DNA from: a virus
IMG/VR virus record: IMGVR_UViG_3300045988_164453
Direction: 5' to 3' (one strand)
DNA length: 59,448 nt
Part shown: piece after piece, positions 1-59,448 of the stretch
Layout: the number at the start of each line of letters is the position of its first letter
Position numbering within the stretch: position 1 is the stretch's first letter
The notes under the pieces: model-generated
Seen by the model: only the letters and a program-made list of their open reading frames with translations
Databases searched by the model: none
What the model was told of the DNA's origin: nothing
Position numbers and translations under genes: made by a program

Positions 1-55
1 CAGATAAAACTTATGATCTAAATAATGAACTCGATGAAGAGATGACTGAATTTAA
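1..55. repeat. Terminal overlap: nt 1-55 identical to nt 59394-59448 (circular closure or assembly overlap)
   Basis: cagataaaacttatgatctaaataatgaactcgatgaagagatgactgaatttaa is read at both ends. Joining the ends keeps the recombinase ORF in frame. Confidence 0.95.
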
Positions 56-1187
56 AGCGTTCTTTGCTCGTAGAGAATTAAAAATAATAACCAAAAGGAT
101 GCAAAGGGGCCGTATTAAATCAGTTGAAGAAGGCAAATTTATAGCTTCTACTGCCCCATATGGTTATAAGTTTGAATATGATAAAGAAGGTAAAAAATCA
201 CTTGTAATTGACGAAGAAAAAGCAGCTATTGTAAGAAATATATTTGACATGTATATAAATGGAAATGGTGCTTATAAGATAAAGGTATGGCTAGATAATA
301 TAGGTATTAAAACTAATACAGGTATCCCTTTTTCTCAACAAGCTATAGGGAGGATACTAAGGAATAATATATACTGTGGATATGTTACTTGGAATAATTA
401 CAGAAGAAAAGGTACTATAACTAAAAAGCAGCCAAAAGAAAATATAATTATAGCAAAAGGTATCCATGAACCTATTATATCAGAGGAAATTTGGAACAAA
501 GCTGATGAAATAAGACAAAACAATCAAATAGCTCCTTCTGGAAATAATAAAAATTTAACTAATCCATTAGCCGGTCTTGTAAAATGTGCTTGCTGCGGAC
601 ATACTATGACTAATAAATTATCAAATTATAAAGGCGAAGGATATGTCAAATTTATGTGTTGCAAGTCTTGCAATGAAAATCGTGGAGTAAAAATGTATGT
701 ATTAGAGGAGACTATACTCGAATATTTAGAAGATATATTACAAGAGTTTGAAAATCAAATATTATCCAATAAAGTAGAAAATAAAGAAAATGATAGAATT
801 GAAAATCTAAGATGTACTCTATCTTTATTGAAAAAAAAGGCAGTTGAATTAAATAAGCAAAAGAATAACTTACATGATCTACTAGAAAAAGGTGTATACG
901 ATGTTGATACTTATTTAGAACGTACTCAAGTGCTTTCTAAGAAAACAGATGAAAATAAAAATGCTATTGATAGTACATTGGAACTTATAGAAAGTGAAAA
1001 AAACATTAATATAAATTATAATGAATTAGCTATAAGTATAAAATTAGTACTTGAAAATTATAAAAAAACAGATGATATTAAACTTAAGAATTTTCTTTTG
1101 AAGAGTGTAATTGATGAAATTATTTATTTTAAAGAAAAAAACAAAAGGAACGCTAAGTTTGAATTAGATATAAAATTAAAAATATAA
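1..1187 (+). CDS. Large serine recombinase (integrase), C-terminal ~394 aa; continues from 59066..59393 across the junction (full protein 504 aa)
   Basis: The frame is open from nt 3 (DKTYDLNNELDEEMTEFK) and matches the frame at the window end. It has a recombinase domain, a Cys-rich zinc ribbon (CACCGH...CCKSC) and a long coiled coil. Stop at 1185-1187. Confidence 0.9.
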   Translation, partial: DKTYDLNNELDEEMTEFKAFFARRELKIITKRMQRGRIKSVEEGKFIASTAPYGYKFEYDKEGKKSLVIDEEKAAIVRNIFDMYINGNGAYKIKVWLDNIGIKTNTGIPFSQQAIGRILRNNIYCGYVTWNNYRRKGTITKKQPKENIIIAKGIHEPIISEEIWNKADEIRQNNQIAPSGNNKNLTNPLAGLVKCACCGHTMTNKLSNYKGEGYVKFMCCKSCNENRGVKMYVLEETILEYLEDILQEFENQILSNKVENKENDRIENLRCTLSLLKKKAVELNKQKNNLHDLLEKGVYDVDTYLERTQVLSKKTDENKNAIDSTLELIESEKNININYNELAISIKLVLENYKKTDDIKLKNFLLKSVIDEIIYFKEKNKRNAKFELDIKLKI

Positions 1188-1233
1188 ATGTCATCATCAT
1201 ACGGATTATTGAACATCTGTATGATGATGACAT
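1188..1233. other. Perfect 15-bp inverted repeat with 16-nt spacer immediately after the recombinase stop; candidate attP core
   Basis: atgtcatcatcatac (1188-1202) and gtatgatgatgacat (1219-1233). No U-run follows, and a separate canonical terminator lies at 1418-1452. Confidence 0.4.
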
Positions 1234-1417
1234 TAAGGAATAATATAGTATAAATGGATAATATTAAATTAAATGTTAAATATGTGTTAAATATGAAAGG
1301 ACATGCAATTTTTAACCAGTGATTTGCATACACTATATCAAGTGTATTTGATAAGTGAAACGTTCTAAACTTGTTTAGATATTTAATACACGGTTTATGA
1401 TATGGTTAGTGTCCTAG

Positions 1418-1452
1418 GGGAGTATATACGTAGAAGCATATACTCCCTTTTT
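1418..1452 (+). terminator. Intrinsic terminator downstream of the recombinase gene
   Basis: GGGAGTATAT / ATATACTCCC 10-bp stem followed by TTTTT. Confidence 0.7.
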
Positions 1453-1471
1453 ATATAATTTTACATAGATT

Positions 1472-1978
1472 TCAATTCCATGATTTGCTAAATTCCTTAT
1501 CTTTAAACAATGATGCTAATCCTGTTATTTGTTTTAATCTTAGTATTTCATCTAAATCCATTCCTATGTTTTTAGCTATCCAAGCATCTGACATTCCGCT
1601 TTCAACTAATTCTGATATTATATTTGACATTAATTCTATGTTATGTGTTCCTCTTGCTCTATTATGTCTTATTGTAGATGCCATCCTGCCTTGAATTGGT
1701 TTATCTATAATTGATACAGGTAAGCATCCATTTTCTCTGTCATAAATATCTTTGTGTGTTTTCATAATTGTATATCTATGATACCCATCAACAATTTCAT
1801 ATATGTCTTCTTCTTCAATATAATAACAAACTACAGGCATAGTATATCCATCTTCTTTTATTGATTGATATAGTAATTTCATTTCTGGCGGTGCTACTGC
1901 ATTAGGATTATAAGCATTTGCTCTTATTTTTTCAATAGGTATAGCTTTTATATCGTAAACTGGACTTTTATAACTCAT
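1472..1978 (-). CDS. ParB/sulfiredoxin-fold protein (IbrB/DndB-like, DGxHR motif)
   Basis: 168 aa; YNPNAVAPPE, IVDGYHRY and RHNRARGTH motifs; AGGAGG RBS; last gene of a tightly packed 6-gene operon. Confidence 0.75.
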   Translation of the reverse strand: MSYKSPVYDIKAIPIEKIRANAYNPNAVAPPEMKLLYQSIKEDGYTMPVVCYYIEEEDIYEIVDGYHRYTIMKTHKDIYDRENGCLPVSIIDKPIQGRMASTIRHNRARGTHNIELMSNIISELVESGMSDAWIAKNIGMDLDEILRLKQITGLASLFKDKEFSKSWN

Positions 1979-1989
1979 AATATTCCTCC

Positions 1990-3315
1990 TTATTTTCCTC
2001 TTATTATATTTTTATATTTTGCAATACTATCTTGTCTTTTTTTAGTTTCTTCCTTTGTTGGTGAAAATCCCATGTATTTGCATAAATGGTCATTTTTCAT
2101 TATGCAAATACACATTCTTTTATATGTTGGTATTAATTTAAATTCAGTAACATTTGTATCATCGAGATATTCATTAAATTTTATAACTTGTTTTGTTTTT
2201 GATCTATTACTTAACTTTCCAGTCTCTATTAATTCAACTCCTTCAATCTTTAACTCTTCTATTGTTTTTTCATCTAAAGCACCTCCAGTATTTTTCCAAA
2301 ATTTTTTAGATGTCTCTAATTTTTTTAAATAATTATTTTTAACTTCTTCTGGAAGAGTTTCTAATAAAAACTCCATATAGCTTTTCCATGTATGCCCTTT
2401 TGGTAATTTTATGCTCTTCCATCCCATAGCAGTAGTTCCTCCGTATATTCCAGCAAAATTTACTCCGTTTACTCTTCCAACTAATTTTGCCCATGTGTTA
2501 GGCTCTATAACTTTATATATTTTTAAACTGTTTACCGCGCAATCATTAAACGGGCTTGCAACTCTCATTTGTTCAATGCTTAATCCTGCTTGATAATATA
2601 GATCGTATAGTTTATTATATTTAAATCCAAATTTTACATTTGCAATCCATATATCTTCTGTTGTCCAATCGTAAATAGGATATGCTTTGAAGGTTAAGTA
2701 GTTATCTTTGTAGATGTTTATCCAGTGCTTATTGTCATATTTAAATTTTTTCATTCTATTATTTCTACTATTTACTGTTCTATACCTATTCATGCTTTCA
2801 TTACTTCTTATTCCTATTGCGACTGCTGTACTTCCATATTTACTAGAAAACCATTTTCCGAATTTATCTTGCAAATCATAATCAAGAGTATCTTTTTTAA
2901 ATTCAAAAGGCACATTGTCTTCATTAATTACATATTTATTTTCAGGCATTTTTCTTGCCCATATGTCAACCACGTCTTTGTCCCATGGGGTCCAATGATC
3001 TTGATGCATTGATACTGCGCATTGTGCAGCAATAGGTAAACATAACCAAAATTTTTTAATTCCTTGAAAATTATTTAAAAAACAATCTGTAACAAAATTA
3101 GTTGTATAATCATATTGAGCTTCATAATCTAAATGATACATAGACAATTTATGTAATTTATTATGTTTTTTAGCATAATCATAACATAAATTTAATAAAA
3201 CTCCACTGTCTTTTCCACCCGAAAATGCAACTAATACATTATCGAATTCATCAAACATATATTTAATTCTATCTATTGATGCTTCATATACATTTTGATT
3301 ATTATATACCTTCAA
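1990..3315 (-). CDS. PAPS-reductase / PP-loop ATP-pyrophosphatase family protein with long C-terminal extension (IbrA-like)
   Basis: 441 aa; PP-loop VAFSGGKDS near the N-terminus; TTG start 6 nt after AGGAGGG; overlaps the SNF2 gene by 14 nt. Confidence 0.75.
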   Translation of the reverse strand: MKVYNNQNVYEASIDRIKYMFDEFDNVLVAFSGGKDSGVLLNLCYDYAKKHNKLHKLSMYHLDYEAQYDYTTNFVTDCFLNNFQGIKKFWLCLPIAAQCAVSMHQDHWTPWDKDVVDIWARKMPENKYVINEDNVPFEFKKDTLDYDLQDKFGKWFSSKYGSTAVAIGIRSNESMNRYRTVNSRNNRMKKFKYDNKHWINIYKDNYLTFKAYPIYDWTTEDIWIANVKFGFKYNKLYDLYYQAGLSIEQMRVASPFNDCAVNSLKIYKVIEPNTWAKLVGRVNGVNFAGIYGGTTAMGWKSIKLPKGHTWKSYMEFLLETLPEEVKNNYLKKLETSKKFWKNTGGALDEKTIEELKIEGVELIETGKLSNRSKTKQVIKFNEYLDDTNVTEFKLIPTYKRMCICIMKNDHLCKYMGFSPTKEETKKRQDSIAKYKNIIRGK

Positions 3316-4819
3316 TTAAATCCCTCCTGTTGTTACCTTTAATTTTTTTAGTTACTTTCTTTCCAAAACTATTTTTAACTTTTATATATTCTGATTTTAT
3401 ATCTTCAAAATTATCTTTGTTATTATCTATTTCTCTTTTGAAAGCATTAACTAAGTTTTCTTTTTTCTTTAAACATTTTATTATTTTTTCATCAAGTGTA
3501 TAAGTAGCGCATATATCTATTATATGCACATTTTTATTTTGTCCTATTCTATGAACTCTGTCCTCACTTTGTGCTCTTGTTGCATAATCCCAATCATTGC
3601 TATAATAAATTATATAGCTACAAAATTGTAAGTTTAAACCATATCCTGCACATGATTTATTTGCAATTAAGAATTTTGATTCATTTTTGAATTTTTTTAA
3701 ATTTTTTTCCCGTTGTTTTATGTTAAGTTCTCCATAAAATTCAATCGCTGCATCTTTCCCATATTTATTATTAATAAGTGTTGCTATATTTTTTATTTCA
3801 TCGGTATATTTACAAAATATGATAGTTTTTTCTGCTATTGTATCAATTATTTCAATCAATTTTTGTATTCTTGGATTGCTTTCAATATTTCCAAAAAAAT
3901 TGACTTTGTTCATTCCAGTAACTTTTTTTACTTCTATTTTTTTATATTCACATTCATACATATCATATTGTTTTATTGTATCTATTTCATGATAAACATT
4001 GACTTTATAGCCAGATATTACATTTTGAAGTGCTGTAAACATTCTATAGATTGTATGAGGTTCTAATTCGTCAATATCGAACATTAAGTCATTTGCTACT
4101 TTTTCATAATGCTTGTATTGTTCTTTAGTTAAGTTGTAATATTTAGTAGAATATGATTTTTCAGGCAAATCTAAACATTCACTTTTTTTAACTTGATAAG
4201 AATAAGATGATATTTTTTTTGATAAATAATCAACATTCAAGCATCTATTAATCTTATTTGGAATATGTTCATCATATTCTATATGATTTCCTGCAAAACT
4301 CCAAAATGATTTATATCCTAAAACTCTCCAATCAAGAATATACCATTGAGCAAATAAATCAACTTCATTTCTTGATATTGGTGTTCCATTTAATATTAAT
4401 TTGTATTTGCAATATTCTGATAATCTTATAATATTTTTTGTTCTTTTTGCAAAAAAATTTTTAACTAAATTACTCTCGTCAACTATTAAATAACAATTCA
4501 TATCTTTTACTAATTCTAACAGTTCAGAATTCACCCTTATGCTACTTGATAATGTTTCTATGCCACAAATTGTAATTAAATCTTTGCATGTATCCCCTGC
4601 GTGCTTTATAATTTCCCTTTGTAGACTTTCTTTGACAGAGTAAGGACATAACCATAGAACATGATTAATTTTACCTTTTTCTAGTCTTATTTTGATTAAT
4701 TCAAGTGCAGTTCTTGTTTTTCCTGTGCCTTGTTCCATATATAATGCTCCGATTTTTATTTTTCTGAGCTTTTCAACACATTTTTTTTGATGTTCGTATA
4801 AATTTGTAAATAATTCCAA
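3302..4819 (-). CDS. SNF2-family helicase/ATPase
   Basis: 505 aa; motif I EQGTGKT, motif II DESN, motif III LNGTP, motif VI QSEDRVHRIGQ; TTG start after AAGGTG. Confidence 0.85.
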   Translation of the reverse strand: MELFTNLYEHQKKCVEKLRKIKIGALYMEQGTGKTRTALELIKIRLEKGKINHVLWLCPYSVKESLQREIIKHAGDTCKDLITICGIETLSSSIRVNSELLELVKDMNCYLIVDESNLVKNFFAKRTKNIIRLSEYCKYKLILNGTPISRNEVDLFAQWYILDWRVLGYKSFWSFAGNHIEYDEHIPNKINRCLNVDYLSKKISSYSYQVKKSECLDLPEKSYSTKYYNLTKEQYKHYEKVANDLMFDIDELEPHTIYRMFTALQNVISGYKVNVYHEIDTIKQYDMYECEYKKIEVKKVTGMNKVNFFGNIESNPRIQKLIEIIDTIAEKTIIFCKYTDEIKNIATLINNKYGKDAAIEFYGELNIKQREKNLKKFKNESKFLIANKSCAGYGLNLQFCSYIIYYSNDWDYATRAQSEDRVHRIGQNKNVHIIDICATYTLDEKIIKCLKKKENLVNAFKREIDNNKDNFEDIKSEYIKVKNSFGKKVTKKIKGNNRRDLIEGI

Positions 4820-4830
4820 TTTATCACCTT

Positions 4831-5349
4831 CTAATCTTCTTCTATCAAATCATCTATAATTTTATTTGTGTTTTTTATACCTACTATTTCAAGAAAATTA
4901 TCAAATAATAAATCTCCTTTTAAATATTGTTTAATTGATGATACTTTGAACATATCATTTTTATTACATATTTTAGTTAATTTACCTTTTAAAACTATAT
5001 AATATCCACTTTCTCCATATTTAATGTTATTATAAGCAATATCTAAAATTTCAAATTCTTTGCACGTATAATTCCCTTCAACGAGACATTCTTTATAATT
5101 ACCAAACGTATGTTCAAAATGTTTATATAAAAGTTTTATGCCATATTTACGATCATATTCACATCTTGCAACATATGGTTGATACTTAATCTCTCTAACA
5201 CTTCTAAAAAAGAACGTATATTCTTCACTTAATTTATCTATTTCTTTTTTAATATTTTTAATATTAATCATCCTATTGTCTATTTCAATCCTAATATCTT
5301 TTGATAATTGTTTAAGTTCTTCTGATGACATATTTTTAAAATCAAACAT
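4831..5349 (-). CDS. Hypothetical protein (172 aa), operon member
   Basis: ORF with AAGGGGA RBS, 1-nt gap to the upstream gene, no recognisable motif. Confidence 0.6.
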   Translation of the reverse strand: MFDFKNMSSEELKQLSKDIRIEIDNRMINIKNIKKEIDKLSEEYTFFFRSVREIKYQPYVARCEYDRKYGIKLLYKHFEHTFGNYKECLVEGNYTCKEFEILDIAYNNIKYGESGYYIVLKGKLTKICNKNDMFKVSSIKQYLKGDLLFDNFLEIVGIKNTNKIIDDLIEED

Positions 5350-5350
5350 A

Positions 5351-5776
5351 CTATTTCCCCTTTTCTATTACTATTTTATTATCTATTAATTTAATAATAA
5401 CATTTCTATCTTCTTCTGTTATACCTAATGATTTTACCCAAGATGTAGGAATAGTAACTCTATTTGTTATAGCATTGCCTCTTGCAGTGCCTCCGCTTTT
5501 TGCAAACTGCATTTTTGCTTTTCTTTGATTATACTTAGGAATAGCTAAAAATCCCCATTCAAACATATATCTCCTTCCTGCTCTATCATATTCGTAGTTT
5601 TCTACTTCTGGATATACATCTATATATTTACAAAGAAAATCATAATTTTCTTCTGAAAAATCATCAAATGAATAAGATTCAAAATTCATACCATTTTTTC
5701 TTAAAAATTCATTTACTTCTCTTAGTCCCTCAAAAAAGTTTGAATATTTTTTACCTAATCTATACCATTTATTCAT
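5351..5776 (-). CDS. Protein with C-terminal AbrB/SpoVT/MazE-like swapped-hairpin domain (141 aa)
   Basis: C-terminal RVTIPTSWVKSLGITEEDRNVIIKLIDNKIVIEK. ATG at 5776 follows GAGAGGTG; the track start at 5791 lies inside that RBS. Confidence 0.5.
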   Translation of the reverse strand: MNKWYRLGKKYSNFFEGLREVNEFLRKNGMNFESYSFDDFSEENYDFLCKYIDVYPEVENYEYDRAGRRYMFEWGFLAIPKYNQRKAKMQFAKSGGTARGNAITNRVTIPTSWVKSLGITEEDRNVIIKLIDNKIVIEKGK

Positions 5777-5794
5777 AATAACACCTCTCAAAAT

Positions 5795-6247
5795 TTACAT
5801 ATTTTCAAATTCCCTTACTAATGACCATATAAATTTAACTTGTTTTTTAGGTTCATATAACAAAGTATTTTCTATCATATAATCTTTTAAACCTCTGAAA
5901 TTTTCTATAAAGAACTTAGCTTCTTCTTGAACTAATATATTCTTTAATGATGCCTGAGCTATAACATACATATTATCATCTAGCCATGTAGATTTCGCCA
6001 TTTTATACATGTCAACACCTTCTATTGCTTTTTCAAATATTTCATTTACTTTTATAATTCTATTTCTTATGTCTTCTGCCCATTTAACTTGTTTTTCAGT
6101 CCCTTTAAGCTCTACCATTTCTTTACCTCCTTTTTGAGACAAGAAAGACAAACATAAACTTAATTGAGTCATATAATCAACATCTCCATATTTATTTACT
6201 ATTTCCCTTGTCATTTTATGAGCTTCTTTCATTAAATTTCTTTTCAT
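5795..6247 (-). CDS. Hypothetical protein (150 aa), first gene of the operon
   Basis: GGAGGTAAGG RBS; sits directly behind the promoter at 6280-6306. Confidence 0.6.
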   Translation of the reverse strand: MKRNLMKEAHKMTREIVNKYGDVDYMTQLSLCLSFLSQKGGKEMVELKGTEKQVKWAEDIRNRIIKVNEIFEKAIEGVDMYKMAKSTWLDDNMYVIAQASLKNILVQEEAKFFIENFRGLKDYMIENTLLYEPKKQVKFIWSLVREFENM

Positions 6248-6279
6248 CTTCCTTACCTCCTATATCTTTTATTAATTAT

Positions 6280-6306
6280 ATTATAGCACAATTCGAGTCG
6301 AATCAA
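6280..6306 (-). promoter_or_regulatory. Sigma-A-type promoter of the SNF2/PAPS-reductase/ParB operon
   Basis: Minus strand reads TTGATT-N15-TGCTATAAT (extended -10). Confidence 0.5.
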
Positions 6307-6344
6307 ACATGTTTTATTAAATTTATTTAAAAAAGTTTTCGACA

Positions 6345-6370
6345 TAAAAAGACTCCCTATGAAGGGAGTT
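6345..6370 (-). terminator. Intrinsic terminator ending the membrane-protein/ATPase operon
   Basis: Minus strand ACTCCCT-tcat-AGGGAGT followed by TTTTT. Confidence 0.7.
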
Positions 6371-6392
6371 GAGCTATAAAACTATTTAATGT

Positions 6393-8681
6393 CTAGTTCT
6401 TTATTTTTAATTCAGCAGGTAAATGAGTTATAAAAGCCTTCTTACCTTTAGATGTAGCAACTAAATTCAAACTATGCCATCTTTCTAAGTTCAAAAGGTC
6501 CTCTACTTCATAACCTTCTTTTTCAAAATCACTCCTAAAAGAACTGAATGCATTTTCATCTACTCCACTTATAAGCATATAACTAGCATTAGCATTTCTC
6601 ATGGCCCTTTGAGCATCTTGTGATAACTGTTGCAAGTAATGTAAAGTTAATACATACTTTAACCCAAATTTAGCACTTTGAACAAAATTTTTAGCTAATA
6701 TCTTTTGAGCACATGGAGTTTGAAATATTTCATCTATTAATACAGTTACTCTGTCAGGTAAATTATGCATAGTCCCTCTTATCTTTAATGCAGCCCATAT
6801 TTTTTGTAAGAAAAATGAAGTCAATATATCAATAGAAATATCATCATCAAAATCTTTATCTCTCATTCTTATAAGTATTACTTTGCGTTCTTCCATAGCT
6901 TTTACAAAATCTATATTGTTTTCTGGAGTCTTGCTTATCATTTCATCTATTATTATATTTTCTCTCATCAAGTCGATTCTATCTAAGATCCCCTCTATTT
7001 TTATTTCCTTAGTTCCAGTAACTTCACCCTTTTTATTTACTTCATCCAATTCATTTAGTGATAGTATACTATCTTTTAGTCTATCTTTTAATTCTTCACT
7101 TAATTTATTTATATATTTATATCTAATTTCATGGAATTGCAGTATATTTAATACATCCTTCATACATGAATTTGGAAAACAAAATGCAATTCTTGCAGCT
7201 GCTCCTAAATATTTTCGCATTTTTGGTGATAGTTCTTTATCATCTCCATTTATTATATTTACTATTTTTAATAAGTTATTAGTTTGTTTTCTTGATATAC
7301 TTGATATTTCATAAGCACTCATATCAGAAGTAATCTTAAATTCATTATAACAAAGGCTTTGTATCATTTTAGGATTAGAAAGATCTATATCTATCAATCT
7401 ATCTTTTGGAGTTATAGCTTTTATATTATTTGCCAACTCACAATCTTTGATAAAGTCTAATGCTATCAATCCTTCATTATTATCTATAATATTTTTACTT
7501 AGATTAATACTAAAAGTTGATTTACCACTTCTAGAAGCTCCTAATATTGCTAGTGGTAATGATTGTAGGTTTATATCATCACTTAGGAAAGCTTCTTGAT
7601 AAGTCTCTTTATATTTATTTATACCTAAGCTAATAATACCTTTTGTTAATTCTTTTGGTACTGGATTTTCTTTAGTTTCTTTATGAGTTATGTTTTTATA
7701 TTGATCTATTAATTCTGCCCCTGGTAAAGAAATAAAATTTGAACACTCTTCTGTACTAGTAGAATTTATCTTAACATTGTTAATTATATATCTATTTATA
7801 TCTGTATCTTTTTTTATTTTTGTATAAATTAATTCATTGTCTCCGTTAATTTTAGAAAAACTATTATAAATAGACTGGCATAATTGATTTTCTCTTGATT
7901 TTTCCTCTGAATGAGCTAAAATTAGAGTCTGATTTTTAAGTATTTCCTTTTGAAGCTTTCTTTGGGTGCTAGAAGAGGTTTCTTTTCCTAAAGGATAAAG
8001 TATAAGCTGACTATTTTGCTCTCCATTTAAAAGACAATTTAAAAGGGCATTTATCAAGTCTATTAAAAATTTTAGTGCTATTTTTGAATAATCCAATAAA
8101 TTTTTAGATTTCTTTAAGTTTTCTCCGTTTTTATATCTTTGTATAGTTTCACTACTCTTCTTTTTAAAGTAATTACTTTCTTTTTCTGACACAGGAATAA
8201 AATTATATAGTACTCCTATAAATTCATTTTCTTGTAAAATTTCTAATGTAGATAAATTGGCTGATAATAAATCATTATTTCTTCTATCGGTTTCCAAAGA
8301 TAATGCATCATCAAATTTGTAATATAATTGGTATTTACTACATGAATTAATATCTACTGGAATTGCATCTACAACTTTTATATCTACATTTTTCCATGTA
8401 TCGGAAAATTTACTTTTAAATTGATTCTGAAATATTTTAGGAATAATAAAATAAAAAGATATGTTTTCTTTAGATATGTGTATATAGTAAGAAGCTTTTA
8501 ATCTAGTTTCTATTATTAGCTTTTTATTTTCTTTATAGATAAGTTTATTAGTGCTTCTATACATACTATTAATAAGATGTGCTATTCCTATAGTTGTATT
8601 ATTTCTACTGCTTTTAGTTGGAATTAATTTAAATGTTACATATTCTTGTCTTTTAATTGAATAATAATCACTTAATTTCAT
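6393..8681 (-). CDS. FtsK/HerA/VirB4-superfamily P-loop ATPase (762 aa)
   Basis: Walker A GASRSGKST lies mid-protein, followed by a GLIALDF strand, Walker B VTVLIDEIF ~260 aa later, then TLHYLQQLS. ATG at 8681 follows AGGAGA and overlaps the upstream stop (ATGA). Confidence 0.7.
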   Translation of the reverse strand: MKLSDYYSIKRQEYVTFKLIPTKSSRNNTTIGIAHLINSMYRSTNKLIYKENKKLIIETRLKASYYIHISKENISFYFIIPKIFQNQFKSKFSDTWKNVDIKVVDAIPVDINSCSKYQLYYKFDDALSLETDRRNNDLLSANLSTLEILQENEFIGVLYNFIPVSEKESNYFKKKSSETIQRYKNGENLKKSKNLLDYSKIALKFLIDLINALLNCLLNGEQNSQLILYPLGKETSSSTQRKLQKEILKNQTLILAHSEEKSRENQLCQSIYNSFSKINGDNELIYTKIKKDTDINRYIINNVKINSTSTEECSNFISLPGAELIDQYKNITHKETKENPVPKELTKGIISLGINKYKETYQEAFLSDDINLQSLPLAILGASRSGKSTFSINLSKNIIDNNEGLIALDFIKDCELANNIKAITPKDRLIDIDLSNPKMIQSLCYNEFKITSDMSAYEISSISRKQTNNLLKIVNIINGDDKELSPKMRKYLGAAARIAFCFPNSCMKDVLNILQFHEIRYKYINKLSEELKDRLKDSILSLNELDEVNKKGEVTGTKEIKIEGILDRIDLMRENIIIDEMISKTPENNIDFVKAMEERKVILIRMRDKDFDDDISIDILTSFFLQKIWAALKIRGTMHNLPDRVTVLIDEIFQTPCAQKILAKNFVQSAKFGLKYVLTLHYLQQLSQDAQRAMRNANASYMLISGVDENAFSSFRSDFEKEGYEVEDLLNLERWHSLNLVATSKGKKAFITHLPAELKIKN

Positions 8682-8851
8682 AGTAGACACTCTCCTAATA
8701 TTGACAATACAAGATATACCCCTATAGCTATAGTTGGACCATGCTTACATTTATCTAAACCATAGGCATATAATATAAAGCTTACTAACCCACTGATTAA
8801 GCATAAGTTATATGAACATCCTAATATGCTAAAGATTATTTTAGATTTCAT
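8678..8851 (-). CDS. Small membrane protein (57 aa, two hydrophobic helices); below ORF-track cutoff
   Basis: MKSKIIFSILGCSYNLCLISGLVSFILYAYGLDKCKHGPTIAIGVYLVLSILGECLL; GGAGGTG RBS; stop overlaps the ATPase start. Confidence 0.6.
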   Translation of the reverse strand: MKSKIIFSILGCSYNLCLISGLVSFILYAYGLDKCKHGPTIAIGVYLVLSILGECLL

Positions 8852-8862
8852 AATATCACCTC

Positions 8863-9255
8863 CTAGAAATTAATCTTACTAAACATATTAAATAATGAAG
8901 GATATAGTTTAATTAATACATAAGTTAATAGATACTGCATTCCTGATGTTGTTGCCTCTTTAAAGCTTCCTCCAGCAATCATAGTAGATATTATCTCCTT
9001 CAGCCCTAGACCTAAAAATGAATACTTAGCTAATACTAACAACATATCTATTATTTGTTTAGCTGAATTATTTAAACTCACTTCAAAACTTTCTGCATAA
9101 ATTATATTATTATTTTTCATTAGCAAAGCTACTAATAATACTAATCTTGAATATACAACTTTATTTCTTTTGATATGATCTAAGAACTTTTCTATCATAT
9201 TCAAGTCCTCTTCTTCTAAATGTAAAAATTCCGAAAAAGTGTAATATTTTACCAT
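8863..9255 (-). CDS. Membrane protein (130 aa) with a signal-like helix and two further hydrophobic segments
   Basis: VVYSRLVLLVALLM..IIYA, then IIDMLLVLAKYSFLGLGL and YLLTYVLIKLYPSLF; AGGGGGA RBS. Confidence 0.65.
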   Translation of the reverse strand: MVKYYTFSEFLHLEEEDLNMIEKFLDHIKRNKVVYSRLVLLVALLMKNNNIIYAESFEVSLNNSAKQIIDMLLVLAKYSFLGLGLKEIISTMIAGGSFKEATTSGMQYLLTYVLIKLYPSLFNMFSKINF

Positions 9256-9296
9256 TATAAAATCCCCCTTATGAGAAATAATATTCTTAATCTTTT

Positions 9297-9325
9297 ATTT
9301 TATCGGAGGTAAGTGAATTGTTTAA
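9297..9325 (-). promoter_or_regulatory. Possible promoter of the membrane-protein/ATPase operon
   Basis: Minus strand TTAAAC-N17-TAAAAT. Confidence 0.35.
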
Positions 9326-9383
9326 GGCTGGCATTTATTTTGGGTTGGCTGCATTATGTGAATTATTAAGACATCTTATATAA

Positions 9384-9418
9384 TAAAAAGCCCAGGATAC
9401 TCTTTCCTTGGCTTTTTC
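9384..9418. terminator. Bidirectional hairpin terminator
   Basis: AAGCCCAGGA / TCCTTGGCTT stem (one mismatch) flanked by an A-run and a T-run. Confidence 0.55.
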
Positions 9419-9424
9419 TTTTGT

Positions 9425-9595
9425 TTAATCTTCTTTATTTATTTCTTTTAGCATTTCTTTCCTTAGAACTTGTTTTATATAGTTGCTTTTGCCATACACT
9501 TCAAATTTACGTTGGAGCCAATCTAAAAGCATGGTATCATCAAGTGTGTTCTTTTTAAATGAAATATTGATTATAGTTGGTTTTTCTTTTGCCAT
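9425..9595 (-). CDS. Small protein (56 aa), possible ribbon-helix-helix regulator
   Basis: MAKEKPTIINISFKKNTLDDTMLLDWLQRKF...; GAGGTGAG RBS; terminator directly downstream; not in ORF track. Confidence 0.45.
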   Translation of the reverse strand: MAKEKPTIINISFKKNTLDDTMLLDWLQRKFEVYGKSNYIKQVLRKEMLKEINKED

Positions 9596-9822
9596 AATCT
9601 CACCTCACTAATTTTTATTCAATTATTACCTAAAAAATGTATAATTTATATATTATTTATTTTTTCTTGAAATCCTCTATTTATTTTCTTTGTATAAATA
9701 TATGCAATTCTTCTATAAGTGTTACATAAAATTATTTAAAAATTATTTAAAATTTATATAAATTTATGCAATTTTTATATAACTCTTGCATATATATAAG
9801 TAAATAAAAAATTAAGGGGGAT

Positions 9823-9966
9823 ATGAAAATGAAAGAAATGTTAGAAAAGACTAGCATGGAAATGTTAAAAGAATACTTCTATGATGCAAGAGGATATTAT
9901 CCGGGAGATGAATTTACTAAGGAAGAACTTGTAAATATAATATTAAAAGACATGGAGGGTAAATAA
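9823..9966 (+). CDS. Hypothetical small protein (47 aa)
   Basis: AAGGGGG RBS; its stop abuts the ATG of the next ORF. Confidence 0.45.
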   Translation: MKMKEMLEKTSMEMLKEYFYDARGYYPGDEFTKEELVNIILKDMEGK

Positions 9967-10173
9967 ATGAATAATTTTCAAGTTAGTTGGATAAATAATG
10001 AAGGTTTAGAACTATATAGTGGTTGGACTGATTATGTAAGTGCAATTAATCTATTTAGAGAAATTTGTAAGGAAAAAGTTGATATTGACCAAGTAGAAGC
10101 AAGATTTTGGGGAGAAAATGATATTCTTCTAAAGAGATACAATAATATAGAAAATAAATATTATAATTGCTAA
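9967..10173 (+). CDS. Hypothetical protein (68 aa)
   Basis: ORF-track entry, coupled to the upstream small ORF. Confidence 0.5.
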   Translation: MNNFQVSWINNEGLELYSGWTDYVSAINLFREICKEKVDIDQVEARFWGENDILLKRYNNIENKYYNC

Positions 10174-10308
10174 TAAAGGAAAGGCTAGGGATTGACTTCT
10201 CTAGTCTTTTTATGTCGAACGATTATTGGAATATTTTTTAAAATATAGTTGACGGCTTTTTCCTTAAGGACTACCATTATAGTATAAATAGTAAAGGAGG
10301 TGATAGAG

Positions 10309-10452
10309 ATGAAAGATAAAGAAAAAAAGATAACAGTTAGAGTTAGCCCTGAACTTTATAAAAAGTTTAAGATAAAACTTTTAGAAAATGAACGGACGAT
10401 GAAAGAAGTTGTAACAGAATTCATAATTAAATATGTTGATGAAAGCAAATAA
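10309..10452 (+). CDS. Ribbon-helix-helix (CopG/Arc-like) small protein (47 aa)
   Basis: MKDKEKKITVRVSPELYKKFKIKLLENERTMKEVVTEFIIKYV; AAAGGAGGTG RBS. Confidence 0.55.
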   Translation: MKDKEKKITVRVSPELYKKFKIKLLENERTMKEVVTEFIIKYVDESK

Positions 10453-10570
10453 AAAGATACCCTACCGCCCTAGGAAAGCATAGGATATCTTAAACAAATG
10501 GAGACTTAATCAAAATCTCTATTTACATTATAACAGTCTCCAAGATAAAAAACAATTGGAGGTTTAGAGT

Positions 10571-11377
10571 ATGAAAGATTTAATACCAGTAAAATTTAAT
10601 GAAGAGGTAGTTATAACTACTAAAATGTTAGCAGATGTTTATGAGACTGAAGAAATAAGAATACAACAAAATTTCAATAGCAACCAAGAAAAATTCAAAG
10701 AAGGAAAACATTACTATAAACTACAAGGCAATGATTTAAAGGAATTCAAAAGGGTACTAGTTAAAAACGAAGACCCTTTATATCAAGAAATTAAATTTGC
10801 TTCAGTCTTAATACTTTGGACTAAACGAGGTGCTAGTAGACATTGTAAAATGTTAGGAACTGATAAAGCATGGGAAATGTTCGATACATTAGAAGAAAAT
10901 TATTTCAACCCAAAACCACAATTAACAAAACACGACCAAGCAATATTAAATATAATCAATTCAAGAACAGACCTAGAAAAAGCCATAGCAATCAAAGATT
11001 TTGAAAAAGTAGTAACTGAACCACTACAAGATGAAATAAAAGTATTAAAACCTAAAGCACATTATACAGATATAATTTTACAAAATAAAGGATTAATCAA
11101 AGTAACATCAATAGCAAAAGATTATGGAATATCTGCTCAAGAGTTTAATAAATTACTTTGTGATTTTAAAATACAATATAGATTAGGCAATCAATGGTTT
11201 TTATATAAAAAATATCAAAATAAGGGATATACTCATTCTGAAACAGTAAATTACAAACATAAAGATGGTAGAGATGATGTGAGTATTATAACTAAATGGA
11301 CTCAAAAGGGAAGATTATTCTTGTATGAGTTTTTAAAAGAAAAAGATATTTTACCTATAATAGAAAAAGATTTATAA
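10571..11377 (+). CDS. Antirepressor-type protein (ORF6N/KilA-N-like N-terminus plus KilAC C-terminus)
   Basis: N-terminal VVITTKMLADVYETEEIRIQQNFNSNQEKFKEGKHYYKL; C-terminal VTSIAKDYGISAQEFNKLL...KWTQKGRLFLYEFL. Confidence 0.7.
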   Translation: MKDLIPVKFNEEVVITTKMLADVYETEEIRIQQNFNSNQEKFKEGKHYYKLQGNDLKEFKRVLVKNEDPLYQEIKFASVLILWTKRGASRHCKMLGTDKAWEMFDTLEENYFNPKPQLTKHDQAILNIINSRTDLEKAIAIKDFEKVVTEPLQDEIKVLKPKAHYTDIILQNKGLIKVTSIAKDYGISAQEFNKLLCDFKIQYRLGNQWFLYKKYQNKGYTHSETVNYKHKDGRDDVSIITKWTQKGRLFLYEFLKEKDILPIIEKDL

Positions 11378-11426
11378 AATTAAAGTAGACTACTCTTTTG
11401 AGTAGTCTATGGAAAGGATGATAGTT

Positions 11427-12425
11427 ATGAATATACCTTATGTATTTAAGAAATGTAGTAAATGTGGTGAATGGTTGGTAGCAAGTACAGTTAATTTTAA
11501 AAAAGCAAAAGCAGGAAAATATAAATTATATTCTAAATGTAAAATGTGCGAAAGAGAATATCGTTTAAAAAATCAAGGCTATATGCAACAATATTATCAA
11601 AATAATAAAGATAAAATTAAATATCAACAAAAAAAATACTATGAAAAACATAAAAAAGATATTCTCAATAAAAATAAAGAATACCGTAATAAAAACAAAG
11701 AAAAAATATCTGAATATGAAAAAAATTATAGGATACAAAATCATGAACACATTTTGAAACGTAATAGACAGCACTATCAGAATAATAAAGAATCTATATT
11801 AAAACAACATAAACAATATTATGAAGCTAATAAAAATACTATTTTACTTCAACATAAACAATATTATGAAAAACATAAAGAACATTTATCCGAATGTAAA
11901 AAACAATATTATGAAAAACATAAAGAACATTTATCCGAGTATTACAAAGACTATTATAATAAAAATAAAGAAAAAATATCTGAATATAAAAAAAGATATA
12001 ATGAACAAAACAAAGAATATATTAGAGAATATGATAAACAAAGAAATAAAACATTAAAAAGAAAAATATGTAAATTTAATTCCACTTCTAAAAGAAGATT
12101 AAAGGAAGAAAATCAAGGTAATGGTATAAAACAAAATCAGTGGTTAGAAATGATGGATTACTTCGATTGGAAATGTGCTTATAGTAATGTAGATCTAACA
12201 AAAGAAAACAGAAGCATAGACCATATAAAACCAATTAGTTTAGGTGGAGAACATGAAATTTGGAATGTCGCTCCAATGTTAAAAAACTATAATTATCAAA
12301 AACAAGATAAAAAAATGCTTCAATGGTACAAAAAACAAGACTTCTTTAGTGAAGAAAGATTACAAAAGATATATGAGTGGCAAGAATACGCATATAATAA
12401 GTGGCATAAAAATGAAAGAATATAA
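11427..12425 (+). CDS. HNH endonuclease with N-terminal zinc ribbon and ten tandem 15-aa Lys/Tyr-rich repeats
   Basis: CSKCGEW...CKMC; repeats KxYYxxNKExIxxxx; C-terminal IDHIKPISLGGEHEIWNVAPMLKNYN. The probable ATG at 11427 follows AAAGGA. Confidence 0.75.
   Translation: MNIPYVFKKCSKCGEWLVASTVNFKKAKAGKYKLYSKCKMCEREYRLKNQGYMQQYYQNNKDKIKYQQKKYYEKHKKDILNKNKEYRNKNKEKISEYEKNYRIQNHEHILKRNRQHYQNNKESILKQHKQYYEANKNTILLQHKQYYEKHKEHLSECKKQYYEKHKEHLSEYYKDYYNKNKEKISEYKKRYNEQNKEYIREYDKQRNKTLKRKICKFNSTSKRRLKEENQGNGIKQNQWLEMMDYFDWKCAYSNVDLTKENRSIDHIKPISLGGEHEIWNVAPMLKNYNYQKQDKKMLQWYKKQDFFSEERLQKIYEWQEYAYNKWHKNERI
11856..11938 (+). repeat. Near-perfect 45-nt tandem duplication inside the HNH repeat array
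   Basis: aaacaatattatgaaaaacataaagaacatttatccga occurs at 11856 and again at 11901. Confidence 0.9.
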
Positions 12426-12439
12426 AGGGGTTGTTATTC

Positions 12440-12700
12440 ATGAGCAGATTAAAAAATATTACGTATGTTTATTTTAGTGGAGATGATAAACTTGAAAACT
12501 TAAAAAAAGAGGCTGAGATATTTCAAAAAACATTCCCTAATGTTGGTCTTAAATATAAAATAGAACGTTATTTTAAACATCGTAATTATACTTCATATAC
12601 AGTTGGAATATATGCTAAAAATCCATCACCAATTATTGAGTTTTTTATTATGGGATTAAATCCATATATATTATCATTTGAACCAAAATATTATAAATGA
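12440..12700 (+). CDS. Hypothetical protein (86 aa)
   Basis: ATG at 12440 after AAGGGG. Confidence 0.5.
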   Translation: MSRLKNITYVYFSGDDKLENLKKEAEIFQKTFPNVGLKYKIERYFKHRNYTSYTVGIYAKNPSPIIEFFIMGLNPYILSFEPKYYK

Positions 12701-12780
12701 TAGTATAGTCTACAAAGAGGAAATTGTCAAATAAAATAGAATTCTAAAATATATAAATAAACAAGTTAGAGGTGAAATAA

Positions 12781-13080
12781 ATGGATAAAGAAAAGCAAAG
12801 AAAAAATATATTCAATTATTTAATGGCTAATGAAACAACATTAGTGGCTGCTGCAAATATGATTAACAGTTGGGGAGGAAAAATATACGACCTATATGAT
12901 TGCGAAACCTTTGAAGAAAAAGTAGAATGCTGCAAAATATATATAGGGTCTGTTATTTTTTACTTAGAATGTATATGGCGACATAAAGACAGTAATGCGG
13001 AGTATTTAGAAGTATGGGGTTTTGATGAAGATGATGGGAATTTGGAATTAATGCTAACGGAGTTAATAGAAGCAAAATAG
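12781..13080 (+). CDS. Hypothetical acidic protein (99 aa)
   Basis: AGAGGTG RBS; no recognisable motif. Confidence 0.55.
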   Translation: MDKEKQRKNIFNYLMANETTLVAAANMINSWGGKIYDLYDCETFEEKVECCKIYIGSVIFYLECIWRHKDSNAEYLEVWGFDEDDGNLELMLTELIEAK

Positions 13081-13116
13081 AATTCTAAAATATAAATTAT
13101 TAAGGGGGATGTTAGT

Positions 13117-13650
13117 ATGAAAGGTTTATTAAACAAATTTAAAGAAATGAGTACTAAAGGTAAAATAGCAACTATTATAGGTATATTATTTATAATAGGT
13201 GTATTTGGAGGTTCAGGAGAAGAAAAAAACACTACTGAAACATCATCTACTAAACAAGAGGAAACAGTTGAAGAAAAATATACTACTCAATATTTAACTG
13301 ACCAAGGTAAGCAGGCTATAAAAAATTCTAAAGAGTATGATTATAAAGTAATAACTGAATGGACACCTTTAATGAGTGATTATATAGACAATAAAGTAAA
13401 AGTATCAGGAACAGTTGAACAATTATATTTAGATAATACAATGACAAAATTCCTTTTGAATATAAAAGATAATAATACACCTTTTCCAGTAGAAATAAAA
13501 ATACCTAGTTCTAATATAGATGTAGAATTTAAAGAAGGAGATACAATAACTGTAAATGGTCGATTTGAAGGTCCAATGACAGATGAATACAATGGTAAAA
13601 AGTTTAGTTATTGGACAATAAGCGCTTATTATTTAGAAATAGATAAATAA
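13117..13650 (+). CDS. Membrane-anchored or secreted protein (177 aa)
   Basis: N-terminal helix IATIIGILFIIGVFGGSG followed by a Thr/Glu-rich linker; AAGGGGGA RBS. Confidence 0.6.
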   Translation: MKGLLNKFKEMSTKGKIATIIGILFIIGVFGGSGEEKNTTETSSTKQEETVEEKYTTQYLTDQGKQAIKNSKEYDYKVITEWTPLMSDYIDNKVKVSGTVEQLYLDNTMTKFLLNIKDNNTPFPVEIKIPSSNIDVEFKEGDTITVNGRFEGPMTDEYNGKKFSYWTISAYYLEIDK

Positions 13651-13657
13651 AAATAAA

Positions 13658-13692
13658 GCTGGTAAGGAAATTAATCCCTACCAGCCTTTTTA
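13658..13692. terminator. Bidirectional terminator between the convergent moron island and the endolysin gene
   Basis: GCTGGTAAGG / CCCTACCAGC stem followed by a T-run. Confidence 0.7.
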
Positions 13693-14571
13693 TTATACTT
13701 TCTTTACATATTTATCAGATGCAGTTATGTAAAGTCCTGATTCTAAGCGATACATAGGAGTATTCCCATTTTTAGCATCTACTGTATCTATTACTTGTAG
13801 ATGTTGCCCCTTCTTAACTGTTGTAACTGGATCTGCATCCCAATCTGCTACTTTTCTTATATTAAGTTTATCAAGTGTTATTATTTCAAATTTCTTTGTA
13901 GTTGCTTTAGTTTCTTCCTTCTTAGGTTCTGCTTTTTCCCCTTCTACATAGTTCTTTACATCTTTTATGAAATGAGCAAACCCATCAGGAGAACATCCAT
14001 ATCCCCAAAATGCAGTGCCTGGACAAGTTTTAGCACTTCTTGAAGGATTATATTTTCCTAAGTAAGTACCACCGGCAGTAAACCAACAATGAGGTCTTAT
14101 ATGTGAAGTATTTACCGGTATGTCAAATCTCTTACATAATTCACCATAAAGATATATTACTGCCTTCTTTTGTGCAGCGGTTATTTTATCGTGTCCTTTG
14201 TCGAAACAACCGTATATTTCTATGCAGATGGCATTTGTATTCCAACCTCTAATACCAATTGGAGTACTATTCAAATTACGTCCAGTTGTTATTTTACCGT
14301 CAGGAAAAACATTAAAGTGTTGTGCAATATAATGACCATGTCCATCATTATAATGCCATTTACTTTTTCCATAAGAATCTAAAGATTGAGTTCTTCCAAA
14401 ATGTGGTTCGGCAAATACTTTTTTATCTGTTTTTTCCCACGTACTGTAGCTAGGCATATCCATATGATGTACTTGTAATTTTGTTATTGTTCTACTTACG
14501 TGTTGTTTTGCTAACCAATTTTTAACATCTTTTTCATTTTCTAATAATGTAAAACCATTTTTAGTCTTCAT
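13693..14571 (-). CDS. Endolysin: N-acetylmuramoyl-L-alanine amidase (Amidase_2/PGRP type) with C-terminal SH3b-like domain
   Basis: 292 aa; LQVHHMDMPS, NAICIEIYG and HIRPHCW...KTCPG motifs; C-terminal LNIRKVADWDADPVTTVKKGQHLQVID. Confidence 0.8.
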   Translation of the reverse strand: MKTKNGFTLLENEKDVKNWLAKQHVSRTITKLQVHHMDMPSYSTWEKTDKKVFAEPHFGRTQSLDSYGKSKWHYNDGHGHYIAQHFNVFPDGKITTGRNLNSTPIGIRGWNTNAICIEIYGCFDKGHDKITAAQKKAVIYLYGELCKRFDIPVNTSHIRPHCWFTAGGTYLGKYNPSRSAKTCPGTAFWGYGCSPDGFAHFIKDVKNYVEGEKAEPKKEETKATTKKFEIITLDKLNIRKVADWDADPVTTVKKGQHLQVIDTVDAKNGNTPMYRLESGLYITASDKYVKKV

Positions 14572-14831
14572 TATTTATCATCTCCTATTAACTCTTTAAA
14601 TACTTGATGAAGCCCTGTAGATGCTAGTCCACTAAATAAACCACCTAATAATACTCCTGGATTGATTGTATGAGTTATCCAAATGTTTAATATAACGCCT
14701 AAAATAGCCATAATTAAAGGGATATACTTATTGTCTATACTAGAAAAACTAGTTTTAATAACATATCCCACGCACAAACATATACCAACTATTACTGGTA
14801 CTGCATATTCACTTATAAAACTTAAATCCAT
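14571..14831 (-). CDS. Holin
   Basis: 86 aa, hydrophobic helices and a charged C-terminus (KELIGDDK); immediately upstream of the endolysin with an overlapping stop/start. Confidence 0.75.
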   Translation of the reverse strand: MDLSFISEYAVPVIVGICLCVGYVIKTSFSSIDNKYIPLIMAILGVILNIWITHTINPGVLLGGLFSGLASTGLHQVFKELIGDDK

Positions 14832-14832
14832 A

Positions 14833-15057
14833 TTATCTCTCTCCTTTATTTTCTAATTCCTTTATTTTTTCTTCAACAACACTCATTCTACTTATAAGAT
14901 TATTATGACGATCTACCCTGTTTGATAAAATTTGTATATCTTCTTTTAAATCTTTTATTTTCTCATTAATTACTGCTGTATTTTTATTATTAGAAAAATA
15001 CGAACCAGCCAATGTTCCTATTAATGCTAGTATTGCAACAATTACTTCTGTGCTCAT
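14833..15057 (-). CDS. XhlA-like membrane-anchored coiled-coil lysis accessory protein (74 aa)
   Basis: N-terminal TM VIVAILALIGTLAGSYF followed by a heptad coiled coil; ATG at 15057 after GAGGTG. Confidence 0.5.
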   Translation of the reverse strand: MSTEVIVAILALIGTLAGSYFSNNKNTAVINEKIKDLKEDIQILSNRVDRHNNLISRMSVVEEKIKELENKGER

Positions 15058-15074
15058 AGACAACACCTCTATTC

Positions 15075-15347
15075 TTAACTATGTTTAACTCTATCCTTGA
15101 GTTCATTCAATTTTGCATCATTAAATTGTTTCACTTCTGAAAGATAGCCTGTAATTCTGCGAATTCTTTGGAATGGAATTGGAACTACTTCATATTTCAA
15201 ATCAACATAATCTCCATCCAATTTTACAATTAAACTTTTAATTTGTTGCCCTGGATTTTTCTTTTGAACATAATCTATATATGCTTGTTTCTCCCTTTCA
15301 TCTAATTCTACTGTACATCCTTGTTCATTCCAGCAATGAAAATCCAT
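15075..15347 (-). CDS. 90-aa protein resembling the C-terminal glycyl-radical segment of class III ribonucleotide reductase NrdD
   Basis: RRITGYLSEVKQFNDAKLNELKDRVKHS compared with the remembered NrdD pattern R-[IV]-C-G-Y-L..FN.GK..E...R..H. Confidence 0.45.
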   Translation of the reverse strand: MDFHCWNEQGCTVELDEREKQAYIDYVQKKNPGQQIKSLIVKLDGDYVDLKYEVVPIPFQRIRRITGYLSEVKQFNDAKLNELKDRVKHS

Positions 15348-15406
15348 AATATCACCCCTTTTTTACATTAAAAAAGGACCTAAAATTAATTAAGTCCTTT
15401 AACTTT

Positions 15407-15505
15407 CTATATTGATTTATAAAGTACAATTATCCCTATTATAGACAGAATACCTATTAATATGCCTATTAAACATAATACTAACGCTATATATAATAAA
15501 GCCAT
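15407..15505 (-). CDS. 32-aa hydrophobic peptide
   Basis: MALLYIALVLCLIGILIGILSIIGIIVLYKSI; AGGAG RBS; a hairpin follows. Confidence 0.4.
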   Translation of the reverse strand: MALLYIALVLCLIGILIGILSIIGIIVLYKSI

Positions 15506-15614
15506 GCCAACACTCCTTTTTATTACAAAGTATTAACATGACTTCATTTTTATAAACATATTTCTTACGCAATTGATTCAAATTGTGCAGTTCATAATAT
15601 TTTTATATTGCGAA

Positions 15615-18600
15615 CTATTCTGTTATATTTCTAATAATTAAATTGTTATAAGTAGCATTACTTAAATTATCTCCTTGTTTTGCACCTATTTGAATGGACT
15701 TCAATTTAGCGAAATTACTCATATACGAAGCATACGCGCCAACTTTATTTCCGGCATATCCAGTAACTAAATCATCATTCACATATAGACCATTTTTATT
15801 TAATCTTATATTTAAATTAAAATCATTTAATGCTATTACACTTCTTGCAAAAGCGCCTTTATCATCTGTAAAGTTAATTTGCAATTCTTTACTTGCTTGG
15901 TCATAATACATATGCATATTACATCCTGCCCAATTGGCTATATCATTACCTGCACTAAATATTACTTCATTTACATTTTTACAAGTTGCTAAATCTATTT
16001 CACAATAAATTTCCTTACTATTCCCATCAAATTCACCATCGTATAAACTAATTCGAGAAGTTCCGTTTCCGTGAACAGGTGTAAAAGAAGAAGTTGCTGT
16101 TGCATTAGCAGTTATAACTATATTTCCAGTAACAGAATTAATTGTTATTACTCCATTAGAGTATGATGTAGATGTTATATCTACTCCTCCCATAGTAACT
16201 GTTACATTTCCTAGTTTGTAATTAATATTTGCAGTTATAGTAGCTAAATAATTACCATTCTCTTTTATTGTAGTAGATACATTTGAATTTATACAGTTAG
16301 TTAAGTTATTAGTTATGGTATAGTTTTTAACAGTCCCAGGATAATCGTATATAGTTGGTTTTGTAGCATCTATAAAACTTTGTTTAGTTTTTTGAGTTAA
16401 TGTTGTTTTATCTCCTTTTACTACAGTTATTGATTTTTCTGATAAATTATCACCATTTGCTTTTATAATCATATTTCCCCTTACACCATTATGTTTTACA
16501 ACACATAAAACTTTTCCGTTAAATGCTGATTTTATATTTATTCTATATTTTTCAACACAAGTAGCATCACCATTATCTGTACCTACAATTGTTCCGCCTT
16601 CTACAGTAAAAGTAATTTTATTGTTTGCAGTTGGTACAATTACTCCATTTTTATCTACTATATCACAAGTTATAAATACTAAATCATCTGAACCTATATT
16701 AACATTTGTTTTGTCAGTGGATAATTTGACTGTTGTTGGTGTACCTTGAGAAGTATATATTATATCTTGTGCTACAATATCGCCACTTTGATTATATCCA
16801 TTAGCAACTAGAGTTCCTTTTGTATATGTGACAGAATATTCAAATTGATATTTATTACCTATCCCAGTTTGTAATTTTTCACCTAAACTTTTACCATTTA
16901 AAAATAATCCTACTTTATAACAATTTGAATATAACCAAACTTTTATATTCCCATCTGTCCAATCCCAATGTGGCAAAATATGTACCATTGGATTGTTAGT
17001 CCATCTTGATTGATACATATACATTATATCCTTTGGAAAACCGCAGGTATCATAGATTCCAAAATAACTAGATTTAGTAGGATATTTATTAAATGGTGTA
17101 GGTTCTCCTATATAGTCAAACCCAGTCCATACAAACATACCTGCTAAATAATTAATATCTGTCATATGTTTTTTTAATTCTATGCTTGCATATTCACCCC
17201 AATTTACTTTGTCATCATCAAAACTAGAACATTGTTTATTAGTATTATCCCTAGCATAAACACCCCTAGATGATAAAGCTGAAGTTGTTTCAGAACCATA
17301 AATGGATTTGTTTGGTATGGCAGTTTTAACAGATGAATATTCGGATGATGAGCCATAATTTACTCCGATAACATCTAATAATTGCATACAATCTTGGGAT
17401 ATTGAATTGGTTGGAGTATCATCACCCATTGTGACCATTCTTTCATTATCAATAGCTTTTATCCAATTAATCATATTTTGCACGAACCCTGTAGCCGTAG
17501 CAGAATCATAAGATGAAGATGTTCTTATAATTTCATTTCCTATTGACCACATAATTATAGATGGGTTATTTTTATCTCTATTTATTGTATTGTCAATAAC
17601 TTCTTTTGCATGGCTGTTATAGTATCTAGCAAAATCATTTGATTTTTTAGCACAAGTCCAACAATCAAACATTTCTTCTATTGTTAATATTCCCTTTTCT
17701 GCACAAACATTTAAAAATTCAGAACTTCCTGGGTTATGAGTGATTCTAATTGCATTAACACCCATATCTATTAATAAATCAATTTGTCTTTCTATTGCTG
17801 ATTTATTTACTTCAGCTCCCAAACATCCTAAATCATGATGCATACATACACCTCTTAATTTAAGATTTTTACCATTAAGCCAAAATCCAGTATCTTTATC
17901 AAATTTAAAATATCTATATCCATATTTAGTTTCAGAAGAATGATAGATAACTTCTCCTTCTTTTACGTATGTTTTTAATGTATATAAATTTCCACTATAT
18001 TCGTCCCATAAAGTTGGATTATTTATCTGTATAGTATCTGTAACTGAATTACTTCCTATAGATAAAGTTATTTCTTTTGTATTTGATTTTACTAAAGAAT
18101 TATTAAAATATATTTCATTTACTAAATTTACAGTTTTGGCTGCAGTTGAGTTAATTTTTATATCTATTTTTGTATTTGCAATATTTGTTTTCACATCAGT
18201 TTCTAGTGTTGGAGTTGTTATTTTAATATCGTTTATTCCTATTTCAACATCATTTGCAGATACTAAATAAGCATTTCTTATTATACCACTTCCACTATAC
18301 CATCTTGAGCTAGGTTGTTGGTTTCTAACAAATACTGCTAATGTATCATTGTTATCATATTGTAAATAATCAGTTATTTCTACATAGAATGGATTATACC
18401 ATTTATTATCTTTCACTTTTGTTCCATTGATATATACATCACTTTCCATATAAATTCCATCAAAATAAATATATACTTTTTGACCTTCTAATTTAGCAGT
18501 CTTTAATTTAAATCTATACCAAGCATCTCCACCATCCAAATATCCACCTTCATACCCTGAAGGAGAACTAGAATTAAATGAATTATATATACTCCAGTCA

Positions 18601-19181
18601 TGAGGTATAGATATATTATCCCAAGAATCATCATTATAATTTTTACCAGTTTCAGTTGTTGAATTATAACTTGTATCAGATGTAGAAGAAATTAATTTAA
18701 ACTTACAATCAGATAATTTACTTAATGAATTAATTTTTACAGTTGAACCTAATATTTGAGAAATTTTAGTTGCTAATTCTTGCCAACTATCATTGCTTGT
18801 CGCATTTATCCCTTTGCCAGTAATAGCTTGAGCAATTAAATCTTTTCCATTACTGGCATTTTGAAAAACCTCATTTATTGCACCTTTTAAATCTTGTGCT
18901 GTTGTTTGTAATGTTTCGTCTCCTATTTGTTTCGCAATTTCTTTATATTGTGCAGCAACTTCATTTACTGCACCTTTAACAGTTTTAGCAGTTGTAGTTA
19001 ATTCCTCAGTACCTAAATCGGTTTTAATGGTATTTATATCAGTTTTTATTGCTGAATCGTCATAAGGTGTACCGCCTCCACCTGAATTTTGATGTGCTGC
19101 CTCTATACCATTTTCCATATTGTTTAACGCTTCTTTTGTAATTCTGTCTCCACTTTTCCATACTTTTTTATTATAAGACAT
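15615..19181 (-). CDS. Tail fibre 2 with an internal glycoside hydrolase family 2 module (1188 aa)
   Basis: N-terminal fibre motif WKSGDRITKEALNNMENGIEAAH. GH2 blocks: VYIYFDGIYMESDVYINGTKV, WLNGKNLKLRGVCMHHD, GVNAIRITHNP, PSIIMWSIGNE. Ig-like C-terminal domains. Confidence 0.8.
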   Translation of the reverse strand: MSYNKKVWKSGDRITKEALNNMENGIEAAHQNSGGGGTPYDDSAIKTDINTIKTDLGTEELTTTAKTVKGAVNEVAAQYKEIAKQIGDETLQTTAQDLKGAINEVFQNASNGKDLIAQAITGKGINATSNDSWQELATKISQILGSTVKINSLSKLSDCKFKLISSTSDTSYNSTTETGKNYNDDSWDNISIPHDWSIYNSFNSSSPSGYEGGYLDGGDAWYRFKLKTAKLEGQKVYIYFDGIYMESDVYINGTKVKDNKWYNPFYVEITDYLQYDNNDTLAVFVRNQQPSSRWYSGSGIIRNAYLVSANDVEIGINDIKITTPTLETDVKTNIANTKIDIKINSTAAKTVNLVNEIYFNNSLVKSNTKEITLSIGSNSVTDTIQINNPTLWDEYSGNLYTLKTYVKEGEVIYHSSETKYGYRYFKFDKDTGFWLNGKNLKLRGVCMHHDLGCLGAEVNKSAIERQIDLLIDMGVNAIRITHNPGSSEFLNVCAEKGILTIEEMFDCWTCAKKSNDFARYYNSHAKEVIDNTINRDKNNPSIIMWSIGNEIIRTSSSYDSATATGFVQNMINWIKAIDNERMVTMGDDTPTNSISQDCMQLLDVIGVNYGSSSEYSSVKTAIPNKSIYGSETTSALSSRGVYARDNTNKQCSSFDDDKVNWGEYASIELKKHMTDINYLAGMFVWTGFDYIGEPTPFNKYPTKSSYFGIYDTCGFPKDIMYMYQSRWTNNPMVHILPHWDWTDGNIKVWLYSNCYKVGLFLNGKSLGEKLQTGIGNKYQFEYSVTYTKGTLVANGYNQSGDIVAQDIIYTSQGTPTTVKLSTDKTNVNIGSDDLVFITCDIVDKNGVIVPTANNKITFTVEGGTIVGTDNGDATCVEKYRINIKSAFNGKVLCVVKHNGVRGNMIIKANGDNLSEKSITVVKGDKTTLTQKTKQSFIDATKPTIYDYPGTVKNYTITNNLTNCINSNVSTTIKENGNYLATITANINYKLGNVTVTMGGVDITSTSYSNGVITINSVTGNIVITANATATSSFTPVHGNGTSRISLYDGEFDGNSKEIYCEIDLATCKNVNEVIFSAGNDIANWAGCNMHMYYDQASKELQINFTDDKGAFARSVIALNDFNLNIRLNKNGLYVNDDLVTGYAGNKVGAYASYMSNFAKLKSIQIGAKQGDNLSNATYNNLIIRNITE
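18820..18910. repeat. 91-nt direct repeat shared with 24218..24308 (fibre N-terminal module)
   Basis: About 86 of 91 nt are identical when aligned by eye; encodes AINEVFQ.ASNGK.LIAQAITGKG. Confidence 0.85.
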
Positions 19182-19194
19182 TTTATCCCTCCTT

Positions 19195-19223
19195 ATAAAA
19201 AGAGGACCTATGAAGATCCTCTT
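19195..19223 (-). terminator. Intrinsic terminator directly upstream of the GH2 fibre gene
   Basis: Minus strand AAGAGGA-N10-TCCTCTT followed by TTTTT. Confidence 0.6.
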
Positions 19224-19246
19224 AAATGATAATAAAAAAGAGAAGA

Positions 19247-19384
19247 TTAATTTTCTATTAAATCTTCTCTGCCTTCTGCTACTAATATAATGTCTATTCG
19301 TTCTTTATATTTGCTAAACTTACTCATAACCTTTGCATAACTAAGGTTACCTTTCATTATTTGTAATGCTAAATATCCAGCCAT
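19247..19384 (-). CDS. Hypothetical small protein (45 aa), in the XkdX-like position
   Basis: MAGYLALQIMKGNLSYAKVMSKFSKYKERIDIILVAEGREDLIEN; AAGGAGGTG RBS. Confidence 0.45.
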   Translation of the reverse strand: MAGYLALQIMKGNLSYAKVMSKFSKYKERIDIILVAEGREDLIEN

Positions 19385-19386
19385 TC

Positions 19387-19542
19387 TTATTCACCTCCTT
19401 CTTCTCCAAATAATAAAACATTCAATGCAGTTTGAGTTAGTTCTAATTCTGATTTTAATTCTTCAACTTCCTTTTTTAGTTTTCCATTTTCTTCTTTTTC
19501 CTTATTTATTTCTATCAATGATTTTTCATGAAATACTTTCAT
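19387..19542 (-). CDS. Hypothetical coiled-coil small protein (51 aa)
   Basis: MKVFHEKSLIEINKEKEENGKLKKEVEELKSELELTQ...; GAGAGGTG upstream. Confidence 0.4.
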   Translation of the reverse strand: MKVFHEKSLIEINKEKEENGKLKKEVEELKSELELTQTALNVLLFGEEGGE

Positions 19543-19561
19543 TATTCATATGCACCTCTCT

Positions 19562-20116
19562 TTATACATATTCCCATATAAGTTTTGTACCATCAGGCAA
19601 TTTACCAGCAGACTTTAATGTATGCTTACAACATTTAGCTATATTTTGATGTGCTACACCAGTTAATGACTCGGCTTCTGTTGCTGATTTGTATGTTGTA
19701 TCAGTGGTGATGCATCTTACAGGCTTTTTATTAGCTTCGACTGCTATATATATAGTTTGTTTTCCATGTTTTCCCGAAGCTAAACCGTTAGTATATGCAT
19801 GAGCCATGTTTTCTTTATTCGTACACCATTCAAGGTTAGATATATGATTATTTTGTTTATTACCATCTATATGGTTTATTTGAGGTTTTTTGTTTGGATT
19901 TTCTAAAAAAGCCTTGGCTACCAATCTGTGTATTTTATAGGTTTTCTTTTTCCCATCTTTACGTAAACCAATAAGTAAATATCCATCTTTATCTTTGCCT
20001 GGTTGTAATATTTTAGTTTTACCTGTTCTTCTGTAATTAAGACTTCTAATATTACCTTTATTTGATATTTGGTACTTTCCCTCATAATTTTTTATGTCTT
20101 TCCATATTTCTTTCAT
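19562..20116 (-). CDS. HNH homing endonuclease (NUMOD4 plus HNH_3 type)
   Basis: WKDIKNYEGKYQISNKGNIRS; INHIDGNKQNNHISNLEWCTNKEN. Confidence 0.8.
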   Translation of the reverse strand: MKEIWKDIKNYEGKYQISNKGNIRSLNYRRTGKTKILQPGKDKDGYLLIGLRKDGKKKTYKIHRLVAKAFLENPNKKPQINHIDGNKQNNHISNLEWCTNKENMAHAYTNGLASGKHGKQTIYIAVEANKKPVRCITTDTTYKSATEAESLTGVAHQNIAKCCKHTLKSAGKLPDGTKLIWEYV

Positions 20117-20143
20117 ACAAAATCATTCCTCTCGATAACAGCA

Positions 20144-21589
20144 TCACTCATATGCTCCACCAAATCCAAATATTGCAACTTCTCCATCATATCCTTGATT
20201 CTTTGTAACTGTTATTCTTATTTTGATTCCCCATTTGGAAGCAGTTTTGCTTGTATTAGTAAATAAATGAGGTCTATTAAGTACTACCATAGTAGTTGCA
20301 TCTTCCCATGTAGGATCAGAGTCAAATCCATTGTTACATACTTCTACTTTTCCAACTCCTCCAGTTGTGGTCCATTGAGGGGATACTAATATCTTTGTTG
20401 CTTTTGCATCTGTTTCTATTGCATTTTTCATAACTATTTGTAGTTTTGTTATTTTTCTGGAAAATGTAATAGTCTTTGAACTACTTCCACCAAGAGCATC
20501 ACTTGCTATTATTTCTACTGTATTTGTATTAGATCCACAAGTAAGCCAGAACGTATCAGTTATTCCTACTGTATAGTTTGTATTTGTAGTTGCACTAAAT
20601 TGGTTTATTACTTCACCATTCAATTTTTCAGTTACAGTTATTGCATCTCCTTCATTATCTTTAACTGTATAAGTAATACTAGGTTTAGTTGTTAATTGCC
20701 CTAAGTCTGCTTGCCCTGTATAAGTTATAAATGGTGCTGAATTAGTCTTTACAAATGTATATCTTCTATATGTAGTAGCACTTCCGTCAGTAACTTCTAT
20801 TTCTATGGTATTGGTAGTATTCATGCTAAGAGAAACAAATAATTCATCTGTTATTGTAAATGTTAAAGTTGAATTTTGAGTTGGATTTTTTAATGTTCTT
20901 ATGATACTTCCATTTAATTTTTCTTTTACTGTTAATTCTTGGTCACTATCTTCATCTGATATAGAATAAGTTATACTAAATGAACTTGTTTTGTTTCCTA
21001 AATTTTCATCTTCTCCACTTATAGTAGGTGGATTATTTAATAATTCCAATGCAAGTATACATCCGTTAGCAGTTGAAGAGGTATACAGATCAAAATCATT
21101 TTCACCCCATAAACTTTTTATATAAGGAATATAATTATCTTTATTATATATAATATTGATAACGTTAGTTCCATTTAATATTGTAGATGTTAATGTATAT
21201 AGAGGATTAGAAGACGTTATTGAAAAATCCAATTGGTCTAATACAGTACTGCTTAGTTTATTTTGGAATTCATCCTTTGATAATAGCCTTAAATTATATA
21301 ATGAACCATTTATATTTAAAGTTTTATTTATATTAGCTCTTTCGATTACTTCATTATAAGATACATCTTTAAGTACAAAAGTTTGAGATATATATACTGT
21401 TTTACCATCAATTTTACTTTCTATCCATTTAAAACCATATTTACTATCTGTATTACCAACAAATGTGTATAATGCATAATCCTGAAAATTGGGCGCACTT
21501 TGACTTGGAACTTGTTGTAATTTTTTGCTATTTCCGTATTTATCAGTTCCTTGTAATGCTCCTATAGTTACTATATCACCTACTGCCAT
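20144..21589 (-). CDS. Tail fibre / receptor-binding-associated protein with two tandem ~95-aa Ig-like repeats
   Basis: 481 aa. Repeat pair: ...ITYSISDEDSDQELTVKEKLNGSIIRT... and ...ITYTVKDNEGDAITVTEKLNGEVINQ... Confidence 0.6.
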   Translation of the reverse strand: MAVGDIVTIGALQGTDKYGNSKKLQQVPSQSAPNFQDYALYTFVGNTDSKYGFKWIESKIDGKTVYISQTFVLKDVSYNEVIERANINKTLNINGSLYNLRLLSKDEFQNKLSSTVLDQLDFSITSSNPLYTLTSTILNGTNVINIIYNKDNYIPYIKSLWGENDFDLYTSSTANGCILALELLNNPPTISGEDENLGNKTSSFSITYSISDEDSDQELTVKEKLNGSIIRTLKNPTQNSTLTFTITDELFVSLSMNTTNTIEIEVTDGSATTYRRYTFVKTNSAPFITYTGQADLGQLTTKPSITYTVKDNEGDAITVTEKLNGEVINQFSATTNTNYTVGITDTFWLTCGSNTNTVEIIASDALGGSSSKTITFSRKITKLQIVMKNAIETDAKATKILVSPQWTTTGGVGKVEVCNNGFDSDPTWEDATTMVVLNRPHLFTNTSKTASKWGIKIRITVTKNQGYDGEVAIFGFGGAYE

Positions 21590-21604
21590 CCAATCACTTC
21601 CTTT

Positions 21605-21916
21605 CTAATAATAAACCTTACCTAAAATTGGACTATAAATCCCATCAACAATATTAATATCATCTAGAGTAGTTAAATCTTCTAAGAAATTGTTATGCGG
21701 CATATTATTTATAAGATTATCTTCTAATACTTTTACTTTTGTTTGCATATTTTTTACAGCTGTCTCCATTACAATCATTTCACTATGTGCTGATTCTATG
21801 CCATCTTCCATATGATTCATAAGTCTAGCACAATACAAAGTACCAACTTGCAATACTTCTCCTGTATCAACATCTTCTATGTGGTCTATCCATTCATTCT
21901 TTGTATATATACTCAT
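21605..21916 (-). CDS. Small fibre-module protein carrying the same N-terminal fibre motif (103 aa)
   Basis: WIDHIEDVDTGEVLQVGTLYCARLMNHMEDGIESAH. Confidence 0.5.
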   Translation of the reverse strand: MSIYTKNEWIDHIEDVDTGEVLQVGTLYCARLMNHMEDGIESAHSEMIVMETAVKNMQTKVKVLEDNLINNMPHNNFLEDLTTLDDINIVDGIYSPILGKVYY

Positions 21917-21919
21917 TTT

Positions 21920-22219
21920 TTACACCTCCGTAAATTCATGCTTAAATGCTATATACAATGCCTTATCAGTAGTTCTTTCATAGACTTTCTTGTCTTGTGC
22001 TACTATATCCCCATCTTTATCTATTACTCTTATATTTGTAATTTTTCCTTTGTAATTCTCATCAAAGAATACATAAGCACAAGCAGTATTTCCTATTACT
22101 TTTTTAGAAAAAAAATCTATTTCTTTTTCTTCTCCATCAAGTGTATATTTAACATTTTTCAGTTTGCTAATATAATAATTTGCTAATTTATTAAGTGCCT
22201 TATCTGTAAGAGTTCTCAA
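21920..22219 (-). CDS. Hypothetical fibre-module protein (99 aa)
   Basis: The probable TTG at 22219 lies 8 nt after GGAGG; the track start at 22228 lies inside that RBS. Confidence 0.5.
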   Translation of the reverse strand: MRTLTDKALNKLANYYISKLKNVKYTLDGEEKEIDFFSKKVIGNTACAYVFFDENYKGKITNIRVIDKDGDIVAQDKKVYERTTDKALYIAFKHEFTEV

Positions 22220-22231
22220 GTTTATCACCTC

Positions 22232-24475
22232 CTAATGTGATATAGCGTTATTGCTGACATTTAATGTTATACTCTTTGAAACACCGCTCTTAGAAGTTGC
22301 TGTGATAGTAGCTGAACCACTTGAACTAGCTGCAACACAAAATCCACTATGAACAGTAATAACACTTTCATTATTTGATTTCCAGCTTAAAGCTTTGTTG
22401 ATACAGTTATCATTAAACGTTGCTCTAACTACGCAATTATTTTCATTGAAATCTGTTGCTTGAATTGTGAAATCGCTACTATTAAGTACTACATTTTCTG
22501 TACTTAAAGGATAATATTTAACCCAGTCAACATATTGTGTTATTTCAGTTGTATCACTATCAGGAGTACCACCACTAGCTCCTATCGCTTGGTTAAGTAA
22601 AATATAATGTGGTATATGGAAGGCTCTATTATCAGTAGCATTTGTTCTTGATAATTCATTTCCATCAATAGAGAAAATTAATGTACCATCCGTTTTCCAT
22701 TCCATTGCAAATATATGCCAATCACCAGTTGTATAATTATCATACCATACACGACCACTTTCTTCCCTTTGATTGAAGAATGTTCCGCAAGTTAATTTTT
22801 TATTATAAAATTCAACTATATCAAATTCTCCACAATACGCCCACCATTCGCCCAAAGTATCCGGGTTACCATTTTCTTTATATCCAAATTCAAAACTATC
22901 TCCTAAAGTCCAAAATGCTCCAAATGCTCCATTTAAGTTGCATAATTTAACACGTGCCTCTATTTTCCCATACATAAATGCAAAATGACCTTTTGATATA
23001 ATAGAAGATGAAGTCCAATTCCCACTACTATCCTTCAAACCTCTTAATTCTAAAATACCATCATTGATTTCTGCATTAGTATTTGTATATCTTTGGGTTT
23101 CATTATTTCTTACATATCCTAATTCATATCCCCATTTATTTGAATCTATTGTGTTACTTGAAAAATCGTCTATAACGTAAGCTCCATCGCTATCTAGCAA
23201 AGCACTTGTACTAGAAGATGATTTAGTCAATATTCCAGTTACTTGTGTACCGCCACTTGTACCACATATTCTAATATATGAAGCACCAGCTGGCACATTA
23301 ATTGTTGTTGATAAAGACCCAACTGACCAGTCTGATGTATTATTTTCTATATATCCTCCTGAGTCATTGCCTAGATAAGTATCACTACTATTATAGAAAC
23401 ATACACAAACATAACTTATAGGATTTAAATCAAGTGTATATTTTCCGGATGGAGTTACTGCTATTTTATCAACTGTGCTATAGTATTTTCCATCGGTAGT
23501 ATCTGTAATTACCCCATTATCAAGTTTTTTATACTGAGTGAAAGTTAATCCACTATTATCTACTAAAGTAACTGTGAATACATTACTTGTCTTAGTAGTT
23601 CCACTTGCAGTTGTTACTCTTATAGCCATACTATATGTTCCAGCACTACCTTGGTTGTCATGCTTGAATTTGTAATTTGTTCCATTTACTACAACATCAC
23701 TTGTTTTATCGTAGAACGTATTTCCACCGTCCCATGATACTTCATGTTTTGCTACTGCTATGTTAGTGGTATATTCAATATAGAATTCTGTGTTAGGAGT
23801 TTGTGTTATGTTTGCTATATTACTTATAGTTAGTGTTTCGGTAGCACTTATAGATATAATTAAATCTCCAGTAACTTTAGATATGTTTATTTCATTATTA
23901 TTAAAAGCAGTAGAAGTTATATCTACTCCTCCCATAGTTATGCTTATTGAAGTTATTCCATACCCACTATTGGCAGTTATAGTAGCAGAGTAACTATTCC
24001 CATAATCTATTTGTATTGCAGAGTTACTATTACTTACATTAGTTAATTTATTAGTTATACTAAATTTGATTATTGTAGCAGTTATATTCCCGTTATCATC
24101 CTCAGATAATGTATATTTTTTATTATCAAGTGTTAATATTTTTCCAGTAACCTTCCCACTTATCAAGCTTATATTAGTAGCCATTGTTTGAAACGTATCT
24201 GTATTACTTGTTGCTACCCCTTTGCCAGTAATAGCTTGAGCAATTAAAGTTTTACCATTACTGGCATATTGAAAAACCTCATTTATTGCACCTTTTAAAT
24301 CTTTTGCTAATGTAGATAACGTTCCAGATCCTATTATATTTTTTATTTCTGTGTCATCATAATTATGCAGATTCTTCAATTCTTGATGCGCTTCATATAT
24401 CCCATTTTCAATATTATTAATATCTTCTTGTTTCATAATATCGCCGGTTTTCCATACTTTCTTTTTATATGCCAT
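22232..24475 (-). CDS. Tail fibre 1 with a glycoside hydrolase family 16 (beta-glucanase-like) module and a C-terminal Ig-like domain (747 aa)
   Basis: N-terminal WKTGDIMKQEDINNIENGIYEAH; GH16 catalytic block GEFDIVE (ExDxxE) within a concanavalin-like region; Big_2-like C-terminus. Confidence 0.75.
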   Translation of the reverse strand: MAYKKKVWKTGDIMKQEDINNIENGIYEAHQELKNLHNYDDTEIKNIIGSGTLSTLAKDLKGAINEVFQYASNGKTLIAQAITGKGVATSNTDTFQTMATNISLISGKVTGKILTLDNKKYTLSEDDNGNITATIIKFSITNKLTNVSNSNSAIQIDYGNSYSATITANSGYGITSISITMGGVDITSTAFNNNEINISKVTGDLIISISATETLTISNIANITQTPNTEFYIEYTTNIAVAKHEVSWDGGNTFYDKTSDVVVNGTNYKFKHDNQGSAGTYSMAIRVTTASGTTKTSNVFTVTLVDNSGLTFTQYKKLDNGVITDTTDGKYYSTVDKIAVTPSGKYTLDLNPISYVCVCFYNSSDTYLGNDSGGYIENNTSDWSVGSLSTTINVPAGASYIRICGTSGGTQVTGILTKSSSSTSALLDSDGAYVIDDFSSNTIDSNKWGYELGYVRNNETQRYTNTNAEINDGILELRGLKDSSGNWTSSSIISKGHFAFMYGKIEARVKLCNLNGAFGAFWTLGDSFEFGYKENGNPDTLGEWWAYCGEFDIVEFYNKKLTCGTFFNQREESGRVWYDNYTTGDWHIFAMEWKTDGTLIFSIDGNELSRTNATDNRAFHIPHYILLNQAIGASGGTPDSDTTEITQYVDWVKYYPLSTENVVLNSSDFTIQATDFNENNCVVRATFNDNCINKALSWKSNNESVITVHSGFCVAASSSGSATITATSKSGVSKSITLNVSNNAISH
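24218..24308. repeat. Partner of the 18820..18910 direct repeat
   Basis: See 18820..18910. Confidence 0.85.
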
Positions 24476-24493
24476 ATATTCACCTTCTTTCAG

Positions 24494-25345
24494 TTATAAA
24501 ATTTTGCTATATCCTATCTTTAATTCGCCTATTTTAGAACTTGTATTTTCTGTTTCTGTTACAATAGCATAATCAACAAAAGCATAATCAACAATATTGC
24601 TTGTATTTTCATCCCCTACGATAGCATAATCAACAAAAGCATAATCAACAATATTATTTTTACTTGGATTATGTATTAATTCAAATTCCTCTTTTGACAT
24701 TTTTATTATATTTTTATATAGTCCACAAATAGGTAAATTGCTATATCCATCATAAGTTCTTGCTTGTATTACTTTTCCTATATTGCCATATCCATCTGAA
24801 TAAGGTTTCCACCAAGTACCAACTCTAAATGTATTGCACTCCGGCAACTTAGATAATGCTATTCTCTGATTGCTATTAATTACTACTGTTCCCTTTGAAG
24901 CAAAAGTAAATGAATAATTCAAATGAGCTGGTTTATATAGTTCAATTGCATTAATAAGGTCTGAAAAATTACTGCTTTCAAATTTTGCATTTTCTAAAGT
25001 AAGATTAAAAATGTAATGTGCATTATCTTCTTCAACTGTTACATTTTCAACATCAAAAAAGGAGTATGCAAGTTGCTTTACTACTTCGATAGTAGTTGTT
25101 TTGCTACCCCTCATTTTAGTTAAAATTATACTTCTTCTTTCTTCATATGTTTTTCCTATGCCTCGTGGTAAATATAGCATATTTTCCCAATAATCTAATC
25201 CCCAAGTTGCAGTTAAAACATACATTTGTCTTAATACATCTTCTATTTCTTCAACTAATATATCTCTTTCTTTTTGTTCAGCTTCTATAATAGGCCTAGT
25301 ATATCCATTGTCATAAAAATAAGGTAGTTTATCGATTAAATCCAA
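24494..25345 (-). CDS. XkdU/YmfQ-like (DUF2313-type) baseplate-distal tail protein
   Basis: LPYFYDNGYTRPIIEAEQKE...TWGLDYWENML...ERRSIILTKMRG; C-terminal duplicated NIVDYAFVDYAIV; TTG start. Confidence 0.65.
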   Translation of the reverse strand: MDLIDKLPYFYDNGYTRPIIEAEQKERDILVEEIEDVLRQMYVLTATWGLDYWENMLYLPRGIGKTYEERRSIILTKMRGSKTTTIEVVKQLAYSFFDVENVTVEEDNAHYIFNLTLENAKFESSNFSDLINAIELYKPAHLNYSFTFASKGTVVINSNQRIALSKLPECNTFRVGTWWKPYSDGYGNIGKVIQARTYDGYSNLPICGLYKNIIKMSKEEFELIHNPSKNNIVDYAFVDYAIVGDENTSNIVDYAFVDYAIVTETENTSSKIGELKIGYSKIL

Positions 25346-26401
25346 CTAAACCACCTCGCTCACCGAAATTGTAATTGTATCTATAACAGGAATATAATAA
25401 TCTCCGACAGGTATATTTTCTTGCTTGCTATTTATTGTATATGCTACTATATCATCTACAGCCTCTAAATCACCAACTACTGATAATGCTTTATAATATA
25501 TAATATCTTCATCTTCCAAATTATTCACATAATCTGATAAGACTGTTGATATTTGTTCCTTTGTATCATCTAACGAATAAGCACTATCTAGTTTTATTTT
25601 AATATCAAATGTTAATTTTAATAACTGTGGAGTATCAACTGTTACAGTTGCTCCTATTGGTCTTTTTTCTTCTATATACGATATGACTGTACTTACAGTC
25701 TCTTCACTACATGGAAGATTGTCATTACCTATAATAAGCACTTTTACTGTTCCATTGCCATTCCAAAGAGGATATACTTTTACTCTTCCTACTCCGTCAC
25801 ACTCTAATGCCCATGCTTTATAATCATTAACATTTCCTGATGTCCTTGGATTTTGAATTATATATTTAAATCTTTCCTTAAGTTCTTCGTCTGTTTCAGT
25901 ATCTACACCATTTTCAAATGCAGTTTCATTAGTTAATGAAGTAACTCCACCTATATGCTCTGCAAATTCAAAAGTGGACCCAGCTGGTAAATTATATTTA
26001 TATCCTATTTCTGTTGCTTCTACATATAAAGTATCTTCATTTGGTAAAAGCATATCGTTTAATACTATATATTCTAATCCATTAGATGTAATTATTGTAC
26101 TGTTGCCTATAAAAGTATCATCTAATCCAGTAACCTTTATAGCTCCAGTTGCTTTTTCTCCGTCTTTTCTGTATACCCCAAATTCATTAACTCTTTTATC
26201 CAAATAGTCGTCAAAAGTATCTTCTATAAATGCTAAATTAAGTATATCGCCCATAGAGATATAAGCTTTCGCTAATTCCTCGGCCAATGGTGCTAATAAG
26301 TTAAATGATACTGAACCTTCTCTAGTATCTAAATTATTAGCACTTGTATTTTCCAAAATTCTTTCAATTAAGGCTTCATATGTTTGCTCGCTAAACAACA
26401 A
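25346..26401 (-). CDS. Baseplate J-like protein (XkdT-like)
   Basis: 351 aa; TREGSVSFNLLAPLAEELAKAY...; position in the Xkd-type order. Confidence 0.75.
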   Translation of the reverse strand: MLFSEQTYEALIERILENTSANNLDTREGSVSFNLLAPLAEELAKAYISMGDILNLAFIEDTFDDYLDKRVNEFGVYRKDGEKATGAIKVTGLDDTFIGNSTIITSNGLEYIVLNDMLLPNEDTLYVEATEIGYKYNLPAGSTFEFAEHIGGVTSLTNETAFENGVDTETDEELKERFKYIIQNPRTSGNVNDYKAWALECDGVGRVKVYPLWNGNGTVKVLIIGNDNLPCSEETVSTVISYIEEKRPIGATVTVDTPQLLKLTFDIKIKLDSAYSLDDTKEQISTVLSDYVNNLEDEDIIYYKALSVVGDLEAVDDIVAYTINSKQENIPVGDYYIPVIDTITISVSEVV

Positions 26402-26852
26402 AATTCACCTCCAATTCTTCATAAATTGTTATTGCTCTCATATCTACTTGTAATGTATCTCCATCAAAATCTACTTCAAGTTTATTTATTTCTAATATAT
26501 AAGGATTTATCAATAATGCTTCTTCTATATATCTAGTAACCTCCATTTTAGTAAGTTCAGGAGTATAATTTTGTCCTAGCAATGTATCTATTTCACATCC
26601 AAAATCCCATGAATATATTGAAAAATAATATCTAAATGTTTTTATAGCGTGCCATATCCATACACATATAGCTTCATTTTCCTCTACTATCTTAAATTCA
26701 TTGTTAATAACAAGAGGATGTTCATTCTTGAAATCCCATGCTATTTCTCTATACAAAGGCAATGTGTCATCTTCTTCTAATTCTATGTCTGATACACTTT
26801 CAGTAATGTAGTCAATAAAGGGATAAAAACTATCATTGTATTCTTCATCCAT
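26391..26852 (-). CDS. XkdS-like baseplate protein
   Basis: 153 aa; synteny between the XkdR-like and baseplate J genes. Confidence 0.55.
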   Translation of the reverse strand: MDEEYNDSFYPFIDYITESVSDIELEEDDTLPLYREIAWDFKNEHPLVINNEFKIVEENEAICVWIWHAIKTFRYYFSIYSWDFGCEIDTLLGQNYTPELTKMEVTRYIEEALLINPYILEINKLEVDFDGDTLQVDMRAITIYEELEVNFVV

Positions 26853-27255
26853 CTATACTCACCACCTTTGATATAATATAAAAAATATCATCTTCTCTAA
26901 GCATTACAACTTTATCACCAATATTCAGCTTGTTTACATAATCTTTAGATTTATGAGAGTGTTCTCCTCCTGTATGAGTATGCGTTCCATCTCCTCCACC
27001 TTCTCCTGTTGCATGGCCTCCACCACTATGAGTATGTTCTCCTTTTGTATATGTTTGTGTTTCCTTATGTCTATCTAAGAGCCATTTATCTATCATGAGA
27101 TTATCTTTATCTAATTCTATTTCAGATGTTTTGATTATTAAATCTGGAAGAGGTGATACAACAATTCCTATATTCAATAATTTATTTTCTGTTATATTAC
27201 TTTTAGAAGTTTCTTTAATTATAGATAGAAATTCATTGTAAGGATTTTTTTCCAT
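26845..27255 (-). CDS. XkdR-like baseplate/spike protein with a His/Gly-rich tract
   Basis: 136 aa; HTHSGGGHATGEGGGDGTHTHTGGEHSH; synteny. Confidence 0.55.
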   Translation of the reverse strand: MEKNPYNEFLSIIKETSKSNITENKLLNIGIVVSPLPDLIIKTSEIELDKDNLMIDKWLLDRHKETQTYTKGEHTHSGGGHATGEGGGDGTHTHTGGEHSHKSKDYVNKLNIGDKVVMLREDDIFYIISKVVSIDG

Positions 27256-27267
27256 TAGATCACCACC

Positions 27268-29682
27268 TTATATATGTCTTCTTGCCCATATAAATTTTGT
27301 TCCTCTGTAAGATAAGTATGATTTCAAATTAACTATCATGACTTTCTTATAACTATATGAAGCATGTATCATTTGCCCATTTCCTATATACATACCAACA
27401 TGAGTTATTCCATTTGCTCTATCTGTTGAATAAGTATTAAAGTAAATTAAATCTCCAGCTTGTAATTGTGATGTGCTTGTTATCTTTTTACCTTGTTCGC
27501 CTTGTACATTAGAAGTTCTTTGCAATGTTATTCCTAATGCTGTTTTATACACATAGCGAGTAAATGATGAACAGTCAAATGATGTCGTAGAATTTATTGA
27601 AGCACCCCATACATAAGGTGTTCCAAGTTTAGCTTTTGCAACAGAGATTAATTTTTCCTGTTTTTTATTTAAAGGTAAATTTGAAGTAGCTGGGACTTCT
27701 TTGTATCCAGTTCCATCTCCTATTATGATATATCCATGTTTAATGCCAAATACTCTACATTCTTTGTCAGTTCTCATTAATATATCTATGTGATATACAC
27801 CATTTTTAACTACGATTTTCCCACCTCTGTCGGTTACAGTATAAGTTTTACCATCTATAAAACTTCCCGTACCACTTGGTTGTATTTTTGTTCTGAATGG
27901 AATACTCTTAGGTGCAGCGCATGTACGTTTGCTAGGGTCTAATTTTCCACCCATGCTTTGATATATTCCACCTTCTATTCCAGGTCCTGGCCAATATGCA
28001 GTAAAAATAGCTTTTACTTTCTTGCCATTTAATACTTTTTCTCCATCATTGTAATTATTATCATTGTATGTTGTTTCTTGTTTTTCTTCATCTTCTCCTG
28101 CTTCAACTTCGTTCATTAAGTTTTTATAATTAAGATTAAGCGCTATTTTATATTCTCCATTTTCCCAAGTATGAGAGTCTGTATCTATATAAAATAGTCC
28201 TTTTAATCCTGTTGATGAGTCTGTAACAGTCACACCATATCCAGTAATACAAGTGGTATCTCCATATCCATCCAAAGATGCACTTCTTTCTCTATCGTTT
28301 AATTTTTTCTTTGCTTCTTTTCTAGCACTTTCTAAATCTATAACTGTAGTAGTTGTTGTTTGGTTATTGTCAGTTACATCTGTTGATGTATTTGAATTTG
28401 ATATTTTTTTACCTCCAATAGTAACTTTTGAATACCAAGCATTTGCTTTATTTCCTCTGAGTGTATTTCCTCCACCTCTCTCAAAGCAAGCGCCAAAATA
28501 ATAACCAGCTTTATAAGCATCCGTTAACTTTATAAATTTGCTTACTCCTCCTACTTTGCTATTAAGCAATGATTTAGTTGTGCTATCTTCTCCATTTAAT
28601 TCATCCCACATATGCTGTAATTGGAGATTTAAGTTTGTCCAGCTTACTCCTTTTTTAGTAGCTTTTCTTTTCAAGCTTGCTAATCTTACTCCTAACCATT
28701 GAAATAATCCACTTGCTCCAATACTATTAACAGAACTTGTATTGAATGAGCTTTCACATTCTGCATTAGCTACTATTGCAGCTGCAACCTGTGGAGTGCA
28801 ACCTTTGCCTATACAGAAATCAAATATAGATTTTGCTATTGAATTAGTAGTATTTAATGAAAAAGAGTTGTTTTTAGTAGTTGAAGATGTAGAAGCGGAA
28901 ACTGCCATTGTTGATATTTCAGATGTTGCTGATTGTGTAGTTTCTGATGTTTGGCTTTCAGCTTTTACAACTTCTTGAAATAATCCATACAAATCTATTG
29001 AATTACTATTCTTTTCTTCTCCTATTTTATTTCCTGAGTCATCTACTATAATTACTCTATTTACTACATTCTCTATACTAGATTTATAAGTTGTTGATAT
29101 TATATTTTCTTTTTCTTTGAATTGAACATCTAACTTTATATCTCCTTTTAGGGCTGTGCATATCTCACCTTCCTTAGCATAGCACATATATTCTTTGCCA
29201 TTACTAGCATGAGAATTTGTATAAGCACTCATTATAGTGTCATACATGCTTACTCCTATAAATACTTTGCTCCATGAAACACCATCACTTACAATGCTTC
29301 CTTTTTTAAGTCCATATTTTGAATAATCATCTAGCATTTGAGTAGTTATTTGACTAGCAGTCTTGTTCTTGAAGTTGTAATTAACTTTAATATTAACTAG
29401 TTTTTGTGCATGGTCATAAGCCATGTAGCTTGTAGTATCAGTAGTTTTTTCTATACTGTATATAAATCCTCTGAACAATTCTTTTTTATTCTCATAAAAA
29501 AATACCATGTAGCCTTCTTTAATGTCGACTATTGGTATTTTTTTATCGTATTTATTTGAAATTATTGAAAATTCTAGCTTTCTTGATGCTTGTTTATAAT
29601 CTCCACTCCAAGTAACTTTTTCTACTAACTGTGTTATATCTGTTTTTTTATTATTTCTATCAACTATTTTTAGTGTTATCAT
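27268..29682 (-). CDS. XkdQ-like tail protein fused to three cell-wall hydrolase modules (lysozyme-like, 3D/DPBB, NlpC/P60)
   Basis: 804 aa; ANAECESSFN..GASGLFQW; TAYWPGPG...TVTDRGG; GTPYVWGA..FDCSSF...THVGMYIG. ATG at 29682 overlaps the upstream stop. Confidence 0.75.
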   Translation of the reverse strand: MITLKIVDRNNKKTDITQLVEKVTWSGDYKQASRKLEFSIISNKYDKKIPIVDIKEGYMVFFYENKKELFRGFIYSIEKTTDTTSYMAYDHAQKLVNIKVNYNFKNKTASQITTQMLDDYSKYGLKKGSIVSDGVSWSKVFIGVSMYDTIMSAYTNSHASNGKEYMCYAKEGEICTALKGDIKLDVQFKEKENIISTTYKSSIENVVNRVIIVDDSGNKIGEEKNSNSIDLYGLFQEVVKAESQTSETTQSATSEISTMAVSASTSSTTKNNSFSLNTTNSIAKSIFDFCIGKGCTPQVAAAIVANAECESSFNTSSVNSIGASGLFQWLGVRLASLKRKATKKGVSWTNLNLQLQHMWDELNGEDSTTKSLLNSKVGGVSKFIKLTDAYKAGYYFGACFERGGGNTLRGNKANAWYSKVTIGGKKISNSNTSTDVTDNNQTTTTTVIDLESARKEAKKKLNDRERSASLDGYGDTTCITGYGVTVTDSSTGLKGLFYIDTDSHTWENGEYKIALNLNYKNLMNEVEAGEDEEKQETTYNDNNYNDGEKVLNGKKVKAIFTAYWPGPGIEGGIYQSMGGKLDPSKRTCAAPKSIPFRTKIQPSGTGSFIDGKTYTVTDRGGKIVVKNGVYHIDILMRTDKECRVFGIKHGYIIIGDGTGYKEVPATSNLPLNKKQEKLISVAKAKLGTPYVWGASINSTTSFDCSSFTRYVYKTALGITLQRTSNVQGEQGKKITSTSQLQAGDLIYFNTYSTDRANGITHVGMYIGNGQMIHASYSYKKVMIVNLKSYLSYRGTKFIWARRHI

Positions 29683-30350
29683 TATATCACCAGCTTCCAT
29701 CCAGCTTTAATTATTGTATTTTTAGTCAATGAAGGATATTTAGATTTATTTTTTTCTATTATTTTTTTATAGCTTGATCCTTTTCCATAATATTTCTTTG
29801 CTATATCATATAGTGTATCTCCCTTTTTTACTGTATGAATTGTTTGTTTACTTTTGGTTGAAGTTTTATTTTTATTATTGTTTTTATCTTTTGAAGATGT
29901 CCTATTTTTGTTGTCAGTTTTCTTTTTAGCTGGAGTTGTTGATGATATTTTAATTTCTCTATATTCCTTTAGATTGATAGTATAATATACATCTCCTGTG
30001 CCATCTTGTTGAGAAAAGGTAAAATCAGTTATTCTTGCTTGGAAGTTTATTTCTGTGCCAGTTACTATAAATCTCATTACTTCACCATTATTCATGTAAC
30101 TTCTTATTTTAGAAACACAATCCCATTGTTTTGGATAATTAGAATAATTTACAAATTTATATTTTCTTTTTGGATTTGGGAAAAATGATGATATCTCTAT
30201 TGTTCTTAATCCTTTACCTCCAAATATTGCAACATCTCCTAATCCTGTTATATTGCTGTCATTTATTATTGCATAATCTTGTACATTTATAGTAGAAGGC
30301 AATATTGGAAATCTAAATATATGTTTATCATTTTTTAAATACATCTCCAT
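29682..30350 (-). CDS. XkdP-like LysM-domain tail protein
   Basis: C-terminal LysM HTVKKGDTLYDIAKKYYG...IIKAGWKLVI. Confidence 0.7.
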   Translation of the reverse strand: MEMYLKNDKHIFRFPILPSTINVQDYAIINDSNITGLGDVAIFGGKGLRTIEISSFFPNPKRKYKFVNYSNYPKQWDCVSKIRSYMNNGEVMRFIVTGTEINFQARITDFTFSQQDGTGDVYYTINLKEYREIKISSTTPAKKKTDNKNRTSSKDKNNNKNKTSTKSKQTIHTVKKGDTLYDIAKKYYGKGSSYKKIIEKNKSKYPSLTKNTIIKAGWKLVI

Positions 30351-30371
30351 AATGCAATATTACCTCCCTTA

Positions 30372-32420
30372 CTAAGTTATTATTTTTTGTTCATTTAATT
30401 TTCTAACTAATTTTTCTGTAAATCTATCTAAATCAGCTTCTTCTCTAAAAGTCATTCCATAGAAATTATTTACTATTTGAGGAGTATTACCTTTGCCTTG
30501 TCTCCATTTATCAGCATCTCTTCTCGGTAAAATTGCTTCTCCTTGATGCAGATTTGCTAAATAATTATTATAAGGAACTCTTCGAAGTCCTGCTGCATGG
30601 TTTCCATCTTCTGCTCCAGTTAATGACTCTGTAACCTTTCTAACTGTAGCAACTATAGGATTATTTGTGATTTTATCTTTTAATCCTTGCCATGCACTTT
30701 TTATATCACTAATTACACCTGATATTTTTTCTTTTACATTATTAAAAGCATTTATAGCAGTATTTTTAATAGCATCCATTGCATTTTTTATAGCATTTTT
30801 AATAGCATTCCATTTTTCTACTACTATAGATTTAATTGCTGATACAATAGTTGATATGGCAGTTTTTATAGCATTCCATACATTCGTAACTACTGTCTTG
30901 ATTGCATTTCCTACTACTGATACAACTGTTTTTATTTCATTCCATTTATTTTCAACTAACATTTTTATAATACTTACAATTGTGCCTATTACAGTTTTTA
31001 TTCCATTCCATATTGCAGTTACTACTGTTTTTATTGCAGTTGATATAACAGTTACAGTTGTTTTTATCTCGTTCCATTTATTTTGAATTAATGTTTTAAT
31101 AAAATTAATAATTGGTGCTAAAGCTTCTTTTAACTCATTCCATTTACTTACTACCCAATTCTTTAGTTCAGTAGCTTTTGCACAAACTGTATCCCAGTTT
31201 TTATACAATGCAACTCCTATGGCTATAAGTGCTCCTATTACGCCTATAACTATTAGAACTGGGGCGCTTAAGGCTGCAAATGCTCCTGATACAACTCCCA
31301 TAACAGTACTTATGCCAGCAAATGCTAATTTTACCGTTGTTACTACAACTATTATAGTTCCGATAATTCCTATTAGAGTTGTTATAGCTGCTACTACCAT
31401 TGTTATGCCTGATACTAATTGAGGATGTTCCTTTATAAATTCTTGAAACTTTTGAATTACTGGTTGTATAGCATCCGCAATTTGTTTTATAACTGGTGCT
31501 AATGCTTCTGCAAAAGCCGATTTAATTCCATTAATTGCTGAATTTAAAGGTGCTAATGCTGAACCTAATTCTGCTTGTGCCTTTTGTGATTCCCATAAAG
31601 ATTTATTATAATCAATCATGGATTTATTAGTTTTATCATACGTTTCTTTACTTTTTCCGTATGCTTGATTTAATGTATCTGTTATAAGTTTATTTTTTTC
31701 AGATACAGTTTTACATGCCTCTAATTTCTTATTAAAACTATCTTCACTTATTCCAGCCCAGTTCAAAGCATCTGCTAAGTTTCCTGTAACTTTACTTACT
31801 TGTGCTGTTTCAGTAATCGATTCGGTTAGTGATTCAATAGGGATACTATCTCCATATGCACTCCATACTGCTAGCGAAGCATTGATAGTTTTATCTAATT
31901 CACTTTGAGATAGCCCCATCTTTTGTAAATTGGAAACAACATTGACTGCCATCATATCATCACCAGTATACCCATATACTTGTCCAGCATTTTTATTAGC
32001 ATCTTTCTGTTTATATCCATTTTGTTTAGTTGATCCTTGTAATTTACTTTGTAGAGAATTAAATTCTTTAGTAGCTTCTGTTAAATCCATTAAGTTTTTA
32101 ACTACATCAATAATTTTTCCTCCAAATTCCATCATCTTTTGTCCAGCTTCCATAACTCCTAGAGAGTTTATCCCTCTTGCAGCTTCATTTGCAGCACTAT
32201 TGGTATCTTGTAATGATCCATTAGTATCTTTTATTGTGCTTGTTAAATCAGTCATTGAATTAGCTGTGTCCCCAGTTGCCTTTTGTACATTTTTCATAGC
32301 ACTATTTACATCACTAGATGTTTTATTTAAGTCTTTCATTTCATTTTGAATTTCATTAAGAGGTTTGCTGATTTCATCTTTTAATTTTATTACCGCTTCT
32401 AATGTTTTATCATTTGCCAT
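30372..32420 (-). CDS. Tape measure protein
   Basis: 682 aa, central TM-rich segment, 45-aa tandem repeats NKWNEIKT.V.V...AIKTVVT..WN.IKT; position after the chaperone genes. Confidence 0.8.
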   Translation of the reverse strand: MANDKTLEAVIKLKDEISKPLNEIQNEMKDLNKTSSDVNSAMKNVQKATGDTANSMTDLTSTIKDTNGSLQDTNSAANEAARGINSLGVMEAGQKMMEFGGKIIDVVKNLMDLTEATKEFNSLQSKLQGSTKQNGYKQKDANKNAGQVYGYTGDDMMAVNVVSNLQKMGLSQSELDKTINASLAVWSAYGDSIPIESLTESITETAQVSKVTGNLADALNWAGISEDSFNKKLEACKTVSEKNKLITDTLNQAYGKSKETYDKTNKSMIDYNKSLWESQKAQAELGSALAPLNSAINGIKSAFAEALAPVIKQIADAIQPVIQKFQEFIKEHPQLVSGITMVVAAITTLIGIIGTIIVVVTTVKLAFAGISTVMGVVSGAFAALSAPVLIVIGVIGALIAIGVALYKNWDTVCAKATELKNWVVSKWNELKEALAPIINFIKTLIQNKWNEIKTTVTVISTAIKTVVTAIWNGIKTVIGTIVSIIKMLVENKWNEIKTVVSVVGNAIKTVVTNVWNAIKTAISTIVSAIKSIVVEKWNAIKNAIKNAMDAIKNTAINAFNNVKEKISGVISDIKSAWQGLKDKITNNPIVATVRKVTESLTGAEDGNHAAGLRRVPYNNYLANLHQGEAILPRRDADKWRQGKGNTPQIVNNFYGMTFREEADLDRFTEKLVRKLNEQKIIT

Positions 32421-32434
32421 AATCTCACCTCCTT

Positions 32435-32632
32435 TTATTTAATATTTAGAGTAGGAAAAATATTTTTATTTTTAGATATCTTATAAAACTCTTCCGATTC
32501 TTTTCTTACAAATGCTTTTATTATAGTCTTTTCTCCAAATCCCATATTATAATATTGAGATGGCATTATATTTTTATATTTAAACAGATAGTACATTGTT
32601 GCTATTTCACTATCTGTTTCAATTAGTTTTTT
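32435..32632 (-). CDS. -1 frameshift extension of the tail assembly chaperone (63 extra codons, fused product ~195 aa)
   Basis: After the A_AAA_AAC slip the -1 frame reads LIETDSEIATMYYLFKYKNIMPSQYY...PTLNIK and stops at 32435, just before the TMP RBS. Confidence 0.65.
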   Translation of the reverse strand, partial: KKLIETDSEIATMYYLFKYKNIMPSQYYNMGFGEKTIIKAFVRKESEEFYKISKNKNIFPTLNIK

Positions 32633-33021
32633 ATTTCTTCATCTACTTTTTCTATTTTCTTTAAGTCTGATAAATTATTTATTGCATTTACTAAGTCCTC
32701 TACTTCTCCTTTAAGAAGCAATTTATTTATAAGTTCTTTTGGAGTAGCGCAATCAAAATGTTCTCTAAGTGCCTTATCCTTGAATATTGGACAACCTTCC
32801 ATTATAGTTAATACTTTTGTTTTATATACATCTATGTCTGATACGTTTCCATCTTCAATTTTTATAGCTTTCTGTTGTATTTCTGTAGCTTTTTCTGCAT
32901 TTATAGCTTGTATTTCAAATTCTAGTTCTTCACCTATTTTTTTCACATACATTTTATGTATAGCAGTTGGTGTTTCTAATGTCCCTGCGTCTATTTTCAT
33001 TAATTTATCTATTACATTCAT
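32623..33021 (-). CDS. Tail assembly chaperone (XkdN-like, gpG equivalent)
   Basis: 132 aa, located between the tube and TMP genes. Confidence 0.7.
   Translation of the reverse strand: MNVIDKLMKIDAGTLETPTAIHKMYVKKIGEELEFEIQAINAEKATEIQQKAIKIEDGNVSDIDVYKTKVLTIMEGCPIFKDKALREHFDCATPKELINKLLLKGEVEDLVNAINNLSDLKKIEKVDEEIKN
32626..32632 (-). promoter_or_regulatory. Slippery heptamer A_AAA_AAC for programmed -1 frameshifting
   Basis: Minus strand gaaATAAAAAACtaa at the end of the chaperone ORF. Confidence 0.65.
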
Positions 33022-33029
33022 AAATTACC

Positions 33030-33071
33030 TCCTAAAATAAAAATAGGCTTTAGTTAGAAACACCAAAGCCT
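33030..33071 (-). terminator. Hairpin/attenuator after the tail tube gene
   Basis: Minus strand AGGCTTT-N13-AAAGCCT followed by ATTTTTATTTT. Confidence 0.5.
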
Positions 33072-33083
33072 TTATGATATTAT

Positions 33084-33467
33084 TTATATTAAATCTATAA
33101 ATTTATATTTTGTAAAAGTGAATGGGCATTCCACTTCTCCTAATGTTTTAACTTCAAAATCAAATAAAGTTAAATCATCAAAAGATACTCCTGATATACT
33201 TATTCTTTCACTTCCTCCATTACCTGGGTCAGCTAATTTTCCAACTATTGTTACATCCGGTTCTAGGCCATCTTTCATAAAATTAGCTAACAATTTTATC
33301 ATTCTAGAGTTTGTTTTCTTAAGTGTCATAGAGCCAGTTCCACTATATCCTGTTATTTTATGTTGAGTCATCATTTCACCGCAGATATCTATATCTTCTT
33401 TGTCAAATTCTATCTTGGCTTGAAAAGCTGCTATTTCATCAACTAATACATCATTTATCCAAACTTC
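33084..33467 (-). CDS. Tail tube protein (XkdM-like), exon 2
   Basis: Starts EVWINDVLVDEIAAFQAKIEF... The track ORF (start 33488) lacks the family N-terminus and has no RBS. Exon 1 plus exon 2 gives 139 aa. Confidence 0.8.
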   Translation of the reverse strand, partial: EVWINDVLVDEIAAFQAKIEFDKEDIDICGEMMTQHKITGYSGTGSMTLKKTNSRMIKLLANFMKDGLEPDVTIVGKLADPGNGGSERISISGVSFDDLTLFDFEVKTLGEVECPFTFTKYKFIDLI

Positions 33468-34815
33468 CATTTTGTTATCATGTAGCATTTTATTCTACAT
33501 TTCTCATGGTTTCCCATGAGTCCAGACTATGTCTTCACCTTTAACTTAATAGTAAGGTAACGGGTGCTCGTGTCTCTATTATTGGTTATCTTCCGCAAGA
33601 GTTAGTCGTTGCGCCTTCCTAACTACTTTTATGATATTTGTTAGGCTCGGTTCAAAGTTGCCATAAATAAAAAAGAACCCTATAAAAGAGTTCTTAATTC
33701 ATGATATAATATTTCATCTATATTATTAAATTCCCAATATGGTATTCTTATTAATTTTATTTTATGTTGTTTGGCAAATTCACTTTTGATATTGTCCTTC
33801 ATTAAATTAGAAGCAAGTTTATTTTTAGCTTCTTTCCATCTTCCTGGTTTATAATGTAGCTCTCCATCATATTCAATTAAAAATTTTAATTTATTGTCTT
33901 TGTATATAGCAAAATCAAAAGGTAAAGTATATTTATATCTGCATTCTTTATTCCTATATTCTCTTTCGTATTGAATATGATTATTTTCAAGAAATAGTTT
34001 TATAGCATTTTCTCCTTTACTTTCTTTACAATATTTGCATCCTCCATTTCCTAATAATGTTCCTGCATTTTTTTCTGATATTTTACCACATTTAGTATGT
34101 AGACATTTTATCTTTTCTTTATCCCCTTTATATTCAGATAGTAAAATAAATTCATCTCCATACTTTTCTTTAATTTCCTTTTCAAATATTTCATGTGTTT
34201 TTCTTCTTTTGTCTCCATACTCTAAAAATGCACATGCTTTACATTTATGTCCATCTAGTATATGTTGTCCTCTAGCATAAAATTCATTACCACATCCTAA
34301 ACATTTGAATTTCATTTTGTCAGATGCCTTTGTATATTTACTTATTAATTTGCAGTTTGTATTAGAATTTGCTAATTTTTCTAAAAATTCTTTTTCACTC
34401 ATAGCATTCCAATGAGGATTGCATTTATAACATATTGGTCTTTTAAAAAAGCTATTAAATGTTACTGTTTTTATATGCCCTTCAGAACATTTTATTGTAA
34501 TTTTAGCATTTAACTTTGGATCATCTGCGTTTAGTAATTCAAATCCATTACTTTCTACTATTTCTTTTATTTTATCAAAAGTGTATTTCTTCATAAAAAT
34601 AAAACCTCCGATAGTTTTTTATTTCCGAATACTTATAAATAGGAAGGGGACTTCGGATAATCCCTTTTCGTTAAGACTCGCGACTTTCCTAACTATCCTA
34701 TACTTATATTATATCATAAATATAGTTATTATTCTTAGGTTTTCTTTGAATTCTCCCGTTTTTTAACTAAATATTTCTACTTAGTGGGGCAAAGTTGGAT
34801 AGAAGTAATACACTT
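33468..34815 (-). mobile_element. Group I intron (1348 nt) in the tail tube gene, carrying a nuclease ORF
   Basis: 5' splice site after U of ACUUGGGGU, pairing with the internal guide GCCCCA(CU)AAGU via a U.G wobble. The last intron nt is G (..AAAAUG|GAA). GC-richer structured flanks include CTCATGG-GAAA-CCATGAG. Confidence 0.8.
33680..34594 (-). CDS. Intron-encoded putative homing endonuclease: three zinc-ribbon modules plus a C-terminal Vsr/DUF559-like PD-(D/E)xK domain
   Basis: 304 aa; KCSEGH..CYKC, KCLGCG..CKAC, KCLHTKCG..CKYC; LPFDFAIY...LIEYDGELHY; own GGAGG RBS. Confidence 0.65.
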   Translation of the reverse strand: MKKYTFDKIKEIVESNGFELLNADDPKLNAKITIKCSEGHIKTVTFNSFFKRPICYKCNPHWNAMSEKEFLEKLANSNTNCKLISKYTKASDKMKFKCLGCGNEFYARGQHILDGHKCKACAFLEYGDKRRKTHEIFEKEIKEKYGDEFILLSEYKGDKEKIKCLHTKCGKISEKNAGTLLGNGGCKYCKESKGENAIKLFLENNHIQYEREYRNKECRYKYTLPFDFAIYKDNKLKFLIEYDGELHYKPGRWKEAKNKLASNLMKDNIKSEFAKQHKIKLIRIPYWEFNNIDEILYHELRTLL

Positions 34816-34851
34816 ACCCCAAGTACCATTTATTACTTCGTTAGCTTTCAA
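34816..34851 (-). CDS. Tail tube protein, exon 1 (12 codons, TTG start)
   Basis: AGGAGGTG-N7-TTG AAA GCT AAC GAA GTA ATA AAT GGT ACT TGG GGT, translating as (M)KANEVINGTWG. Confidence 0.75.
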
Positions 34852-34914
34852 TTAAAAACACCTCCTATATAAAATAAAAAAGAACTTAATAAAAATTAAG
34901 TCCTTAAAAATTGT

Positions 34915-35739
34915 TTATAAATCATATATTCCATCTTCAAGTCTTTTTATTGCAGTTTTTATTGTTTTAAAATCTACTTTCATTCTATTAGCTTCTCTAT
35001 TGATAGATGAACCATTTTTTATATTGTTAACTATTTCTATAGCCTCTTCTTTGCTGATTTTCCATTCATCTTTTCTTTTTCTTTGTGCAAAAGATCTTCT
35101 CTCTGTATTTGTAGCATAGAATAGTGGATCGGTTTTAGATTTTTCATAGATTTCTTCTATTGTTATTTTATCTCTATATAACATATTAGTAAGTCTTCTA
35201 ATAGAAATACCTAAATATTCTGCTATATTTTTAGTGCCTTTAATTCCGTGAAATTGTAATATATCTCTTTTATTATTGGCTTGAGTATATATATCTACCC
35301 ATCTACAATTAGAAGGTTCGTAATCACCATCATTATCTATCCTATCTATACTTAAATTATCTGTATATCCATTTTCTAATGACCATTTATACATATGTTG
35401 TATAGAATTAAATTTAAATTTAATTCCTCTTGCTCCATAATCTTTATATGAAGTATTTTTAGGATTTTCGCATCTAGCTTTTGCACCTTTACATATTCCA
35501 TAAAGTCTTCTGTTTTTAGCCCACATTCCATGTTTTGTAACTAATTGTTGTTGTGATTTTTTTGCACATTCATCACAATAAGGACCGCCATTTTTAGATG
35601 TTTTAACACTTGATGTAAGACTTGATTTGGTTCTATATACTATGTTTCCACAATCGCATTTACATTTATAAACAACATAAGAATTTTTTCTTTTGTCAGT
35701 CGATTCTATAATTGTTAAGTGCCCGTATCTTTCTTCCAT
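34915..35739 (-). CDS. Free-standing HNH-type endonuclease between the sheath and tube genes
   Basis: 274 aa; CKCDCGN..CDEC zinc motif; LSIDRIDNDGDYEPSNCRWVDIYTQANN; C-terminal HTH-like region. Confidence 0.7.
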   Translation of the reverse strand: MEERYGHLTIIESTDKRKNSYVVYKCKCDCGNIVYRTKSSLTSSVKTSKNGGPYCDECAKKSQQQLVTKHGMWAKNRRLYGICKGAKARCENPKNTSYKDYGARGIKFKFNSIQHMYKWSLENGYTDNLSIDRIDNDGDYEPSNCRWVDIYTQANNKRDILQFHGIKGTKNIAEYLGISIRRLTNMLYRDKITIEEIYEKSKTDPLFYATNTERRSFAQRKRKDEWKISKEEAIEIVNNIKNGSSINREANRMKVDFKTIKTAIKRLEDGIYDL

Positions 35740-35826
35740 AAAAACACCTCCATAATATCTTTATTTATATTATAGACATTTTATGGAAATATTATACGAA
35801 TACTCTATTTTATTTACTCAATGGTG

Positions 35827-36912
35827 TCATATAAAACATCTGATGCTAATACTTTCGATCGCATCAAGAATTTTACATTCTACTGCTATAAACACTTGAT
35901 CTCCTGTATTTGCTTCTCTTATCTGTTGATCGCTCATAGTAGAGATACTAACTCCATTTGATTTTAAGTATTTCTTTTGTTCTTCCATATCTATATCAAC
36001 TGTTACTGTATTTTTTTCAACTAGTCCATCATTAATCAATCCATCAAAATAACCATGGATAGCTGTAATTAGTAATACTTTATTATCATAACTGTTACTT
36101 AATTTCCCAATATATGCATCTCTTGCAGTTTTTCTTATATCATTTGCTATTAAGTCCATTATGTCAACAGTCTTAATTTTTTGAAATAAATCACCTTTAC
36201 TTTGTATATCTGTTACAGTTGTATCAGATACAGTAGTTAAGCTGTTTACTCCTCTTGCCACTTTTATTCTTCCTGATTCTTTATAAAGAATAAATTCGCC
36301 TTTCCCTACTTTTTCAGTTGTTTCAGTTCTTGATTCATAAGGTATCAAATCAACTTCTGGTACAGAAGTATAAGTGGTTGACATTCTTAAATCTGTTCCA
36401 GCTATTAATCCTGCAACTCTTGCAGTAAATTCAGCAGCAGTATAAGTTTTTTCTCCTACAACTACTCCACTTTGAGTTACATTTATTATTCCTTCATAAT
36501 CAGCTGTTTCATTAGCTAATACTGCCTTAACCATATTTCCTAAATTTCTTTGCGATTTAACCCATGTTACTATTGCTGTTTTATCTTCATCTACAGCTGA
36601 TGGGTAGCATAAATAGTCAAATTGTGTATTTTCAAAATAACTTAAAGCATCTTGTAAAGTTAATTCTCCACTTATAATGTATAGTTCTAATCTTAGTGGT
36701 GCACTTGTATTTCCTATTAAAGCATTCGTTATAAGTTGCTTATTATTATCTGTAACATCACTAGGTATATCAGTTACATCAACTATAGTTGCAGGAGATA
36801 TAGCTTTTTCTTCCTTTATTATCATTGCAACTATACCTCTGGATCCTCTGCTTATAGCAGTAATACCTTCTTGTATAAATTTAATACTTATACTTGGTAA
36901 TCCTAAAGCCAT
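35827..36912 (-). CDS. Tail sheath protein (XkdK-like)
   Basis: 361 aa; position upstream of the tube gene; FTARVAGLIAGT, ILYKESGRIKVARGVNS. Confidence 0.8.
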   Translation of the reverse strand: MALGLPSISIKFIQEGITAISRGSRGIVAMIIKEEKAISPATIVDVTDIPSDVTDNNKQLITNALIGNTSAPLRLELYIISGELTLQDALSYFENTQFDYLCYPSAVDEDKTAIVTWVKSQRNLGNMVKAVLANETADYEGIINVTQSGVVVGEKTYTAAEFTARVAGLIAGTDLRMSTTYTSVPEVDLIPYESRTETTEKVGKGEFILYKESGRIKVARGVNSLTTVSDTTVTDIQSKGDLFQKIKTVDIMDLIANDIRKTARDAYIGKLSNSYDNKVLLITAIHGYFDGLINDGLVEKNTVTVDIDMEEQKKYLKSNGVSISTMSDQQIREANTGDQVFIAVECKILDAIESISIRCFI

Positions 36913-36928
36913 TTATTTCACTCTCCTT

Positions 36929-37492
36929 TTAATTCTCTAATAATTTTGAAATATCTACAATAGCTTTGTCCACTATTGGCAAAGTAGGATCATCAGCTTC
37001 TATTGTTATATTTCTTAATTCATTAAGTTGTAAATGTAATTCTTTCATTAATTCATATTCTGTTGGTTCGCTATCCGGATTATCCAACGGACCAGTATAT
37101 TGTGAATATTTAATATCATCAAAATCAAGATGTATCATGAAATCAAGTATTCTGCCTACTTCATCTGAATATATATTGCTTTCTATATCATCTACTGTCA
37201 GATAAGTATCATCTACAAATAAAGTCCTTCCAAATATTTTTTCAAGTCTATCACTGGCATCATATATATTTGTTATACTTTCTCCTGCTTGTTGTAGATA
37301 CTTTATTGATACTGATATAGTTCTTAGGTTAGATATTCTAGTTATAGCTGAACTTGAAATAGGCAATATTTGTACAAAAAAACAAGACTTATCAAAGCCT
37401 TGCGTATTGTCATCTTCTATATATACATCTTGCGGAAAATTTTCTGCTACTGCTTTCGTAGTAGCGAATAATATACTTTTTAGAGGTATCAT
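36929..37492 (-). CDS. Tail terminator/completion protein (XkdJ-like position)
   Basis: 187 aa; FPQDVYIEDDNTQGFDKSCFFVQILP. Confidence 0.5.
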   Translation of the reverse strand: MIPLKSILFATTKAVAENFPQDVYIEDDNTQGFDKSCFFVQILPISSSAITRISNLRTISVSIKYLQQAGESITNIYDASDRLEKIFGRTLFVDDTYLTVDDIESNIYSDEVGRILDFMIHLDFDDIKYSQYTGPLDNPDSEPTEYELMKELHLQLNELRNITIEADDPTLPIVDKAIVDISKLLEN

Positions 37493-37503
37493 TTAATCAC
37501 CTC

Positions 37504-37658
37504 CTATTTGAAGCCATATTTTTTAAATAGCTTTTCCAAATCTTCTATAAATTTTTTTTCAGTTTTTTCAAAGGTTTTTTTCAACATATAAGCTCCTTCA
37601 GCTACTCCTTTAACTTTTCCATCTCTCCCTACAATTCTATGTCCATATTCAACATATA
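37504..37658 (-). CDS. HK97-gp10-like head-tail protein, exon 2
   Basis: Reads (L)YVEYGHRIVGRDGKVKGVAEGAYMLKKTFEK...KKYGFK with stop at 37504. It has no start or RBS of its own. Confidence 0.75.
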
Positions 37659-37941
37659 CATTTGTTATTAACCATAGGCTTTTTATCCTATGCTCTGGAG
37701 GTTTCCCTCATTTTCATCAGTTGGTCTATTCCAACCCAGCTTGGCGTACATTTTCAATCCAATAAAAAAGCAACCCTTATTGGATTGCTCGGCACTCTTG
37801 GTAAGATTATATTTATTCACTTACTACGCTCTACGCTGGATACTAACCTTTCGCAATCTAGTATCTTAGCACGATGTTAGCATATATAATTATACTTAGC
37901 CTTCTTCGTATTTGCCGAGTTTTACATGGGCTATATGCTTA
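37659..37941 (-). mobile_element. ORF-less group I intron (283 nt) in the gp10-like gene
   Basis: 5' splice site after U of AUGGGU, pairing with GCCCAU (U.G wobble). P3-like CTCGGCA/TGCCGAG. 11-bp hairpin CAATCCAATAA/TTATTGGATTG. GAGG-GAAA-CCTC. Terminal G (..CAAAUG|UA). Confidence 0.75.
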
Positions 37942-38179
37942 ACCCATATTCTGTGTTATTATATAATCGAATATATAAATCTCCTTTTTTATATTTTAAT
38001 TGCCAACTTCTTCTTAATTGTCCTGTATCAACTGGAGTCTTCATCTTAGTTTTTGTAAATAAAGAAACTCCATGTTTTTTAATTAAATTTTCTAAATCTC
38101 CATAAAAATTATTTTGGATATTATTTATATCTTTTAAAAAGTTATCTATTCCTTTTATTTCAAAGTTGTAACCACTCAT
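37942..38179 (-). CDS. HK97-gp10-like head-tail protein, exon 1
   Basis: MSGYNFEIKG...TGQLRRSWQ...LYNNTEYG. The spliced junction gives NNTEYGLYVEYGH (130 aa total). Confidence 0.75.
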
Positions 38180-38532
38180 TATACTCTCACCTTCTTAGTG
38201 ACTGGAGTTTCTATATGAGATTTATATGGATAAGGTTCGCCGGCCTCAAATTCTTCTGTTCTTCCATTGTAAGTTATAACTAACTTATCTCCAACTTTAA
38301 TATCTACTGTAGGCCTACAGAATAGCTTATAAGCAGCTGAAATATAAGCTGACCCTACTTCTCCACCTGTTTGTACTTCATCCTTTTTATCTAGGGAACA
38401 TTGAAGGTTAGAATATTTTAATATTTCTTGCATAGTTGTAATCCCAGTATTAGGGTTTTTAACTTTTTCTTTTCTATATATATCCATGTTATCAAAATAC
38501 AGAGTTGCTATTATATCCGCTTCACTTGCCAT
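38179..38532 (-). CDS. Head closure / head-tail adaptor protein
   Basis: 117 aa; synteny between the connector and gp10-like genes. Confidence 0.6.
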   Translation of the reverse strand: MASEADIIATLYFDNMDIYRKEKVKNPNTGITTMQEILKYSNLQCSLDKKDEVQTGGEVGSAYISAAYKLFCRPTVDIKVGDKLVITYNGRTEEFEAGEPYPYKSHIETPVTKKVRV

Positions 38533-38543
38533 AATAACACCTC

Positions 38544-38957
38544 CTAAAATCTTAATTTTCTGTACTTATTAAGTATCTTCATTTCTTCGTCTGTTAATTC
38601 CGGGGATGTTTTTGTACTGGAATTGCTTATGCTTTCTGATGATACACTATCATAGTTGTATTCTATTCTTACAGAACCTCTAGTAATTGATTTTATCGCT
38701 CCTTGATTAGCTGGAGTAGAAGTTCCTGAGCCATCTATGTCTTCCCCTAGAGAAATTAGTTTATATGCTATTATATTAGCTACTTTGTCTTCTATAAATT
38801 CATTTATAGCATCTTGATCTATCTGTGGAAGAACTAAAAAATCTTCTATATTGCAATATCCTTTTACTCTTTTAGTAACTTTTTTTATATACAATTCTAT
38901 TAATGAGTCATAATCATTTTTAGTAATATTTAATAAAGCTTTTATATTTTCAAGCAT
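38544..38957 (-). CDS. gp6-like head-tail connector protein
   Basis: 137 aa; N-terminal LENIKALLNITKNDYDSLIELYI. Confidence 0.6.
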   Translation of the reverse strand: MLENIKALLNITKNDYDSLIELYIKKVTKRVKGYCNIEDFLVLPQIDQDAINEFIEDKVANIIAYKLISLGEDIDGSGTSTPANQGAIKSITRGSVRIEYNYDSVSSESISNSSTKTSPELTDEEMKILNKYRKLRF

Positions 38958-38972
38958 AATTTCACCTACAAT

Positions 38973-39005
38973 AAAAAAGGGAGGGCATTAATCCTCTCCC
39001 TTTTT
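38973..39005 (-). terminator. Hairpin terminator/attenuator after the major capsid gene region
   Basis: Minus strand GGGAGAGG-ATTAATG-CCCTCCC followed by TTTTTT. Confidence 0.5.
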
Positions 39006-39125
39006 AGCTTTTTTCTTTTTTAATTTAGCCTCTTCAATTAGTTCATATCCTCTTGATAGCAATACTTCTACTTGCTGTTTTGTTTCAACTATTCTATGAA
39101 CATTATCTTTTTTAAGCTCATACAT
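38988..39125 (-). CDS. Hypothetical small protein (45 aa)
   Basis: MYELKKDNVHRIVETKQQVEVLLSRGYELIEEAK...; GAAGGTG RBS. Confidence 0.4.
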   Translation of the reverse strand: MYELKKDNVHRIVETKQQVEVLLSRGYELIEEAKLKKKKAKKGED

Positions 39126-39141
39126 CTAGAACACCTTCAAT

Positions 39142-40086
39142 CTAACTAGATTTAGCATCTTTTATATTAGCAAATACTAAGTTTTTCTTGTTATCTAACA
39201 CCCATAATTCATGATATCTTCTATAATCCATCACCCAAGCGTTTGCATTTTGGTTTGTATCTGGGTCAAATATTCTCATTTTATCTTGTTTTGTTACTGC
39301 TATTGGTACTTCTCTTGGAACTATTATAAAGTTAACATCTAATGCTTTTGCTGCTTTTGCATATCCTCCTGCTGTTTGAGTTGAAGTAGTTCCATCATTT
39401 AAAGTTATTGCTGAGTACATTCTGTTAGCTGGAGTTTTTATTATCGCGCATCCATCTACTGCTGGGACTTGAGTGTTTACGCCACCTTGTGAGAAAGTTA
39501 CTGCCGCTAGCTTTCCTGCCATGGCTAATTCTAATTCTGTAACTGTATCATAGTTAGCATGTATTACTAATTCTCCTTGATATCCATTTTCTCTTATTAC
39601 TTTTATGCCAGCTTTTATTTTAGTTAGTACTGTATCTTTTGCTGGAGTATATCCATATTCAACATTTGTGTCATTAGCTACACCTATTGCTGTAGTAGCT
39701 AATTTAGACAATCTATATGCATCAACCTCTGGTACTACTTTTTCAGTTTGAAATACATTCATTACATTTGTAGCAGTTGCAACAAAGTTAGTTTCATCTA
39801 CATCCATTGCATCTAATTGAAATTTACGTCCTCTGTCTTGACTCATAGTATATGTTTTATAAGATAATGTTACCGCTCCTTGAACATATCCTGCTCCAGC
39901 ATCACTTCTATTATAATCAGCTAAACCATCAACTGACATTTGAGGTATTTTAACTTCATTCCCTCCAACATATTTAACTTGTCCTGCATTTGAGTCCATC
40001 CATCCTGTTAATAAAGTGTGTATTGCTTTTTGATCTAAAGCTTGTTGTAATATTTGTGCATAAGCTAATGTATTTATAGCTGTCAT
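39142..40086 (-). CDS. Major capsid protein
   Basis: 314 aa, located after the scaffold gene; MTAINTLAYAQILQQALDQKA... Confidence 0.8.
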   Translation of the reverse strand: MTAINTLAYAQILQQALDQKAIHTLLTGWMDSNAGQVKYVGGNEVKIPQMSVDGLADYNRSDAGAGYVQGAVTLSYKTYTMSQDRGRKFQLDAMDVDETNFVATATNVMNVFQTEKVVPEVDAYRLSKLATTAIGVANDTNVEYGYTPAKDTVLTKIKAGIKVIRENGYQGELVIHANYDTVTELELAMAGKLAAVTFSQGGVNTQVPAVDGCAIIKTPANRMYSAITLNDGTTSTQTAGGYAKAAKALDVNFIIVPREVPIAVTKQDKMRIFDPDTNQNANAWVMDYRRYHELWVLDNKKNLVFANIKDAKSS

Positions 40087-40112
40087 GTTTATCCTCTCCT
40101 TTTAAATTTAAT

Positions 40113-40730
40113 TTATAGCCCCAAAATAGAATTGACTTGGGACAACATTGAATCTACATCTCCTGTATTAGTTCCCTTAGGTGTATATTGATACGTTTGT
40201 ATATTTGAATTATTTTTAGGTGGTTCAGTCATTTTGAACGCTCCTTCATCACTCTTTTTAAGTTCTTCTATGAATTTAGAAGCATCTTCACTAAATTTAC
40301 CATCTTTTAATTCAAATTTCTTTTCTTTAAATTTGCTAAGTATAGCTTCTTTAGCAAAGTTACTTGTAAAATCAATCTTGTTATCATCGAAATAATTATT
40401 TATAGCTTCTGTGTATTCTCTATCACTTTGAGCTTGTTTTAAGCTCTCTAGTTCTTTTGAATATTCCTCTGCCTTTTCAGCTTTCTTTTGCATTTCTTTG
40501 AATTCTTTTTCTTTATCAGCATATTTTTGTTTCAATTCTTCTTCTTTTTTAGATATAGCATCTTGTATAGCTTTTTCTGAATCAACAGTTTTAGCTTTAA
40601 GTTCTTTTATCTCAGAAGCGTAATCTTCTATTTCAGATTTATATCTTTCGATATCCTTGCCATGTTCGCTCATGATTTTATCTATAACTTCACTATCTAT
40701 TCCTAACTCTTTTAAAAAAATTCTTTTCAT
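40113..40730 (-). CDS. Scaffolding protein
   Basis: 205 aa, highly charged coiled coil, immediately upstream of the capsid gene. Confidence 0.7.
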   Translation of the reverse strand: MKRIFLKELGIDSEVIDKIMSEHGKDIERYKSEIEDYASEIKELKAKTVDSEKAIQDAISKKEEELKQKYADKEKEFKEMQKKAEKAEEYSKELESLKQAQSDREYTEAINNYFDDNKIDFTSNFAKEAILSKFKEKKFELKDGKFSEDASKFIEELKKSDEGAFKMTEPPKNNSNIQTYQYTPKGTNTGDVDSMLSQVNSILGL

Positions 40731-40972
40731 TTTAATACCTCCATAATTTACGTTTTTATACGACTTTTACTTGTCGAATTATTTTAGCAACATTTACTTC
40801 TTTTACGTCTAGTAAATACTAAAAAAGACAATGAATAATAGGTTATTTGTTCTTTTACGCCTACAAATAATGAAAAAGGCAATAAAAATAAGCCCTATAA
40901 GGACTTTAATTTTTCGATATTAGATAAGGCTATCATTAATTTTCCAACCAACATAGTTATTTTTTCATTATT

Positions 40973-41998
40973 TTAAGTATTTTCAATATATTTTTTCTTC
41001 CATTCATTAAATGTCATATTGCTTGGTATCTCAATTCTTTTTCCATTCTTATCTCTTGCAAATCTTGTGCTATTTTCATCATCTTCATCTTCATAGTACA
41101 ATAAAGAAGTGCATCTACACGAAGGATGCAGCGGGCTGCAATTTTTACCAGGTATCATATCTTTTACATTGAATATTTTTAAATCTAAATTACCACAAAC
41201 TTTACAAGTTCTTTCATCTGGAGTAGCAAGAAATTGATATTTTTCAACTTTTAAATCTTCATAAGTAATTTTATTAGCTTGTTCCATAACATAACTATGC
41301 TCTGTCTGTACTAATCTGACTGCATTTTTATAGCTTGCATTCATTCTAGTAGCAACTCTTTGTGATACTTTTTTACTACTCTCTCCTCTGATTAACATCT
41401 GTGTTATTTCTTCTTTGATTGTTTTACTTAGCTGTTGTTTATTATTCCATATTCTGCCCGAATAATTGTTGCCACTCCACTCATAACTCAAAACTCTTTC
41501 AATAGTTTTATTATCTATTCCGCTGAAGTTTGCTAAAAATCCTTTTTCTTTACTTATGTTATATACATTTTTATAATAATCATCTTTAAGAGTTTGTGTT
41601 AAGAGCTTCTTAGTGCCTTTTTCAGCTTCTATATTTAGTTTATTGAGTTGTTTATCAATCTCATACTGTAAAGCCTCTAGCCTTGTTATCCTACTTTTCA
41701 TAGCTAAAGTATTAAGCTCTAATAATAGCTCCGGATTATCTTCAATCATTTCAAGATATCCTTTTATATCAGTTCTCCATATTTTAAACTCATTTCCTGT
41801 TAAATATTTAGTTGCTTCTGCATAAGTTAATTGATTATCTTTTGCATATTTTTCAAATAGATTATTAATTTCTTTTTCTATTTCTTTATTTGCTAGTTTA
41901 TAATGATGTTCTAATTCTTTAGCTAAATTATTACAATCCTTAATGCCTTTATTGAGTTTCTGATTTTCTCTATCTATCCAATACTGTTTACTATTCAT
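40973..41998 (-). CDS. Head morphogenesis protein (SPP1 gp7 / Mu F-like)
   Basis: YSGRIWNNKQQL..., VQTEHSYV, DERTCKVCGNLD...PLHPSCRC. ATG at 41998 overlaps the portal stop. Confidence 0.8.
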   Translation of the reverse strand: MNSKQYWIDRENQKLNKGIKDCNNLAKELEHHYKLANKEIEKEINNLFEKYAKDNQLTYAEATKYLTGNEFKIWRTDIKGYLEMIEDNPELLLELNTLAMKSRITRLEALQYEIDKQLNKLNIEAEKGTKKLLTQTLKDDYYKNVYNISKEKGFLANFSGIDNKTIERVLSYEWSGNNYSGRIWNNKQQLSKTIKEEITQMLIRGESSKKVSQRVATRMNASYKNAVRLVQTEHSYVMEQANKITYEDLKVEKYQFLATPDERTCKVCGNLDLKIFNVKDMIPGKNCSPLHPSCRCTSLLYYEDEDDENSTRFARDKNGKRIEIPSNMTFNEWKKKYIENT

Positions 41999-43382
41999 TA
42001 TCTTCTTCACCTACTTCAGCAGGTTTTTCTTGTTGCATTTCATAAGGTTGTTCAAATATCGACTCTTCTTGTTGTTTTTCTTCATCTAATCTTTCCTCTT
42101 CTTTTACTGTATCTTCTACCCAAGGGTGATTTTCTAGTATTGTTTTCTTAGATATTATTCCAGTAGACATTTGAGCTATTTGTGCTGCTTCTAAATCATT
42201 AGATATCATATTTCTAGTATAAGTCTGAGCTATTTTATAATTTTCTGTTATTCCTAAAAATTTTAAAATAGCCTTTATTAAATGATTTATAGATGTTCTA
42301 AATTCAGTTTCTAATAAACCAGATTTTAATTCTAACTTTCTATAGTAAAATTTAAGAGCGACTCCACTTACACTTCCTGTAACTTCTATATCTTGTTGTA
42401 ATCCTTGTCCAGATTCATATATTTGCTTTTTAAGATATTCTATAAGTACATTTCTAGCTTCAACAGGTATATCTATACTTAATGTAGACAATCCTCCACT
42501 GTTTCCATCAATAGATTCTGTTTTTACAGTTTTATATCTTTTTAAATCTGATAGAAATTCATTCAAATCAGTTCCGCCATAATTCTCAAGTATATATATT
42601 ATTTGTTGTATGTCTTCTATATCATTAGCAAATCCACTAACAACAACATCTTTTAAATCCAATAAACTTTTAATTTTTTCTAAGTCACTTTGTTTTTCTT
42701 TGTTATTAGAAAATTCGATAAACGGAACATCTCCTAAGGTATGTGTTATATCTTCACTTTCTTCTATTGGAGTATTAGTGAAGCTATCTTTCATTTTCCA
42801 TCTAATCATTTTATTATCTGTCCAATATTCAATATAAGCATATGTAATTTCATCTAATTGATTTAAAACTTCTTCTTTTACTTTGTAATATCTAATTATG
42901 TTTTTTAGCTTTCTTTCTAATCCATTATCATATACTGGTATAATTTCTTCTGTATTTACTACTTCATATTTAAATTTACTCTCTTTTGTATCTTCATCTA
43001 TTTCAATCCAATAATGCATCCATGCAGTTCCACAATTACTTGCCTCTATTCCAATATTTTTTAATTTTCTTTCAAATCCATCACCTAAACTTTGATTAAC
43101 TTTTTCATTAATTTCTTCATTATCTTCTATATCAATTATAGGAGGGTATGTAAATAGGTATGATATTTTTTCATCTACTAGTATTTGATGAATATTATGT
43201 GGTATTCGATTATCTGCATTTCTTAATGGATCTTTACCTTCTCTTTTTGGTATTATTCCTTTAAGTAAAATATCATTTTTATTATTATAATAGTTTTTGG
43301 CAGTTCTTATCGTATCTACTTTGCTTTGATTGTTTAATATTTTAGCCTGTATTCTTTGTAAAAGTAACCCATCTTCTAACAT
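41991..43382 (-). CDS. Portal protein (SPP1 gp6-like)
   Basis: 463 aa; ATG at 43382 after GGAGGTG; follows the terminase large subunit. Confidence 0.8.
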   Translation of the reverse strand: MLEDGLLLQRIQAKILNNQSKVDTIRTAKNYYNNKNDILLKGIIPKREGKDPLRNADNRIPHNIHQILVDEKISYLFTYPPIIDIEDNEEINEKVNQSLGDGFERKLKNIGIEASNCGTAWMHYWIEIDEDTKESKFKYEVVNTEEIIPVYDNGLERKLKNIIRYYKVKEEVLNQLDEITYAYIEYWTDNKMIRWKMKDSFTNTPIEESEDITHTLGDVPFIEFSNNKEKQSDLEKIKSLLDLKDVVVSGFANDIEDIQQIIYILENYGGTDLNEFLSDLKRYKTVKTESIDGNSGGLSTLSIDIPVEARNVLIEYLKKQIYESGQGLQQDIEVTGSVSGVALKFYYRKLELKSGLLETEFRTSINHLIKAILKFLGITENYKIAQTYTRNMISNDLEAAQIAQMSTGIISKKTILENHPWVEDTVKEEERLDEEKQQEESIFEQPYEMQQEKPAEVGEEDNE

Positions 43383-43394
43383 TTTTATCACCTC

Positions 43395-44651
43395 CTATTT
43401 AAATACTTGTATATTGTTTTTAACTTTCATTTCATTTTCTAATGCATATCTAGTGGCATCAATCGAATGGTTATCCTTATCTTCTAGTTTAGATATTGTA
43501 TTGCCATCCCTATCAGTTTGATAATCTATATTTTCAAATTCTCGTGCTGTATTTGGTGTTCTTTTACTATCTATAACAATTGCTTCTAAATCATCTAGCC
43601 AATTTTCCCCAAACTCCACTGAACCTGGTCCTTTCTTAGCCCTTGTTGCTTTTATCCCATATTCTCTAAGCTCTGCTATGCTACGTGGTTCAGATGCATC
43701 GCAAGTTACCGGGAAATCATCATATTTCTTTAATTTAATTTTTGAAGCTAATTCTCTAATAGACATTTTAACTCCATAAATTTCATCTATAAAATATAAC
43801 ATTCTCTTTTTACTATCGTAGTGTATTCTAACAAATGCCATAGGGTCTGTAGCATATCCAAAGTCATTTCCTTGTTTAATATTATCAAAAGATTTTATTT
43901 CTTCATCTGTTATTCTTCTAAACTCCAAATTAGAAAAAGGAACTACTCCTGAGCCTATAGGTTCTCCTAAATATTCCCATCTATATTTAAATTCGTTTTT
44001 CTTTTTTACTTCCTCAGCTTCATCAATAAATGCTTTTGATATATGAGGATTATCTAAATAAGTACTATGATGGATATATGTATTATCTGCAACGAATTGC
44101 GTTTCAAATTTTTTATTGACCCATGATTGCTTTCTCTTAGGTGGATTATAAGAATATATAACTTTATAACTTAATTCTTTTGGTAATTCTGCTCTTAATA
44201 CCGAATTAATTATTATTGACACTTCATCTTCGGATTTGAATTCTGCCAGCTCTTCTATCCATACAAAGCTTATAGGATATTTACTCATTTTAATTGATTT
44301 AATTTTTGTTGGATCATCTGCCCCTCTAAATATAAAACTGTTTCCTCTAGGAATGTATATTAATTTAAGCGGAGACTTTTGTATTCTCCATACATGATTA
44401 ACGCCTAATATATCTATAGCCTCTTTTAACTGTTCAAATACTGACTCAGCTAATGTATTACCAACTTTTCTGATACATAGACAAGTTACTGGATATTTCA
44501 TTAATGCTAGTACTAACCATAGCGATACATGAGTTGATTTAGCGGATGCTCTGCCACCTTTTAATACATGAAATAGATATTTATTAGAGTTAATTGTTTT
44601 CCAAAATTCATAAAAGTTTTTATTTATAATTTCTGATATTCTTTTATTCAT
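43395..44651 (-). CDS. terL: Terminase large subunit (PBSX XtmB-like)
   Basis: 418 aa; Walker A LKGGRASAKST; overlaps the small-subunit stop. Confidence 0.85.
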   Translation of the reverse strand: MNKRISEIINKNFYEFWKTINSNKYLFHVLKGGRASAKSTHVSLWLVLALMKYPVTCLCIRKVGNTLAESVFEQLKEAIDILGVNHVWRIQKSPLKLIYIPRGNSFIFRGADDPTKIKSIKMSKYPISFVWIEELAEFKSEDEVSIIINSVLRAELPKELSYKVIYSYNPPKRKQSWVNKKFETQFVADNTYIHHSTYLDNPHISKAFIDEAEEVKKKNEFKYRWEYLGEPIGSGVVPFSNLEFRRITDEEIKSFDNIKQGNDFGYATDPMAFVRIHYDSKKRMLYFIDEIYGVKMSIRELASKIKLKKYDDFPVTCDASEPRSIAELREYGIKATRAKKGPGSVEFGENWLDDLEAIVIDSKRTPNTAREFENIDYQTDRDGNTISKLEDKDNHSIDATRYALENEMKVKNNIQVFK

Positions 44652-45099
44652 CTTCTAAGCTTCCTATATCATCAATTATTGTTACTCCTACATTTCCATT
44701 TAAATCAACTTTTTCAGTAAATAACGAATATCTTTTCCCGAGAAGCTCAGCGCACTTATTCGCATCTTTTATAGATATTTTCTTTTTTATAATTTGAGGT
44801 TCAGATGTGTAATCTCCAGTATTAACCATAACAACTACTTCTTCCTCTAATTCTTGTCGCATTCCTTTCGTTAAGTATCTTAGCACTTCTTTAGCATCTG
44901 CTATTCTATCTTCTTCTATTTGTTTCATTTTATCATCAATATATTTTTTAACCGAGTAATTTCCGAGTAACTTTCGAGCATTAGCTTCTGCCACTTCTCT
45001 CTTAGTAACTTTATATCCAGCCTTTATATATGCTTCTGTAGCATTGCCAAGCTCAATATAATAATCGGCAAATGCTTTTTGTTTTATAGTAAGCTTCAC
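44644..45099 (-). CDS. terS: Terminase small subunit
   Basis: KLTIKQKAFADYYIELGNATEAYIKAGY; GTG start after GGGAGGTGG. Confidence 0.8.
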   Translation of the reverse strand: MKLTIKQKAFADYYIELGNATEAYIKAGYKVTKREVAEANARKLLGNYSVKKYIDDKMKQIEEDRIADAKEVLRYLTKGMRQELEEEVVVMVNTGDYTSEPQIIKKKISIKDANKCAELLGKRYSLFTEKVDLNGNVGVTIIDDIGSLEDE

Positions 45100-45124
45100 A
45101 ATGCCACCTCCCTATTAATATTTT

Positions 45125-45370
45125 TCAATAATCACCATTAATAAATCCTTCAAACTCTTCATCATTAGCTATAACTCCAAAGTAATAGCACTCGTGTCCA
45201 AAATAAATATGAAATAAAGGCACAAAACAATATATAATGCATTTCACAGTAGACATATTTGCCACACATCGCAATCCTTGGTCTGCTAAATATTCATTGA
45301 TTCTTAGAAAATATAATACAAATGATATTAACGATACTGCTACAAATGCTAAATATATTTTAAATATCAT
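45125..45370 (-). CDS. Small membrane protein (81 aa)
   Basis: Two hydrophobic helices. Confidence 0.5.
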   Translation of the reverse strand: MIFKIYLAFVAVSLISFVLYFLRINEYLADQGLRCVANMSTVKCIIYCFVPLFHIYFGHECYYFGVIANDEEFEGFINGDY

Positions 45371-45371
45371 T

Positions 45372-45806
45372 TTATTTGCTCCTTTTACTATTTATATTTT
45401 TATTTCTATATTTTAGCTTTCTTTTGTCCGACTTAGCTTCTATTAATTCCTGAACTAATCTTATATATTTTTCATCATTACTTACCCTCGCATGACTGGT
45501 CAATAGATACAAGTTTCTAGTTTTAGGCATCTTTTTTCTTATGCAGTTATCTATCACTGTTTTAGCGACATTAAAACCATATATGTGGGAATGCCCTTTT
45601 ATAAATGGCTTCTCAGTGTTATATACAACATATCCTTTCTTTACTGCCAGTATTATGTATTCTTTTCTTTCATACACTTTCTTTGCTCCATCCGTTTTAT
45701 CAAAGTTTGGTACTTCTTTCATAATGTCATCATATTTGTACAATTCCTTTGGAATTTCTATTGTAGGTTTTATAACTTCATCTATTTCCTTCCATCTTTT
45801 CACCAT
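45372..45806 (-). CDS. Hypothetical protein (144 aa), first gene after the long leader
   Basis: AAAGGTG RBS. Confidence 0.6.
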   Translation of the reverse strand: MVKRWKEIDEVIKPTIEIPKELYKYDDIMKEVPNFDKTDGAKKVYERKEYIILAVKKGYVVYNTEKPFIKGHSHIYGFNVAKTVIDNCIRKKMPKTRNLYLLTSHARVSNDEKYIRLVQELIEAKSDKRKLKYRNKNINSKRSK

Positions 45807-45828
45807 ATAATCACACCTTTTAACAAAA

Positions 45829-45858
45829 TAAAAAAGAACACTAAATTATTAGTGCTCT
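45829..45858 (-). terminator. Strong intrinsic terminator ~20 nt upstream of the first late-operon RBS
   Basis: Minus-strand RNA AGAGCACUAA-UAAU-UUAGUGUUCU followed by UUUUUU. Confidence 0.65.
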
Positions 45859-46456
45859 TTGTGGGAGTAATGAATAAAAACAATCATTAGAAGGTTTCCA
45901 GAGTTGCACTGGATAATACTCATACCTTCATATTGCACCCATTGATTTGGGTGCATTAAAATGGAATATAAAGTTTTAAAAAGTTTAAAATTAAAGATAT
46001 AGTTTAAATATAATGTAAAACAATAAGTAATTAATAATACTAATTAATATATAGATTTTTTAACACACAATATATATGAATATTTTGATTTTATCACGGT
46101 TTACTCCGGAGGTTTTTTACAATAGGCCTCTTATTGGTTTTATAGTGTTTCCTCACTCTACTGCTATGTTTTAATATATATATTAGTCGCCCTCATGAGT
46201 TGAACACGAGTATATACTTGTTTCATATATAGTCGACAATTTAATACTCCACTTGTATATAAATCCCATAGCAACATATTGAGGGAAGAGCACCTCTACT
46301 CTTATCCCTCGGCAGAAACTTAAATTAAATTTATGAGAATTTATTCTAAGTTCCTCTTACTCGCACACGATGGAAATATGCAATCAATTTACGTTTTTTC
46401 TACTATTCTTGATAATATGATATTATCATATTTCTTGTGGCCAAAGGTGTCCAACA

Positions 46457-46855
46457 TCATCTATCTAATAATTTATCAATTGCACTCTTATGTATTCTTC
46501 TTACTGTTCTATAGCTATAATTTATTTTACAACTTATCTCTTCAAATCTCTTATTATCAAAGTAAGCATATCTTATTACTGTTTTTTCTAATGGCTCTAA
46601 TATATCTAATGATTTTTCTATCTTGTACATTTTTTTTAATATTTTTCTTTGCTTTTTCATATAAAGTTTTATTACTTTCTCCATCTCTACTAATAATGCA
46701 TTTAATCTATCTAATTCACTTTGAGTTGACACCGGTAAATCTGTTATGATTTGTGATTTAATACTTGTTTTCTTTTCTTTTAAATACTCTAATTTATCTT
46801 CTATTGTTTCTAGTTCGATTTTCATTTCTTTGTATCTTTTTAAATCTTCCTTCAT
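46457..46855 (-). CDS. Sigma-70 region-4-like late transcription regulator (RinA/ArpU-type position)
   Basis: 132 aa; C-terminal LEPLEKTVIRYAYFDNKRFEEISCKINYSYRTVRRIHKSAIDKL. Confidence 0.6.
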   Translation of the reverse strand: MKEDLKRYKEMKIELETIEDKLEYLKEKKTSIKSQIITDLPVSTQSELDRLNALLVEMEKVIKLYMKKQRKILKKMYKIEKSLDILEPLEKTVIRYAYFDNKRFEEISCKINYSYRTVRRIHKSAIDKLLDR

Positions 46856-46885
46856 ACTCCCTCAACTCCTTATAAAATCAAACTT

Positions 46886-47059
46886 TTATTTAACAGCCCT
46901 GCTTAACCAATATTTCTTTATTTTAACTTTTAAATTATGTCTTTTTTCAAAAATATAATATGGTTCATACTTAAGCTGATGTGTTGTTATTTTATATCTT
47001 ATATTAGTTCTTTTATCCGTAAAGAAAGTTGTTCGTTTATGCTCCCATATCAATTTCAT
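46886..47059 (-). CDS. Hypothetical basic protein (57 aa)
   Basis: AGGAGGAAAAT-ATG; not in ORF track. Confidence 0.5.
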   Translation of the reverse strand: MKLIWEHKRTTFFTDKRTNIRYKITTHQLKYEPYYIFEKRHNLKVKIKKYWLSRAVK

Positions 47060-47068
47060 ATTTTCCTC

Positions 47069-47308
47069 CTATATAAAACTCAATACTATGTCACATGCTT
47101 TTATAACTCTATTATTTTTGTATTTATCTCTAATCTCTTCAGCATTATTATATATTCTCACATTGTTAGTAGTTTCACTCAAATCTATAGTAATAGCTTT
47201 TTGCTTAACATAATCCCAACCTATCAATAAATAACTATCTCCATCTATGATTATATCTCCACTAGTAGCCAAATTCCCTTTAGGATAACTCTTCTTTTTT
47301 ATTTCCAT
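47069..47308 (-). CDS. Hypothetical protein (79 aa)
   Basis: ORF in the co-directional early operon. Confidence 0.5.
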   Translation of the reverse strand: MEIKKKSYPKGNLATSGDIIIDGDSYLLIGWDYVKQKAITIDLSETTNNVRIYNNAEEIRDKYKNNRVIKACDIVLSFI

Positions 47309-47380
47309 AGTTCGTCTCTCCTTTTAACAATTTTTATAACATTTCTTGTAAATCTTCCTCGTTATACATCTTAATTATAT

Positions 47381-47605
47381 TTAATTAATCTTAATCCAAT
47401 TTACTTGCTTATTCACCAATTTATTATAAGTTTTCTCTGCTTGTTTTAAAGCGTCTTCTCTTTTCTCGAACTCCATTATTTTACCATTCATTGAAATAAA
47501 AACTTTTCCATTATCTTTTTTATATATGATAGGACTATATACATTTTTTATTGTGTGTGTTTCTCTATCAAAAATAGTTCTGTATTCTACTTCATACTTT
47601 TTCAT
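47381..47605 (-). CDS. Hypothetical protein (74 aa)
   Basis: ATG at 47605 after GAGAAGGGA. Confidence 0.5.
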   Translation of the reverse strand: MKKYEVEYRTIFDRETHTIKNVYSPIIYKKDNGKVFISMNGKIMEFEKREDALKQAEKTYNKLVNKQVNWIKIN

Positions 47606-47894
47606 AATATCCCTTCTCAATTCTTCTTAATGTTCTTTGAAGTTTATATTCTAGTTGTTCTCTTGCTAATTCTGCTGCTTCTTCTTCCGCTAAATATAAT
47701 ATTTGTTCAATTAGTATAACTACATCAACTATCTCTGATATTGTAGCAGTAGATATATTTCTACCTACTGCTATATCTTTAGATAATTCTCTTGATAATT
47801 CTCCCAGTTCTTCAATTAACTTAAGTTGTTGCGATGGATTCTTAAAATTATCTGCTATTGTTCTTATTGCTCCATTAATTTCTTCTATATTCAT
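47592..47894 (-). CDS. MazG-like nucleotide pyrophosphohydrolase
   Basis: 100 aa; LIEELGELSRELSK ... EIVDVVILIEQI. Confidence 0.65.
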   Translation of the reverse strand: MNIEEINGAIRTIADNFKNPSQQLKLIEELGELSRELSKDIAVGRNISTATISEIVDVVILIEQILYLAEEEAAELAREQLEYKLQRTLRRIEKGYYEKV

Positions 47895-48083
47895 CTATTC
47901 ATCCTTCCCCATTAGCATTTTTATATATTGTATTTCACAACTTTCTTCATCTTCAAAATCTAATTCACAATTCATACAACCCGCTCCATCTAAATCATAA
48001 GACTCATTACAGAATACTTTAAATCTCTTGTTTATATCTGCTATAAGTTCACGTTCTCCTTTTGTTTTTCTTCTACAAGCCAT
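47895..48083 (-). CDS. Hypothetical Cys-containing acidic protein (62 aa)
   Basis: ORF coupled to its neighbours. Confidence 0.45.
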   Translation of the reverse strand: MACRRKTKGERELIADINKRFKVFCNESYDLDGAGCMNCELDFEDEESCEIQYIKMLMGKDE

Positions 48084-48633
48084 ATTCTAACCCCCTATAT
48101 TTTTTAACCTCTTTTCTAAAAGCCTCAGTCTTATCATAACCACAACCAAACATCTCAGGACAGAAACCTCTGTAAATACATTCTCTAACCATGCAGCTTG
48201 CTAATTCCGGTTCAGTCTTAGCTACCTCATCCTTAACGGCTTGCCACGCCTCCCTAGTTTCAGGAGACGCGCAGCTACATAATCTTTTTCTAGATATATT
48301 GATAAGTGCTTGTGCATTTGCTTCAACTTCATGGTTTACTAAACTACCTTGTGGTAAATCATCTCTGTTAATTCCTGTACGGTCAGTTCTTTGAGTTTTA
48401 ACAAAGTGGTCTATACCAAATTTATGTCTAACAAAATGCACAGAAACCCAAGATTTCAAATCATACCAACGCCATTCAAATTTTAATTTTCTTATTGGTG
48501 AATGCTCTGATAATATCAATTGTCTTTTCCATTTACTATCAGGGTATGCTCCTGTATTTTTTCCTATTGTATTCATAGTTGCGTCCTTAACGTCTTGCCA
48601 ATTATCAGCATGTTTAAATTTATCTATTTTCAT
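48073..48633 (-). CDS. Divergent ThyX-like (Thy1-fold) protein
   Basis: 186 aa; SEHSPIRKLKFEW...HFVRHKFGIDHFVKTQRTDR resembles the ThyX EH...RHR-x7-SQR signature; visibly GC-richer than its neighbours. Confidence 0.4.
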   Translation of the reverse strand: MKIDKFKHADNWQDVKDATMNTIGKNTGAYPDSKWKRQLILSEHSPIRKLKFEWRWYDLKSWVSVHFVRHKFGIDHFVKTQRTDRTGINRDDLPQGSLVNHEVEANAQALINISRKRLCSCASPETREAWQAVKDEVAKTEPELASCMVRECIYRGFCPEMFGCGYDKTEAFRKEVKKYRGLEYGL

Positions 48634-48946
48634 TTCTTTTTACCTCCTCATAAATAATAGGATTAACTTGTAACCCTCTTCTATAATATTTACATTCTCT
48701 TTCACAGTTTGGTAATTCCATATTTCTAACTTCTAAACAGCGTTGACAATAATTATCAATTGGACCTTTTAATTTTATTTTCATTATTTCAACACCTTTC
48801 TTTTTCCACATTTTGTACATATAACTTTCTGATATTTCTTTTTTCCCTTCTTTCAATCCTATTGTAGTTCTTGCTGCATCTGCTACATCTCTATAAGTTC
48901 CACCGATATCTGTTACAGTTATTTTAACAACCTCCATATTATTCAT
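48620..48946 (-). CDS. Hypothetical protein whose N-terminus is paralogous to the N-terminus of the ThyX-like protein, with a Cys-rich C-terminus
   Basis: YRDVADAARTTIGLKEG compared with WQDVKDATMNTIGKNTG. Confidence 0.45.
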   Translation of the reverse strand: MNNMEVVKITVTDIGGTYRDVADAARTTIGLKEGKKEISESYMYKMWKKKGVEIMKIKLKGPIDNYCQRCLEVRNMELPNCERECKYYRRGLQVNPIIYEEVKRNENR

Positions 48947-49304
48947 CCTCCCCTGTTCCTAATATATCTATGCCTGTTAACTGTCTACAGTAATTTCTTA
49001 ACTTGTCCAATTGTCCAGTGACTCTACTGTGTTTAGTTTTTAACTGGCTCAATTCCCTTTCCAACTTTGCTTTTTTATTTGTAAGTAATCTAATTTGTTT
49101 TTCTAAGTAAGCATTTGCTAGGCTTAGTTCTCTATTAGCATCTAATAAGTTTTCTATTGAGTCCTCTTTAACTTCTATATCCTCTTTTAACTTACTATTT
49201 CTGTTCTTTAAGAAATCAATCATTTTATGTAAATGTTCATTTACACTTTGTTCTTTTTCTAATTCATTTACAAGGTCATTTATATATTTTCTATTTAATA
49301 ACAT
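48939..49304 (-). CDS. Coiled-coil protein (121 aa)
   Basis: Heptad-rich sequence. Confidence 0.5.
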   Translation of the reverse strand: MLLNRKYINDLVNELEKEQSVNEHLHKMIDFLKNRNSKLKEDIEVKEDSIENLLDANRELSLANAYLEKQIRLLTNKKAKLERELSQLKTKHSRVTGQLDKLRNYCRQLTGIDILGTGEDE

Positions 49305-49318
49305 GTTTAAATCCCCCT

Positions 49319-49435
49319 TTATTTGTATTCCTTAATAATTAGTTCATCTATTACTTGTGACAGTCTTAAAACTTCACTGGTCAATCCTAGTTGGCAATAT
49401 AAACTGCTAAGTATAAATTTTAACTCGTCTAGCAT
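49319..49435 (-). CDS. Spo0E-like aspartyl-phosphate phosphatase family peptide (38 aa)
   Basis: MLDELKFILSSLYCQLGLTSEVLRLSQVIDELIIKEYK carries the SQxxDxLI signature; GGAGGTG RBS; not in ORF track. Confidence 0.55.
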   Translation of the reverse strand: MLDELKFILSSLYCQLGLTSEVLRLSQVIDELIIKEYK

Positions 49436-49516
49436 AATATCACCTCCATATTTTCATTTGATAGTCAAATAAGAATAGGGAACTACACTGGTATTGCATA
49501 ATCCCCTATTTAATTG

Positions 49517-50299
49517 TTATTCATCATACTCAAATATATATGTTCCCGCTACTATATTTGTTTTCCATTTCTTGTTAAGACTATCTGATACTGCTTGTCT
49601 ACTTACATATAAATGTTTTTCTGCATCTCTTGTGCTTCTAAAGAATCCTATAACTTCTCCAGTAATTGCATCTTTGGCTACTATAGTTCCTTTTGTTTTA
49701 CTCTTATGAGCTGTCTTGGCTGCTAAATCATATCTGTCTAACCATTCTAAATTACCAGCATAATTATCATAAACTAATCCATTTTTGTGAAAAGCCATTA
49801 CATCATCATAGGTATAAGCTTTATATTTTCTATCTTTTGATTTTCTTATAACTTTATCGTTTGTGTAATATATATCAACAAAGTGATATGCTACTAACCT
49901 TGCTACATTGTATTCCTTGTATTCGCCTTGAAATTTAACTTTTATGAATTGTTTGTCCTTATTGCATCTTCTTTTATGTACAAAGTATGGTAATAAAAAC
50001 TTACCTTCTGGTATGCTTTTATATATTTTTTTAAATCTTCCATAGTTGCTTATTATGAATTGTTCTTCTGAACCTTCTATTGTCTTCCATATCTCATCTT
50101 TGAAAATCTCTTTTGAATAAAATTCTTTAAGTTGTTTTTTACTTGTATTTTCATCTATGATGTAATATCTCTTGTTAACTTTTCTATTCTTTGATTTGTA
50201 GCTTTGTAATGTTCCTTTTGTTTTGACAAATAATCGGCACATTTTTTCATAAGTGGTTTCAGTTTTTAAGTTATATCTTGGATCATATAAATATAACAT
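49517..50299 (-). CDS. HNH homing-endonuclease-like protein (NUMOD4-like plus HNH_3-like plus C-terminal NUMOD1-like HTH)
   Basis: ISNYGRFKKIY; HKNGLVYDNYAGNLEWL; FRSTRDAEKHLYVSRQAVSDSL. Confidence 0.6.
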   Translation of the reverse strand: MLYLYDPRYNLKTETTYEKMCRLFVKTKGTLQSYKSKNRKVNKRYYIIDENTSKKQLKEFYSKEIFKDEIWKTIEGSEEQFIISNYGRFKKIYKSIPEGKFLLPYFVHKRRCNKDKQFIKVKFQGEYKEYNVARLVAYHFVDIYYTNDKVIRKSKDRKYKAYTYDDVMAFHKNGLVYDNYAGNLEWLDRYDLAAKTAHKSKTKGTIVAKDAITGEVIGFFRSTRDAEKHLYVSRQAVSDSLNKKWKTNIVAGTYIFEYDE

Positions 50300-50309
50300 C
50301 ACATCACCC

Positions 50310-50663
50310 CTATTTTATTCCCAAATATTCTTTTATTACTGCTATTGCATCATCTGCTGAATAGCATATTTTACACATATATCCCTGCTTATATAACCAA
50401 TCTAGCCATTTAACTTGTTCTATGGTGCATTTATTCTTTCCATATTTCATCTCTATTGCTAGTCCTATGTATTTACCTTTAGGCGATAAAAGTAGTAAAT
50501 CTGGAACTCCAGCTCGCATACCAAGTCTTTTTAATTCTGCTCCTGTTATCTTACTTCTTTTTGCTTCATTTGGACAATGAAAAATCCATTTAAGTTCTTC
50601 AAACCTATCAGAATTCCAACTGCACCATTCTATGACTGCTTTCTGCTCTTGTGCTTCACTCAT
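50310..50663 (-). CDS. VRR-NUC domain nuclease
   Basis: EQKAVIEW...GVPDLLLL...LAIEMKYGKNK. Confidence 0.7.
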   Translation of the reverse strand: MSEAQEQKAVIEWCSWNSDRFEELKWIFHCPNEAKRSKITGAELKRLGMRAGVPDLLLLSPKGKYIGLAIEMKYGKNKCTIEQVKWLDWLYKQGYMCKICYSADDAIAVIKEYLGIK

Positions 50664-50746
50664 ATTTACTCATCTCCACTTCTCTAGCTATATTAATAGC
50701 CATAGTTATCGCTTCATTTAAGCTATAGCCTAGCTCATAGTAGAAT

Positions 50747-50932
50747 TTAGCAAACTTTATAACCTCTTTCATCTAATCCCCCCAACAATCTATGATAAAC
50801 CTTATATAGTTCAGCATATTTGTTTTTATTTAATAAATCATGCTCTATCCTTTTTGTCTCAAGTTCTTTTATCATTTTTTCTAGGTCCTGTAGCATTTGC
50901 ATATTTCTTATTTGTAATCCTGTTAATTTCAT
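50747..50932 (-). CDS. Hypothetical protein (61 aa)
   Basis: ORF coupled to its neighbour. Confidence 0.45.
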   Translation of the reverse strand: MKLTGLQIRNMQMLQDLEKMIKELETKRIEHDLLNKNKYAELYKVYHRLLGGLDERGYKVC

Positions 50933-51117
50933 TACTTCACCTCTTCTATTATTGGATCATAACTACATACTCTAACTTCATCTTTTATTCTTCCATTTAC
51001 TAAATTACCGCATTCTCGACACTGACTTACTACACCTAGTCCTTTTACTTTAAGATGCATCATTGTGCCTCCACAGTTTATGCAGCTTTTTTCTTTACCC
51101 CCTAGTACCTTTTTCAT
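50932..51117 (-). CDS. Zinc-ribbon protein (61 aa)
   Basis: CINCGG...CRECGN. Confidence 0.5.
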   Translation of the reverse strand: MKKVLGGKEKSCINCGGTMMHLKVKGLGVVSQCRECGNLVNGRIKDEVRVCSYDPIIEEVK

Positions 51118-51135
51118 TAGTTTTCATCCCCTTAA

Positions 51136-52044
51136 CTAATTTCCCATTATTTTTTTCTTTTCTCTGCTAATGGTGTTTTGCGCTACTCCTAATAAATCTG
51201 CTATTTGCTTTTGTTTCAGTCCTTGTTTCATAAGTACTGATATCTTTTCTCTTCTTTTTTCTAAGTCTTCTTTATCGTATTTTCTCTTTTTGATTGGTTT
51301 ATCTATTTCTTTTCCTTTTAATTCTTTTGCTAACATTTCTAGTGCTTTTGTTTCTAACCTGTATAACTTATGATTTGGAATGTTCATTATTTTTGATATT
51401 TCTTTTAAATAATACCCTCTAAAATATTTAAGTTCTATTATTTCTCTAAGTTCTGCAGGTAATTTTTGAATTGCTTGTTTGATTATTATTTTATTTATGA
51501 TTTGTTCTTCTGATATGTTATTGTGGTCTGGTATTATATCTTTTTTATCCTTTTCTTCATCAACCGGTGAAGGTCTATCTAGTTCGGCATAATTCATTAA
51601 TTGTAATATCTTTTCAATATCTTTTTCATCTGCTTCAAGATATTTTGCAATTTCTTTTTGTGTCGGAAATTTATGTAACTCATTTATTAATTTAGGTGTA
51701 GCTTCTAATATTTGTTTTTTTAGTTGATAATCTTCTCGGTGCAATTTATATGGTAAATTTTCTCTCTTGTCTCTTATAAATTTTATGATTTGCCAGTTTA
51801 TTAGGTTATATGCATAAGTTGTAAATGCTATCTTGTCATATTTATCTGGTTCAAAAGTATCAACTGATTTTATGAGTCCTATTGTTGCTTCTTGTTTAGC
51901 TGTTTCAATGTCTATCGTTTCACTTCTTGTATATTTTATTGCAATACTTATAGCAATTCCTATATTATTTTCAATTAATTGCTTTCTGACCTCTTTATCG
52001 CCATTTCTAGCACGTTCAAACATCTCTTTAGTATTATTATTCAT
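51136..52044 (-). CDS. Sigma-70 family RNA polymerase sigma factor with an extra C-terminal HTH
   Basis: 302 aa; region 2 AFTTYAYNLINWQIIKFIRDKR; region 4 LPAELREIIELKYFRGYYLKEISKIMN; C-terminal LKQKQIADLLGVAQNTISR. Confidence 0.75.
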   Translation of the reverse strand: MNNNTKEMFERARNGDKEVRKQLIENNIGIAISIAIKYTRSETIDIETAKQEATIGLIKSVDTFEPDKYDKIAFTTYAYNLINWQIIKFIRDKRENLPYKLHREDYQLKKQILEATPKLINELHKFPTQKEIAKYLEADEKDIEKILQLMNYAELDRPSPVDEEKDKKDIIPDHNNISEEQIINKIIIKQAIQKLPAELREIIELKYFRGYYLKEISKIMNIPNHKLYRLETKALEMLAKELKGKEIDKPIKKRKYDKEDLEKRREKISVLMKQGLKQKQIADLLGVAQNTISREKKKIMGN

Positions 52045-52085
52045 AATTACTCCCCCCTTACCAGGGGAAATCCCCTGGAATATAA

Positions 52086-52817
52086 TTATTTGGCATAAAA
52101 TCTATAGTTTTCTATATCTGTTCCAAATTCTATTATGTTTCCTTGAGCCATTTCAACTAATCTGCTTGCCACTGCTTCATCCCAACTAACTATTTCATCA
52201 ATTGACTTTTCTGTACTAATAATCATAGGTTTTTTCTTAAGATATCTTTCATTTACTATTTCAAATATATATTTTAAATCTGCGTCTGTTGGCTTTCCTT
52301 TTAAAAAGTCATCTAGAAAAAGAACTCTTGGTACTTTGTACTTATCCATTTCTCTTATAAAATTTGTTTCATCCATTACTGATTGTTTAAGATTTATTAA
52401 CATAGTTGTATATAGTTCATATTTGCAAAGTACATTTTTGCCAATCAAATTAATCATTGTTGCTGCTCCTAAATGTGTTTTACCTACTCCAGGTCTACCT
52501 GTAATAATTAAGCTTGAATTTGTATCAAGGAAATTATTGCAATAGTTTATAGCTTTATCTCTCGCCGCTAATTGAGTTTCATTATTCACTTTATAATTTC
52601 TAAATGTTTTATTCTTGAACACTTCATCTAATCCACATTTTTTTAATTTTTCTTTGGATTCAAATTTATCTTTACATTTGCATGGCACTGCTTGCCCTAA
52701 ATCATTAAATGTATAATGTAAATCCCTACATATAGGGCACTCATATTCTTTTATATTATCTCTTTTAGGGATATTATTAACTCTCTCCATTAATATCTTT
52801 TTAAAAGTTTCATTCAT
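52086..52817 (-). CDS. DnaC/IstB-like AAA+ helicase loader with an N-terminal zinc motif
   Basis: CPICRD..CKC; Walker A GRPGVGKTHL; Walker B VLFLDDF. Confidence 0.75.
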   Translation of the reverse strand: MNETFKKILMERVNNIPKRDNIKEYECPICRDLHYTFNDLGQAVPCKCKDKFESKEKLKKCGLDEVFKNKTFRNYKVNNETQLAARDKAINYCNNFLDTNSSLIITGRPGVGKTHLGAATMINLIGKNVLCKYELYTTMLINLKQSVMDETNFIREMDKYKVPRVLFLDDFLKGKPTDADLKYIFEIVNERYLKKKPMIISTEKSIDEIVSWDEAVASRLVEMAQGNIIEFGTDIENYRFYAK

Positions 52818-53654
52818 CTAATCACCCCATATATTTTCATCTAGGCTATCTAATAATTTATTACTTTCTTCCAATCTTCTTTTAAACTCAGCATCATCAC
52901 ATTGTTTTTGTGTTGCTGGTATAAATTTCTTAGTTTGTGAAATACTTTTAGTAGAAATGTTTTTAACTAAATCTTTTTCCACTGCTTCTATTACCCACCT
53001 TTTAATAGTTAAGTAGTGGTTTTTATATTTCTTCCCAGTCTCTTCTATATACTCGTCCAATTTTTCTATAACTAAATTAAATTTATATTCATCCAATTCA
53101 TTTAGAAGCTTTTCTTTTTCGTTATCTGTTAGTAATACATGGTTATAATTACCATATTTATGCTTTATTTTTTTTTTATCTTTCTCTTTATCTTTATCTT
53201 TCTCTTTATCTTTATCTTTCTCTTTCTCTTTCTCTGTCGGACATTGTCCGGACAAAAGAGGGACATTGTCCTCACTTTGTCCTTTTGCTCTTTGAAGTCT
53301 TTTCTTTTCTGCCCATTTAGATTCAGAACCTATCATATTTTTAAGTTGAGTTAAATATATTTCTCCATTTTCCAATATTTCAATTAAGCCAGTCCTTTTT
53401 AATAATTCCATAGCTACTATTACTGTATCTTGATCTACTCCAGTTATTTTAGATAATGTTTTAACATCATAAGGTATTAACATTTCACCAACTTTTCTAA
53501 TAAGTCTACCTTCACTATTCATAGCTTTAAGGCATAATTTCAAATAAAAATTGCTATAATATACTCCTTTTTCTTGCTCTTCTATCCAAGATATAACATC
53601 TTCCTCAAAGAAATCTTCTTTGAGTTTTATCCAGTAATATTTTTTATCTGACAT
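52818..53654 (-). CDS. Phage replisome organizer (DnaD-like N-terminal domain)
   Basis: KKYYWIKLKEDFFEEDVISWIE...YSNFYLKLCLKA; KEKEKDKDKEKDK low-complexity linker. Confidence 0.7.
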   Translation of the reverse strand: MSDKKYYWIKLKEDFFEEDVISWIEEQEKGVYYSNFYLKLCLKAMNSEGRLIRKVGEMLIPYDVKTLSKITGVDQDTVIVAMELLKRTGLIEILENGEIYLTQLKNMIGSESKWAEKKRLQRAKGQSEDNVPLLSGQCPTEKEKEKDKDKEKDKDKEKDKKKIKHKYGNYNHVLLTDNEKEKLLNELDEYKFNLVIEKLDEYIEETGKKYKNHYLTIKRWVIEAVEKDLVKNISTKSISQTKKFIPATQKQCDDAEFKRRLEESNKLLDSLDENIWGD

Positions 53655-53667
53655 AGTCACCACTTCC

Positions 53668-53904
53668 TTAACTCAAGCTGTTTTTATATTCATTTTCATT
53701 AAATGTAATTCCATATAAATTTATATCTATATAAGATTGAATATAATAATATAAATTTTCTTGAATATATTGGAATACTAAAGATTTTGTATGTTTGTCA
53801 CATTCAAGCTGCTTATCAAATATATCTATAAGATTTTCAAAGGTTTTTATTCTATTTTCTGCTTTTCTTAAAGTACTTTTATCTGTAAATTCATACAAAT
53901 CCAT
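53668..53904 (-). CDS. Hypothetical protein (78 aa)
   Basis: ATG at 53904 after AAAGGAAGTGG. Confidence 0.5.
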   Translation of the reverse strand: MDLYEFTDKSTLRKAENRIKTFENLIDIFDKQLECDKHTKSLVFQYIQENLYYYIQSYIDINLYGITFNENEYKNSLS

Positions 53905-53933
53905 TTTTACCACTTCCTTTGTTTGTTTTCTAA

Positions 53934-54815
53934 TTACAATAAACTAACTTGTCCTTCTATGTTACTTTCATCAGTTTCAGTGACTTCATTAAACTCTACA
54001 TCTTGTATTTCATCATCTACAGTTACATCATCAACCTTTGGATCATATTCAATTAAAAGTTGTAATACTTCATCTGCTTCTTCAAATTTAAGATGTTTTA
54101 AATCATATCCATTGCTAGTACAGAAACACTCTAACTCTTTTATGTCTTTAGGATTATTGAAATCATATAATCCCTTTTGTGATGCCATTGCCATTATCTT
54201 ATTCTTTTGCTTAGTTGATGCCATGCCTGGAATTATTTCTTTTTCCGGTAATTTCGTATCTATTCCCATTTCAGATGCATCATATAATCCTTGTAAATCT
54301 TCCGGAAATGCCTCTCTTAATGCCGTTACCATTGCACATTTTCTAATCATTACACAAGGCATTTGCTTCCATGTTGACTGTCCCTTACTGTATTCTTCCA
54401 TACTTACTGTTGACTTAATAGGGAACTTCATATCCTTTACATATACTTCAGCCCATCCACCGATTAATTTTTCATTTATACCTTTTAATGCTCCTTCTCT
54501 TTCTATCATGTTTCCGTCTTTATCAATCGTTACTATTCCAGCTTTCATGCCTTCAAATCTTGGATTTCTATATGCTCTTTTAACAAATACATCTTTACCG
54601 ACTACTATATTTGCTGGACTATTACCGAATTTAATAAGATATGCTTCTCTTATAAATGGATTTAACTTTTGAGCCTTGCATAATTCTATAAACATCATTG
54701 TTTCTTGGTCTGTTATGTTTCCATTACCGCTTACTAAATAATTTTTTACAGTTTCAGCATTTAATACTTGTCCACCTTCTAAAGTATAAGTTGCCAGTTG
54801 TAATGCATTACTCAT
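53934..54815 (-). CDS. recT: RecT-family single-strand annealing protein
   Basis: KLNPFIREAYLIKFGNSPANIVVGKDVFVKRA... Confidence 0.75.
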   Translation of the reverse strand: MSNALQLATYTLEGGQVLNAETVKNYLVSGNGNITDQETMMFIELCKAQKLNPFIREAYLIKFGNSPANIVVGKDVFVKRAYRNPRFEGMKAGIVTIDKDGNMIEREGALKGINEKLIGGWAEVYVKDMKFPIKSTVSMEEYSKGQSTWKQMPCVMIRKCAMVTALREAFPEDLQGLYDASEMGIDTKLPEKEIIPGMASTKQKNKIMAMASQKGLYDFNNPKDIKELECFCTSNGYDLKHLKFEEADEVLQLLIEYDPKVDDVTVDDEIQDVEFNEVTETDESNIEGQVSLL

Positions 54816-55143
54816 TTAAAGTCACCTCCTTTAATACAGAATGTTCATTTTCATCACATATTTGCATCACTAAGTTTTCGTGAACATATTCCCTAGCAAA
54901 AGTTTCAACATCAAAAGTTTCAATATCAAACTCTGTTTCGTTTACATTTATTACATTTTCTCTAAACACTTTCATTTCCAATCTATCTCCGTTAAAAACA
55001 TTGTAAACTCTATCTATTGTCAACATCCCAAATGATGGGTAATATTCAAACACAAAATTTATATCATTTATTTTCACTTTGGTTTTTATTACTGTAGAGG
55101 TACTAAAACCGATGCCAATTTCAAAAACTATTTTATTACTCAT
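54808..55143 (-). CDS. Hypothetical protein (111 aa)
   Basis: ATG at 55143 overlaps the upstream stop. Confidence 0.5.
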   Translation of the reverse strand: MSNKIVFEIGIGFSTSTVIKTKVKINDINFVFEYYPSFGMLTIDRVYNVFNGDRLEMKVFRENVINVNETEFDIETFDVETFAREYVHENLVMQICDENEHSVLKEVTLNE

Positions 55144-55348
55144 TAGCTTCACGCTCCTTGATTATTTCATTAATAATAAATTCTTGATTTTGTTCGAAAG
55201 AATCTAGTATTGAATCAGGCAAACCCAAATATTCAATTGCTTCTTTATAGTCAGTATCTAATTTTTCTTTCATCTTTTTATATTCATAAATTTCTAAAGT
55301 AACCTTACCTAAGCAAAATATAAGTTCATTTATTTCTTTATTATTCAT
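55136..55348 (-). CDS. Hypothetical protein (70 aa)
   Basis: ORF in the early operon. Confidence 0.5.
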   Translation of the reverse strand: MNNKEINELIFCLGKVTLEIYEYKKMKEKLDTDYKEAIEYLGLPDSILDSFEQNQEFIINEIIKEREANE

Positions 55349-55648
55349 TTATACACTCTCCTTATTTTTCTCTTGTTTTATGAAATCTTTTATTGCAAGG
55401 CAATAGCTTAAATCATATTCATCTAAAGGGCTATTATCTATTTCGTATTGTTTAACATATTCTTCAAGTTCTTCAATAGGTTTATATCCTTCTAAACATT
55501 CCCTTGCTCCATCTATATAACCCCATTTGCTATCTGCATATACATCATAAGGACTACTTAATTCTGCATATAATAGCCTAGTTTGAAATGTAGGTTCACT
55601 ATTTCTAAAAGCCTGATTACATCCTTGAAATAAATCTCTAATTTTCAT
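55349..55648 (-). CDS. Hypothetical protein (99 aa)
   Basis: ORF in the early operon. Confidence 0.5.
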   Translation of the reverse strand: MKIRDLFQGCNQAFRNSEPTFQTRLLYAELSSPYDVYADSKWGYIDGARECLEGYKPIEELEEYVKQYEIDNSPLDEYDLSYCLAIKDFIKQEKNKESV

Positions 55649-55747
55649 GTTCTAAATCATATCCTTTCGTGATATAATATAGAAAAAGTAAATTTCTAAT
55701 TACTTAACTTTTTCTAAAGATAGGACCTATTGCCGTAGGTTCTATTT

Positions 55748-56053
55748 TTATATTCCCATGTAAGCATCTGCTCTATTTTCTCTTTCATCTTCATCTGCTT
55801 CATCTAGTTGTTTAATTTCTTCTTGCATCATTGCATCAATTTCTTGTAGTATTTCTTTTAAATCCTTGATTTCGTATGCTGTTCTTATTTTGCATGCTCT
55901 CCAGTATTCATGGTTTGCTGCTTCTCCTACTCTATTAGTTTCATATCTATTTTTATAATTTTTAATTTGTTCATCACATAACTCCATGAAACTCTCACAT
56001 ACTGTAATCTTATTTTTGATACTTTCTCTGACTTCATCTAATATCCAATTCAT
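55748..56053 (-). CDS. Hypothetical acidic protein (101 aa)
   Basis: ORF in the early operon. Confidence 0.5.
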   Translation of the reverse strand: MNWILDEVRESIKNKITVCESFMELCDEQIKNYKNRYETNRVGEAANHEYWRACKIRTAYEIKDLKEILQEIDAMMQEEIKQLDEADEDERENRADAYMGI

Positions 56054-56074
56054 TTATTTATCCTCCTTTAATTA

Positions 56075-56398
56075 TTAGATATTTATAAATTTAAAGTTAA
56101 AATCAAATGCATTTAATTTTTCAACATTCCCTTTCGTGTCTTCTACAATTGCATATAATTCATTTTCAGATTCAAACCACTTATGAAAATAAGCTATGAA
56201 ACTTTTATTATTAGGCGTATCGCTATCAAGCTCTCTATAACGATTTATTTCTATTACTTCAACTTTTCTTAGTCCATGTTCTTTATAGACATCTTCTTTA
56301 TAAATAAAACATTTTCCATTTTTATCTATACTTTCCAACCCTACTTTTTTGCAAAATTCATATATTTCATATTTACAAGTATTGCATATATTTTTCAT
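56075..56398 (-). CDS. Hypothetical protein (107 aa)
   Basis: ORF in the early operon. Confidence 0.5.
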   Translation of the reverse strand: MKNICNTCKYEIYEFCKKVGLESIDKNGKCFIYKEDVYKEHGLRKVEVIEINRYRELDSDTPNNKSFIAYFHKWFESENELYAIVEDTKGNVEKLNAFDFNFKFINI

Positions 56399-56548
56399 TT
56401 ATTTATCCTCCTTATCATCTAAGTTGTATATCTTTTTTTCAATTTTCTTAATAATTTTTTCTAATTTGATATTCTTTTCTCTTTCTGCTAGGGCGATTCT
56501 CTGCCAGTACTCTATTTGGCTTTGTAAATGTTTAATATAGTCTTGCAT
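56399..56548 (-). CDS. Hypothetical coiled-coil protein (49 aa)
   Basis: MQDYIKHLQSQIEYWQRIALAEREKN...; its stop abuts the next ATG. Confidence 0.4.
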   Translation of the reverse strand: MQDYIKHLQSQIEYWQRIALAEREKNIKLEKIIKKIEKKIYNLDDKEDK

Positions 56549-56605
56549 TATATAACCCCCTTTAATATTCACTCGCATCCATTTGGACCTCAGTTAAAAC
56601 TTGCA

Positions 56606-57370
56606 TTACTTATTTTCTAATTCTTCCAATAATTTTTCTAATATCTTTCTTTGTCCTTTTCCGGTAACGCGTGTAACATGGAATGTAAATACTCCTTTAG
56701 AACTTTCTCTAGTCCCTTCTCTTACTTCTAAGTATCCATGTATTATCGCTTCTTGCTTAGCTTCTGTACTATTCTTAAATATCCAGCCCCAATCTCTAAG
56801 CTTTTGGTACAATTTCTTTTCTCCTATAACTATGCCATGGTGATTACTTAGTATCTTTGCTACTTCCCTAACCAATAAGGAATTTTTACTAGCAGATATT
56901 TGGTTCAGCATCTTACTATTTTTCTCTAGCTTGTCCTCTAGTTGTTTAGATTTTTCTTGTTCCTCTTTTAACTTAGTTGCTAACTGTATAAGAAAATCTG
57001 GACTAGTTAATGCTTTTTCTATTGTATTCTCTGTCATATAAGCTCCATGTTTTCTTATAGAAGGTAAAACCTCATCAAATATCCATCTTTCAAACTTTTC
57101 TGCATTTGGTAATTTACTGCCTATTATTAATCTGTATATGTCACCTTCTGGTATTATATTTGTCATTCTCATTTGTCCTCTTGAATTTTCAACCTCGTAT
57201 TTTACGATGTTCATGCACTTTGTGTTTACTGCATCAGTTGGGTTTTTATATCCTAATGCTTTTGCTACGTCATTTGCTACTGCATATGTTTTTTCTTTTA
57301 TTTCTAATACTCTTATTTCTCCAAATTCATTATTACTAAATGTTTTATAACTTAAATATAAATCACTCAT
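56606..57370 (-). CDS. BRO-N plus KilAC antirepressor
   Basis: FGEIRVLEIKEKTYAVANDVAKALGY...AEKFERWIFDEVLPSIRKHGAYM; C-terminal VREVAKIL...HGYLEV...VTGKGQ. Confidence 0.75.
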   Translation of the reverse strand: MSDLYLSYKTFSNNEFGEIRVLEIKEKTYAVANDVAKALGYKNPTDAVNTKCMNIVKYEVENSRGQMRMTNIIPEGDIYRLIIGSKLPNAEKFERWIFDEVLPSIRKHGAYMTENTIEKALTSPDFLIQLATKLKEEQEKSKQLEDKLEKNSKMLNQISASKNSLLVREVAKILSNHHGIVIGEKKLYQKLRDWGWIFKNSTEAKQEAIIHGYLEVREGTRESSKGVFTFHVTRVTGKGQRKILEKLLEELENK

Positions 57371-57383
57371 AAATTACTCCCCC

Positions 57384-57500
57384 TTAGAATAAATCTTTGT
57401 ATTTGTTTCTCCATTCTAGAAATGCTGCTACAGTATTTTCATATCCAAAATACTTAACTAAGTAGTAGTATGCTTGTACTGCTTGTCCGCTTTCTTTCAT
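57384..57500 (-). CDS. Hypothetical small protein (38 aa)
   Basis: TAAGGAGGTG RBS; MKESGQAVQAYYYLVKYFGYENTVAAFLEWRNKYKDLF. Confidence 0.4.
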   Translation of the reverse strand: MKESGQAVQAYYYLVKYFGYENTVAAFLEWRNKYKDLF

Positions 57501-57586
57501 GATTTGTTCACCTCCTTAAATTTTTCTTGAAAATTTATCTTTTGTTTATTTCGATAAACTCTTTAACTGTAAGGTTTGGTAATAAC

Positions 57587-57781
57587 TTAGATAGTACTTT
57601 TAGTTCCTCCAGAGATATTTTTATTTTCATCTTTTGTTACCCCCTTCTTATATTCATATAAAACTAAGTTGTAACAAGCTTCTGCGATGTTTTTAAATAC
57701 TCTATCCTGTTCTTCTTTACTACGATTTGAAAATGATATCTTTACTTTTGCTATATCATTTTCGTAATATCTATTGTTCAT
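57587..57781 (-). CDS. Hypothetical protein (64 aa)
   Basis: ORF in the early operon. Confidence 0.5.
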   Translation of the reverse strand: MNNRYYENDIAKVKISFSNRSKEEQDRVFKNIAEACYNLVLYEYKKGVTKDENKNISGGTKSTI

Positions 57782-57843
57782 AAATTCACCCCTTAAAATT
57801 TTATGAATAGATAAAATTGTCCTATGTGTCTAATATATGCATA

Positions 57844-58062
57844 TTAATAATTAGACAATTTGTCTAAACTATCATTAAAAAAAATGTCATCTATATCTGC
57901 TTCTGGATATGCTTTTTTAAATTTTGTTAAGAAATTATAACTGGGTTTTCTTTGACATGATTCTATTTTATAGTATGTGTCATAGCCTAACCCTAGTTCT
58001 TTAGCAAATTCTACTATGCTTTTATTTTTACTATGTCTGAAAGCTATTAGTTTATCAGTCAT
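57844..58062 (-). CDS. Cro-like XRE-family HTH regulator
   Basis: SIVEFAKELGLGYDTYYKIESCQRKPS; divergent from the CI-like gene. Confidence 0.7.
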   Translation of the reverse strand: MTDKLIAFRHSKNKSIVEFAKELGLGYDTYYKIESCQRKPSYNFLTKFKKAYPEADIDDIFFNDSLDKLSNY

Positions 58063-58108
58063 TGTTTTTCACCTTCTTTCTTTGGACAAGTTATTTATTT
58101 ATACTTAG

Positions 58109-58137
58109 AGTATATTATCCAAATTGTATAATGTCAA
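58109..58137 (-). promoter_or_regulatory. Early (Cro-side) promoter
   Basis: Minus strand TTGACA-N17-TATACT. Confidence 0.6.
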
Positions 58138-58189
58138 GCTTTTTTATACAGATTGTATAAAAATATTTTAAATTATACACTTTGTGGTA
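58115..58189. promoter_or_regulatory. Three 17-bp operator-like palindromes spaced 29 bp centre to centre
   Basis: TTATCCA-AAT-TGTATAA (58115-58131), perfect TTATACA-GAT-TGTATAA (58144-58160) and degenerate TTATACA-CTT-TGTGGTA (58173-58189). Confidence 0.55.
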
Positions 58190-58193
58190 TAAT
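58185..58193 (+). promoter_or_regulatory. Extended -10 element of the repressor-side promoter
   Basis: TGGTATAAT located 45 nt upstream of the CI-like ATG. Confidence 0.5.
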
Positions 58194-58237
58194 CGTGTAT
58201 ATATAGGGATATCGATTTATGTCGGTGAGGAGGATTT

Positions 58238-58570
58238 ATGAGTACAGGAGATAAAATTTTAAAATTAATGGATGATAAAAACATGTCCAGATTAGAATTA
58301 TCAAAAGCTCTTAATATTAATTATCAAACATTATGTAAATATCTTCAAAATAAGAGATCTATACCCGGAGATATATTAATAAATATAGCTAATTACTTTA
58401 ATGTAACTTTAGATTACTTGCTGGATAGAGAAGAAATATCATTTATGAAACATACAGAACATGCTCATATCGAGTGGGCCAATGAAATAAACAAATTAGA
58501 TGAAAAAGATAAAGAATTAGTAAAAAAATTAATAATAAGTCTAAACAATAAAAATAAAAAAGACAAATAA
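58238..58570 (+). CDS. CI-like XRE-family repressor
   Basis: MSRLELSKALNINYQTLCKYLQNKRSIPGDILINIANYFNVTLDYLL; GAGGAGG RBS. Confidence 0.75.
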   Translation: MSTGDKILKLMDDKNMSRLELSKALNINYQTLCKYLQNKRSIPGDILINIANYFNVTLDYLLDREEISFMKHTEHAHIEWANEINKLDEKDKELVKKLIISLNNKNKKDK

Positions 58571-58589
58571 GATATTAATCTATTTGTCT
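58561..58589. terminator. Bidirectional terminator
   Basis: AGACAAATA-N11-TATTTGTCT flanked by an A-run and a T-run. Confidence 0.65.
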
Positions 58590-58691
58590 TAATTTTTTTA
58601 TCAATTCAATTATCAAATTATATGCTTCTTTGTCTATTTTATATAATTTCTCAAGTTCTTTTGCAAGTTCTAATATCTCGTTGTTATCCAT
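58575..58691 (-). CDS. Hypothetical small protein (38 aa), convergent with the repressor gene
   Basis: GAAGGAGGA RBS; MDNNEILELAKELEKLYKIDKEAYNLIIELIKKLRQID. Confidence 0.4.
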   Translation of the reverse strand: MDNNEILELAKELEKLYKIDKEAYNLIIELIKKLRQID

Positions 58692-58826
58692 ATATCCTCC
58701 TTCTACCTATATTTATCATTTAATTTATATATTTCTATTTATATTATAGGGCAATAAATATAACTGATAGTTATATTTATAGAAAAATTATGACAATTTA
58801 TTAAAACATTTAAGGAGATTTATAAT

Positions 58827-59066
58827 ATGAATATAATTAGAAATACAAGACTAAAGAAAAAAATAACTCAAAAGCAATTGGCTGAGATGATAGGAGTTTC
58901 TCAAGCCTATATTTCAAAAATAGAAAGTGATGAATTTGTTAATGTCACTTTAATTGAAATAATAAAATTAAGTAAAGCACTATCAATTAATGAACTGGAA
59001 GTTGCTAAATATTTTCTAAATAAATACAATAATTATAAATATGAATTTGGGGGAGAAATAGCATAA
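58827..59066 (+). CDS. Second XRE-family HTH protein, translationally coupled to the recombinase
   Basis: ITQKQLAEMIGVSQAYISKIESDE; TAATG overlap with the recombinase start. Confidence 0.7.
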   Translation: MNIIRNTRLKKKITQKQLAEMIGVSQAYISKIESDEFVNVTLIEIIKLSKALSINELEVAKYFLNKYNNYKYEFGGEIA

Positions 59067-59448
59067 TGAAAGTATGTATGTATCTTAGAAAATCAAGACA
59101 AGATGAAGAATTAGAGAAAAAAGAAAATACTGATACTCTGTCTCGACATAGAAGCGCATTGTTAGCACTTGCAAGAAAACAACATTTAGATATTATTGAA
59201 GTTCATGAAGAAATAGTATCCGGAGGAAGTATAGTATCGAGGCCTAAAATGATGAAGTTATTAGAAGAAGTTAGAAATAATATGTATGATGCTGTACTAT
59301 GTATGGATTTGGATCGTTTAGGCCGTGGAGGAATGCAGGACCAAGGATTAATCTTAGATACTTTTAAAGAAACTAACACTTTAATTATTACTCCAGATAA
59401 AACTTATGATCTAAATAATGAACTCGATGAAGAGATGACTGAATTTAA
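59066..59448 (+). CDS. Large serine recombinase, N-terminal resolvase/invertase catalytic domain (runs off the window end, continues at nt 1)
   Basis: MKVCMYLRKSRQDE with Ser10 as nucleophile; VLCMDLDRLGRG. Confidence 0.9.
   Translation, partial: MKVCMYLRKSRQDEELEKKENTDTLSRHRSALLALARKQHLDIIEVHEEIVSGGSIVSRPKMMKLLEEVRNNMYDAVLCMDLDRLGRGGMQDQGLILDTFKETNTLIITPDKTYDLNNELDEEMTEF
59394..59448. repeat. Terminal overlap partner of nt 1-55
   Basis: Identical 55-mer. Confidence 0.95.

Follow-up and report, generated by a model that had tools for sequence, protein, structure and literature searches.

The six-gene operon described here is the local form of a widespread IbrA/IbrB pair joined to an SNF2 motor and a putative docking protein. 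It lies on a 59,448-nucleotide stretch of viral DNA (IMG/VR record IMGVR_UViG_3300045988_164453), which is referred to as the window. The operon probably acts on DNA. Our preferred reading, to which we assign a probability of roughly 40%, is that of an ATP-driven DNA-modifying machine serving the phage.

Layout of the operon and its exchange as a block

The ORF list and direct reading reveal six closely spaced ORFs that run from 6247 to 1472 on the minus strand. They encode p150 (5795..6247, 150 aa), p146 (5351..5791, 146 aa, or 141 aa if the ATG at 5776 is used), p172 (4831..5349, 172 aa, the putative adaptor), an SNF2-family ATPase (3302..4819, 505 aa), an IbrA-type enzyme (1990..3315, 441 aa) and an IbrB-type ParB/Srx-fold protein (1472..1978, 168 aa). 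From gene 1 to gene 6 the junctions measure +3, +1, +11, -14 and +11 nt, the first becoming +18 if p146 starts at ATG 5776, the start with the better ribosome-binding site. Both the six-gene operon structure and the gaps of -14 to +18 nt proposed in the initial annotation are thus confirmed. A GGAGG ribosome-binding site for p150 is found at 6260-6256. Further upstream resides a candidate extended -10 promoter on the minus strand (6280..6306), composed of TTGATT (6306-6301), 12 nt, TGC and TATAAT (6285-6280). As read from the sequence, its hexamers are 15 nt apart and the spacer ends with TGC. The earlier notation, N15-TGCTATAAT, was three bases out, the true layout being N12-TGC-TATAAT. A consensus scan requiring spacers of 16-18 nt did not list this site, and promoter-like matches in the region are no commoner than chance (56 versus 71 expected); it is therefore no more than plausible that this promoter drives the operon.

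As had been claimed, the operon sits behind the terminator of the neighboring operon, a minus-strand hairpin of the intrinsic type (6352..6369; 7-bp stem with 4 GC pairs, then a T-run) that lies 24 nt beyond the stop codon of the 765-aa gene upstream. Terminator-like sites are about as frequent as expected by chance (2 in 9.5 kb versus 1.8), so that only the position of this one is informative. At the 3' edge of the cassette, 25 nt 3' of the IbrB stop, a perfect 10-bp hairpin is present (1418..1447). Its T-run occurs on the plus strand only and it is thus better seen as the terminator of the recombinase gene. The region is flanked by this serine recombinase (42-1187, plus strand) and by an amidase endolysin (13693-14571, minus strand), with one further operon and a plus-strand accessory cluster in between, in agreement with an accessory position between integrase and lysis genes. 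The description of the operon as self-contained also holds. A 4.7-kb block recurs in six independent metagenome contigs with 0-3 nt differences, and homology among related gut-phage contigs stops at recombination junctions on both sides, at ~1270-1285 at the 3' edge (contigs L085 and L088) and at ~6412 at the 5' edge, by the upstream terminator (L089).

The IbrA/IbrB core

IbrA combines a PAPS_reduct domain (Pfam, 47.3 bits) of the ATP pyrophosphatase type, carrying an SGGKDS PP-loop, with a C-terminal DUF3440 domain (299 bits), which bears out its first assignment as a PP-loop/PAPS-reductase enzyme with a C-terminal extension. It matches phrog_2302 (2.3e-105), and its homologs fill more than 7,110 clusters from many phyla. 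Comparison of homologs showed Cys92, Cys402 and Cys412 to be invariant and Cys404 to be conserved in at least 85%. The AF2 model (pLDDT 79.2, weak at residues 400-441) resembles APS/PAPS reductases, CysD, FAD synthase, TtuA and NcsA in its N-terminal domain only. The best PADLOC match, DndC (1.2e-8), is likewise confined to this domain, and IbrA stays below the cut-offs for the DndC family (26.6 versus 290.4 bits), CysH (21.2 versus 165.1) and CysD (25.1 versus 195).

IbrB had been described as a DGxHR-type ParB-fold protein, and this is what we find: ParB_N is detected at 27.5 bits, with DGYHR where ParB has GERRxR, and the protein aligns with Noc across the GERR motif. Judged from its sequence, IbrB may carry a helix-turn-helix in its C-terminal part. 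IbrB matches phrog_2159 (9.2e-81) and phrog_498 (3.5e-12), the N-terminal part of ParB-methyltransferase fusions; no PADLOC model matched, and the partition protein model parB_part gave 22.1 bits against a cut-off of 58.45.

GenBank labels homologs of the pair as 'phosphoadenosine phosphosulfate reductase' and 'ParB-like partition protein'. An ordinary function according to these labels, i.e. auxiliary sulfate assimilation or plasmid partition, is barely credible, and we rejected it because the thresholds of the CysH, CysD and parB_part families are missed. Furthermore, IbrA keeps the full SGGKDS PP-loop, a motif that PAPS reductases lack, no ParA homolog is present among the window proteins profiled, the element integrates by means of a recombinase, and the close coupling to SNF2 fits neither role.

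RNA as the target is very doubtful as well. IbrA would then modify tRNA or rRNA much as TtcA, TtuA or TilS do, with IbrB and the helicase as accessory proteins, and the phage would gain altered decoding or tRNAs guarded from anticodon nucleases. Among structural relatives that have Fe-S cysteines, TtuA and NcsA are nearest, and both are tRNA enzymes, as is TilS; three invariant cysteines are typical of [4Fe-4S] tRNA thiolases, and the housekeeping-like chromosomal context of the pair in Bacteroidetes and E. coli would suit a cellular RNA function. However, similarity to tRNA enzymes is weak in every case (E 0.2-0.7 for sequence, TM ~0.3 for fold), the Pfam search detected no RNA-binding domain (THUMP, PUA or similar), and both the obligate ParB-fold partner and the frequent SNF2 translocase belong to DNA-associated families.

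The SNF2 motor and the genes before it

The fourth protein was confirmed as an SNF2 ATPase with readable helicase motifs: SNF2-rel_dom scores 41.6 bits and Helicase_C scores 61.7 bits, each above its Pfam cut-off, and the motifs GTGKT, DESN, NGTP and QSEDRVHRIGQ are intact. SNF2 proteins are dsDNA translocases. The match to phrog_62 (1.9e-94) covers the helicase part of a 1,881-position profile. Among curated models, ZorD, DrmD, DpdE and RapA all have cut-offs far above the scores obtained, that for RapA being 41.5 bits (5.1e-11) against a family cut-off of 576.

The gene directly before SNF2 belongs to at least three mutually unrelated families across modules, p172 representing one of them. 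In the AF2 model of p172 (mean pLDDT 90.7, tail ~57), a long N-terminal helix is followed by an eight-stranded beta sandwich and a pair of short helices, and the chain ends in a flexible, acidic tail with the sequence IIDDLIEED (codons 4834-4860); searches of PDB and BFVD gave no significant match. Among 1.84 billion proteins, p172 has 34 representative homologs, most of which end in ..[VI][LI]DELKD. A tail motif, expressed as a pattern drawn up after the data had been looked at, occurs in 20 of the 43 distinct proteins encoded just upstream of SNF2, compared with 8 of 1694 other ORFs. About half of the distinct pre-SNF2 proteins therefore bear the tail, and they come from several otherwise unrelated families (e.g. 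..IIDDLIEED and ..VLDELKD). When the f20 family, which precedes SNF2 in the closest related modules, is compared with the p172 family by hhalign, the tails alone align. The tail is absent from modules without SNF2 and from SNF2 genes unlinked to IbrAB. We regard p172 as a putative adaptor for the SNF2 motor.

p150 matches phrog_6775 (1.2e-23) and nothing in Pfam, NCBIfam or PADLOC. Its residues 42-129 share homology with the central portion of the ~390-aa f20 proteins (profile E 2.4e-12), and gut metagenomes contain over 100 near-identical variants of p150. The AbrB/MazE-like domain previously noted in one of the three small proteins, here p146, is backed by phrog_2329 (1.4e-19), while the Pfam MazE_antitoxin score of 19.2 bits falls short of the cut-off of 24.7. 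The C-terminal half of p146 is a candidate AbrB/SpoVT-like swapped-hairpin DNA-binding domain, which would make the protein a candidate operon regulator. Relatives of p146 exist as stand-alone proteins of 60-74 aa directly downstream of IbrB in three loci (L004, L005 and L008). In the related loci compared, neither p150, p146 nor p172 co-occurs with IbrA outside this phage lineage.

Relatives of the module and its proposed function

Wherever a related viral locus offers 600 nt or more of downstream sequence (79 loci), IbrB follows IbrA. Of the 72 viral loci whose upstream sequence reaches 1.5 kb or more, 52 have SNF2 upstream of IbrA, directly adjacent in 47; an SNF2 ATPase and a variable small protein come before the IbrA/IbrB core in some 70% of the related viral loci. 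Median identity is 74% for IbrB (81 loci), 54% for IbrA and 30% for SNF2, while the adaptors are mutually unrelated. Such a gradient fits a chemistry and a substrate that are both universal, with targeting left to a part that varies. The collinear SNF2-IbrA-IbrB set is common in phages of Lactobacillus, Streptococcus, Fusobacterium, Clostridium scindens and others and is also found in hundreds of bacterial genomes. The adaptor-SNF2-IbrA-IbrB order seen here is shared by the cultured phages AQ113 and CR28 (Lactobacillus), CHPC877 and the S. equinus PY phages (Streptococcus), phiCs5676-1 (Clostridium) and FCL-2 (Flavobacterium), with Fusobacterium phiFN37 as an exception in which SNF2, IbrA and IbrB are clustered in a different order. 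SNF2 proteins of the cultured-phage modules are 28-48% identical to ours, and in Firmicutes phages the module is located after the lysin, as it is here. The adaptors differ, with an f18 type in AQ113, an f20 type in phiCs5676-1 and p150, p146 and p172 in the present phage. The view that the composition matches no described system must hence be given up. Co-occurrence outside this genome applies to SNF2, IbrA and IbrB and not to the lineage-restricted p150, p146 and p172, so that the six genes do not form a conserved unit.

In prophage-borne E. coli IbrA/IbrB, a PAPS_reduct plus DUF3440 gene is likewise followed by a ParB_N gene, and an E. coli phage gene annotated as IbrA is 30% identical to ours (E 6e-60); the PhiR5_2 version, however, has neither an SNF2 gene nor a tailed adaptor upstream. 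Membership of the same family is no account of function. According to citing literature, activation of eib prophage genes is the sole published IbrAB phenotype; our literature search found no paper on IbrAB biochemistry. In E. coli K-12 the counterpart is ybdNM, which is under the control of a LysR repressor, and in Bacteroidetes IbrA/IbrB adjoin housekeeping genes. These two contexts indicate that the core activity is not phage-specific.

It is possible, though unlikely, that the module is a gene-expression switch that leaves DNA chemically unmarked. IbrB would be a VirB/KorB-like ParB sliding clamp countering silencing or recruiting RNA polymerase, SNF2 would act on transcription complexes as RapA does, and IbrA would make or use a nucleotide signal. 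Such a role would agree with the eib phenotype, the SEED label 'co-activator of prophage gene expression' carried by homologs, the weak similarity to RapA, the regulation of ybdNM and the location of several loci just upstream of the terminase genes, at the early/late boundary that is the customary site of late activators. Yet the invariant PP-loop and cysteines of IbrA indicate catalysis, and we know of no transcription factor with an IbrA-type PP-loop fold. In addition, RapA is missed by a wide margin, the phage has its own sigma factor, and eib activation may be indirect, e.g. via DNA damage and SOS induction.

Position and exchange of the cassette bear on prophage-borne anti-phage defense or superinfection exclusion, an unlikely role in our judgment. 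SNF2 and the adaptor, expressed in the lysogen, would sense incoming DNA, whereupon IbrB, as a ParB-like nuclease or NTPase, and IbrA would damage this DNA or deplete nucleotides. The candidate promoter of its own, the site between lysis genes and integrase that is usual for lysogen-expressed accessory genes, the exchange of the whole cassette among related phages, the resemblance of SNF2 to helicase parts of ZorD, DpdE, DrmD and BrxH, and a variable adaptor that resembles a sensor or a specificity component under pressure to diversify all speak for it. However, the module is carried by FCL-2, which is apparently strictly lytic, and by CHPC877, of the apparently lytic genus Moineauvirus, and the Bacteroidetes chromosomal loci have housekeeping neighbors and no defense-island context. 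A pure lysogen-defense role is weakened by these occurrences. Moreover, the identities of IbrB and IbrA are unusually high for arms-race effectors, no PADLOC model is reached at family level (IbrB having no match at all), and the ParB fold aside, no nuclease effector is recognizable.

Among DNA-modification systems, the phosphorothioation system Dnd offers a parallel in that DndC, a PP-loop PAPS-reductase-like ATP pyrophosphatase with conserved cysteines, stands beside DndB, a DGxHR-type protein of the ParB superfamily; SspD of Ssp and BrxP of BREX type 4 are comparable. In IbrA, however, DUF3440 takes the place of the C-terminal part of DndC, IbrB matches no DndB model, the BrxP match covers 34 residues only, and the operon lacks DndA, DndD, DndE, SspB/C, PglZ and BrxC. 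DpdA of the 7-deazaguanine system Dpd requires a ParB-like partner (PMC10164549, as described in PMC12839542), and a phage thymine dioxygenase does so solely for dsDNA (PMC13229309). By analogy, the small ParB-fold protein beside a catalytic enzyme may be comparable here, and Dpd also features the SNF2-like helicases DpdE/J. The catalytic partner in our operon is a PP-loop enzyme and not a TGT or dioxygenase, preQ0 pathway genes are absent from the operon, and the PADLOC Dpd models yielded nothing but partial DpdE matches to the SNF2 helicase domain. Mobile elements also bring together a ParB domain, an enzyme that modifies DNA and an SF2/SNF2 motor in fusions of ParB with methyltransferases and in anti-restriction proteins of the methyltransferase-helicase type, with P1 DarB and polyvalent proteins as examples from phages and plasmids. 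ParB-DNA-methyltransferase fusions are enriched in phages (PMC12704722). Here the proteins are separate, the enzyme is no methyltransferase, and nothing points to virion packaging or injection of the operon proteins. In line with the initial annotation, the operon belongs neither to Dnd nor to BREX type 4 or Dpd, and the module misses the curated cut-offs for DndC, CysH, ZorD, DrmD, DpdE and ParB partition proteins.

The DNA-modifying machine draws support from the linkage of the core genes, the conservation gradient and the shared adaptor tail. The chemistry proposed for IbrA is favored by the SGGKDS PP-loop, DndC as best match, the CysD/TtuA/NcsA fold and the invariant cysteines; DNA as substrate by the SNF2 partner, the IbrB match to ParB-methyltransferase fusions and the need of DpdA and the thymine dioxygenase for ParB-like partners; and use by the phage over the lysogen by FCL-2, CHPC877 and the pre-terminase loci. 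Against it count the IbrA scores below the DndC and CysH cut-offs, the absence of a cysteine desulfurase, DndD/E, TGT or nuclease among the six proteins, the non-phage loci and the eib phenotype. PP-loop enzymes are mostly directed at tRNA or small molecules, and some ParB-fold proteins are kinases or plain regulators, which also counts against this reading.

In the machine that we envisage, the p172-type adaptor, SNF2, IbrA and IbrB would work together on DNA, with p146 as AbrB-like operon regulator. The SNF2 motor would translocate along dsDNA, and the variable adaptor, docked on it via the tail, would set its site or timing. IbrB, serving as a clamp or activator that depends on NTP, would load on DNA and present it to IbrA, which would adenylate a backbone or base oxygen in an ATP-dependent manner. 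The adenylated oxygen would then be swapped, most plausibly for sulfur supplied through an Fe-S cluster or the cysteines. A mark made in this way would shield phage DNA, during replication or once packaged, against the nucleases of the host or reprogram DNA-protein recognition.

Layout and exchange of the operon

The window stems from a temperate tailed phage of low GC content (about 28%) and encodes a terminase (43395-44651), a portal protein (41991-43391), RecT (53934-54815), a phage-encoded sigma factor (51136-52044), an amidase endolysin (13693-14571) and a large serine recombinase (42-1187, plus strand). The six ORFs under study form an operon running from 6247 to 1472 on the minus strand, in the order p150 (5795-6247), p146 (5351-5791), p172 (4831-5349), SNF2 (3302-4819), ibrA (1990-3315) and ibrB (1472-1978). 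From 5' to 3', the junctions measure +3 (or +18), +1, +11, -14 and +11 nt, and all six genes have good ribosome-binding sites, the longest form of gene 2 excepted. A hairpin with a T-run (6369-6352, minus strand) marks the end of the neighbouring upstream operon. ORFs, junctions and upstream terminator together bear out the packed six-gene operon proposed in the initial annotation. A candidate promoter consisting of TTGATT, 12 nt, TGC and TATAAT is located at 6306-6280 on the minus strand. It was missed by a consensus scan because its hexamers are spaced by 15 nt, and since promoter-like matches in this AT-rich region are no more frequent than expected by chance, it is a reasonable reading of the sequence and not a demonstration. 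Control by a riboswitch or another RNA element was dismissed, as the leader spans ~30 nt and neither an Rfam nor a tRNA match was obtained in the window. Downstream of ibrB lies a perfect 10-bp hairpin (1447-1418), the T-run of which faces the recombinase gene.

The neighbouring operon (6393-9255, minus strand) encodes two small hydrophobic proteins, 130 and 57 aa long, together with a P-loop protein of 765 aa (phrog_5156, with weak matches to mad8 and AAA_14). The gene for the latter is found with 68% identity in the related metagenome contig L089 and in two pieces (470 and 309 aa) in contig L090. L089 (2795-3937) and the related contig L087 (2849-3991) also carry a gene for an IS605 OrfB/TnpB (Cas12f-like) protein in their accessory arms, at the place occupied in the window by an antirepressor gene (10571-11377) and by one for an HNH-type endonuclease (11409-12425).

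The exact p172 sequence (172 aa) is indexed in 131 metagenome-collection blocks. Six contigs among the matches listed for it (ENA assemblies, apparently human gut, 54-61 kb) share the 4.7-kb block with the window, showing 0-3 nt differences, and have variable flanks on its borders. In contigs L085 and L088, a tyrosine integrase replaces the serine recombinase and homology stops at window position ~1270-1285, while in L089 homology picks up again at ~6412. The near-identity of the block and the mosaic junctions on both of its sides support the earlier description of the operon as self-contained. A 20-nt inverted repeat with 95% complementarity (1187-1234) begins at the recombinase stop codon, and the position at which L085 and L088 change to the tyrosine integrase cassette (1270-1285) is found just past it.

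Domain content and comparison with named systems

Pfam, PHROGs, PADLOC and NCBIfam agree on the domain content of the operon proteins. IbrA (441 aa) combines PAPS_reduct (PF01507, residues 27-241, 47.3 bits, cut-off 22.5) and a C-terminal DUF3440 domain (PF11922, residues 244-425, 299 bits, cut-off 25) in one protein. It is directly followed in the same operon, after a gap of 11 nt, by a gene for a ParB_N protein (IbrB, 168 aa; PF02195, 27.5 bits, cut-off 26.3), and the two proteins thus qualify as an IbrA/IbrB pair. Homologues of IbrA make up more than 7,000 clusters. The SGGKDS motif of IbrA and three of its cysteines (Cys92, Cys402, Cys412) are invariant, and a fourth, Cys404, is nearly so. 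DndC and tRNA thiolases possess three-cysteine [4Fe-4S] sites, and by their sequence conservation the IbrA cysteines recall these sites. In an AF2 model, the fold of the N-terminal domain is like that of APS/PAPS reductases, CysD, FAD synthase, TtuA and NcsA. As the full PP-loop is retained, adenylyl transfer from ATP is expected of IbrA.

The SNF2 protein (505 aa) yielded 41.6 bits with PF00176 and 61.7 bits with PF00271. N-lobe and Helicase_C are both present and motifs I, II, III and VI are intact (GTGKT, DESN, NGTP and QSEDRVHRIGQ in the translation), placing it in the SNF2 family. Among the small upstream proteins, p146 ends in an AbrB/SpoVT-like domain (weak Pfam match; phrog_2329, 1.4e-19), and small proteins encoded 3' of IbrB in three of the closest relatives match this same end. 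For p150 and p172, no match was obtained in Pfam, NCBIfam or PADLOC. The middle of f20, a family of proteins of ~390 aa encoded directly before SNF2 in the closest relatives, matches p150 residues 42-129 (profile E 2.4e-12). More than 100 near-identical variants of p150 (89-99% identity) occur in gut metagenomes; residue 99 varies (A, T, I, E, V) and most positions are fixed. A diversity-generating mechanism was rejected, as the alignment looks like one of ordinary allelic mosaics and not of targeted hypermutation. The p172 family is small, with 34 representatives among 1.84 billion proteins. The confident AF2 model of p172 (pLDDT 90.7) pairs a long helix with a beta sandwich, followed by two short helices and a tail that is flexible; neither the PDB, with no significant neighbour (best E 0.028, TM below 0.3), nor BFVD, with two uncharacterised proteins, allowed a fold assignment.

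Several named systems share one or the other of these folds. With IbrA, the DndC equivalog (TIGR03183) gave 26.6 of the 290.4 bits required, and a 32-bit match to PADLOC DndC was limited to residues 150-243. Neither DndB, DndD nor DndE partners are present, IbrB, p150, p146 and p172 being devoid of PADLOC matches, and neither an SMC-like ATPase nor a desulfurase is encoded among the six genes. BREX type 4/Ssp is represented by a BrxP match of 19.2 bits over 34 residues, and the operon contains no DUF4007, BrxC/SspC, PglZ or BrxL. As to Dpd, a DpdE match of the SNF2 protein is confined to the C-terminal helicase lobe (PADLOC 76 bits; NCBIfam 29.7 versus 500), no TGT is encoded in the operon and IbrB does not match DpdB. 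The initial statement that the operon is none of Dnd, BREX type 4 and Dpd therefore stands, with DndC, BrxP and DpdE all below family level and their partners absent from the operon. ZorD (47.4 versus 1500 bits) and DrmD (41.5 versus 610 bits) likewise fall short on the SNF2 protein, and PADLOC revealed no partner genes of Zorya or DISARM in the operon. IbrA reached 21.2 bits with CysH (TIGR00434, cut-off 165.1) and 25.1 bits with CysD (cut-off 195), and its similarity to APS/PAPS reductases is a superfamily likeness (TM 0.3, normalised to the query). IbrB scored 22.1 bits with ParABS parB_part (TIGR00180, cut-off 58.45). Where ParB of ParABS systems carries a GERRxR box, IbrB has DGYHRY, which aligns to that box (GERRWR) in Noc, and no ParA is encoded by the neighbouring genes examined. 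The readings as a PAPS reductase and as a partition protein are effectively excluded.

Occurrence of the SNF2-IbrA-IbrB module

Eighty viral loci fetched via IbrA and three phage records were searched, the queries being all six proteins of the operon plus three encoded next to it. IbrB directly follows IbrA in all 79 loci with enough downstream DNA. SNF2 is present in 52 of the 72 loci with at least 1.5 kb of upstream sequence, in 47 of them directly adjacent. Median identity to the window amounts to 74% for IbrB, 54% for IbrA and 30% for SNF2; IbrB is ~74% identical even between phages of different phyla. Clustering of ORFs revealed two module types, one comprising a small protein, SNF2, IbrA and IbrB, and a helicase-less one with a protein of ~140 aa (f10). 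The SNF2-IbrA-IbrB part of the six-gene set thus recurs widely, while p150, p146 and p172 as such were not found in the compared viral loci. A composition matching no described system, as initially proposed, does not hold: the operon represents a widespread module in a form specific to its lineage, and its composition has precedents. Of the earlier interpretation as a phage-borne DNA-modification, anti-restriction or defence module, the domains, the operon and the distinction from named systems are retained and the unprecedented composition is not.

Collinear modules reside in the cultured Lactobacillus helveticus phages AQ113 and CR28, Clostridium scindens phage phiCs5676-1, Streptococcus thermophilus phage CHPC877 and the S. 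equinus PY phages, and in these Firmicutes phages the module follows the lysin gene just as in the window. Further cultured carriers are S. thermophilus phage D4276 and mycobacteriophage Gaia. In Gaia, the ParB-like partner gp104 (L174 4808-5707; 299 aa) bears the annotation ectoine-synthase/ParB multidomain protein, and the gene upstream of the IbrA homologue, encoding no more than 298 aa, is labelled exonuclease/helicase. Fusobacterium phage phiFN37 contains the SNF2, IbrA and IbrB genes in a different order. About 2.5 kb away from its IbrA-IbrB-hyp-helicase arrangement (L002 720-7776) is a DpdA-like gene, resembling those for queuine-tRNA-ribosyltransferases, that is accompanied by a second ParB-like gene of its own and by a queuosine-precursor transporter, such that two separate ParB-like/enzyme pairs exist in one phage. 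In four further viral loci (L034, L045, L046 and L049), an amidoligase-family gene (phrog_2443, 1.2e-52) is located a few genes upstream of SNF2-IbrA-IbrB modules of the f7 type, named after one of the families of proteins preceding SNF2.

At least 542 bacterial genome stretches from many phyla match. Among the best 80 of these, SNF2 is present in 25 of 75 analysable loci. Bacteroidetes mostly have a protein of ~131 aa followed by IbrA and IbrB, as in Phocaeicola vulgatus (L155 7595-9790) and about 35 other loci; in P. vulgatus, the pair adjoins gdhA- and mdh-like housekeeping genes, and the chromosomal IbrB of Bacteroidetes is still highly similar to the phage protein. The ~131-aa protein could be assigned neither as GNAT-like (no Pfam match) nor as an f10 homologue (profile E above 0.005). 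Directly upstream of ibrA-ibrB in an alphaproteobacterial MAG (L093 7561-7980) lies a gene for a protein with Mrr_N, a winged-helix domain that forms the N-terminus of Mrr restriction enzymes.

A shared C-terminal peptide and possible function

The proteins encoded directly upstream of SNF2 belong to several families, yet many have similar acidic C-termini: IIDDLIEED in p172, VLDELKD in most of its homologues, ILDDLKEED in f20, IIDDLLDD in f18, and NIIEELRK and TIDRLKK in f7. A regular expression written post hoc, with the data already seen, matched 20 of 43 distinct upstream proteins versus 8 of 1694 other ORFs. According to hhalign, f7, f18 and a further family, f34, form one superfamily, to which the f20 and p172 families are as unrelated as they are to each other; only the tails align. 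A remote membership of p172 in that superfamily thus found no support (probability at most 1.1%, alignment confined to tails). The tail is absent from helicase-less IbrAB modules, and the SNF2 genes in replication modules of IbrAB-less phages (Acinetobacter DMU1, Vibrio VP5) have no tailed neighbour. An origin of the motif in the ribosome-binding site of the following gene was rejected, as the tail codons in the window (4834-4860) precede the stop codon and AAGGTGA follows it, and as the motif is lacking from other genes that are tightly coupled (8/1694). SNF2 proteins of f7-type modules (L019-L080) have a conserved C-terminus of their own (..ELKExL), and those of the window's clade end in ..DLKEG or ..DLIEGI, resembling the tail; in the window, the end codons (3302-3330) overlap the ribosome-binding site and start codon of ibrA. 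In our reading, the tail would be a peptide by which the upstream proteins dock onto the SNF2 protein, and their variable bodies would be targeting or sensing parts.

ParB-like proteins accompany several DNA-acting enzymes. ParB-methyltransferase fusions, the N-terminal part of which is also matched by the IbrB domain, are enriched in phages (PMC12704722), DpdA requires a ParB-like partner (PMC10164549, as described in PMC12839542), and one subclass of phage thymine dioxygenases needs such a partner, on dsDNA only (PMC13229309). By analogy with these precedents, and considering the features of IbrB and IbrA and the SNF2 translocase, we favour the view that the substrate is DNA and that the product is a covalent modification. 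DNA modification for the benefit of the phage is the best-supported reading, with a probability of roughly 40%. Modification of RNA instead appears quite improbable and ranks behind defence. Defence itself is also an unlikely role; were it restricted to lysogens, the presence of the module in the lytic phage FCL-2 and in CHPC877, which we take to be a lytic member of the genus Moineauvirus, would argue against it, as would the strong conservation of IbrA and IbrB.

Control of gene expression ranks second after DNA modification and, while not likely, is ahead of defence. Activation of eib prophage genes is the phenotype behind the IbrA/IbrB name, as conveyed by citations to Sandt et al. (2002), and in these accounts the sole phenotype on record is transcriptional. 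This calls for caution regarding DNA modification, as do the matches to named systems, all far below curated cut-offs, and the occurrence of the pair in non-mobile chromosomal contexts and, as ybdNM, in E. coli K-12. Our full-text literature search retrieved no functional study of IbrA/IbrB. Should DNA modification apply, SNF2, IbrA, IbrB and a tailed adaptor may constitute a four-part machine installing a hitherto undescribed modification, possibly an adduct on backbone or base that contains sulfur and is formed without DndA, DndD and DndE. Interchangeable adaptors would plug into the motor via their common C-terminal peptide and decide what is marked. In its entirety, this picture is tentative and rather doubtful.

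Few phage-associated gene pairs without known biochemistry are as widespread and as well conserved as IbrA/IbrB. Our analysis contributes that the p150-to-IbrB set behaves as an exchangeable cassette, that an SNF2 motor usually accompanies the pair, and that the motor's upstream partner is variable, with about half of the partners, from several unrelated families, sharing a C-terminal peptide. Together, this provides a concrete, testable parts model. If the module does not mark DNA, the annotations as PAPS reductase and partition protein in phages still need correcting. If it does, both a modification pathway and an anti-restriction strategy would be newly added, and, were the four-part machine to hold true, a new and widespread epigenetic or anti-restriction chemistry would be defined by two genes that have been annotated since 2002 and occur in thousands of genomes of phages and bacteria.

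What the first reader, a model, noticed from the sequence alone, without database searches (positions are those of the whole stretch)
6345..9595. Phage-borne mini-operon: two small membrane proteins plus an FtsK/HerA/VirB4-type ATPase, preceded by a small RHH-like gene
There are three translationally coupled genes. The first encodes a 130-aa protein with a signal-like helix and two further TM segments. The second encodes a 57-aa two-TM protein that is absent from the ORF track. The third encodes a 762-aa ATPase with Walker A (GASRSGKST) in mid-protein, a nearby hhhhD strand (LIALDF) and Walker B (VLIDE) ~260 aa later. That spacing is the signature of HerA/VirB4/T4CP-class translocases. The gene order and sizes mimic virB2-virB3-virB4 (or tcpD-tcpE-tcpF) of type IV secretion. 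No relaxase, coupling protein, VirB6/VirB8 or other T4SS parts exist anywhere in the genome, and the phage has its own terminase for packaging. The unit has a putative promoter (9297-9325), a strong terminator (6345-6370) and a divergently placed 56-aa RHH-like gene. This looks like an autonomous accessory cassette, and I cannot assign it to a described phage function. Candidate roles are a membrane-coupled superinfection-exclusion or abortive-infection system, or a DNA or protein translocation device.
Basis: partly seen in the sequence, partly recalled or inferred. Interest (0 to 1): 0.8.

Follow-up and report, generated by a model that had tools for sequence, protein, structure and literature searches.

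The report
Phage ParR-linked type-IV-secretion-like ATPase module
A prophage of a spore-forming gut bacterium carries a conserved four-gene set (a small DNA-binding protein, two small membrane proteins and a secretion-type motor ATPase) that is also found in the model Bacillus phages SPP1 and SPO1, has been noted before, and still has no known function.

Summary
The genes are real and the ATPase call is right. The 762-aa protein belongs to the VirB4/coupling-protein/HerA clade. Its best fold match is full-length VirB4 of plasmid R388, although no Pfam VirB4 model matches.

It is not an orphan. It is a full-length homologue of SPP1 gp32 (hhalign 99.9%) and lies in the same family as SPO1 gp27.4. 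Two papers (2012, 2018) already proposed these genes as a phage "DNA translocation operon" or membrane translocon. [quoted passage not shown]

What this analysis adds:
- The 56-aa "RHH-like" gene is co-directional with the cassette, not divergent, and is a homologue of the plasmid partition adaptor ParR.
- This gene lies upstream of the ATPase in 65 of 85 related loci. In 26 of them an actin-like ParM gene abuts it.
- The two membrane proteins co-occur with the ATPase in 64-70 loci.
- The Bacillus-type counterparts of the 130-aa protein weakly match VirB2/TrbC pilins.
- Six loci fuse an M23 cell-wall peptidase to the 57-aa protein's family.
- No other type IV secretion gene occurs in any locus.
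- Hosts are Bacillota; most named genera form endospores.

Best guess: a secretion-derived membrane machine that handles phage DNA.

The parts
9689..9804 (.). Two 52-nt direct repeats (9689-9740 and 9753-9804, 77% identical). Each contains TATGCAA-N14-TT(G/A)CATA. They lie in the divergent intergenic region just upstream of the ParR-like gene. Candidate operator or centromere-like (parC-like) site; binding is inferred, not shown.
   Evidence: (families D1, D3; inverted repeats I1-I3), read on the sequence
9425..9595 (-). 56-aa ParR-family small DNA-binding protein (the counterpart of SPP1 gp31). It is co-directional with the cassette and lacks the C-terminal (I/L)LDF-type tail seen in copies that sit next to ParM.
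   Evidence: The family profile matches pCW3 ParR by hhalign (95.8%, E 7.5e-9). The family was found upstream of the ATPase in 65 of 85 loci. Alignment. No Pfam or PDB sequence hit.
9382..9420 (-). Terminator-like hairpin plus U-run between the ParR-like gene and the cassette
   Evidence: I10: 16-nt arms, 88% complementary; dG -13.9 kcal/mol, z -3.6, 0 of 200 shuffles fold as well
9297..9324 (-). Not distinguishable from chance.
   Evidence: 9/12 match; 42 sites found against 48.6 expected in shuffles
8863..9255 (-). Membrane protein A (130 aa). It has an N-terminal cytoplasmic T-x-x-E-F motif, then a signal-like helix ending in a small residue (IYA), then two hydrophobic helices joined by a polar GG-x-K loop. 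This is a pilin-like (VirB2-type) layout.
   Evidence: alignment. jackhmmer finds one homologue per locus in 70 loci. Bacillus-type counterparts hit Pfam TrbC/VirB2 below threshold. Collinear but weak hhalign to the SPP1 gp31.1 group (28%, E 6e-4).
8678..8851 (-). Membrane protein B (57 aa). A two-TM hairpin with a basic loop. Its stop codon overlaps the ATPase start (ATGA). VirB3-like by size, topology and position.
   Evidence: The family is in 64 loci, with its stop mostly within -12 to +13 nt of the ATPase ORF start. Six homologues carry an N-terminal M23 peptidase domain.
6393..8681 (-). 762-aa ATPase. It has a family-specific N-terminal domain of about 370 aa with no TM segment, followed by a VirB4/TrwB/HerA-type P-loop domain (Walker A about 381-389, Walker B about 647-651) with an all-helical insert.
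   Evidence: phrog_5156 over the full length, E 2e-91. AF2 model pLDDT 92.8. Foldseek top hits are R388 TrwK/VirB4. Profile against PDB gives TrwB, DptH, DotL, B204 and HerA. hhalign to SPP1 gp32 is 99.9%.
6352..6369 (-). Intrinsic-terminator-like hairpin (7-bp stem, 4 GC pairs) plus T-run that ends the cassette

Best explanation
The region is the Peptostreptococcaceae-phage version of a conserved four-gene module. The module comprises a ParR-type small DNA-binding protein, a pilin-like membrane protein, a two-TM hairpin protein and a soluble hexameric-type ATPase of the VirB4/coupling-protein/HerA clade. It matches SPP1 genes 31, 31.1, 31.2 and 32; the ATPase is in the same family as SPO1 gp27.4, whose operon has a similar layout.

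Identity and composition are shown. The mechanism below is inferred.

The ATPase probably docks on the cytoplasmic face of the membrane through the hairpin protein, as VirB4 docks on VirB3. It probably works on or with the pilin-like protein to form a minimal type-IV-secretion-derived membrane complex.

The ParR-like protein probably binds repeated sites on the phage genome (candidate site 9689-9804). It would then present that DNA to the ATPase, much as ribbon-helix-helix accessory proteins present plasmid DNA to coupling proteins. In about half of the relatives the same adaptor can also engage a ParM filament.

The net activity would be tethering or translocation of the phage's own DNA at a membrane. 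This is dispensable for lytic growth in the laboratory. It may be useful in endospore-forming hosts, for example to place the genome at the pole or in the forespore, or to move it between compartments.
For: Identity:
- The ATPase matches phrog_5156 over its full length.
- hhalign of the clostridial profile against SPP1 gp32 gives 99.9%, E 1.3e-31, over 741 columns.
- tblastn finds 122 and 107 phage records, including SPP1, GBK2, SPO1 gp27.4, SP-10 and 0305phi8-36 ORF201.
- There are 712 clusters at 50% identity in the representative library.

ATPase class:
- Foldseek with the high-confidence model ranks full-length TrwK/VirB4 first (E 2e-12, about 880 aligned columns). HerA, the VirB4 C-domain (target TM-score 0.65) and TrwB (0.56) follow.
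- The sequence profile hits TrwB, DptH, DotL, B204 and HerA.
- Pfam TrwB_AAD_bind matches 9 of 38 members.

Membrane partners:
- They co-occur strictly with the ATPase, in 70 and 64 loci, and lie adjacent to it.
- The Bacillus-type A proteins hit the TrbC/VirB2 pilin model as their only or best Pfam match, over nearly the whole model, in 4 of 5 cases.
- M23 peptidase is fused to protein B in six loci. This ties the module to the cell envelope, like the VirB1-type hydrolases of Gram-positive secretion systems (review).

DNA link:
- The 56-aa family is homologous to pCW3 ParR.
- It is present upstream in 65 of 85 loci. ParM is adjacent in 26 of these and absent in 33.
- The family includes SPP1 gp31.
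- Paired repeats lie upstream of the gene.

Host range:
- Hits come almost only from Bacillota (Bacillus and relatives, clostridia, Peptostreptococcaceae) in phages, plasmids and genomes; the two exceptions are noted under evidence against.

Literature:
- SPP1 genes 31.2 and 32, and 0305phi8-36 orf200-207, are non-essential. Both were proposed as DNA or macromolecule translocation devices.
Against: - No experiment bears on function.
- The window's own A and B proteins have no significant match to VirB2, VirB3, TcpD or TcpE.
- The link between clostridial and Bacillus-type A proteins is weak (28% probability). None was detected for B.
- No Pfam VirB4 model matches the ATPase. TcpF aligns only at the P-loop.
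- The full-length fold match has TM-score 0.33, so similarity of the N-domain to VirB4 is unproven.
- No channel-forming polytopic protein (VirB6-like) is present. A complete conduit is therefore not evident.
- ParR proteins also act as simple autorepressors, so the adaptor role is conjecture.
- The ribbon-helix-helix fold of the 56-aa protein was not shown directly.
- The restriction to spore-formers rests on database searches with two queries and one peptide pattern, plus my own knowledge of which genera sporulate. The only hits outside Bacillota are one phage record labelled Microcystis and one Haladaptatus plasmid.
Confidence: 0.45

Rival explanations
1. Superinfection-exclusion or abortive-infection module. 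The ATPase senses or removes incoming foreign DNA, and the two small membrane proteins act as a gate or as membrane-damaging effectors. This would protect the lysogen, or the infected cell in virulent phages, from competing phages.
For: The PADLOC model mad8 (a component of the MADS defence system) matches residues 378-701 at E 4.4e-11. HerA-type ATPases of defence systems (Sir2-HerA, DUF4297-HerA, DndH/DptH) are among the best fold and profile matches. The cassette lies in the accessory region between the lysis genes and the integrase. It is non-essential in SPP1 and 0305phi8-36.
Against: No other mad gene or defence-system partner was found among the seven cassette and adjacent downstream proteins scanned. 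No nuclease, Sir2 or other known effector domain occurs in the module. The conserved partner is a ParR homologue, often with ParM, which points to handling of the element's own DNA. The M23 peptidase fusions and pilin-like features fit an envelope apparatus better. The mad8 match covers only the generic ATPase domain.
Confidence: 0.2
2. A DNA-partition accessory only. The ParR-like protein is the regulator and adaptor of a segregation system. The ATPase with its membrane anchors merely tethers the replicating or plasmid-state phage genome to the membrane, and nothing crosses the membrane.
For: ParM is directly adjacent in 26 loci and present in 42 of 85. In 0105phi7-2 and phiCp-D the module sits next to ParA/RepA or ParM and replication genes. 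Many homologues are on non-mobilizable plasmids of about 55 kb in Clostridium. No channel protein is present.
Against: The module is kept in virulent phages that have no plasmid state (SPP1, SPO1, SP-10). It is also kept in the window phage, which encodes a serine integrase, and in loci lying within multi-megabase chromosome records. The M23 peptidase fusions imply action outside the membrane. A VirB4/TrwB-type motor is unnecessary for passive tethering.
Confidence: 0.15
3. A protein-export or filament-assembly device. The VirB4-like ATPase extracts the pilin-like protein A from the membrane to build a short surface filament, or secretes a phage protein. DNA is not the substrate, and the ParR-like protein is only a transcriptional repressor.
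For: Protein A has a pilin-like layout, and the Bacillus-type proteins give TrbC/VirB2 matches. The peptidase fusions would clear cell wall for a filament. A terminator-like hairpin separates the ParR-like gene from the cassette.
Against: VirB2-like pilins are not among the core components the review lists for most Gram-positive secretion systems; it reports a VirB2-like pilin array only in a patescibacterial system. The TrbC matches are below threshold and absent for the window's own protein. The conserved ParR linkage remains unexplained.
Confidence: 0.1
4. A decaying remnant of a conjugative element captured by a phage, with no present function.
For: Only a subset of secretion-system parts is present.
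Against: The same gene set is conserved, intact and syntenic across ATPase identities from 95% down to about 20%. This holds in more than 100 phage genomes and 712 sequence clusters. Catalytic residues are invariant. No related locus holds a fuller conjugation system.
Confidence: 0.03

Closest known systems
SPP1 genes 31 / 31.1 / 31.2 / 32 (Godinho et al. 2018, PMC6316719)
   Same: The ATPase is a full-length homologue of gp32. The order is the same: small DNA-binding-type protein, 3-segment membrane protein, 2-TM protein, then the ATPase with an overlapping start. The 56-aa protein is in the same family as gp31. The authors reported HHpred matches of gp32 to TrwB, VirB4 and FtsK, and proposed a trans-membrane translocon.
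   Different: ATPase identity is only about 20%. The membrane proteins are not demonstrably homologous at sequence level. SPP1 is virulent and expresses the genes early, whereas this phage is temperate. SPP1 gp31 has a long basic, proline-rich tail that the window protein lacks.
'DNA translocation operon' of Bacillus phages 0305phi8-36 and SPO1 (Pathria et al. 2012, PMC3357382)
   Same: The ATPase family is the same: SPO1 gp27.4 and 0305phi8-36 ORF201 are hits. The ATPase has no TM segment and is flanked by small membrane proteins and an actin-like gene (SPO1 gp27.9). Actin-like ParM genes are likewise linked in 42 of 85 loci studied here. Deletion gave no laboratory phenotype.
   Different: Those phages also carry a CloDF13 MobC-like 'relaxase' gene (orf200, gp27.3), and 0305phi8-36 carries a VirB6-like gene. 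No gp27.3 homologue exists in the window or in the clostridial-type loci, and the window has no polytopic membrane protein.
MPF-FA type IV secretion core of Gram-positive conjugative elements (TcpD-TcpE-TcpF of pCW3; VirB3-VirB4)
   Same: Two small membrane-protein genes lie directly upstream of, and partly overlap, a soluble ATPase of about 800 aa with a mid-protein Walker A. The best fold match is full-length VirB4. Cell-wall hydrolase domains are associated in some loci.
   Different: There is no detectable sequence homology to TcpD, TcpE or TcpF beyond the P-loop, and no Pfam VirB4 model matches. There is no relaxase, coupling protein, VirB6 or VirB8. The element is a tailed phage.
ParMRC (type II) plasmid partition systems, e.g. 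ParM/ParR of pCW3
   Same: The 56-aa protein family is homologous to pCW3 ParR. In 26 related loci it directly follows a ParM gene and carries a short C-terminal hydrophobic-acidic tail. Repeats lie upstream of the gene.
   Different: The window has no ParM and its ParR-like protein has no tail. Here, and in 32 other loci, the only conserved NTPase partner is the VirB4-like ATPase.
Other minimal membrane DNA-translocation sets recalled from the literature (not tested here): the archaeal Ced system (CedA1/CedA2 small membrane proteins with the CedB HerA/VirB4-like ATPase); the PRD1 packaging vertex (small membrane proteins P20/P22 with ATPase P9); Streptomyces TraB with Spd proteins
   Same: Each pairs an FtsK-HerA-superfamily ATPase with a few small membrane proteins and needs no relaxase. 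The STIV B204 packaging ATPase is a weak profile hit.
   Different: No specific homology was shown. These are analogies from my own knowledge, offered as models for how such a small set could work.

Membership tests
SPP1 gp31-gp32-type phage module (ATPase family phrog_5156) | ATPase homologous over its full length, including the N-terminal domain | tested here: met
   phrog_5156 E 2e-91, residues 3-757. hhalign to SPP1 gp32 is 99.9%, E 1.3e-31, 741 columns.
SPP1 gp31-gp32-type phage module (ATPase family phrog_5156) | Two small membrane-protein genes immediately upstream, the second abutting or overlapping the ATPase start | tested here: met
SPP1 gp31-gp32-type phage module (ATPase family phrog_5156) | gp31-like small protein encoded upstream on the same strand | tested here: met
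   Iterative HMM search unites the window protein with SPP1 gp31 (E 3e-12) and finds the family in 65 of 85 loci.
VirB4 (type IV secretion ATPase) | C-terminal FtsK/HerA-superfamily P-loop domain with Walker A and Walker B | tested here: met
   Invariant G386, K387, D650, E651. Fold matches to the VirB4 C-domain 4ag5 (target TM-score 0.65) and to TrwK.
VirB4 (type IV secretion ATPase) | Sequence match to VirB4 family models, or to a Gram-positive VirB4 (TcpF) | tested here: not met
   No VirB4-type Pfam family among the hits of the window protein or of 38 members. hhalign to TcpF aligns only 60 columns at the P-loop, 12.5%. phmmer with TcpF finds nothing in 85 loci.
VirB4 (type IV secretion ATPase) | VirB4-type N-terminal domain | tested here: inconclusive
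   Full-length TrwK is the top Foldseek hit, with about 880 aligned columns, but TM-score is 0.33 and rmsd 15 A. Domain-wise superposition could not be done.
VirB4 (type IV secretion ATPase) | Encoded within a locus that also has VirB6, VirB8, a coupling protein and a relaxase | tested here: not met
Type IV coupling protein (TrwB/VirD4) | N-terminal transmembrane anchor | tested here: not met
   No hydrophobic segment in the ATPase. The AF2 model shows a soluble N-domain.
Type IV coupling protein (TrwB/VirD4) | Nucleotide-binding domain plus all-alpha domain similar to TrwB | tested here: inconclusive
   Profile against PDB gives TrwB at E 1.7e-4 and DotL at 1e-3. Pfam TrwB_AAD_bind matches 9 of 38 members, all below the level of a confident family call. 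Foldseek to TrwB gives target TM-score 0.56.
HerA-type ATPase systems (HerA-NurA; Sir2-HerA; MADS mad8) | Partner nuclease, Sir2 or other system genes nearby | tested here: not met
   The only PADLOC hit is mad8 on the ATPase domain; the six neighbouring proteins scanned have none. Pfam and NCBIfam show no such partner.
VirB2/TrbC pilin (for the 130-aa protein) | Match to the TrbC/VirB2 pilin model | tested here: not met
   No hit for the window protein or the clostridial-type homologues. The positional counterparts in SPP1, 0105phi7-2, GBK2 and SP-10 hit it below threshold (E 0.0027-0.084, cut-off 27.9 bits).
VirB2/TrbC pilin (for the 130-aa protein) | Long leader with signal-peptidase-type site, followed by two hydrophobic helices joined by a short polar loop | tested here: met
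   Hydropathy and a 30-sequence alignment. Cleavage itself was not tested.
VirB3 (for the 57-aa protein) | Small protein with two TM helices, gene adjacent to and overlapping virB4 (criteria in PMC12857230) | tested here: met
   These criteria are positional and topological only. At 57 aa it is smaller than the 10-15 kDa given in the review, and no sequence homology to TcpE was found.
ParR (type II partition adaptor; for the 56-aa protein) | Homology to a ParR encoded next to ParM | tested here: met
   hhalign of the family against pCW3 ParR: 95.8%, E 7.5e-9
ParR (type II partition adaptor; for the 56-aa protein) | Adjacent ParM gene and a C-terminal ParM-binding tail | tested here: not met
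   No ParM in the window. The protein ends soon after the second helix. Both features are present in 26 related loci.
ParR (type II partition adaptor; for the 56-aa protein) | Binds iterated centromere repeats | not testable with these tools
   Candidate repeats lie at 9689-9804. Binding needs an experiment.

The most novel reading that the evidence does not exclude
The module is a phage-owned, secretion-derived DNA translocase specific to endospore-forming hosts. The ParR-like protein marks the phage genome, with ParM filaments pushing it poleward where present. The membrane-anchored VirB4-like ATPase then captures or pumps the genome across the sporulation septum. The phage thereby secures a place in the spore, acting as a viral counterpart of SpoIIIE. 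This would explain three things: why the module is dispensable in laboratory lytic growth, why it is kept by both virulent and temperate phages, and why it was found in Bacillus, Clostridium and related phages but not in phages of non-sporulating Firmicutes.
Probability: 0.15. Interest if true: 0.85.

Novelty: new member of a known kind. Interest (0 to 1): 0.55.

Why it matters
This gene set is among the more widespread unexplained modules in phages of Bacillus and clostridia. It accounts for 712 sequence clusters and is present in the model phages SPP1, SPO1 and SP-10.

It looks like a stripped-down type IV secretion core joined to a plasmid-partition adaptor. That combination has no described mechanism.

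Because SPP1 and SPO1 are genetically tractable and the genes are dispensable for growth, its function can be tested directly. Candidate roles include spore carriage of phage genomes, membrane tethering, cell-to-cell DNA movement and exclusion of rival phages.

An answer would also show how few parts a VirB4-type motor needs in a Gram-positive envelope.

Tried and rejected
- Pfam, NCBIfam and single-sequence PDB searches on the window proteins gave nothing useful for the ATPase, the two membrane proteins or the 56-aa protein.
- A megablast search of the region against phage genomes found nothing.
- The first AF2 run, with a shallow 13-sequence alignment, was poor (pLDDT 55) and was discarded. 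A 71-sequence alignment gave pLDDT 92.8.
- A broad alignment was too diverse for locus finding.
- Pairwise BLASTP of the membrane proteins against their SPP1 and phiCp-D counterparts found nothing.
- hhalign against single TcpD, TcpE and TcpF sequences gave at most 12.5% probability. I did not build VirB3 or VirB4 family profiles.
- The MADS preprint gave no description of mad8.
- The 0105phi7-2 paper does not discuss its ATPase.
- The ParR-like family has no Pfam or PDB sequence match, so the ribbon-helix-helix fold is inferred from its sequence pattern and its homology to ParR.
- I tested whether the 150-aa gene downstream (5795-6247) is the counterpart of the SPO1 gp27.3 'relaxase'. It is not. 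No gene family recurs downstream of the ATPase.
- I considered a packaging or replication role for the ATPase and set it aside. The phage has its own terminase and its own DnaD/DnaC-type replication genes, and the ATPase's closest relatives are secretion and HerA-type motors.

Full report
**1. What is in the sequence**

On the minus strand lie four closely spaced genes. They are a 56-aa gene (9425-9595), a 130-aa gene (8863-9255), a 57-aa gene (8678-8851) and an ATPase gene. The ATPase's likely start is the ATG at 8681, giving 762 aa, the length of its closest database relatives.

Independent gene calls in public assemblies give the same four products. Each gene is preceded by a Shine-Dalgarno-like sequence. 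The stop of the 57-aa gene overlaps the ATPase start (ATGA). The 130-aa and 57-aa genes are 11 nt apart.

A hairpin plus T-run follows the ATPase at 6352-6369. A second terminator-like hairpin lies between the 56-aa gene and the cassette at 9382-9420 (dG -13.9 kcal/mol, z -3.6).

The 56-aa gene is co-directional with the cassette, not divergent. The proposed promoter is a weak match in a region where such matches are no more frequent than chance.

**2. Setting**

The window is AT-rich (about 27-30% G+C). It encodes a serine integrase, tail sheath, tape measure, portal, large terminase, major head protein, RecT, DnaD- and DnaC-like proteins, a sigma factor and an endolysin. It is therefore a temperate contractile-tailed phage.

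The cassette lies in the accessory region between the lysis genes and the integrase end. It is followed by three small genes and a module of SNF2 helicase, PAPS-reductase-like and ParB-like genes.

Near-identical ATPases come from gut metagenomes and a Terrisporobacter genome bin. More distant ones come from Romboutsia.

**3. The ATPase**

No Pfam or NCBIfam family reaches threshold. The protein matches phrog_5156 (function unknown) over its full length (E 2e-91).

An exhaustive profile search finds 712 clusters at 50% identity, most of them full-length proteins of 750-850 aa.

With a 71-sequence alignment, AlphaFold2 gives a confident model (pLDDT 92.8, pTM 0.79). Foldseek against the PDB ranks the hits as follows:
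- Full-length TrwK/VirB4 of the R388 secretion system comes first (E 2e-12, about 880 aligned columns, but TM-score 0.33).
- HerA hexamers and Sir2-HerA come next.
- The VirB4 C-domain 4ag5 follows (target TM-score 0.65).
- TrwB (0.56) and the DndH C-domain come after that.

The sequence profile hits TrwB, DptH, DotL, STIV B204 and HerA. Nine of 38 family members weakly match Pfam TrwB_AAD_bind. PADLOC's mad8 model matches the ATPase domain only.

The conclusion is that this is a VirB4/coupling-protein/HerA-clade motor with a family-specific, TM-free N-terminal domain of about 370 aa. The architecture is VirB4-like. Sequence membership in VirB4 is not met: TcpF of pCW3 aligns only at the P-loop.

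**4. The two membrane proteins**

Iterative searches within 85 related loci find exactly one homologue of the 130-aa protein in each of 70 loci. Homologues of the 57-aa protein occur in 64 loci. The latter mostly end within -12 to +13 nt of the ATPase start. The trio is therefore inherited as a unit across ATPase identities from 95% down to about 26%.

The 130-aa family shares the following layout:
- an N-terminal T-x-x-E-F motif;
- a signal-like helix ending in a small residue;
- two hydrophobic helices separated by a polar GG-x-K loop.

This is the layout of VirB2-type pilins. The window protein itself matches no pilin model. However, its positional counterparts in SPP1, 0105phi7-2, GBK2 and SP-10 each hit Pfam TrbC/VirB2 as their only or best match, over nearly the whole model, at sub-threshold E-values of 0.0027-0.084. 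The clostridial and Bacillus-type families align collinearly but weakly (28% probability, E 6e-4).

The 57-aa family is a two-TM hairpin with a basic loop. It meets only the positional and topological criteria used for VirB3. No similarity to TcpD or TcpE was detected.

In six loci the hairpin protein carries an N-terminal M23 peptidoglycan peptidase domain. This domain fusion ties the module to the cell envelope.

**5. The small upstream gene is a ParR homologue**

The 56-aa protein belongs to a family found on the same strand upstream of the ATPase in 65 of 85 loci. The family includes SPP1 gp31.

Its profile matches the ParR of C. perfringens plasmid pCW3, the small gene next to ParM (hhalign 95.8%, E 7.5e-9).

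The relationship to ParM across those 65 loci is as follows:
- In 26 loci a ParM gene directly abuts the ParR-like gene. Many of these copies end in short (I/L)LDF- or NFDF-type tails; reading these as ParM-binding tails is my inference.
- In 6 loci ParM is present elsewhere in the locus.
- In 33 loci, including the window, ParM is absent; these copies, the window's included, lack such tails.

SPO1 shows a parallel arrangement: an actin-like gp27.9, then gp27.8, three small TM proteins and the ATPase gp27.4.

Just upstream of the window's ParR-like gene are two 52-nt repeats. Each contains TATGCAA-N14-TT(G/A)CATA. This is a candidate binding site.

The ribbon-helix-helix fold itself was not demonstrated.

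**6. What is absent, and where the module occurs**

No homologue of the pCW3 relaxase, coupling proteins, VirB8-like, VirB6-like, TcpD, TcpE or TcpF proteins occurs in the window or in any of the 85 loci. The window has no polytopic membrane protein. No gene family recurs downstream of the ATPase, and the SPO1 gp27.3 'relaxase-like' gene has no counterpart in these loci.

Homologues were found in the following places:
- 122 phage records with the window query and 107 with SPP1 gp32. These are Bacillus, Geobacillus, Lysinibacillus, Brevibacillus, Alicyclobacillus, Clostridium and Terrisporobacter phages, plus one record labelled Microcystis whose hit pattern resembles the roughly 80-kb Bacillus phages.
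- 57 plasmids, mostly non-mobilizable Clostridium and Bacillus plasmids.
- 36 species genomes, all Bacillota.
- The closest predicted viral structures are all from Bacillus phages.

No hit came from Staphylococcus, Streptococcus, Listeria, Lactococcus or Enterococcus phages. To my knowledge these are abundant in the collection and include relatives of SPO1.

Most host genera are endospore-formers. That judgement comes from my own knowledge, and a few genera are uncertain.

**7. Literature**

Godinho et al. 2018 describe SPP1 gp31.1 (3 TM), gp31.2 (2 TM) and gp32. They report HHpred matches of gp32 to TrwB, VirB4 and FtsK, and suggest a trans-membrane translocon. They also show that genes 31.2 and 32 are non-essential.

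Pathria et al. 2012 describe a 'DNA translocation operon' in phage 0305phi8-36. It comprises a MobC-like relaxase, a TM-less coupling ATPase homologous to SPO1 gp27.4, a VirB6-like gene and an actin-like gene. Its deletion has no effect on laboratory growth, and the authors speculated about cell-to-cell DNA movement.

The GenBank note for phage 0105phi7-2 records an HHpred match of its homologue to TrwK. I found no functional study.

**8. Interpretation**

Identity is firm. This is a new member of the SPP1 gene 31-32 module family, whose ATPase also places it with SPO1 gp27.4.

Function is inferred. The most economical reading is a minimal secretion-derived membrane complex, made of the ATPase, the hairpin anchor and the pilin-like protein. 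Its substrate or cargo would be the phage's own DNA, marked by the ParR-like protein.

The M23 fusions argue for action across or at the envelope. The ParR and ParM linkage argues for DNA rather than protein. Retention in virulent phages argues against a purely plasmid-maintenance role.

The apparent host restriction suggests a sporulation-related use, such as placing the genome in the forespore. This is speculation. It is foreshadowed only in general terms for other phage segregation genes.

Rivals that cannot be excluded are a defence or exclusion module (mad8- and HerA-like ATPase), a partition accessory only, or a protein or filament export device.

**9. Verdict**

The claim of an undescribed, unassignable cassette is not.

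The module is known but unexplained. The links to ParR, ParM, pilin-like proteins, the peptidase fusions and the host range sharpen the question and make it testable in SPP1 and SPO1.

Noticed in passing
window 9689-9804: Two 52-nt direct repeats, each with a TATGCAA-N14-TT(G/A)CATA palindrome, lie in the divergent intergenic region between the ParR-like gene and the plus-strand genes starting at 9823. They look like paired operators or a centromere-like site.
   Followed up: partly
window 1472-4819 (minus strand): A module of ParB-like (1472-1978), PAPS-reductase-like (1990-3315) and SNF2-type helicase (3302-4819) genes lies downstream of the cassette next to the integrase. These are known phage families (phrog_2159, phrog_2302, phrog_62). 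Its role here was not examined.
   Followed up: no
window 51136-52044 (minus strand): A phage-encoded RNA polymerase sigma factor (phrog_351). In SP-10 the homologous ATPase module sits right after a sigma factor and its accessory gene (L049: 1316-2183). Phage sigma factors in spore-former phages have been linked to dormancy (bioRxiv 10.1101/2021.11.12.468384).
   Followed up: no
window 5351-5791 (minus strand): A 146-aa protein whose last ~35 residues weakly match the AbrB/MazE (SpoVT-AbrB) DNA-binding fold (Pfam E 0.0012; phrog_2329 E 1e-19), two genes downstream of the ATPase.
   Followed up: no
window 10300-10452 and 10571-11377 (plus strand): A second small protein with a ribbon-helix-helix-like sequence pattern ('KKITVRVSPELYKKFK') is followed by an Ant-type anti-repressor. 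A second anti-repressor lies at 56606-57370.
   Followed up: no
L023:5198-5878, L034:5291-6001, L056:9357-9998, L057:9198-9878, L060:9315-10004, L061:9347-9991: In these loci the two-TM protein next to the ATPase carries an N-terminal M23 (LytM-type) peptidase domain but no signal peptide. If the basic loop between the two helices is cytoplasmic, the peptidase would face outward, which raises the question of how it is exported.
   Followed up: partly
L048 (SPO1) 1480-6990: SPO1 gp27.9 is an actin/ParM-like protein. gp27.7, gp27.6 and gp27.5 are three tiny TM proteins preceding the ATPase gp27.4. So a virulent phage carries a ParM-like gene linked to this module.
   Followed up: partly
L001 (phiCp-D) 4971-7386: The phiCp-D homologue is annotated as two CDSs ('lipid A export ATP-binding/permease' and 'TraD coupling protein'). 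Together they cover the whole ATPase, so this is probably a frameshift or sequencing error, and the names are misleading.
   Followed up: no
phage record MT362618.1 (hit H119): 'Microcystis phage MaeS' (80 kb) carries a homologue that matches like those of the ~80-kb Bacillus phages (Basilisk, PBC4, Staley). The host label may deserve checking.
   Followed up: no
L008/L009 8665-8865: Romboutsia-type loci have a second ParR-like gene, with a C-terminal 'VDWEF' tail, downstream of the ATPase. A ParM gene follows in L009 (8877-9746). These elements therefore carry two ParR paralogues, one tail-less beside the cassette and one with ParM.
   Followed up: no

Follow-up and report, generated by a model that had tools for sequence, protein, structure and literature searches.

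The major tail-tube gene of a common human-gut phage is probably interrupted, 12 codons in, by a mobile group I intron that both splices and homes, a reading to which we assign a probability of about 0.9. The whole locus lies on the minus strand of the window, which here means the complete 59,448-nucleotide (~59-kb) stretch of phage DNA that was analyzed, and the coordinates of its features were confirmed (Table 1). With this locus, the DUF2001/XkdM-type tube gene joins the virion genes invaded by group I introns. In addition, a candidate target site is provided for the widespread PHROG 559 nucleases.

Table 1. Predicted features of the interrupted tail-tube locus (window coordinates; ^ marks a splice junction here and in the text)
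Feature	Position	Strand	Size	Details
Tube Shine-Dalgarno sequence	34859..34866	-		AGGAGGTG; kept in all intron-plus and intron-minus relatives
Tube exon 1	34816..34851	-	12 codons	TTG + 11 codons, L/M-KANEVINGTWG
Tube exon 2	33084..33467	-	127 codons + stop	EVWINDVLV... to stop
Putative group I intron	33468..34815	-	1348 nt	absent in L001-L010 and L054; same site in L011-L017; Rfam Intron_gpI
P1 hairpin	34785..34821	-		UGGGGU^AAG (34821..34813) pairs with UUUGCCCCA (34793..34785)
P2 hairpin	34766..34785	-		ACUAAGU/AUUUAGU; holds in-frame stop TAG (34779..34777) ending exon 1 read-through
P3 and P4, 5' strands	34744..34759	-		P3 ACGGGAG (34759..34753); P4 UCAAAG (34749..34744); J3/4 AAU
P5 5' side and structured peripheral ORF leader	34595..34743	-		includes ORF Shine-Dalgarno sequence
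Intron ORF	33680..34594	-	304 aa	own Shine-Dalgarno sequence GGAGG (34609..34605)
3' ribozyme half	33468..33679	-		P5', P4' (CUUUGA, 33657..33652), P6/P6a (33650..33614) and the elements below
P7	33607..33603 with 33529..33525	-		3' ribozyme half
P7.1-like helix	33601..33598 with 33577..33574	-		3' ribozyme half
P3'; P8	33566..33560; about 33559..33536	-		3' ribozyme half
P9 with GAAA loop	33520..33503	-		CUCAUGG-GAAA-CCAUGAG
P9.1; terminal G	33499..33481; 33468	-		3' ribozyme half

Tail-tube exons and the insertion site

In every assembly inspected, automated gene calling gives a truncated tube ORF of 134 aa (33488..33084) that starts at an ATG with no Shine-Dalgarno sequence upstream. Against Pfam DUF2001, this ORF aligns from position 15 to position 139 (137 bits), and it is without part of the conserved INGTxG motif. 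The preliminary description had stated that the ORF lacks the family N-terminus and that the 12 missing codons lie upstream; both statements were borne out, exon 1 being located 1348 nt from exon 2, with 7 nt between the Shine-Dalgarno sequence and the TTG start (34851..34849). A correct tube product needs the spliced join 34851..34816 + 33467..33084. The 139-aa protein predicted from this join is colinear with XkdM-type tube proteins, as had been proposed: it matches PF09393 (XkdM/DUF2001) over positions 3-139 of 139 with 156.8 bits, a gain of 12 profile positions and ~20 bits over the 134-aa ORF. It also matches phrog_365 (E 2.3e-48), and it shares 38-48% full-length identity with XkdM-like proteins from phages of Clostridium and Clostridioides. 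The predicted RNA junction is AATGGTACTTGGGGT^GAAGTTTGGATAAATG. For the spliced protein, the N-terminal peptide KANEVINGTWGEVW... and the junction peptide ANEVINGTWGEVWINDVLVDEIAAFQAK are predicted, and KANEVINGTWGEVWINDVLVDEIAAFQAK is likewise predicted only if splicing takes place.

The insert starts with AAGUG and ends with ...AAAAUG, so that, as described previously, its terminal G directly precedes GAA GTT TGG of exon 2. It is precisely missing in 11 close relatives from gut viromes. Six of these (L001-L005 and L009) read ...ACTTGGGCT^GAAGTTTGG... over the exact junction, and the other five (L006-L008, L010, and L054) read ...ACTTT(T/C)GCT^GAAG.... The exon junction was thus confirmed by the intron-less alleles, and also by the INGTxG^xV motif, which spans it and is conserved in uninterrupted tube homologs. 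An insert at the same site was found in seven relatives, one of which (L011) carries a 374-nt form from which the ORF has been deleted. An exact 18-mer scan of viral contigs returned L011 alone, since a single-base difference sets the remaining copies apart. A megablast search of the region against annotated phages gave no match, and a scan of a genome collection identified no host, the best match being an uncultured Clostridium metagenome-assembled genome at 54% identity. As a separate observation, a second, free-standing HNH gene comes and goes 100 nt upstream.

Ribozyme anatomy, covariation, and predicted splicing

For assignment to group I, the curated gathering score of Rfam RF00028 (Intron_gpI), 50 bits, was used as the criterion. 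In the Rfam/Infernal check suggested at the outset, a default scan of the whole window gave nothing at the gathering score. A permissive search detected the 3' half of the window copy at 42.5 bits (E 4.8e-9). The ORF-deleted allele of the same intron, in L011, aligned to the entire model at 80.7 bits (E 5.8e-21), its P1 falling at the junction. The score of the window copy is brought below 50 bits by the ~1.07 kb, 304-codon ORF included, that its P5 loop accommodates.

Each element of the group I anatomy was located in the window: a P1 that carries a U.G wobble, P10, a terminal G, and the helices from P2 to P9.1, with the P3/P7 pseudoknot in the core. The wobble at the 5' splice site is U34816.G34790, U34816 being the final base of exon 1. 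The internal guide CAACUUUGCCCCA (34797..34785) pairs contiguously with the ligated exons at 13/13 positions, a value reached by 35 of 20,000 shuffles; its 5' part, AACUUU, forms P10 with GAAGUU of exon 2. P1 had been described as exon 1 pairing with GCCCCA(CU)AAGU 25 nt into the insert. GCCCCA does begin at insert position 26 and gives the wobble, but the A(CU)AAGU extension more likely belongs to P2, and P1 instead continues into the intron (AAG/UUU). For P3/P4, the long-range partner is the unique best of 41 sites (12/13 versus 9/13 for the next). P5 is weakly defined, the Rfam alignment showing only CC/GG plus mismatches, and the region made up of the P5 5' side and the ORF leader is dispensable for the Rfam core because it is largely deleted in L011.

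The flanks of the ORF had been described as GC-richer, with a GAAA-capped stem. The stem was found (P9), and the GC content is clearly raised only in the 3' flank (36.8%), the 5' flank having 29.9%, compared with 24.8% in the ORF and 28.4% in the window. A point against the splicing reading is a terminator-like hairpin over the stop codon of the intron ORF, upstream of the 3' ribozyme half. A second or duplicated ribozyme core at 34700..34620, where UAGUUAGGAA resembles the 3' strand of P6a, was considered and rejected: the repeat is too short to report, the fold is not significant (z -2.0), and the region is missing in L011.

Within the ribozyme subfamily, RNAalifold found compensatory changes in 29 of 34 pairs (P6a, P7.1, P8, P9, and P9.1), and 89.2% of cells were paired, whereas shuffling gave 63.7% and the slid controls 29-44%. 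P4 covaries among relatives. P7 is invariant in the subfamily alignment, in part as a consequence of its inclusion in the search pattern. Since MAFFT alignment of the full-length compact relatives misplaced the 5' half of L011, P3 and P4 were scored directly; in this scoring, several relatives received values that were too low because the P3' registers had been fixed, and the top candidate in L102 proved spurious. Subgroup IA, that of the phage-type group I introns, is defined by extra helices P7.1/P7.2 between P7 and P3'. The stretch between P7 and P3' here holds one helix that covaries (CUCU/AGAG in the window; UGAG/CUCA, UAGA/UCUA, and other pairings among the relatives), and its loop is conserved. 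Together, the Rfam model, the anatomy, and the covariation support the identification of the insert as a group I intron.

In the splicing pathway that this anatomy suggests, the guide would pair with the end of exon 1 in the late transcript to form P1, and an external guanosine bound in P7 would attack the 5' splice site. The guide would then hold exon 2 through P10 while the terminal G33468 is exchanged, and ligation of ...ACUUGGGGU to GAAGUUUGG... would yield the mRNA for the 139-aa tube protein. If splicing failed, ribosomes initiating at the real start would reach a stop 13 codons into the intron.

The intron-encoded protein and the case for homing

The preliminary description assigned three zinc ribbons and a Vsr/DUF559-like nuclease domain to the ORF. 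The zinc-ribbon/treble-clef units were found in the N-terminal part (residues about 20-60, 80-125, and 150-190), where the predicted structure holds three repeated beta-hairpin modules and where 22/30 homologs matched DUF4379 and 20/30 matched CapR; no NUMOD/HTH region was found in these first 190 residues. The C-terminal part (residues about 190-304) has a predicted Vsr-like nuclease fold. AlphaFold2 models had pLDDT values of 91 and 96, the latter for the isolated nuclease domain, which was needed as the Foldseek query because the zinc-ribbon domains diluted the full-length search. The top match was 3r3p_B, the catalytic domain of I-Bth0305I (probability 0.99, TM 0.52/0.59), and Vsr (1cw0_A) also matched (probability 0.99, TMq 0.74, rmsd 2.7 Å), with weak E-values of 0.018 and 0.12, respectively. 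Kinship to Vsr/DUF559 is one of fold only, and the sequence family is DUF2726-like/PHROG 559: phrog_559 matched residues 3-302 (E 2.7e-56, 192.6 bits), and Pfam gave DUF2726 in 19 of 30 homologs, with no match to Pfam Vsr or DUF559 in any of them. A PDB sequence search with the ORF alone or with the 30-sequence profile returned zinc-ribbon matches only, with no nuclease and no 3r3p or Vsr. No catalytic-domain profile of the classical homing endonucleases in Pfam or NCBIfam matched the ORF or its homologs, in agreement with its earlier placement outside those four families, and the PHROG 559 label "HNH endonuclease" is unsupported by any HNH domain.

Across the 30 homologs, no variation occurs at E195, D227, D243, or H247, and conservation of D267 is at least 90%, an order compatible with E-D-x-H-D; these residues may correspond to D196/N208/H213/D222 of I-Bth0305I (PMC3239194). 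The dN/dS of the intron ORF, 0.10, indicates purifying selection.

The ORF protein is likely an enzyme that cleaves tube alleles without the intron, close to where it inserts. During coinfection, it would cleave such an allele, for which ...ACTTGGGGT^GAAGTTTGG... is a candidate target, and repair would then copy the intron together with nearby exon bases into the cut allele. The exon bases adjoining the insertion site do covary with intron presence: the last codon of exon 1 is a family-wide Gly (GGT), whereas GCT is found in the close intron-less relatives, a change at base -2 relative to the intron-plus exon. The presence/absence polymorphism with its linked flanking exon changes is of the kind that homing leaves. 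One natural phage population holds an empty site, an intact intron, a frameshifted ORF, and an ORF-deleted intron, which together represent all stages of the homing cycle. The change from GGT to GCT would break a P1 pair and may block cleavage. It is conceivable, though on balance doubtful, that the protein is an active homing endonuclease of novel architecture to which GCT alleles are immune, with an ongoing contest at the tube locus. If true, the GCT alleles would have been selected against the endonuclease in an abundant gut phage. We know of no biochemical characterization of the triple-zinc-ribbon plus Vsr-like architecture.

Other explanations were weighed against splicing and homing. 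The insert could be a nonfunctional relic, or simply inserted DNA, that has ceased to splice; a tube protein of 134 or 127 aa would then be made from an internal start, with exon 1 as a leftover. The sub-gathering Rfam score of the window copy, the decay of the intron ORF in L011 and L012, and the existence of the ATG-initiated ORF that gene callers choose are all in keeping with this, but no ribosome-binding site precedes the internal ATG, whose product would be without conserved profile positions 3-14. Moreover, the ribosome-binding site, start, and reading frame of exon 1 are intact in 8/8 intron-plus copies, and all core helices and the guide are preserved. Comparison of the window with L014 also shows the ribozyme parts to be ~40-fold less diverged than synonymous positions in the ORF (2 differences over 433 nt, versus an ORF dS of 0.21). 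A relic is therefore very improbable. An assembly artefact or chimera, which might be suspected in a metagenome-type contig, is of negligible probability: assemblies made independently, in different projects and from different samples, have the same 1348-nt insert at this site, and 756 blocks of public assemblies, most of them from human gut, index the exact intron ORF.

It is somewhat less improbable, yet still unlikely, that the intron splices while its ORF encodes something other than a homing endonuclease, such as a maturase-like splicing helper, a nuclease for defense or competition that acts on another target, or an inactive passenger. Such a role would fit the lack of a sequence-level match to any characterized homing endonuclease, the altered -2 base of the close intron-less relatives, and the occurrence of homologs as free-standing genes (for example, between terS and terL in Streptococcus phage P7151) and in bacterial chromosomes. 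Homing is nevertheless favored by the predicted Vsr-like fold with invariant acidic and His residues, by the low dN/dS, and by an insertion polymorphism with linked exon changes such as homing leaves. It is also favored by the presence of PHROG 559 in other phage group I introns and by related ribozymes in which an HNH gene occupies the corresponding position in P5, as is usual for endonuclease cargo.

Comparison with known systems

The intron is real and is an ordinary case of an already known mobile-element type, since tail-tube introns have precedents, and current understanding of introns and homing is unchanged by these findings. The suggestion that introns in virion genes of such phages are rarely reported needs qualification: they are too frequent to cause surprise, in tail-tube and other virion genes (PMC2504315, PMC11878797, and the Clostridium perfringens tape-measure gene discussed below). 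As reported previously, tail-tube genes are interrupted in prophages of Bacillus weihenstephanensis KBAB4 and Bacillus cereus B4264 (PMC2504315), and the intron-bearing orf142 of Staphylococcus phage Twort was identified as a tail-tube gene (PMC11878797). These self-splicing introns resemble the putative one described here in that they interrupt, in frame, the gene for the major tail tube of a Firmicutes phage and have early stops in P1/P2, but their cargo is different or absent. Their insertion sites are not comparable with that in the window because the tube genes were not detected as homologs; a search for a Bacillus homolog of the window DUF2001 tube gave no match in a plasmid collection expected to include pBWB401.

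With regard to cargo, Vsr-like homing endonucleases have been a recognized family since I-Bth0305I, encoded in the recA intron of Bacillus phage 0305phi8-36 (PMC3239194). That intron is likewise a phage group I intron with its ORF in P5, and the catalytic domain of I-Bth0305I shares the Vsr-like fold predicted for the window ORF, with no detectable sequence similarity. In contrast, I-Bth0305I has a NUMOD/HTH DNA-binding part and resides in recA, whereas the window protein has three zinc-ribbon units and resides in the tail-tube gene. PHROG 559 nucleases with a VSR-endonuclease signature have also been described in loops of group I introns in terL of Bastillevirinae (PMC11878797). These belong to the same family, under the same misleading "HNH endonuclease" name, but the host gene is terL, the phages are Herelleviridae of Bacillus, and the ribozyme context is another; some of those introns were tested for splicing, and certain phage introns are reported to splice in cells only (PMC11878797).

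The closest ribozyme in annotated phages is that of C. perfringens phages phiCP13O, phiCP34O, CPQ4, and vB_CpeS-17DYC, whose 3' core is 72.5% identical across 165 nt. It also interrupts a virion gene of clostridial phages, but the tape-measure (TMP) gene; it ends at the start of the second TMP coding sequence, and the records annotate two separate TMP coding sequences and no intron. Two IMG/VR members of the ribozyme subfamily, L097 and L103, have the same core, including the P7.1-like helix together with P9, P9.1, and the tail GAUAAC...G, and they too carry an ORF in P5 (the P4 strands of L097 are 811 nt apart). Their ORF is of the HNH type and the interrupted gene is another, which shows cargo exchange within one ribozyme lineage.

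Exon junction and tube gene model

The exon junction was established, at the level of sequence, by natural intron-less alleles. When IMG/VR was scanned with the spliced protein, 61 loci were obtained, and the tube protein was uninterrupted in eleven close relatives (L001 to L010 and L054; about 96% amino acid identity), which read ...ACTTGGGCT^GAAGTTTGG... or ...ACTTT(T/C)GCT^GAAG... exactly over the predicted junction (^). At the same position, six loci (L012 to L017) carried a 1348/1349-nt insert and L011 a 374-nt insert. More distant homologs (45 to 58% identity) were all uninterrupted and conserve ..INGT[HFY]G^[TE]V..; the insert therefore falls within a conserved motif to which exon 1 contributes. 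The homologs from annotated phages (55/55) and plasmids (53/53) matched as one unbroken piece.

On reading the minus strand, the exon 1, insert, and exon 2 sequences were each seen as the preliminary description had given them. A TAG (34779..34777) terminates read-through from exon 1. The listed tube ORF (33488..33084, 134 aa) had been described as lacking a ribosome-binding site and its N terminus; indeed, no Shine-Dalgarno sequence was present, and Pfam DUF2001 was matched from profile position 15 only (137 bits). The joined 139-aa product, proposed to restore an XkdM-type protein, matched DUF2001 over positions 3 to 139 (156.8 bits), and its whole length matched PHROG 365 "tail protein". 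At all five places shown in gut metagenome assemblies (L120 to L124), the gene caller gave the short 134-aa ORF without exon 1. An intrinsic-terminator-like hairpin directly follows the tube gene (window 33045-33071, minus strand).

Exon 1 ends in GCT (Ala) in the eleven intron-less relatives, around position 4030-4036, and some of these also have TTT/TTC in place of TGG. Gly occupies that codon (INGTxG; window 34818-34816) in every distant homolog and in the intron-plus alleles. With C at -2, one P1 pair would be lost and recognition by the endonuclease might change; thus, the intron-less GCT alleles are possible "immune" alleles.

Features of the tail-tube locus, all on the minus strand (^, splice site; /, between helix strands)
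Feature	Position	Details
Sheath	36912..35827	
Free-standing HNH-type endonuclease ORF, 274 aa	34915-35739	phrog_374, E 3.6e-46; no Pfam match
Shine-Dalgarno AGGAGGTG	34866..34859	7 nt before TTG start
Tube exon 1	34851 (TTG) to 34816	TTG plus eleven codons, KANEVINGTWG
Insert, 1348 nt	34815..33468	starts AAGUG, ends AAAAUG
Intron ORF, 304 aa	34594..33680	own GGAGG 10 nt upstream; in P5 loop
Tube exon 2	to stop at 33084	GAA GTT TGG onward
XkdN-like tail chaperone	33021..32623	tape measure beyond
P1		UGGGGU^AAG with UUUGCCCCA; U34816.G34790 at splice site
P2		ACUAAGU/AUUUAGU
P3		ACGGGAG/CACCCGU; span 1.19 kb
P4		UCAAAG/CUUUGA; span 1.09 kb
P6/P6a, P8		located in window
P7		GACUA/UAGUC
P7.1-like helix		CUCU/AGAG
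P9		CUCAUGG-GAAA-CCAUGAG
P9.1 and terminal G	G33468 (terminal G)	located in window

Ribozyme identity and covariation

The default Rfam scan of the window gave no match. In a permissive scan of the region, Intron_gpI matched 33740..33503, but its 42.5 bits (E 4.8e-9) fell short of the 50-bit cut-off. The L011 intron, with most of the ORF region deleted, matched the model from end to end at 80.7 bits (E 5.8e-21), and the model's P1 fell on the exon-1/intron boundary. Thus, the window copy falls below the cut-off because of its architecture, and the proposed Rfam check was positive for the L011 allele but below the cut-off for the window. Together with the located helices and covariation, the L011 score identifies the insert as a group I intron, as had been called, with self-splicing predicted. 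The U.G wobble at the splice site and the G directly before GAA GTT TGG were also borne out. A bulged extension of P1, A(CU)AAGU, had been suggested as well; these bases are better assigned to P2, as its 5' strand.

The internal guide 5'-CAACUUUGCCCCA-3' paired with the ligated exons UGGGGU^GAAGUUG (P1 plus P10) at 13/13 positions. When the first 60 intron bases were shuffled 20,000 times, only 35 shuffles did as well. Of the 41 AAUU sites lying up to 3 kb upstream of P4', the 3' strand of P4, the real P3-J3/4-P4 segment was the unique best partner (12/13 versus 9/13). P5 was poorly defined.

When viral contigs were searched with the gapped core pattern CAACGACUA...AAGACAUAGUC, 33 further introns were found, eight of which (L085, L091, L097 to L099, and L101 to L103) had the window's P7.1-like insert, P9, P9.1, and GAUAAC...G tail. 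From a 10-sequence alignment, RNAalifold independently predicted P6a, P7, P7.1, P8, P9, and P9.1, with compensatory double changes in 29 of 34 pairs. Standard pairs made up 89.2%, versus 63.7% in shuffles and 29 to 44% with partners slid, and the covariation score was 0.716 versus 0.239 (0/500 shuffles as high). P7 was invariant, in part by construction of the search pattern, and P4 covaried (UCAAAG/CUUUGA, UGCAAG/CUUGCA, UACAAG/CUUGUA, UCAGCG/CGCUGA, and UGUAAA/UUUGCA). Four subfamily relatives exceeded the Rfam gathering score as compact introns.

Two of these contigs each held two separate group I introns within about 2 kb (L091, 1762-2025 and 3669-3932; L102, 8914-9170 and 9510-9721). In L098, filed as viral, a 6-kb stretch (3693-9744) has a group I intron, a large-subunit rRNA fragment match, and eleven tRNA genes, and the contig may be organellar or cellular.

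Intron ORF and nuclease family

Pfam and NCBIfam searches with the 304-aa ORF itself gave no match. PHROG 559 was matched at 2.7e-56, with weaker matches to "homing endonuclease" and "intron encoded nuclease" PHROGs. Database searches gave 1,678 homologs of the ORF (E<=1e-5), and it matched 464 phage records, mostly from Staphylococcus, Enterococcus, Streptococcus, Bacillus, and Lactococcus phages. In an alignment of 30 homologs, the H/C-x2-C...C-x2-C unit occurs three times and the C-terminal pattern is invariant (SKGE, PFDF, IEYDGxxH, DxIK, and LIRIPY); conserved residues of this pattern may be equivalent to the EDxHD catalytic set. These homologs matched DUF4379 treble-clef fingers (22/30), CapR (20/30), and DUF2726 (19/30), and none of the 30 matched Vsr or DUF559.

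AlphaFold models were confident (pLDDT 91 at full length, 96 for residues 190-304). Against the PDB, the isolated domain had its best Foldseek match in 3r3p, the catalytic domain of I-Bth0305I (prob 0.99). E. coli Vsr aligned with a TM of 0.74 (rmsd, 2.7 A), and the remaining top matches were restriction-endonuclease-fold proteins (R2 endonuclease, BstEII, and TnsA). No E-value was below 0.018. Thus, the earlier label of three zinc ribbons plus a Vsr/DUF559-like nuclease holds at the fold level for this predicted nuclease, but by sequence the family is DUF2726-like/PHROG 559.

The exact ORF occurred in many human-gut assemblies; the index of public assemblies lists it in 756 blocks, with contigs reaching 50-200 kb. 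The best genome relatives were gut Clostridia MAGs (<=54% identity). A terminator-like hairpin covers the ORF stop codon (window 33673-33695, minus strand), within the intron and ahead of the 3' half of the ribozyme; three intrinsic-terminator-like sites lie in 3 kb, with 0.4 expected. In the minimum-energy fold of 34590-34743 (minus strand), AAAACCU, just 3' of the P4 5' strand, pairs with AGGUUUU overlapping the ORF ribosome-binding site and would hide that site in the folded intron; this fold was not significant (z -2.0; 11/200 shuffles as good).

Proposed mobility, decay and known systems

Compared with L014, the window has 46 differences in the intron ORF (dN/dS 0.10) and 2 in the 433 non-ORF intron bases, versus an ORF dS of 0.21. 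Judged from these substitutions, either constraint acts on both the protein and the ribozyme or the ribozyme sequence was homogenised recently. Among phages with 97.5 to 99.7% sheath identity, the intron was absent, intact, frameshifted, or ORF-deleted. In L012 (2679-4027), one inserted nucleotide throws the ORF out of frame after about residue 181, and L011 (804-1177; 374 nt) keeps the ribozyme with only scraps of the ORF; from their sequences, these are one intron at two stages of decay. Up to about 50 nt from the site, exon bases co-varied with intron presence (intron-plus, AACGAAG/GGGGT; intron-minus, AACAAAG/GGGCT). Indirectly, these patterns are what homing, co-conversion, and later decay would leave.

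The HNH ORF, which separates the sheath gene from the tube gene and lies about 60 nt before the tube start, was full-length in the window and near-identical phages (L005 to L008, L010, and L014), a 34-codon remnant in L001 to L003, L009, L011, L013, L016, and L017, and absent from L004, L012, and L015. Its state was independent of intron presence.

The group I intron call was correct, and group I introns in tail-tube genes are already known. The practical value lies mainly in the corrected tube gene model and in an ORF well suited to testing PHROG 559 nucleases. Endonuclease-bearing group I introns are classic elements of Firmicutes phages. In B. cereus-group prophages, introns in tail-tube genes have been reported (PMC2504315), and the intron host orf142 of Twort was later identified as a tail tube (PMC11878797). 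A 2025 study described PHROG 559 as a nuclease of the VSR superfamily, encoded by group I introns in the terminase genes of Bastillevirinae (PMC11878797). As in the window, the I-Bth0305I intron carries its ORF in the P5 loop (PMC3239194).

The closest annotated ribozyme, from Clostridium perfringens phages, was 72.5% identical to the window's core over 165 nt. In phiCP13O (L119; NC_019506.1), a 1,067-nt gap (1597-2663) separates two annotated "tape measure" CDSs, and the ribozyme core ends where the second one starts; thus, the gap appears to be an unannotated group I intron. The same tape-measure ribozyme was found in phiCP34O, CPQ4, and vB_CpeS-17DYC. Introns of the window's ribozyme lineage in two other viral contigs (L097, 9528-10337; L103, 12792-13559) instead carry HNH-type ORFs (269 and 255 aa) in P5 and interrupt a gene other than the tail tube (363/383-aa ORF upstream), which shows, as read from these introns, that one ribozyme lineage has exchanged endonuclease cargo.
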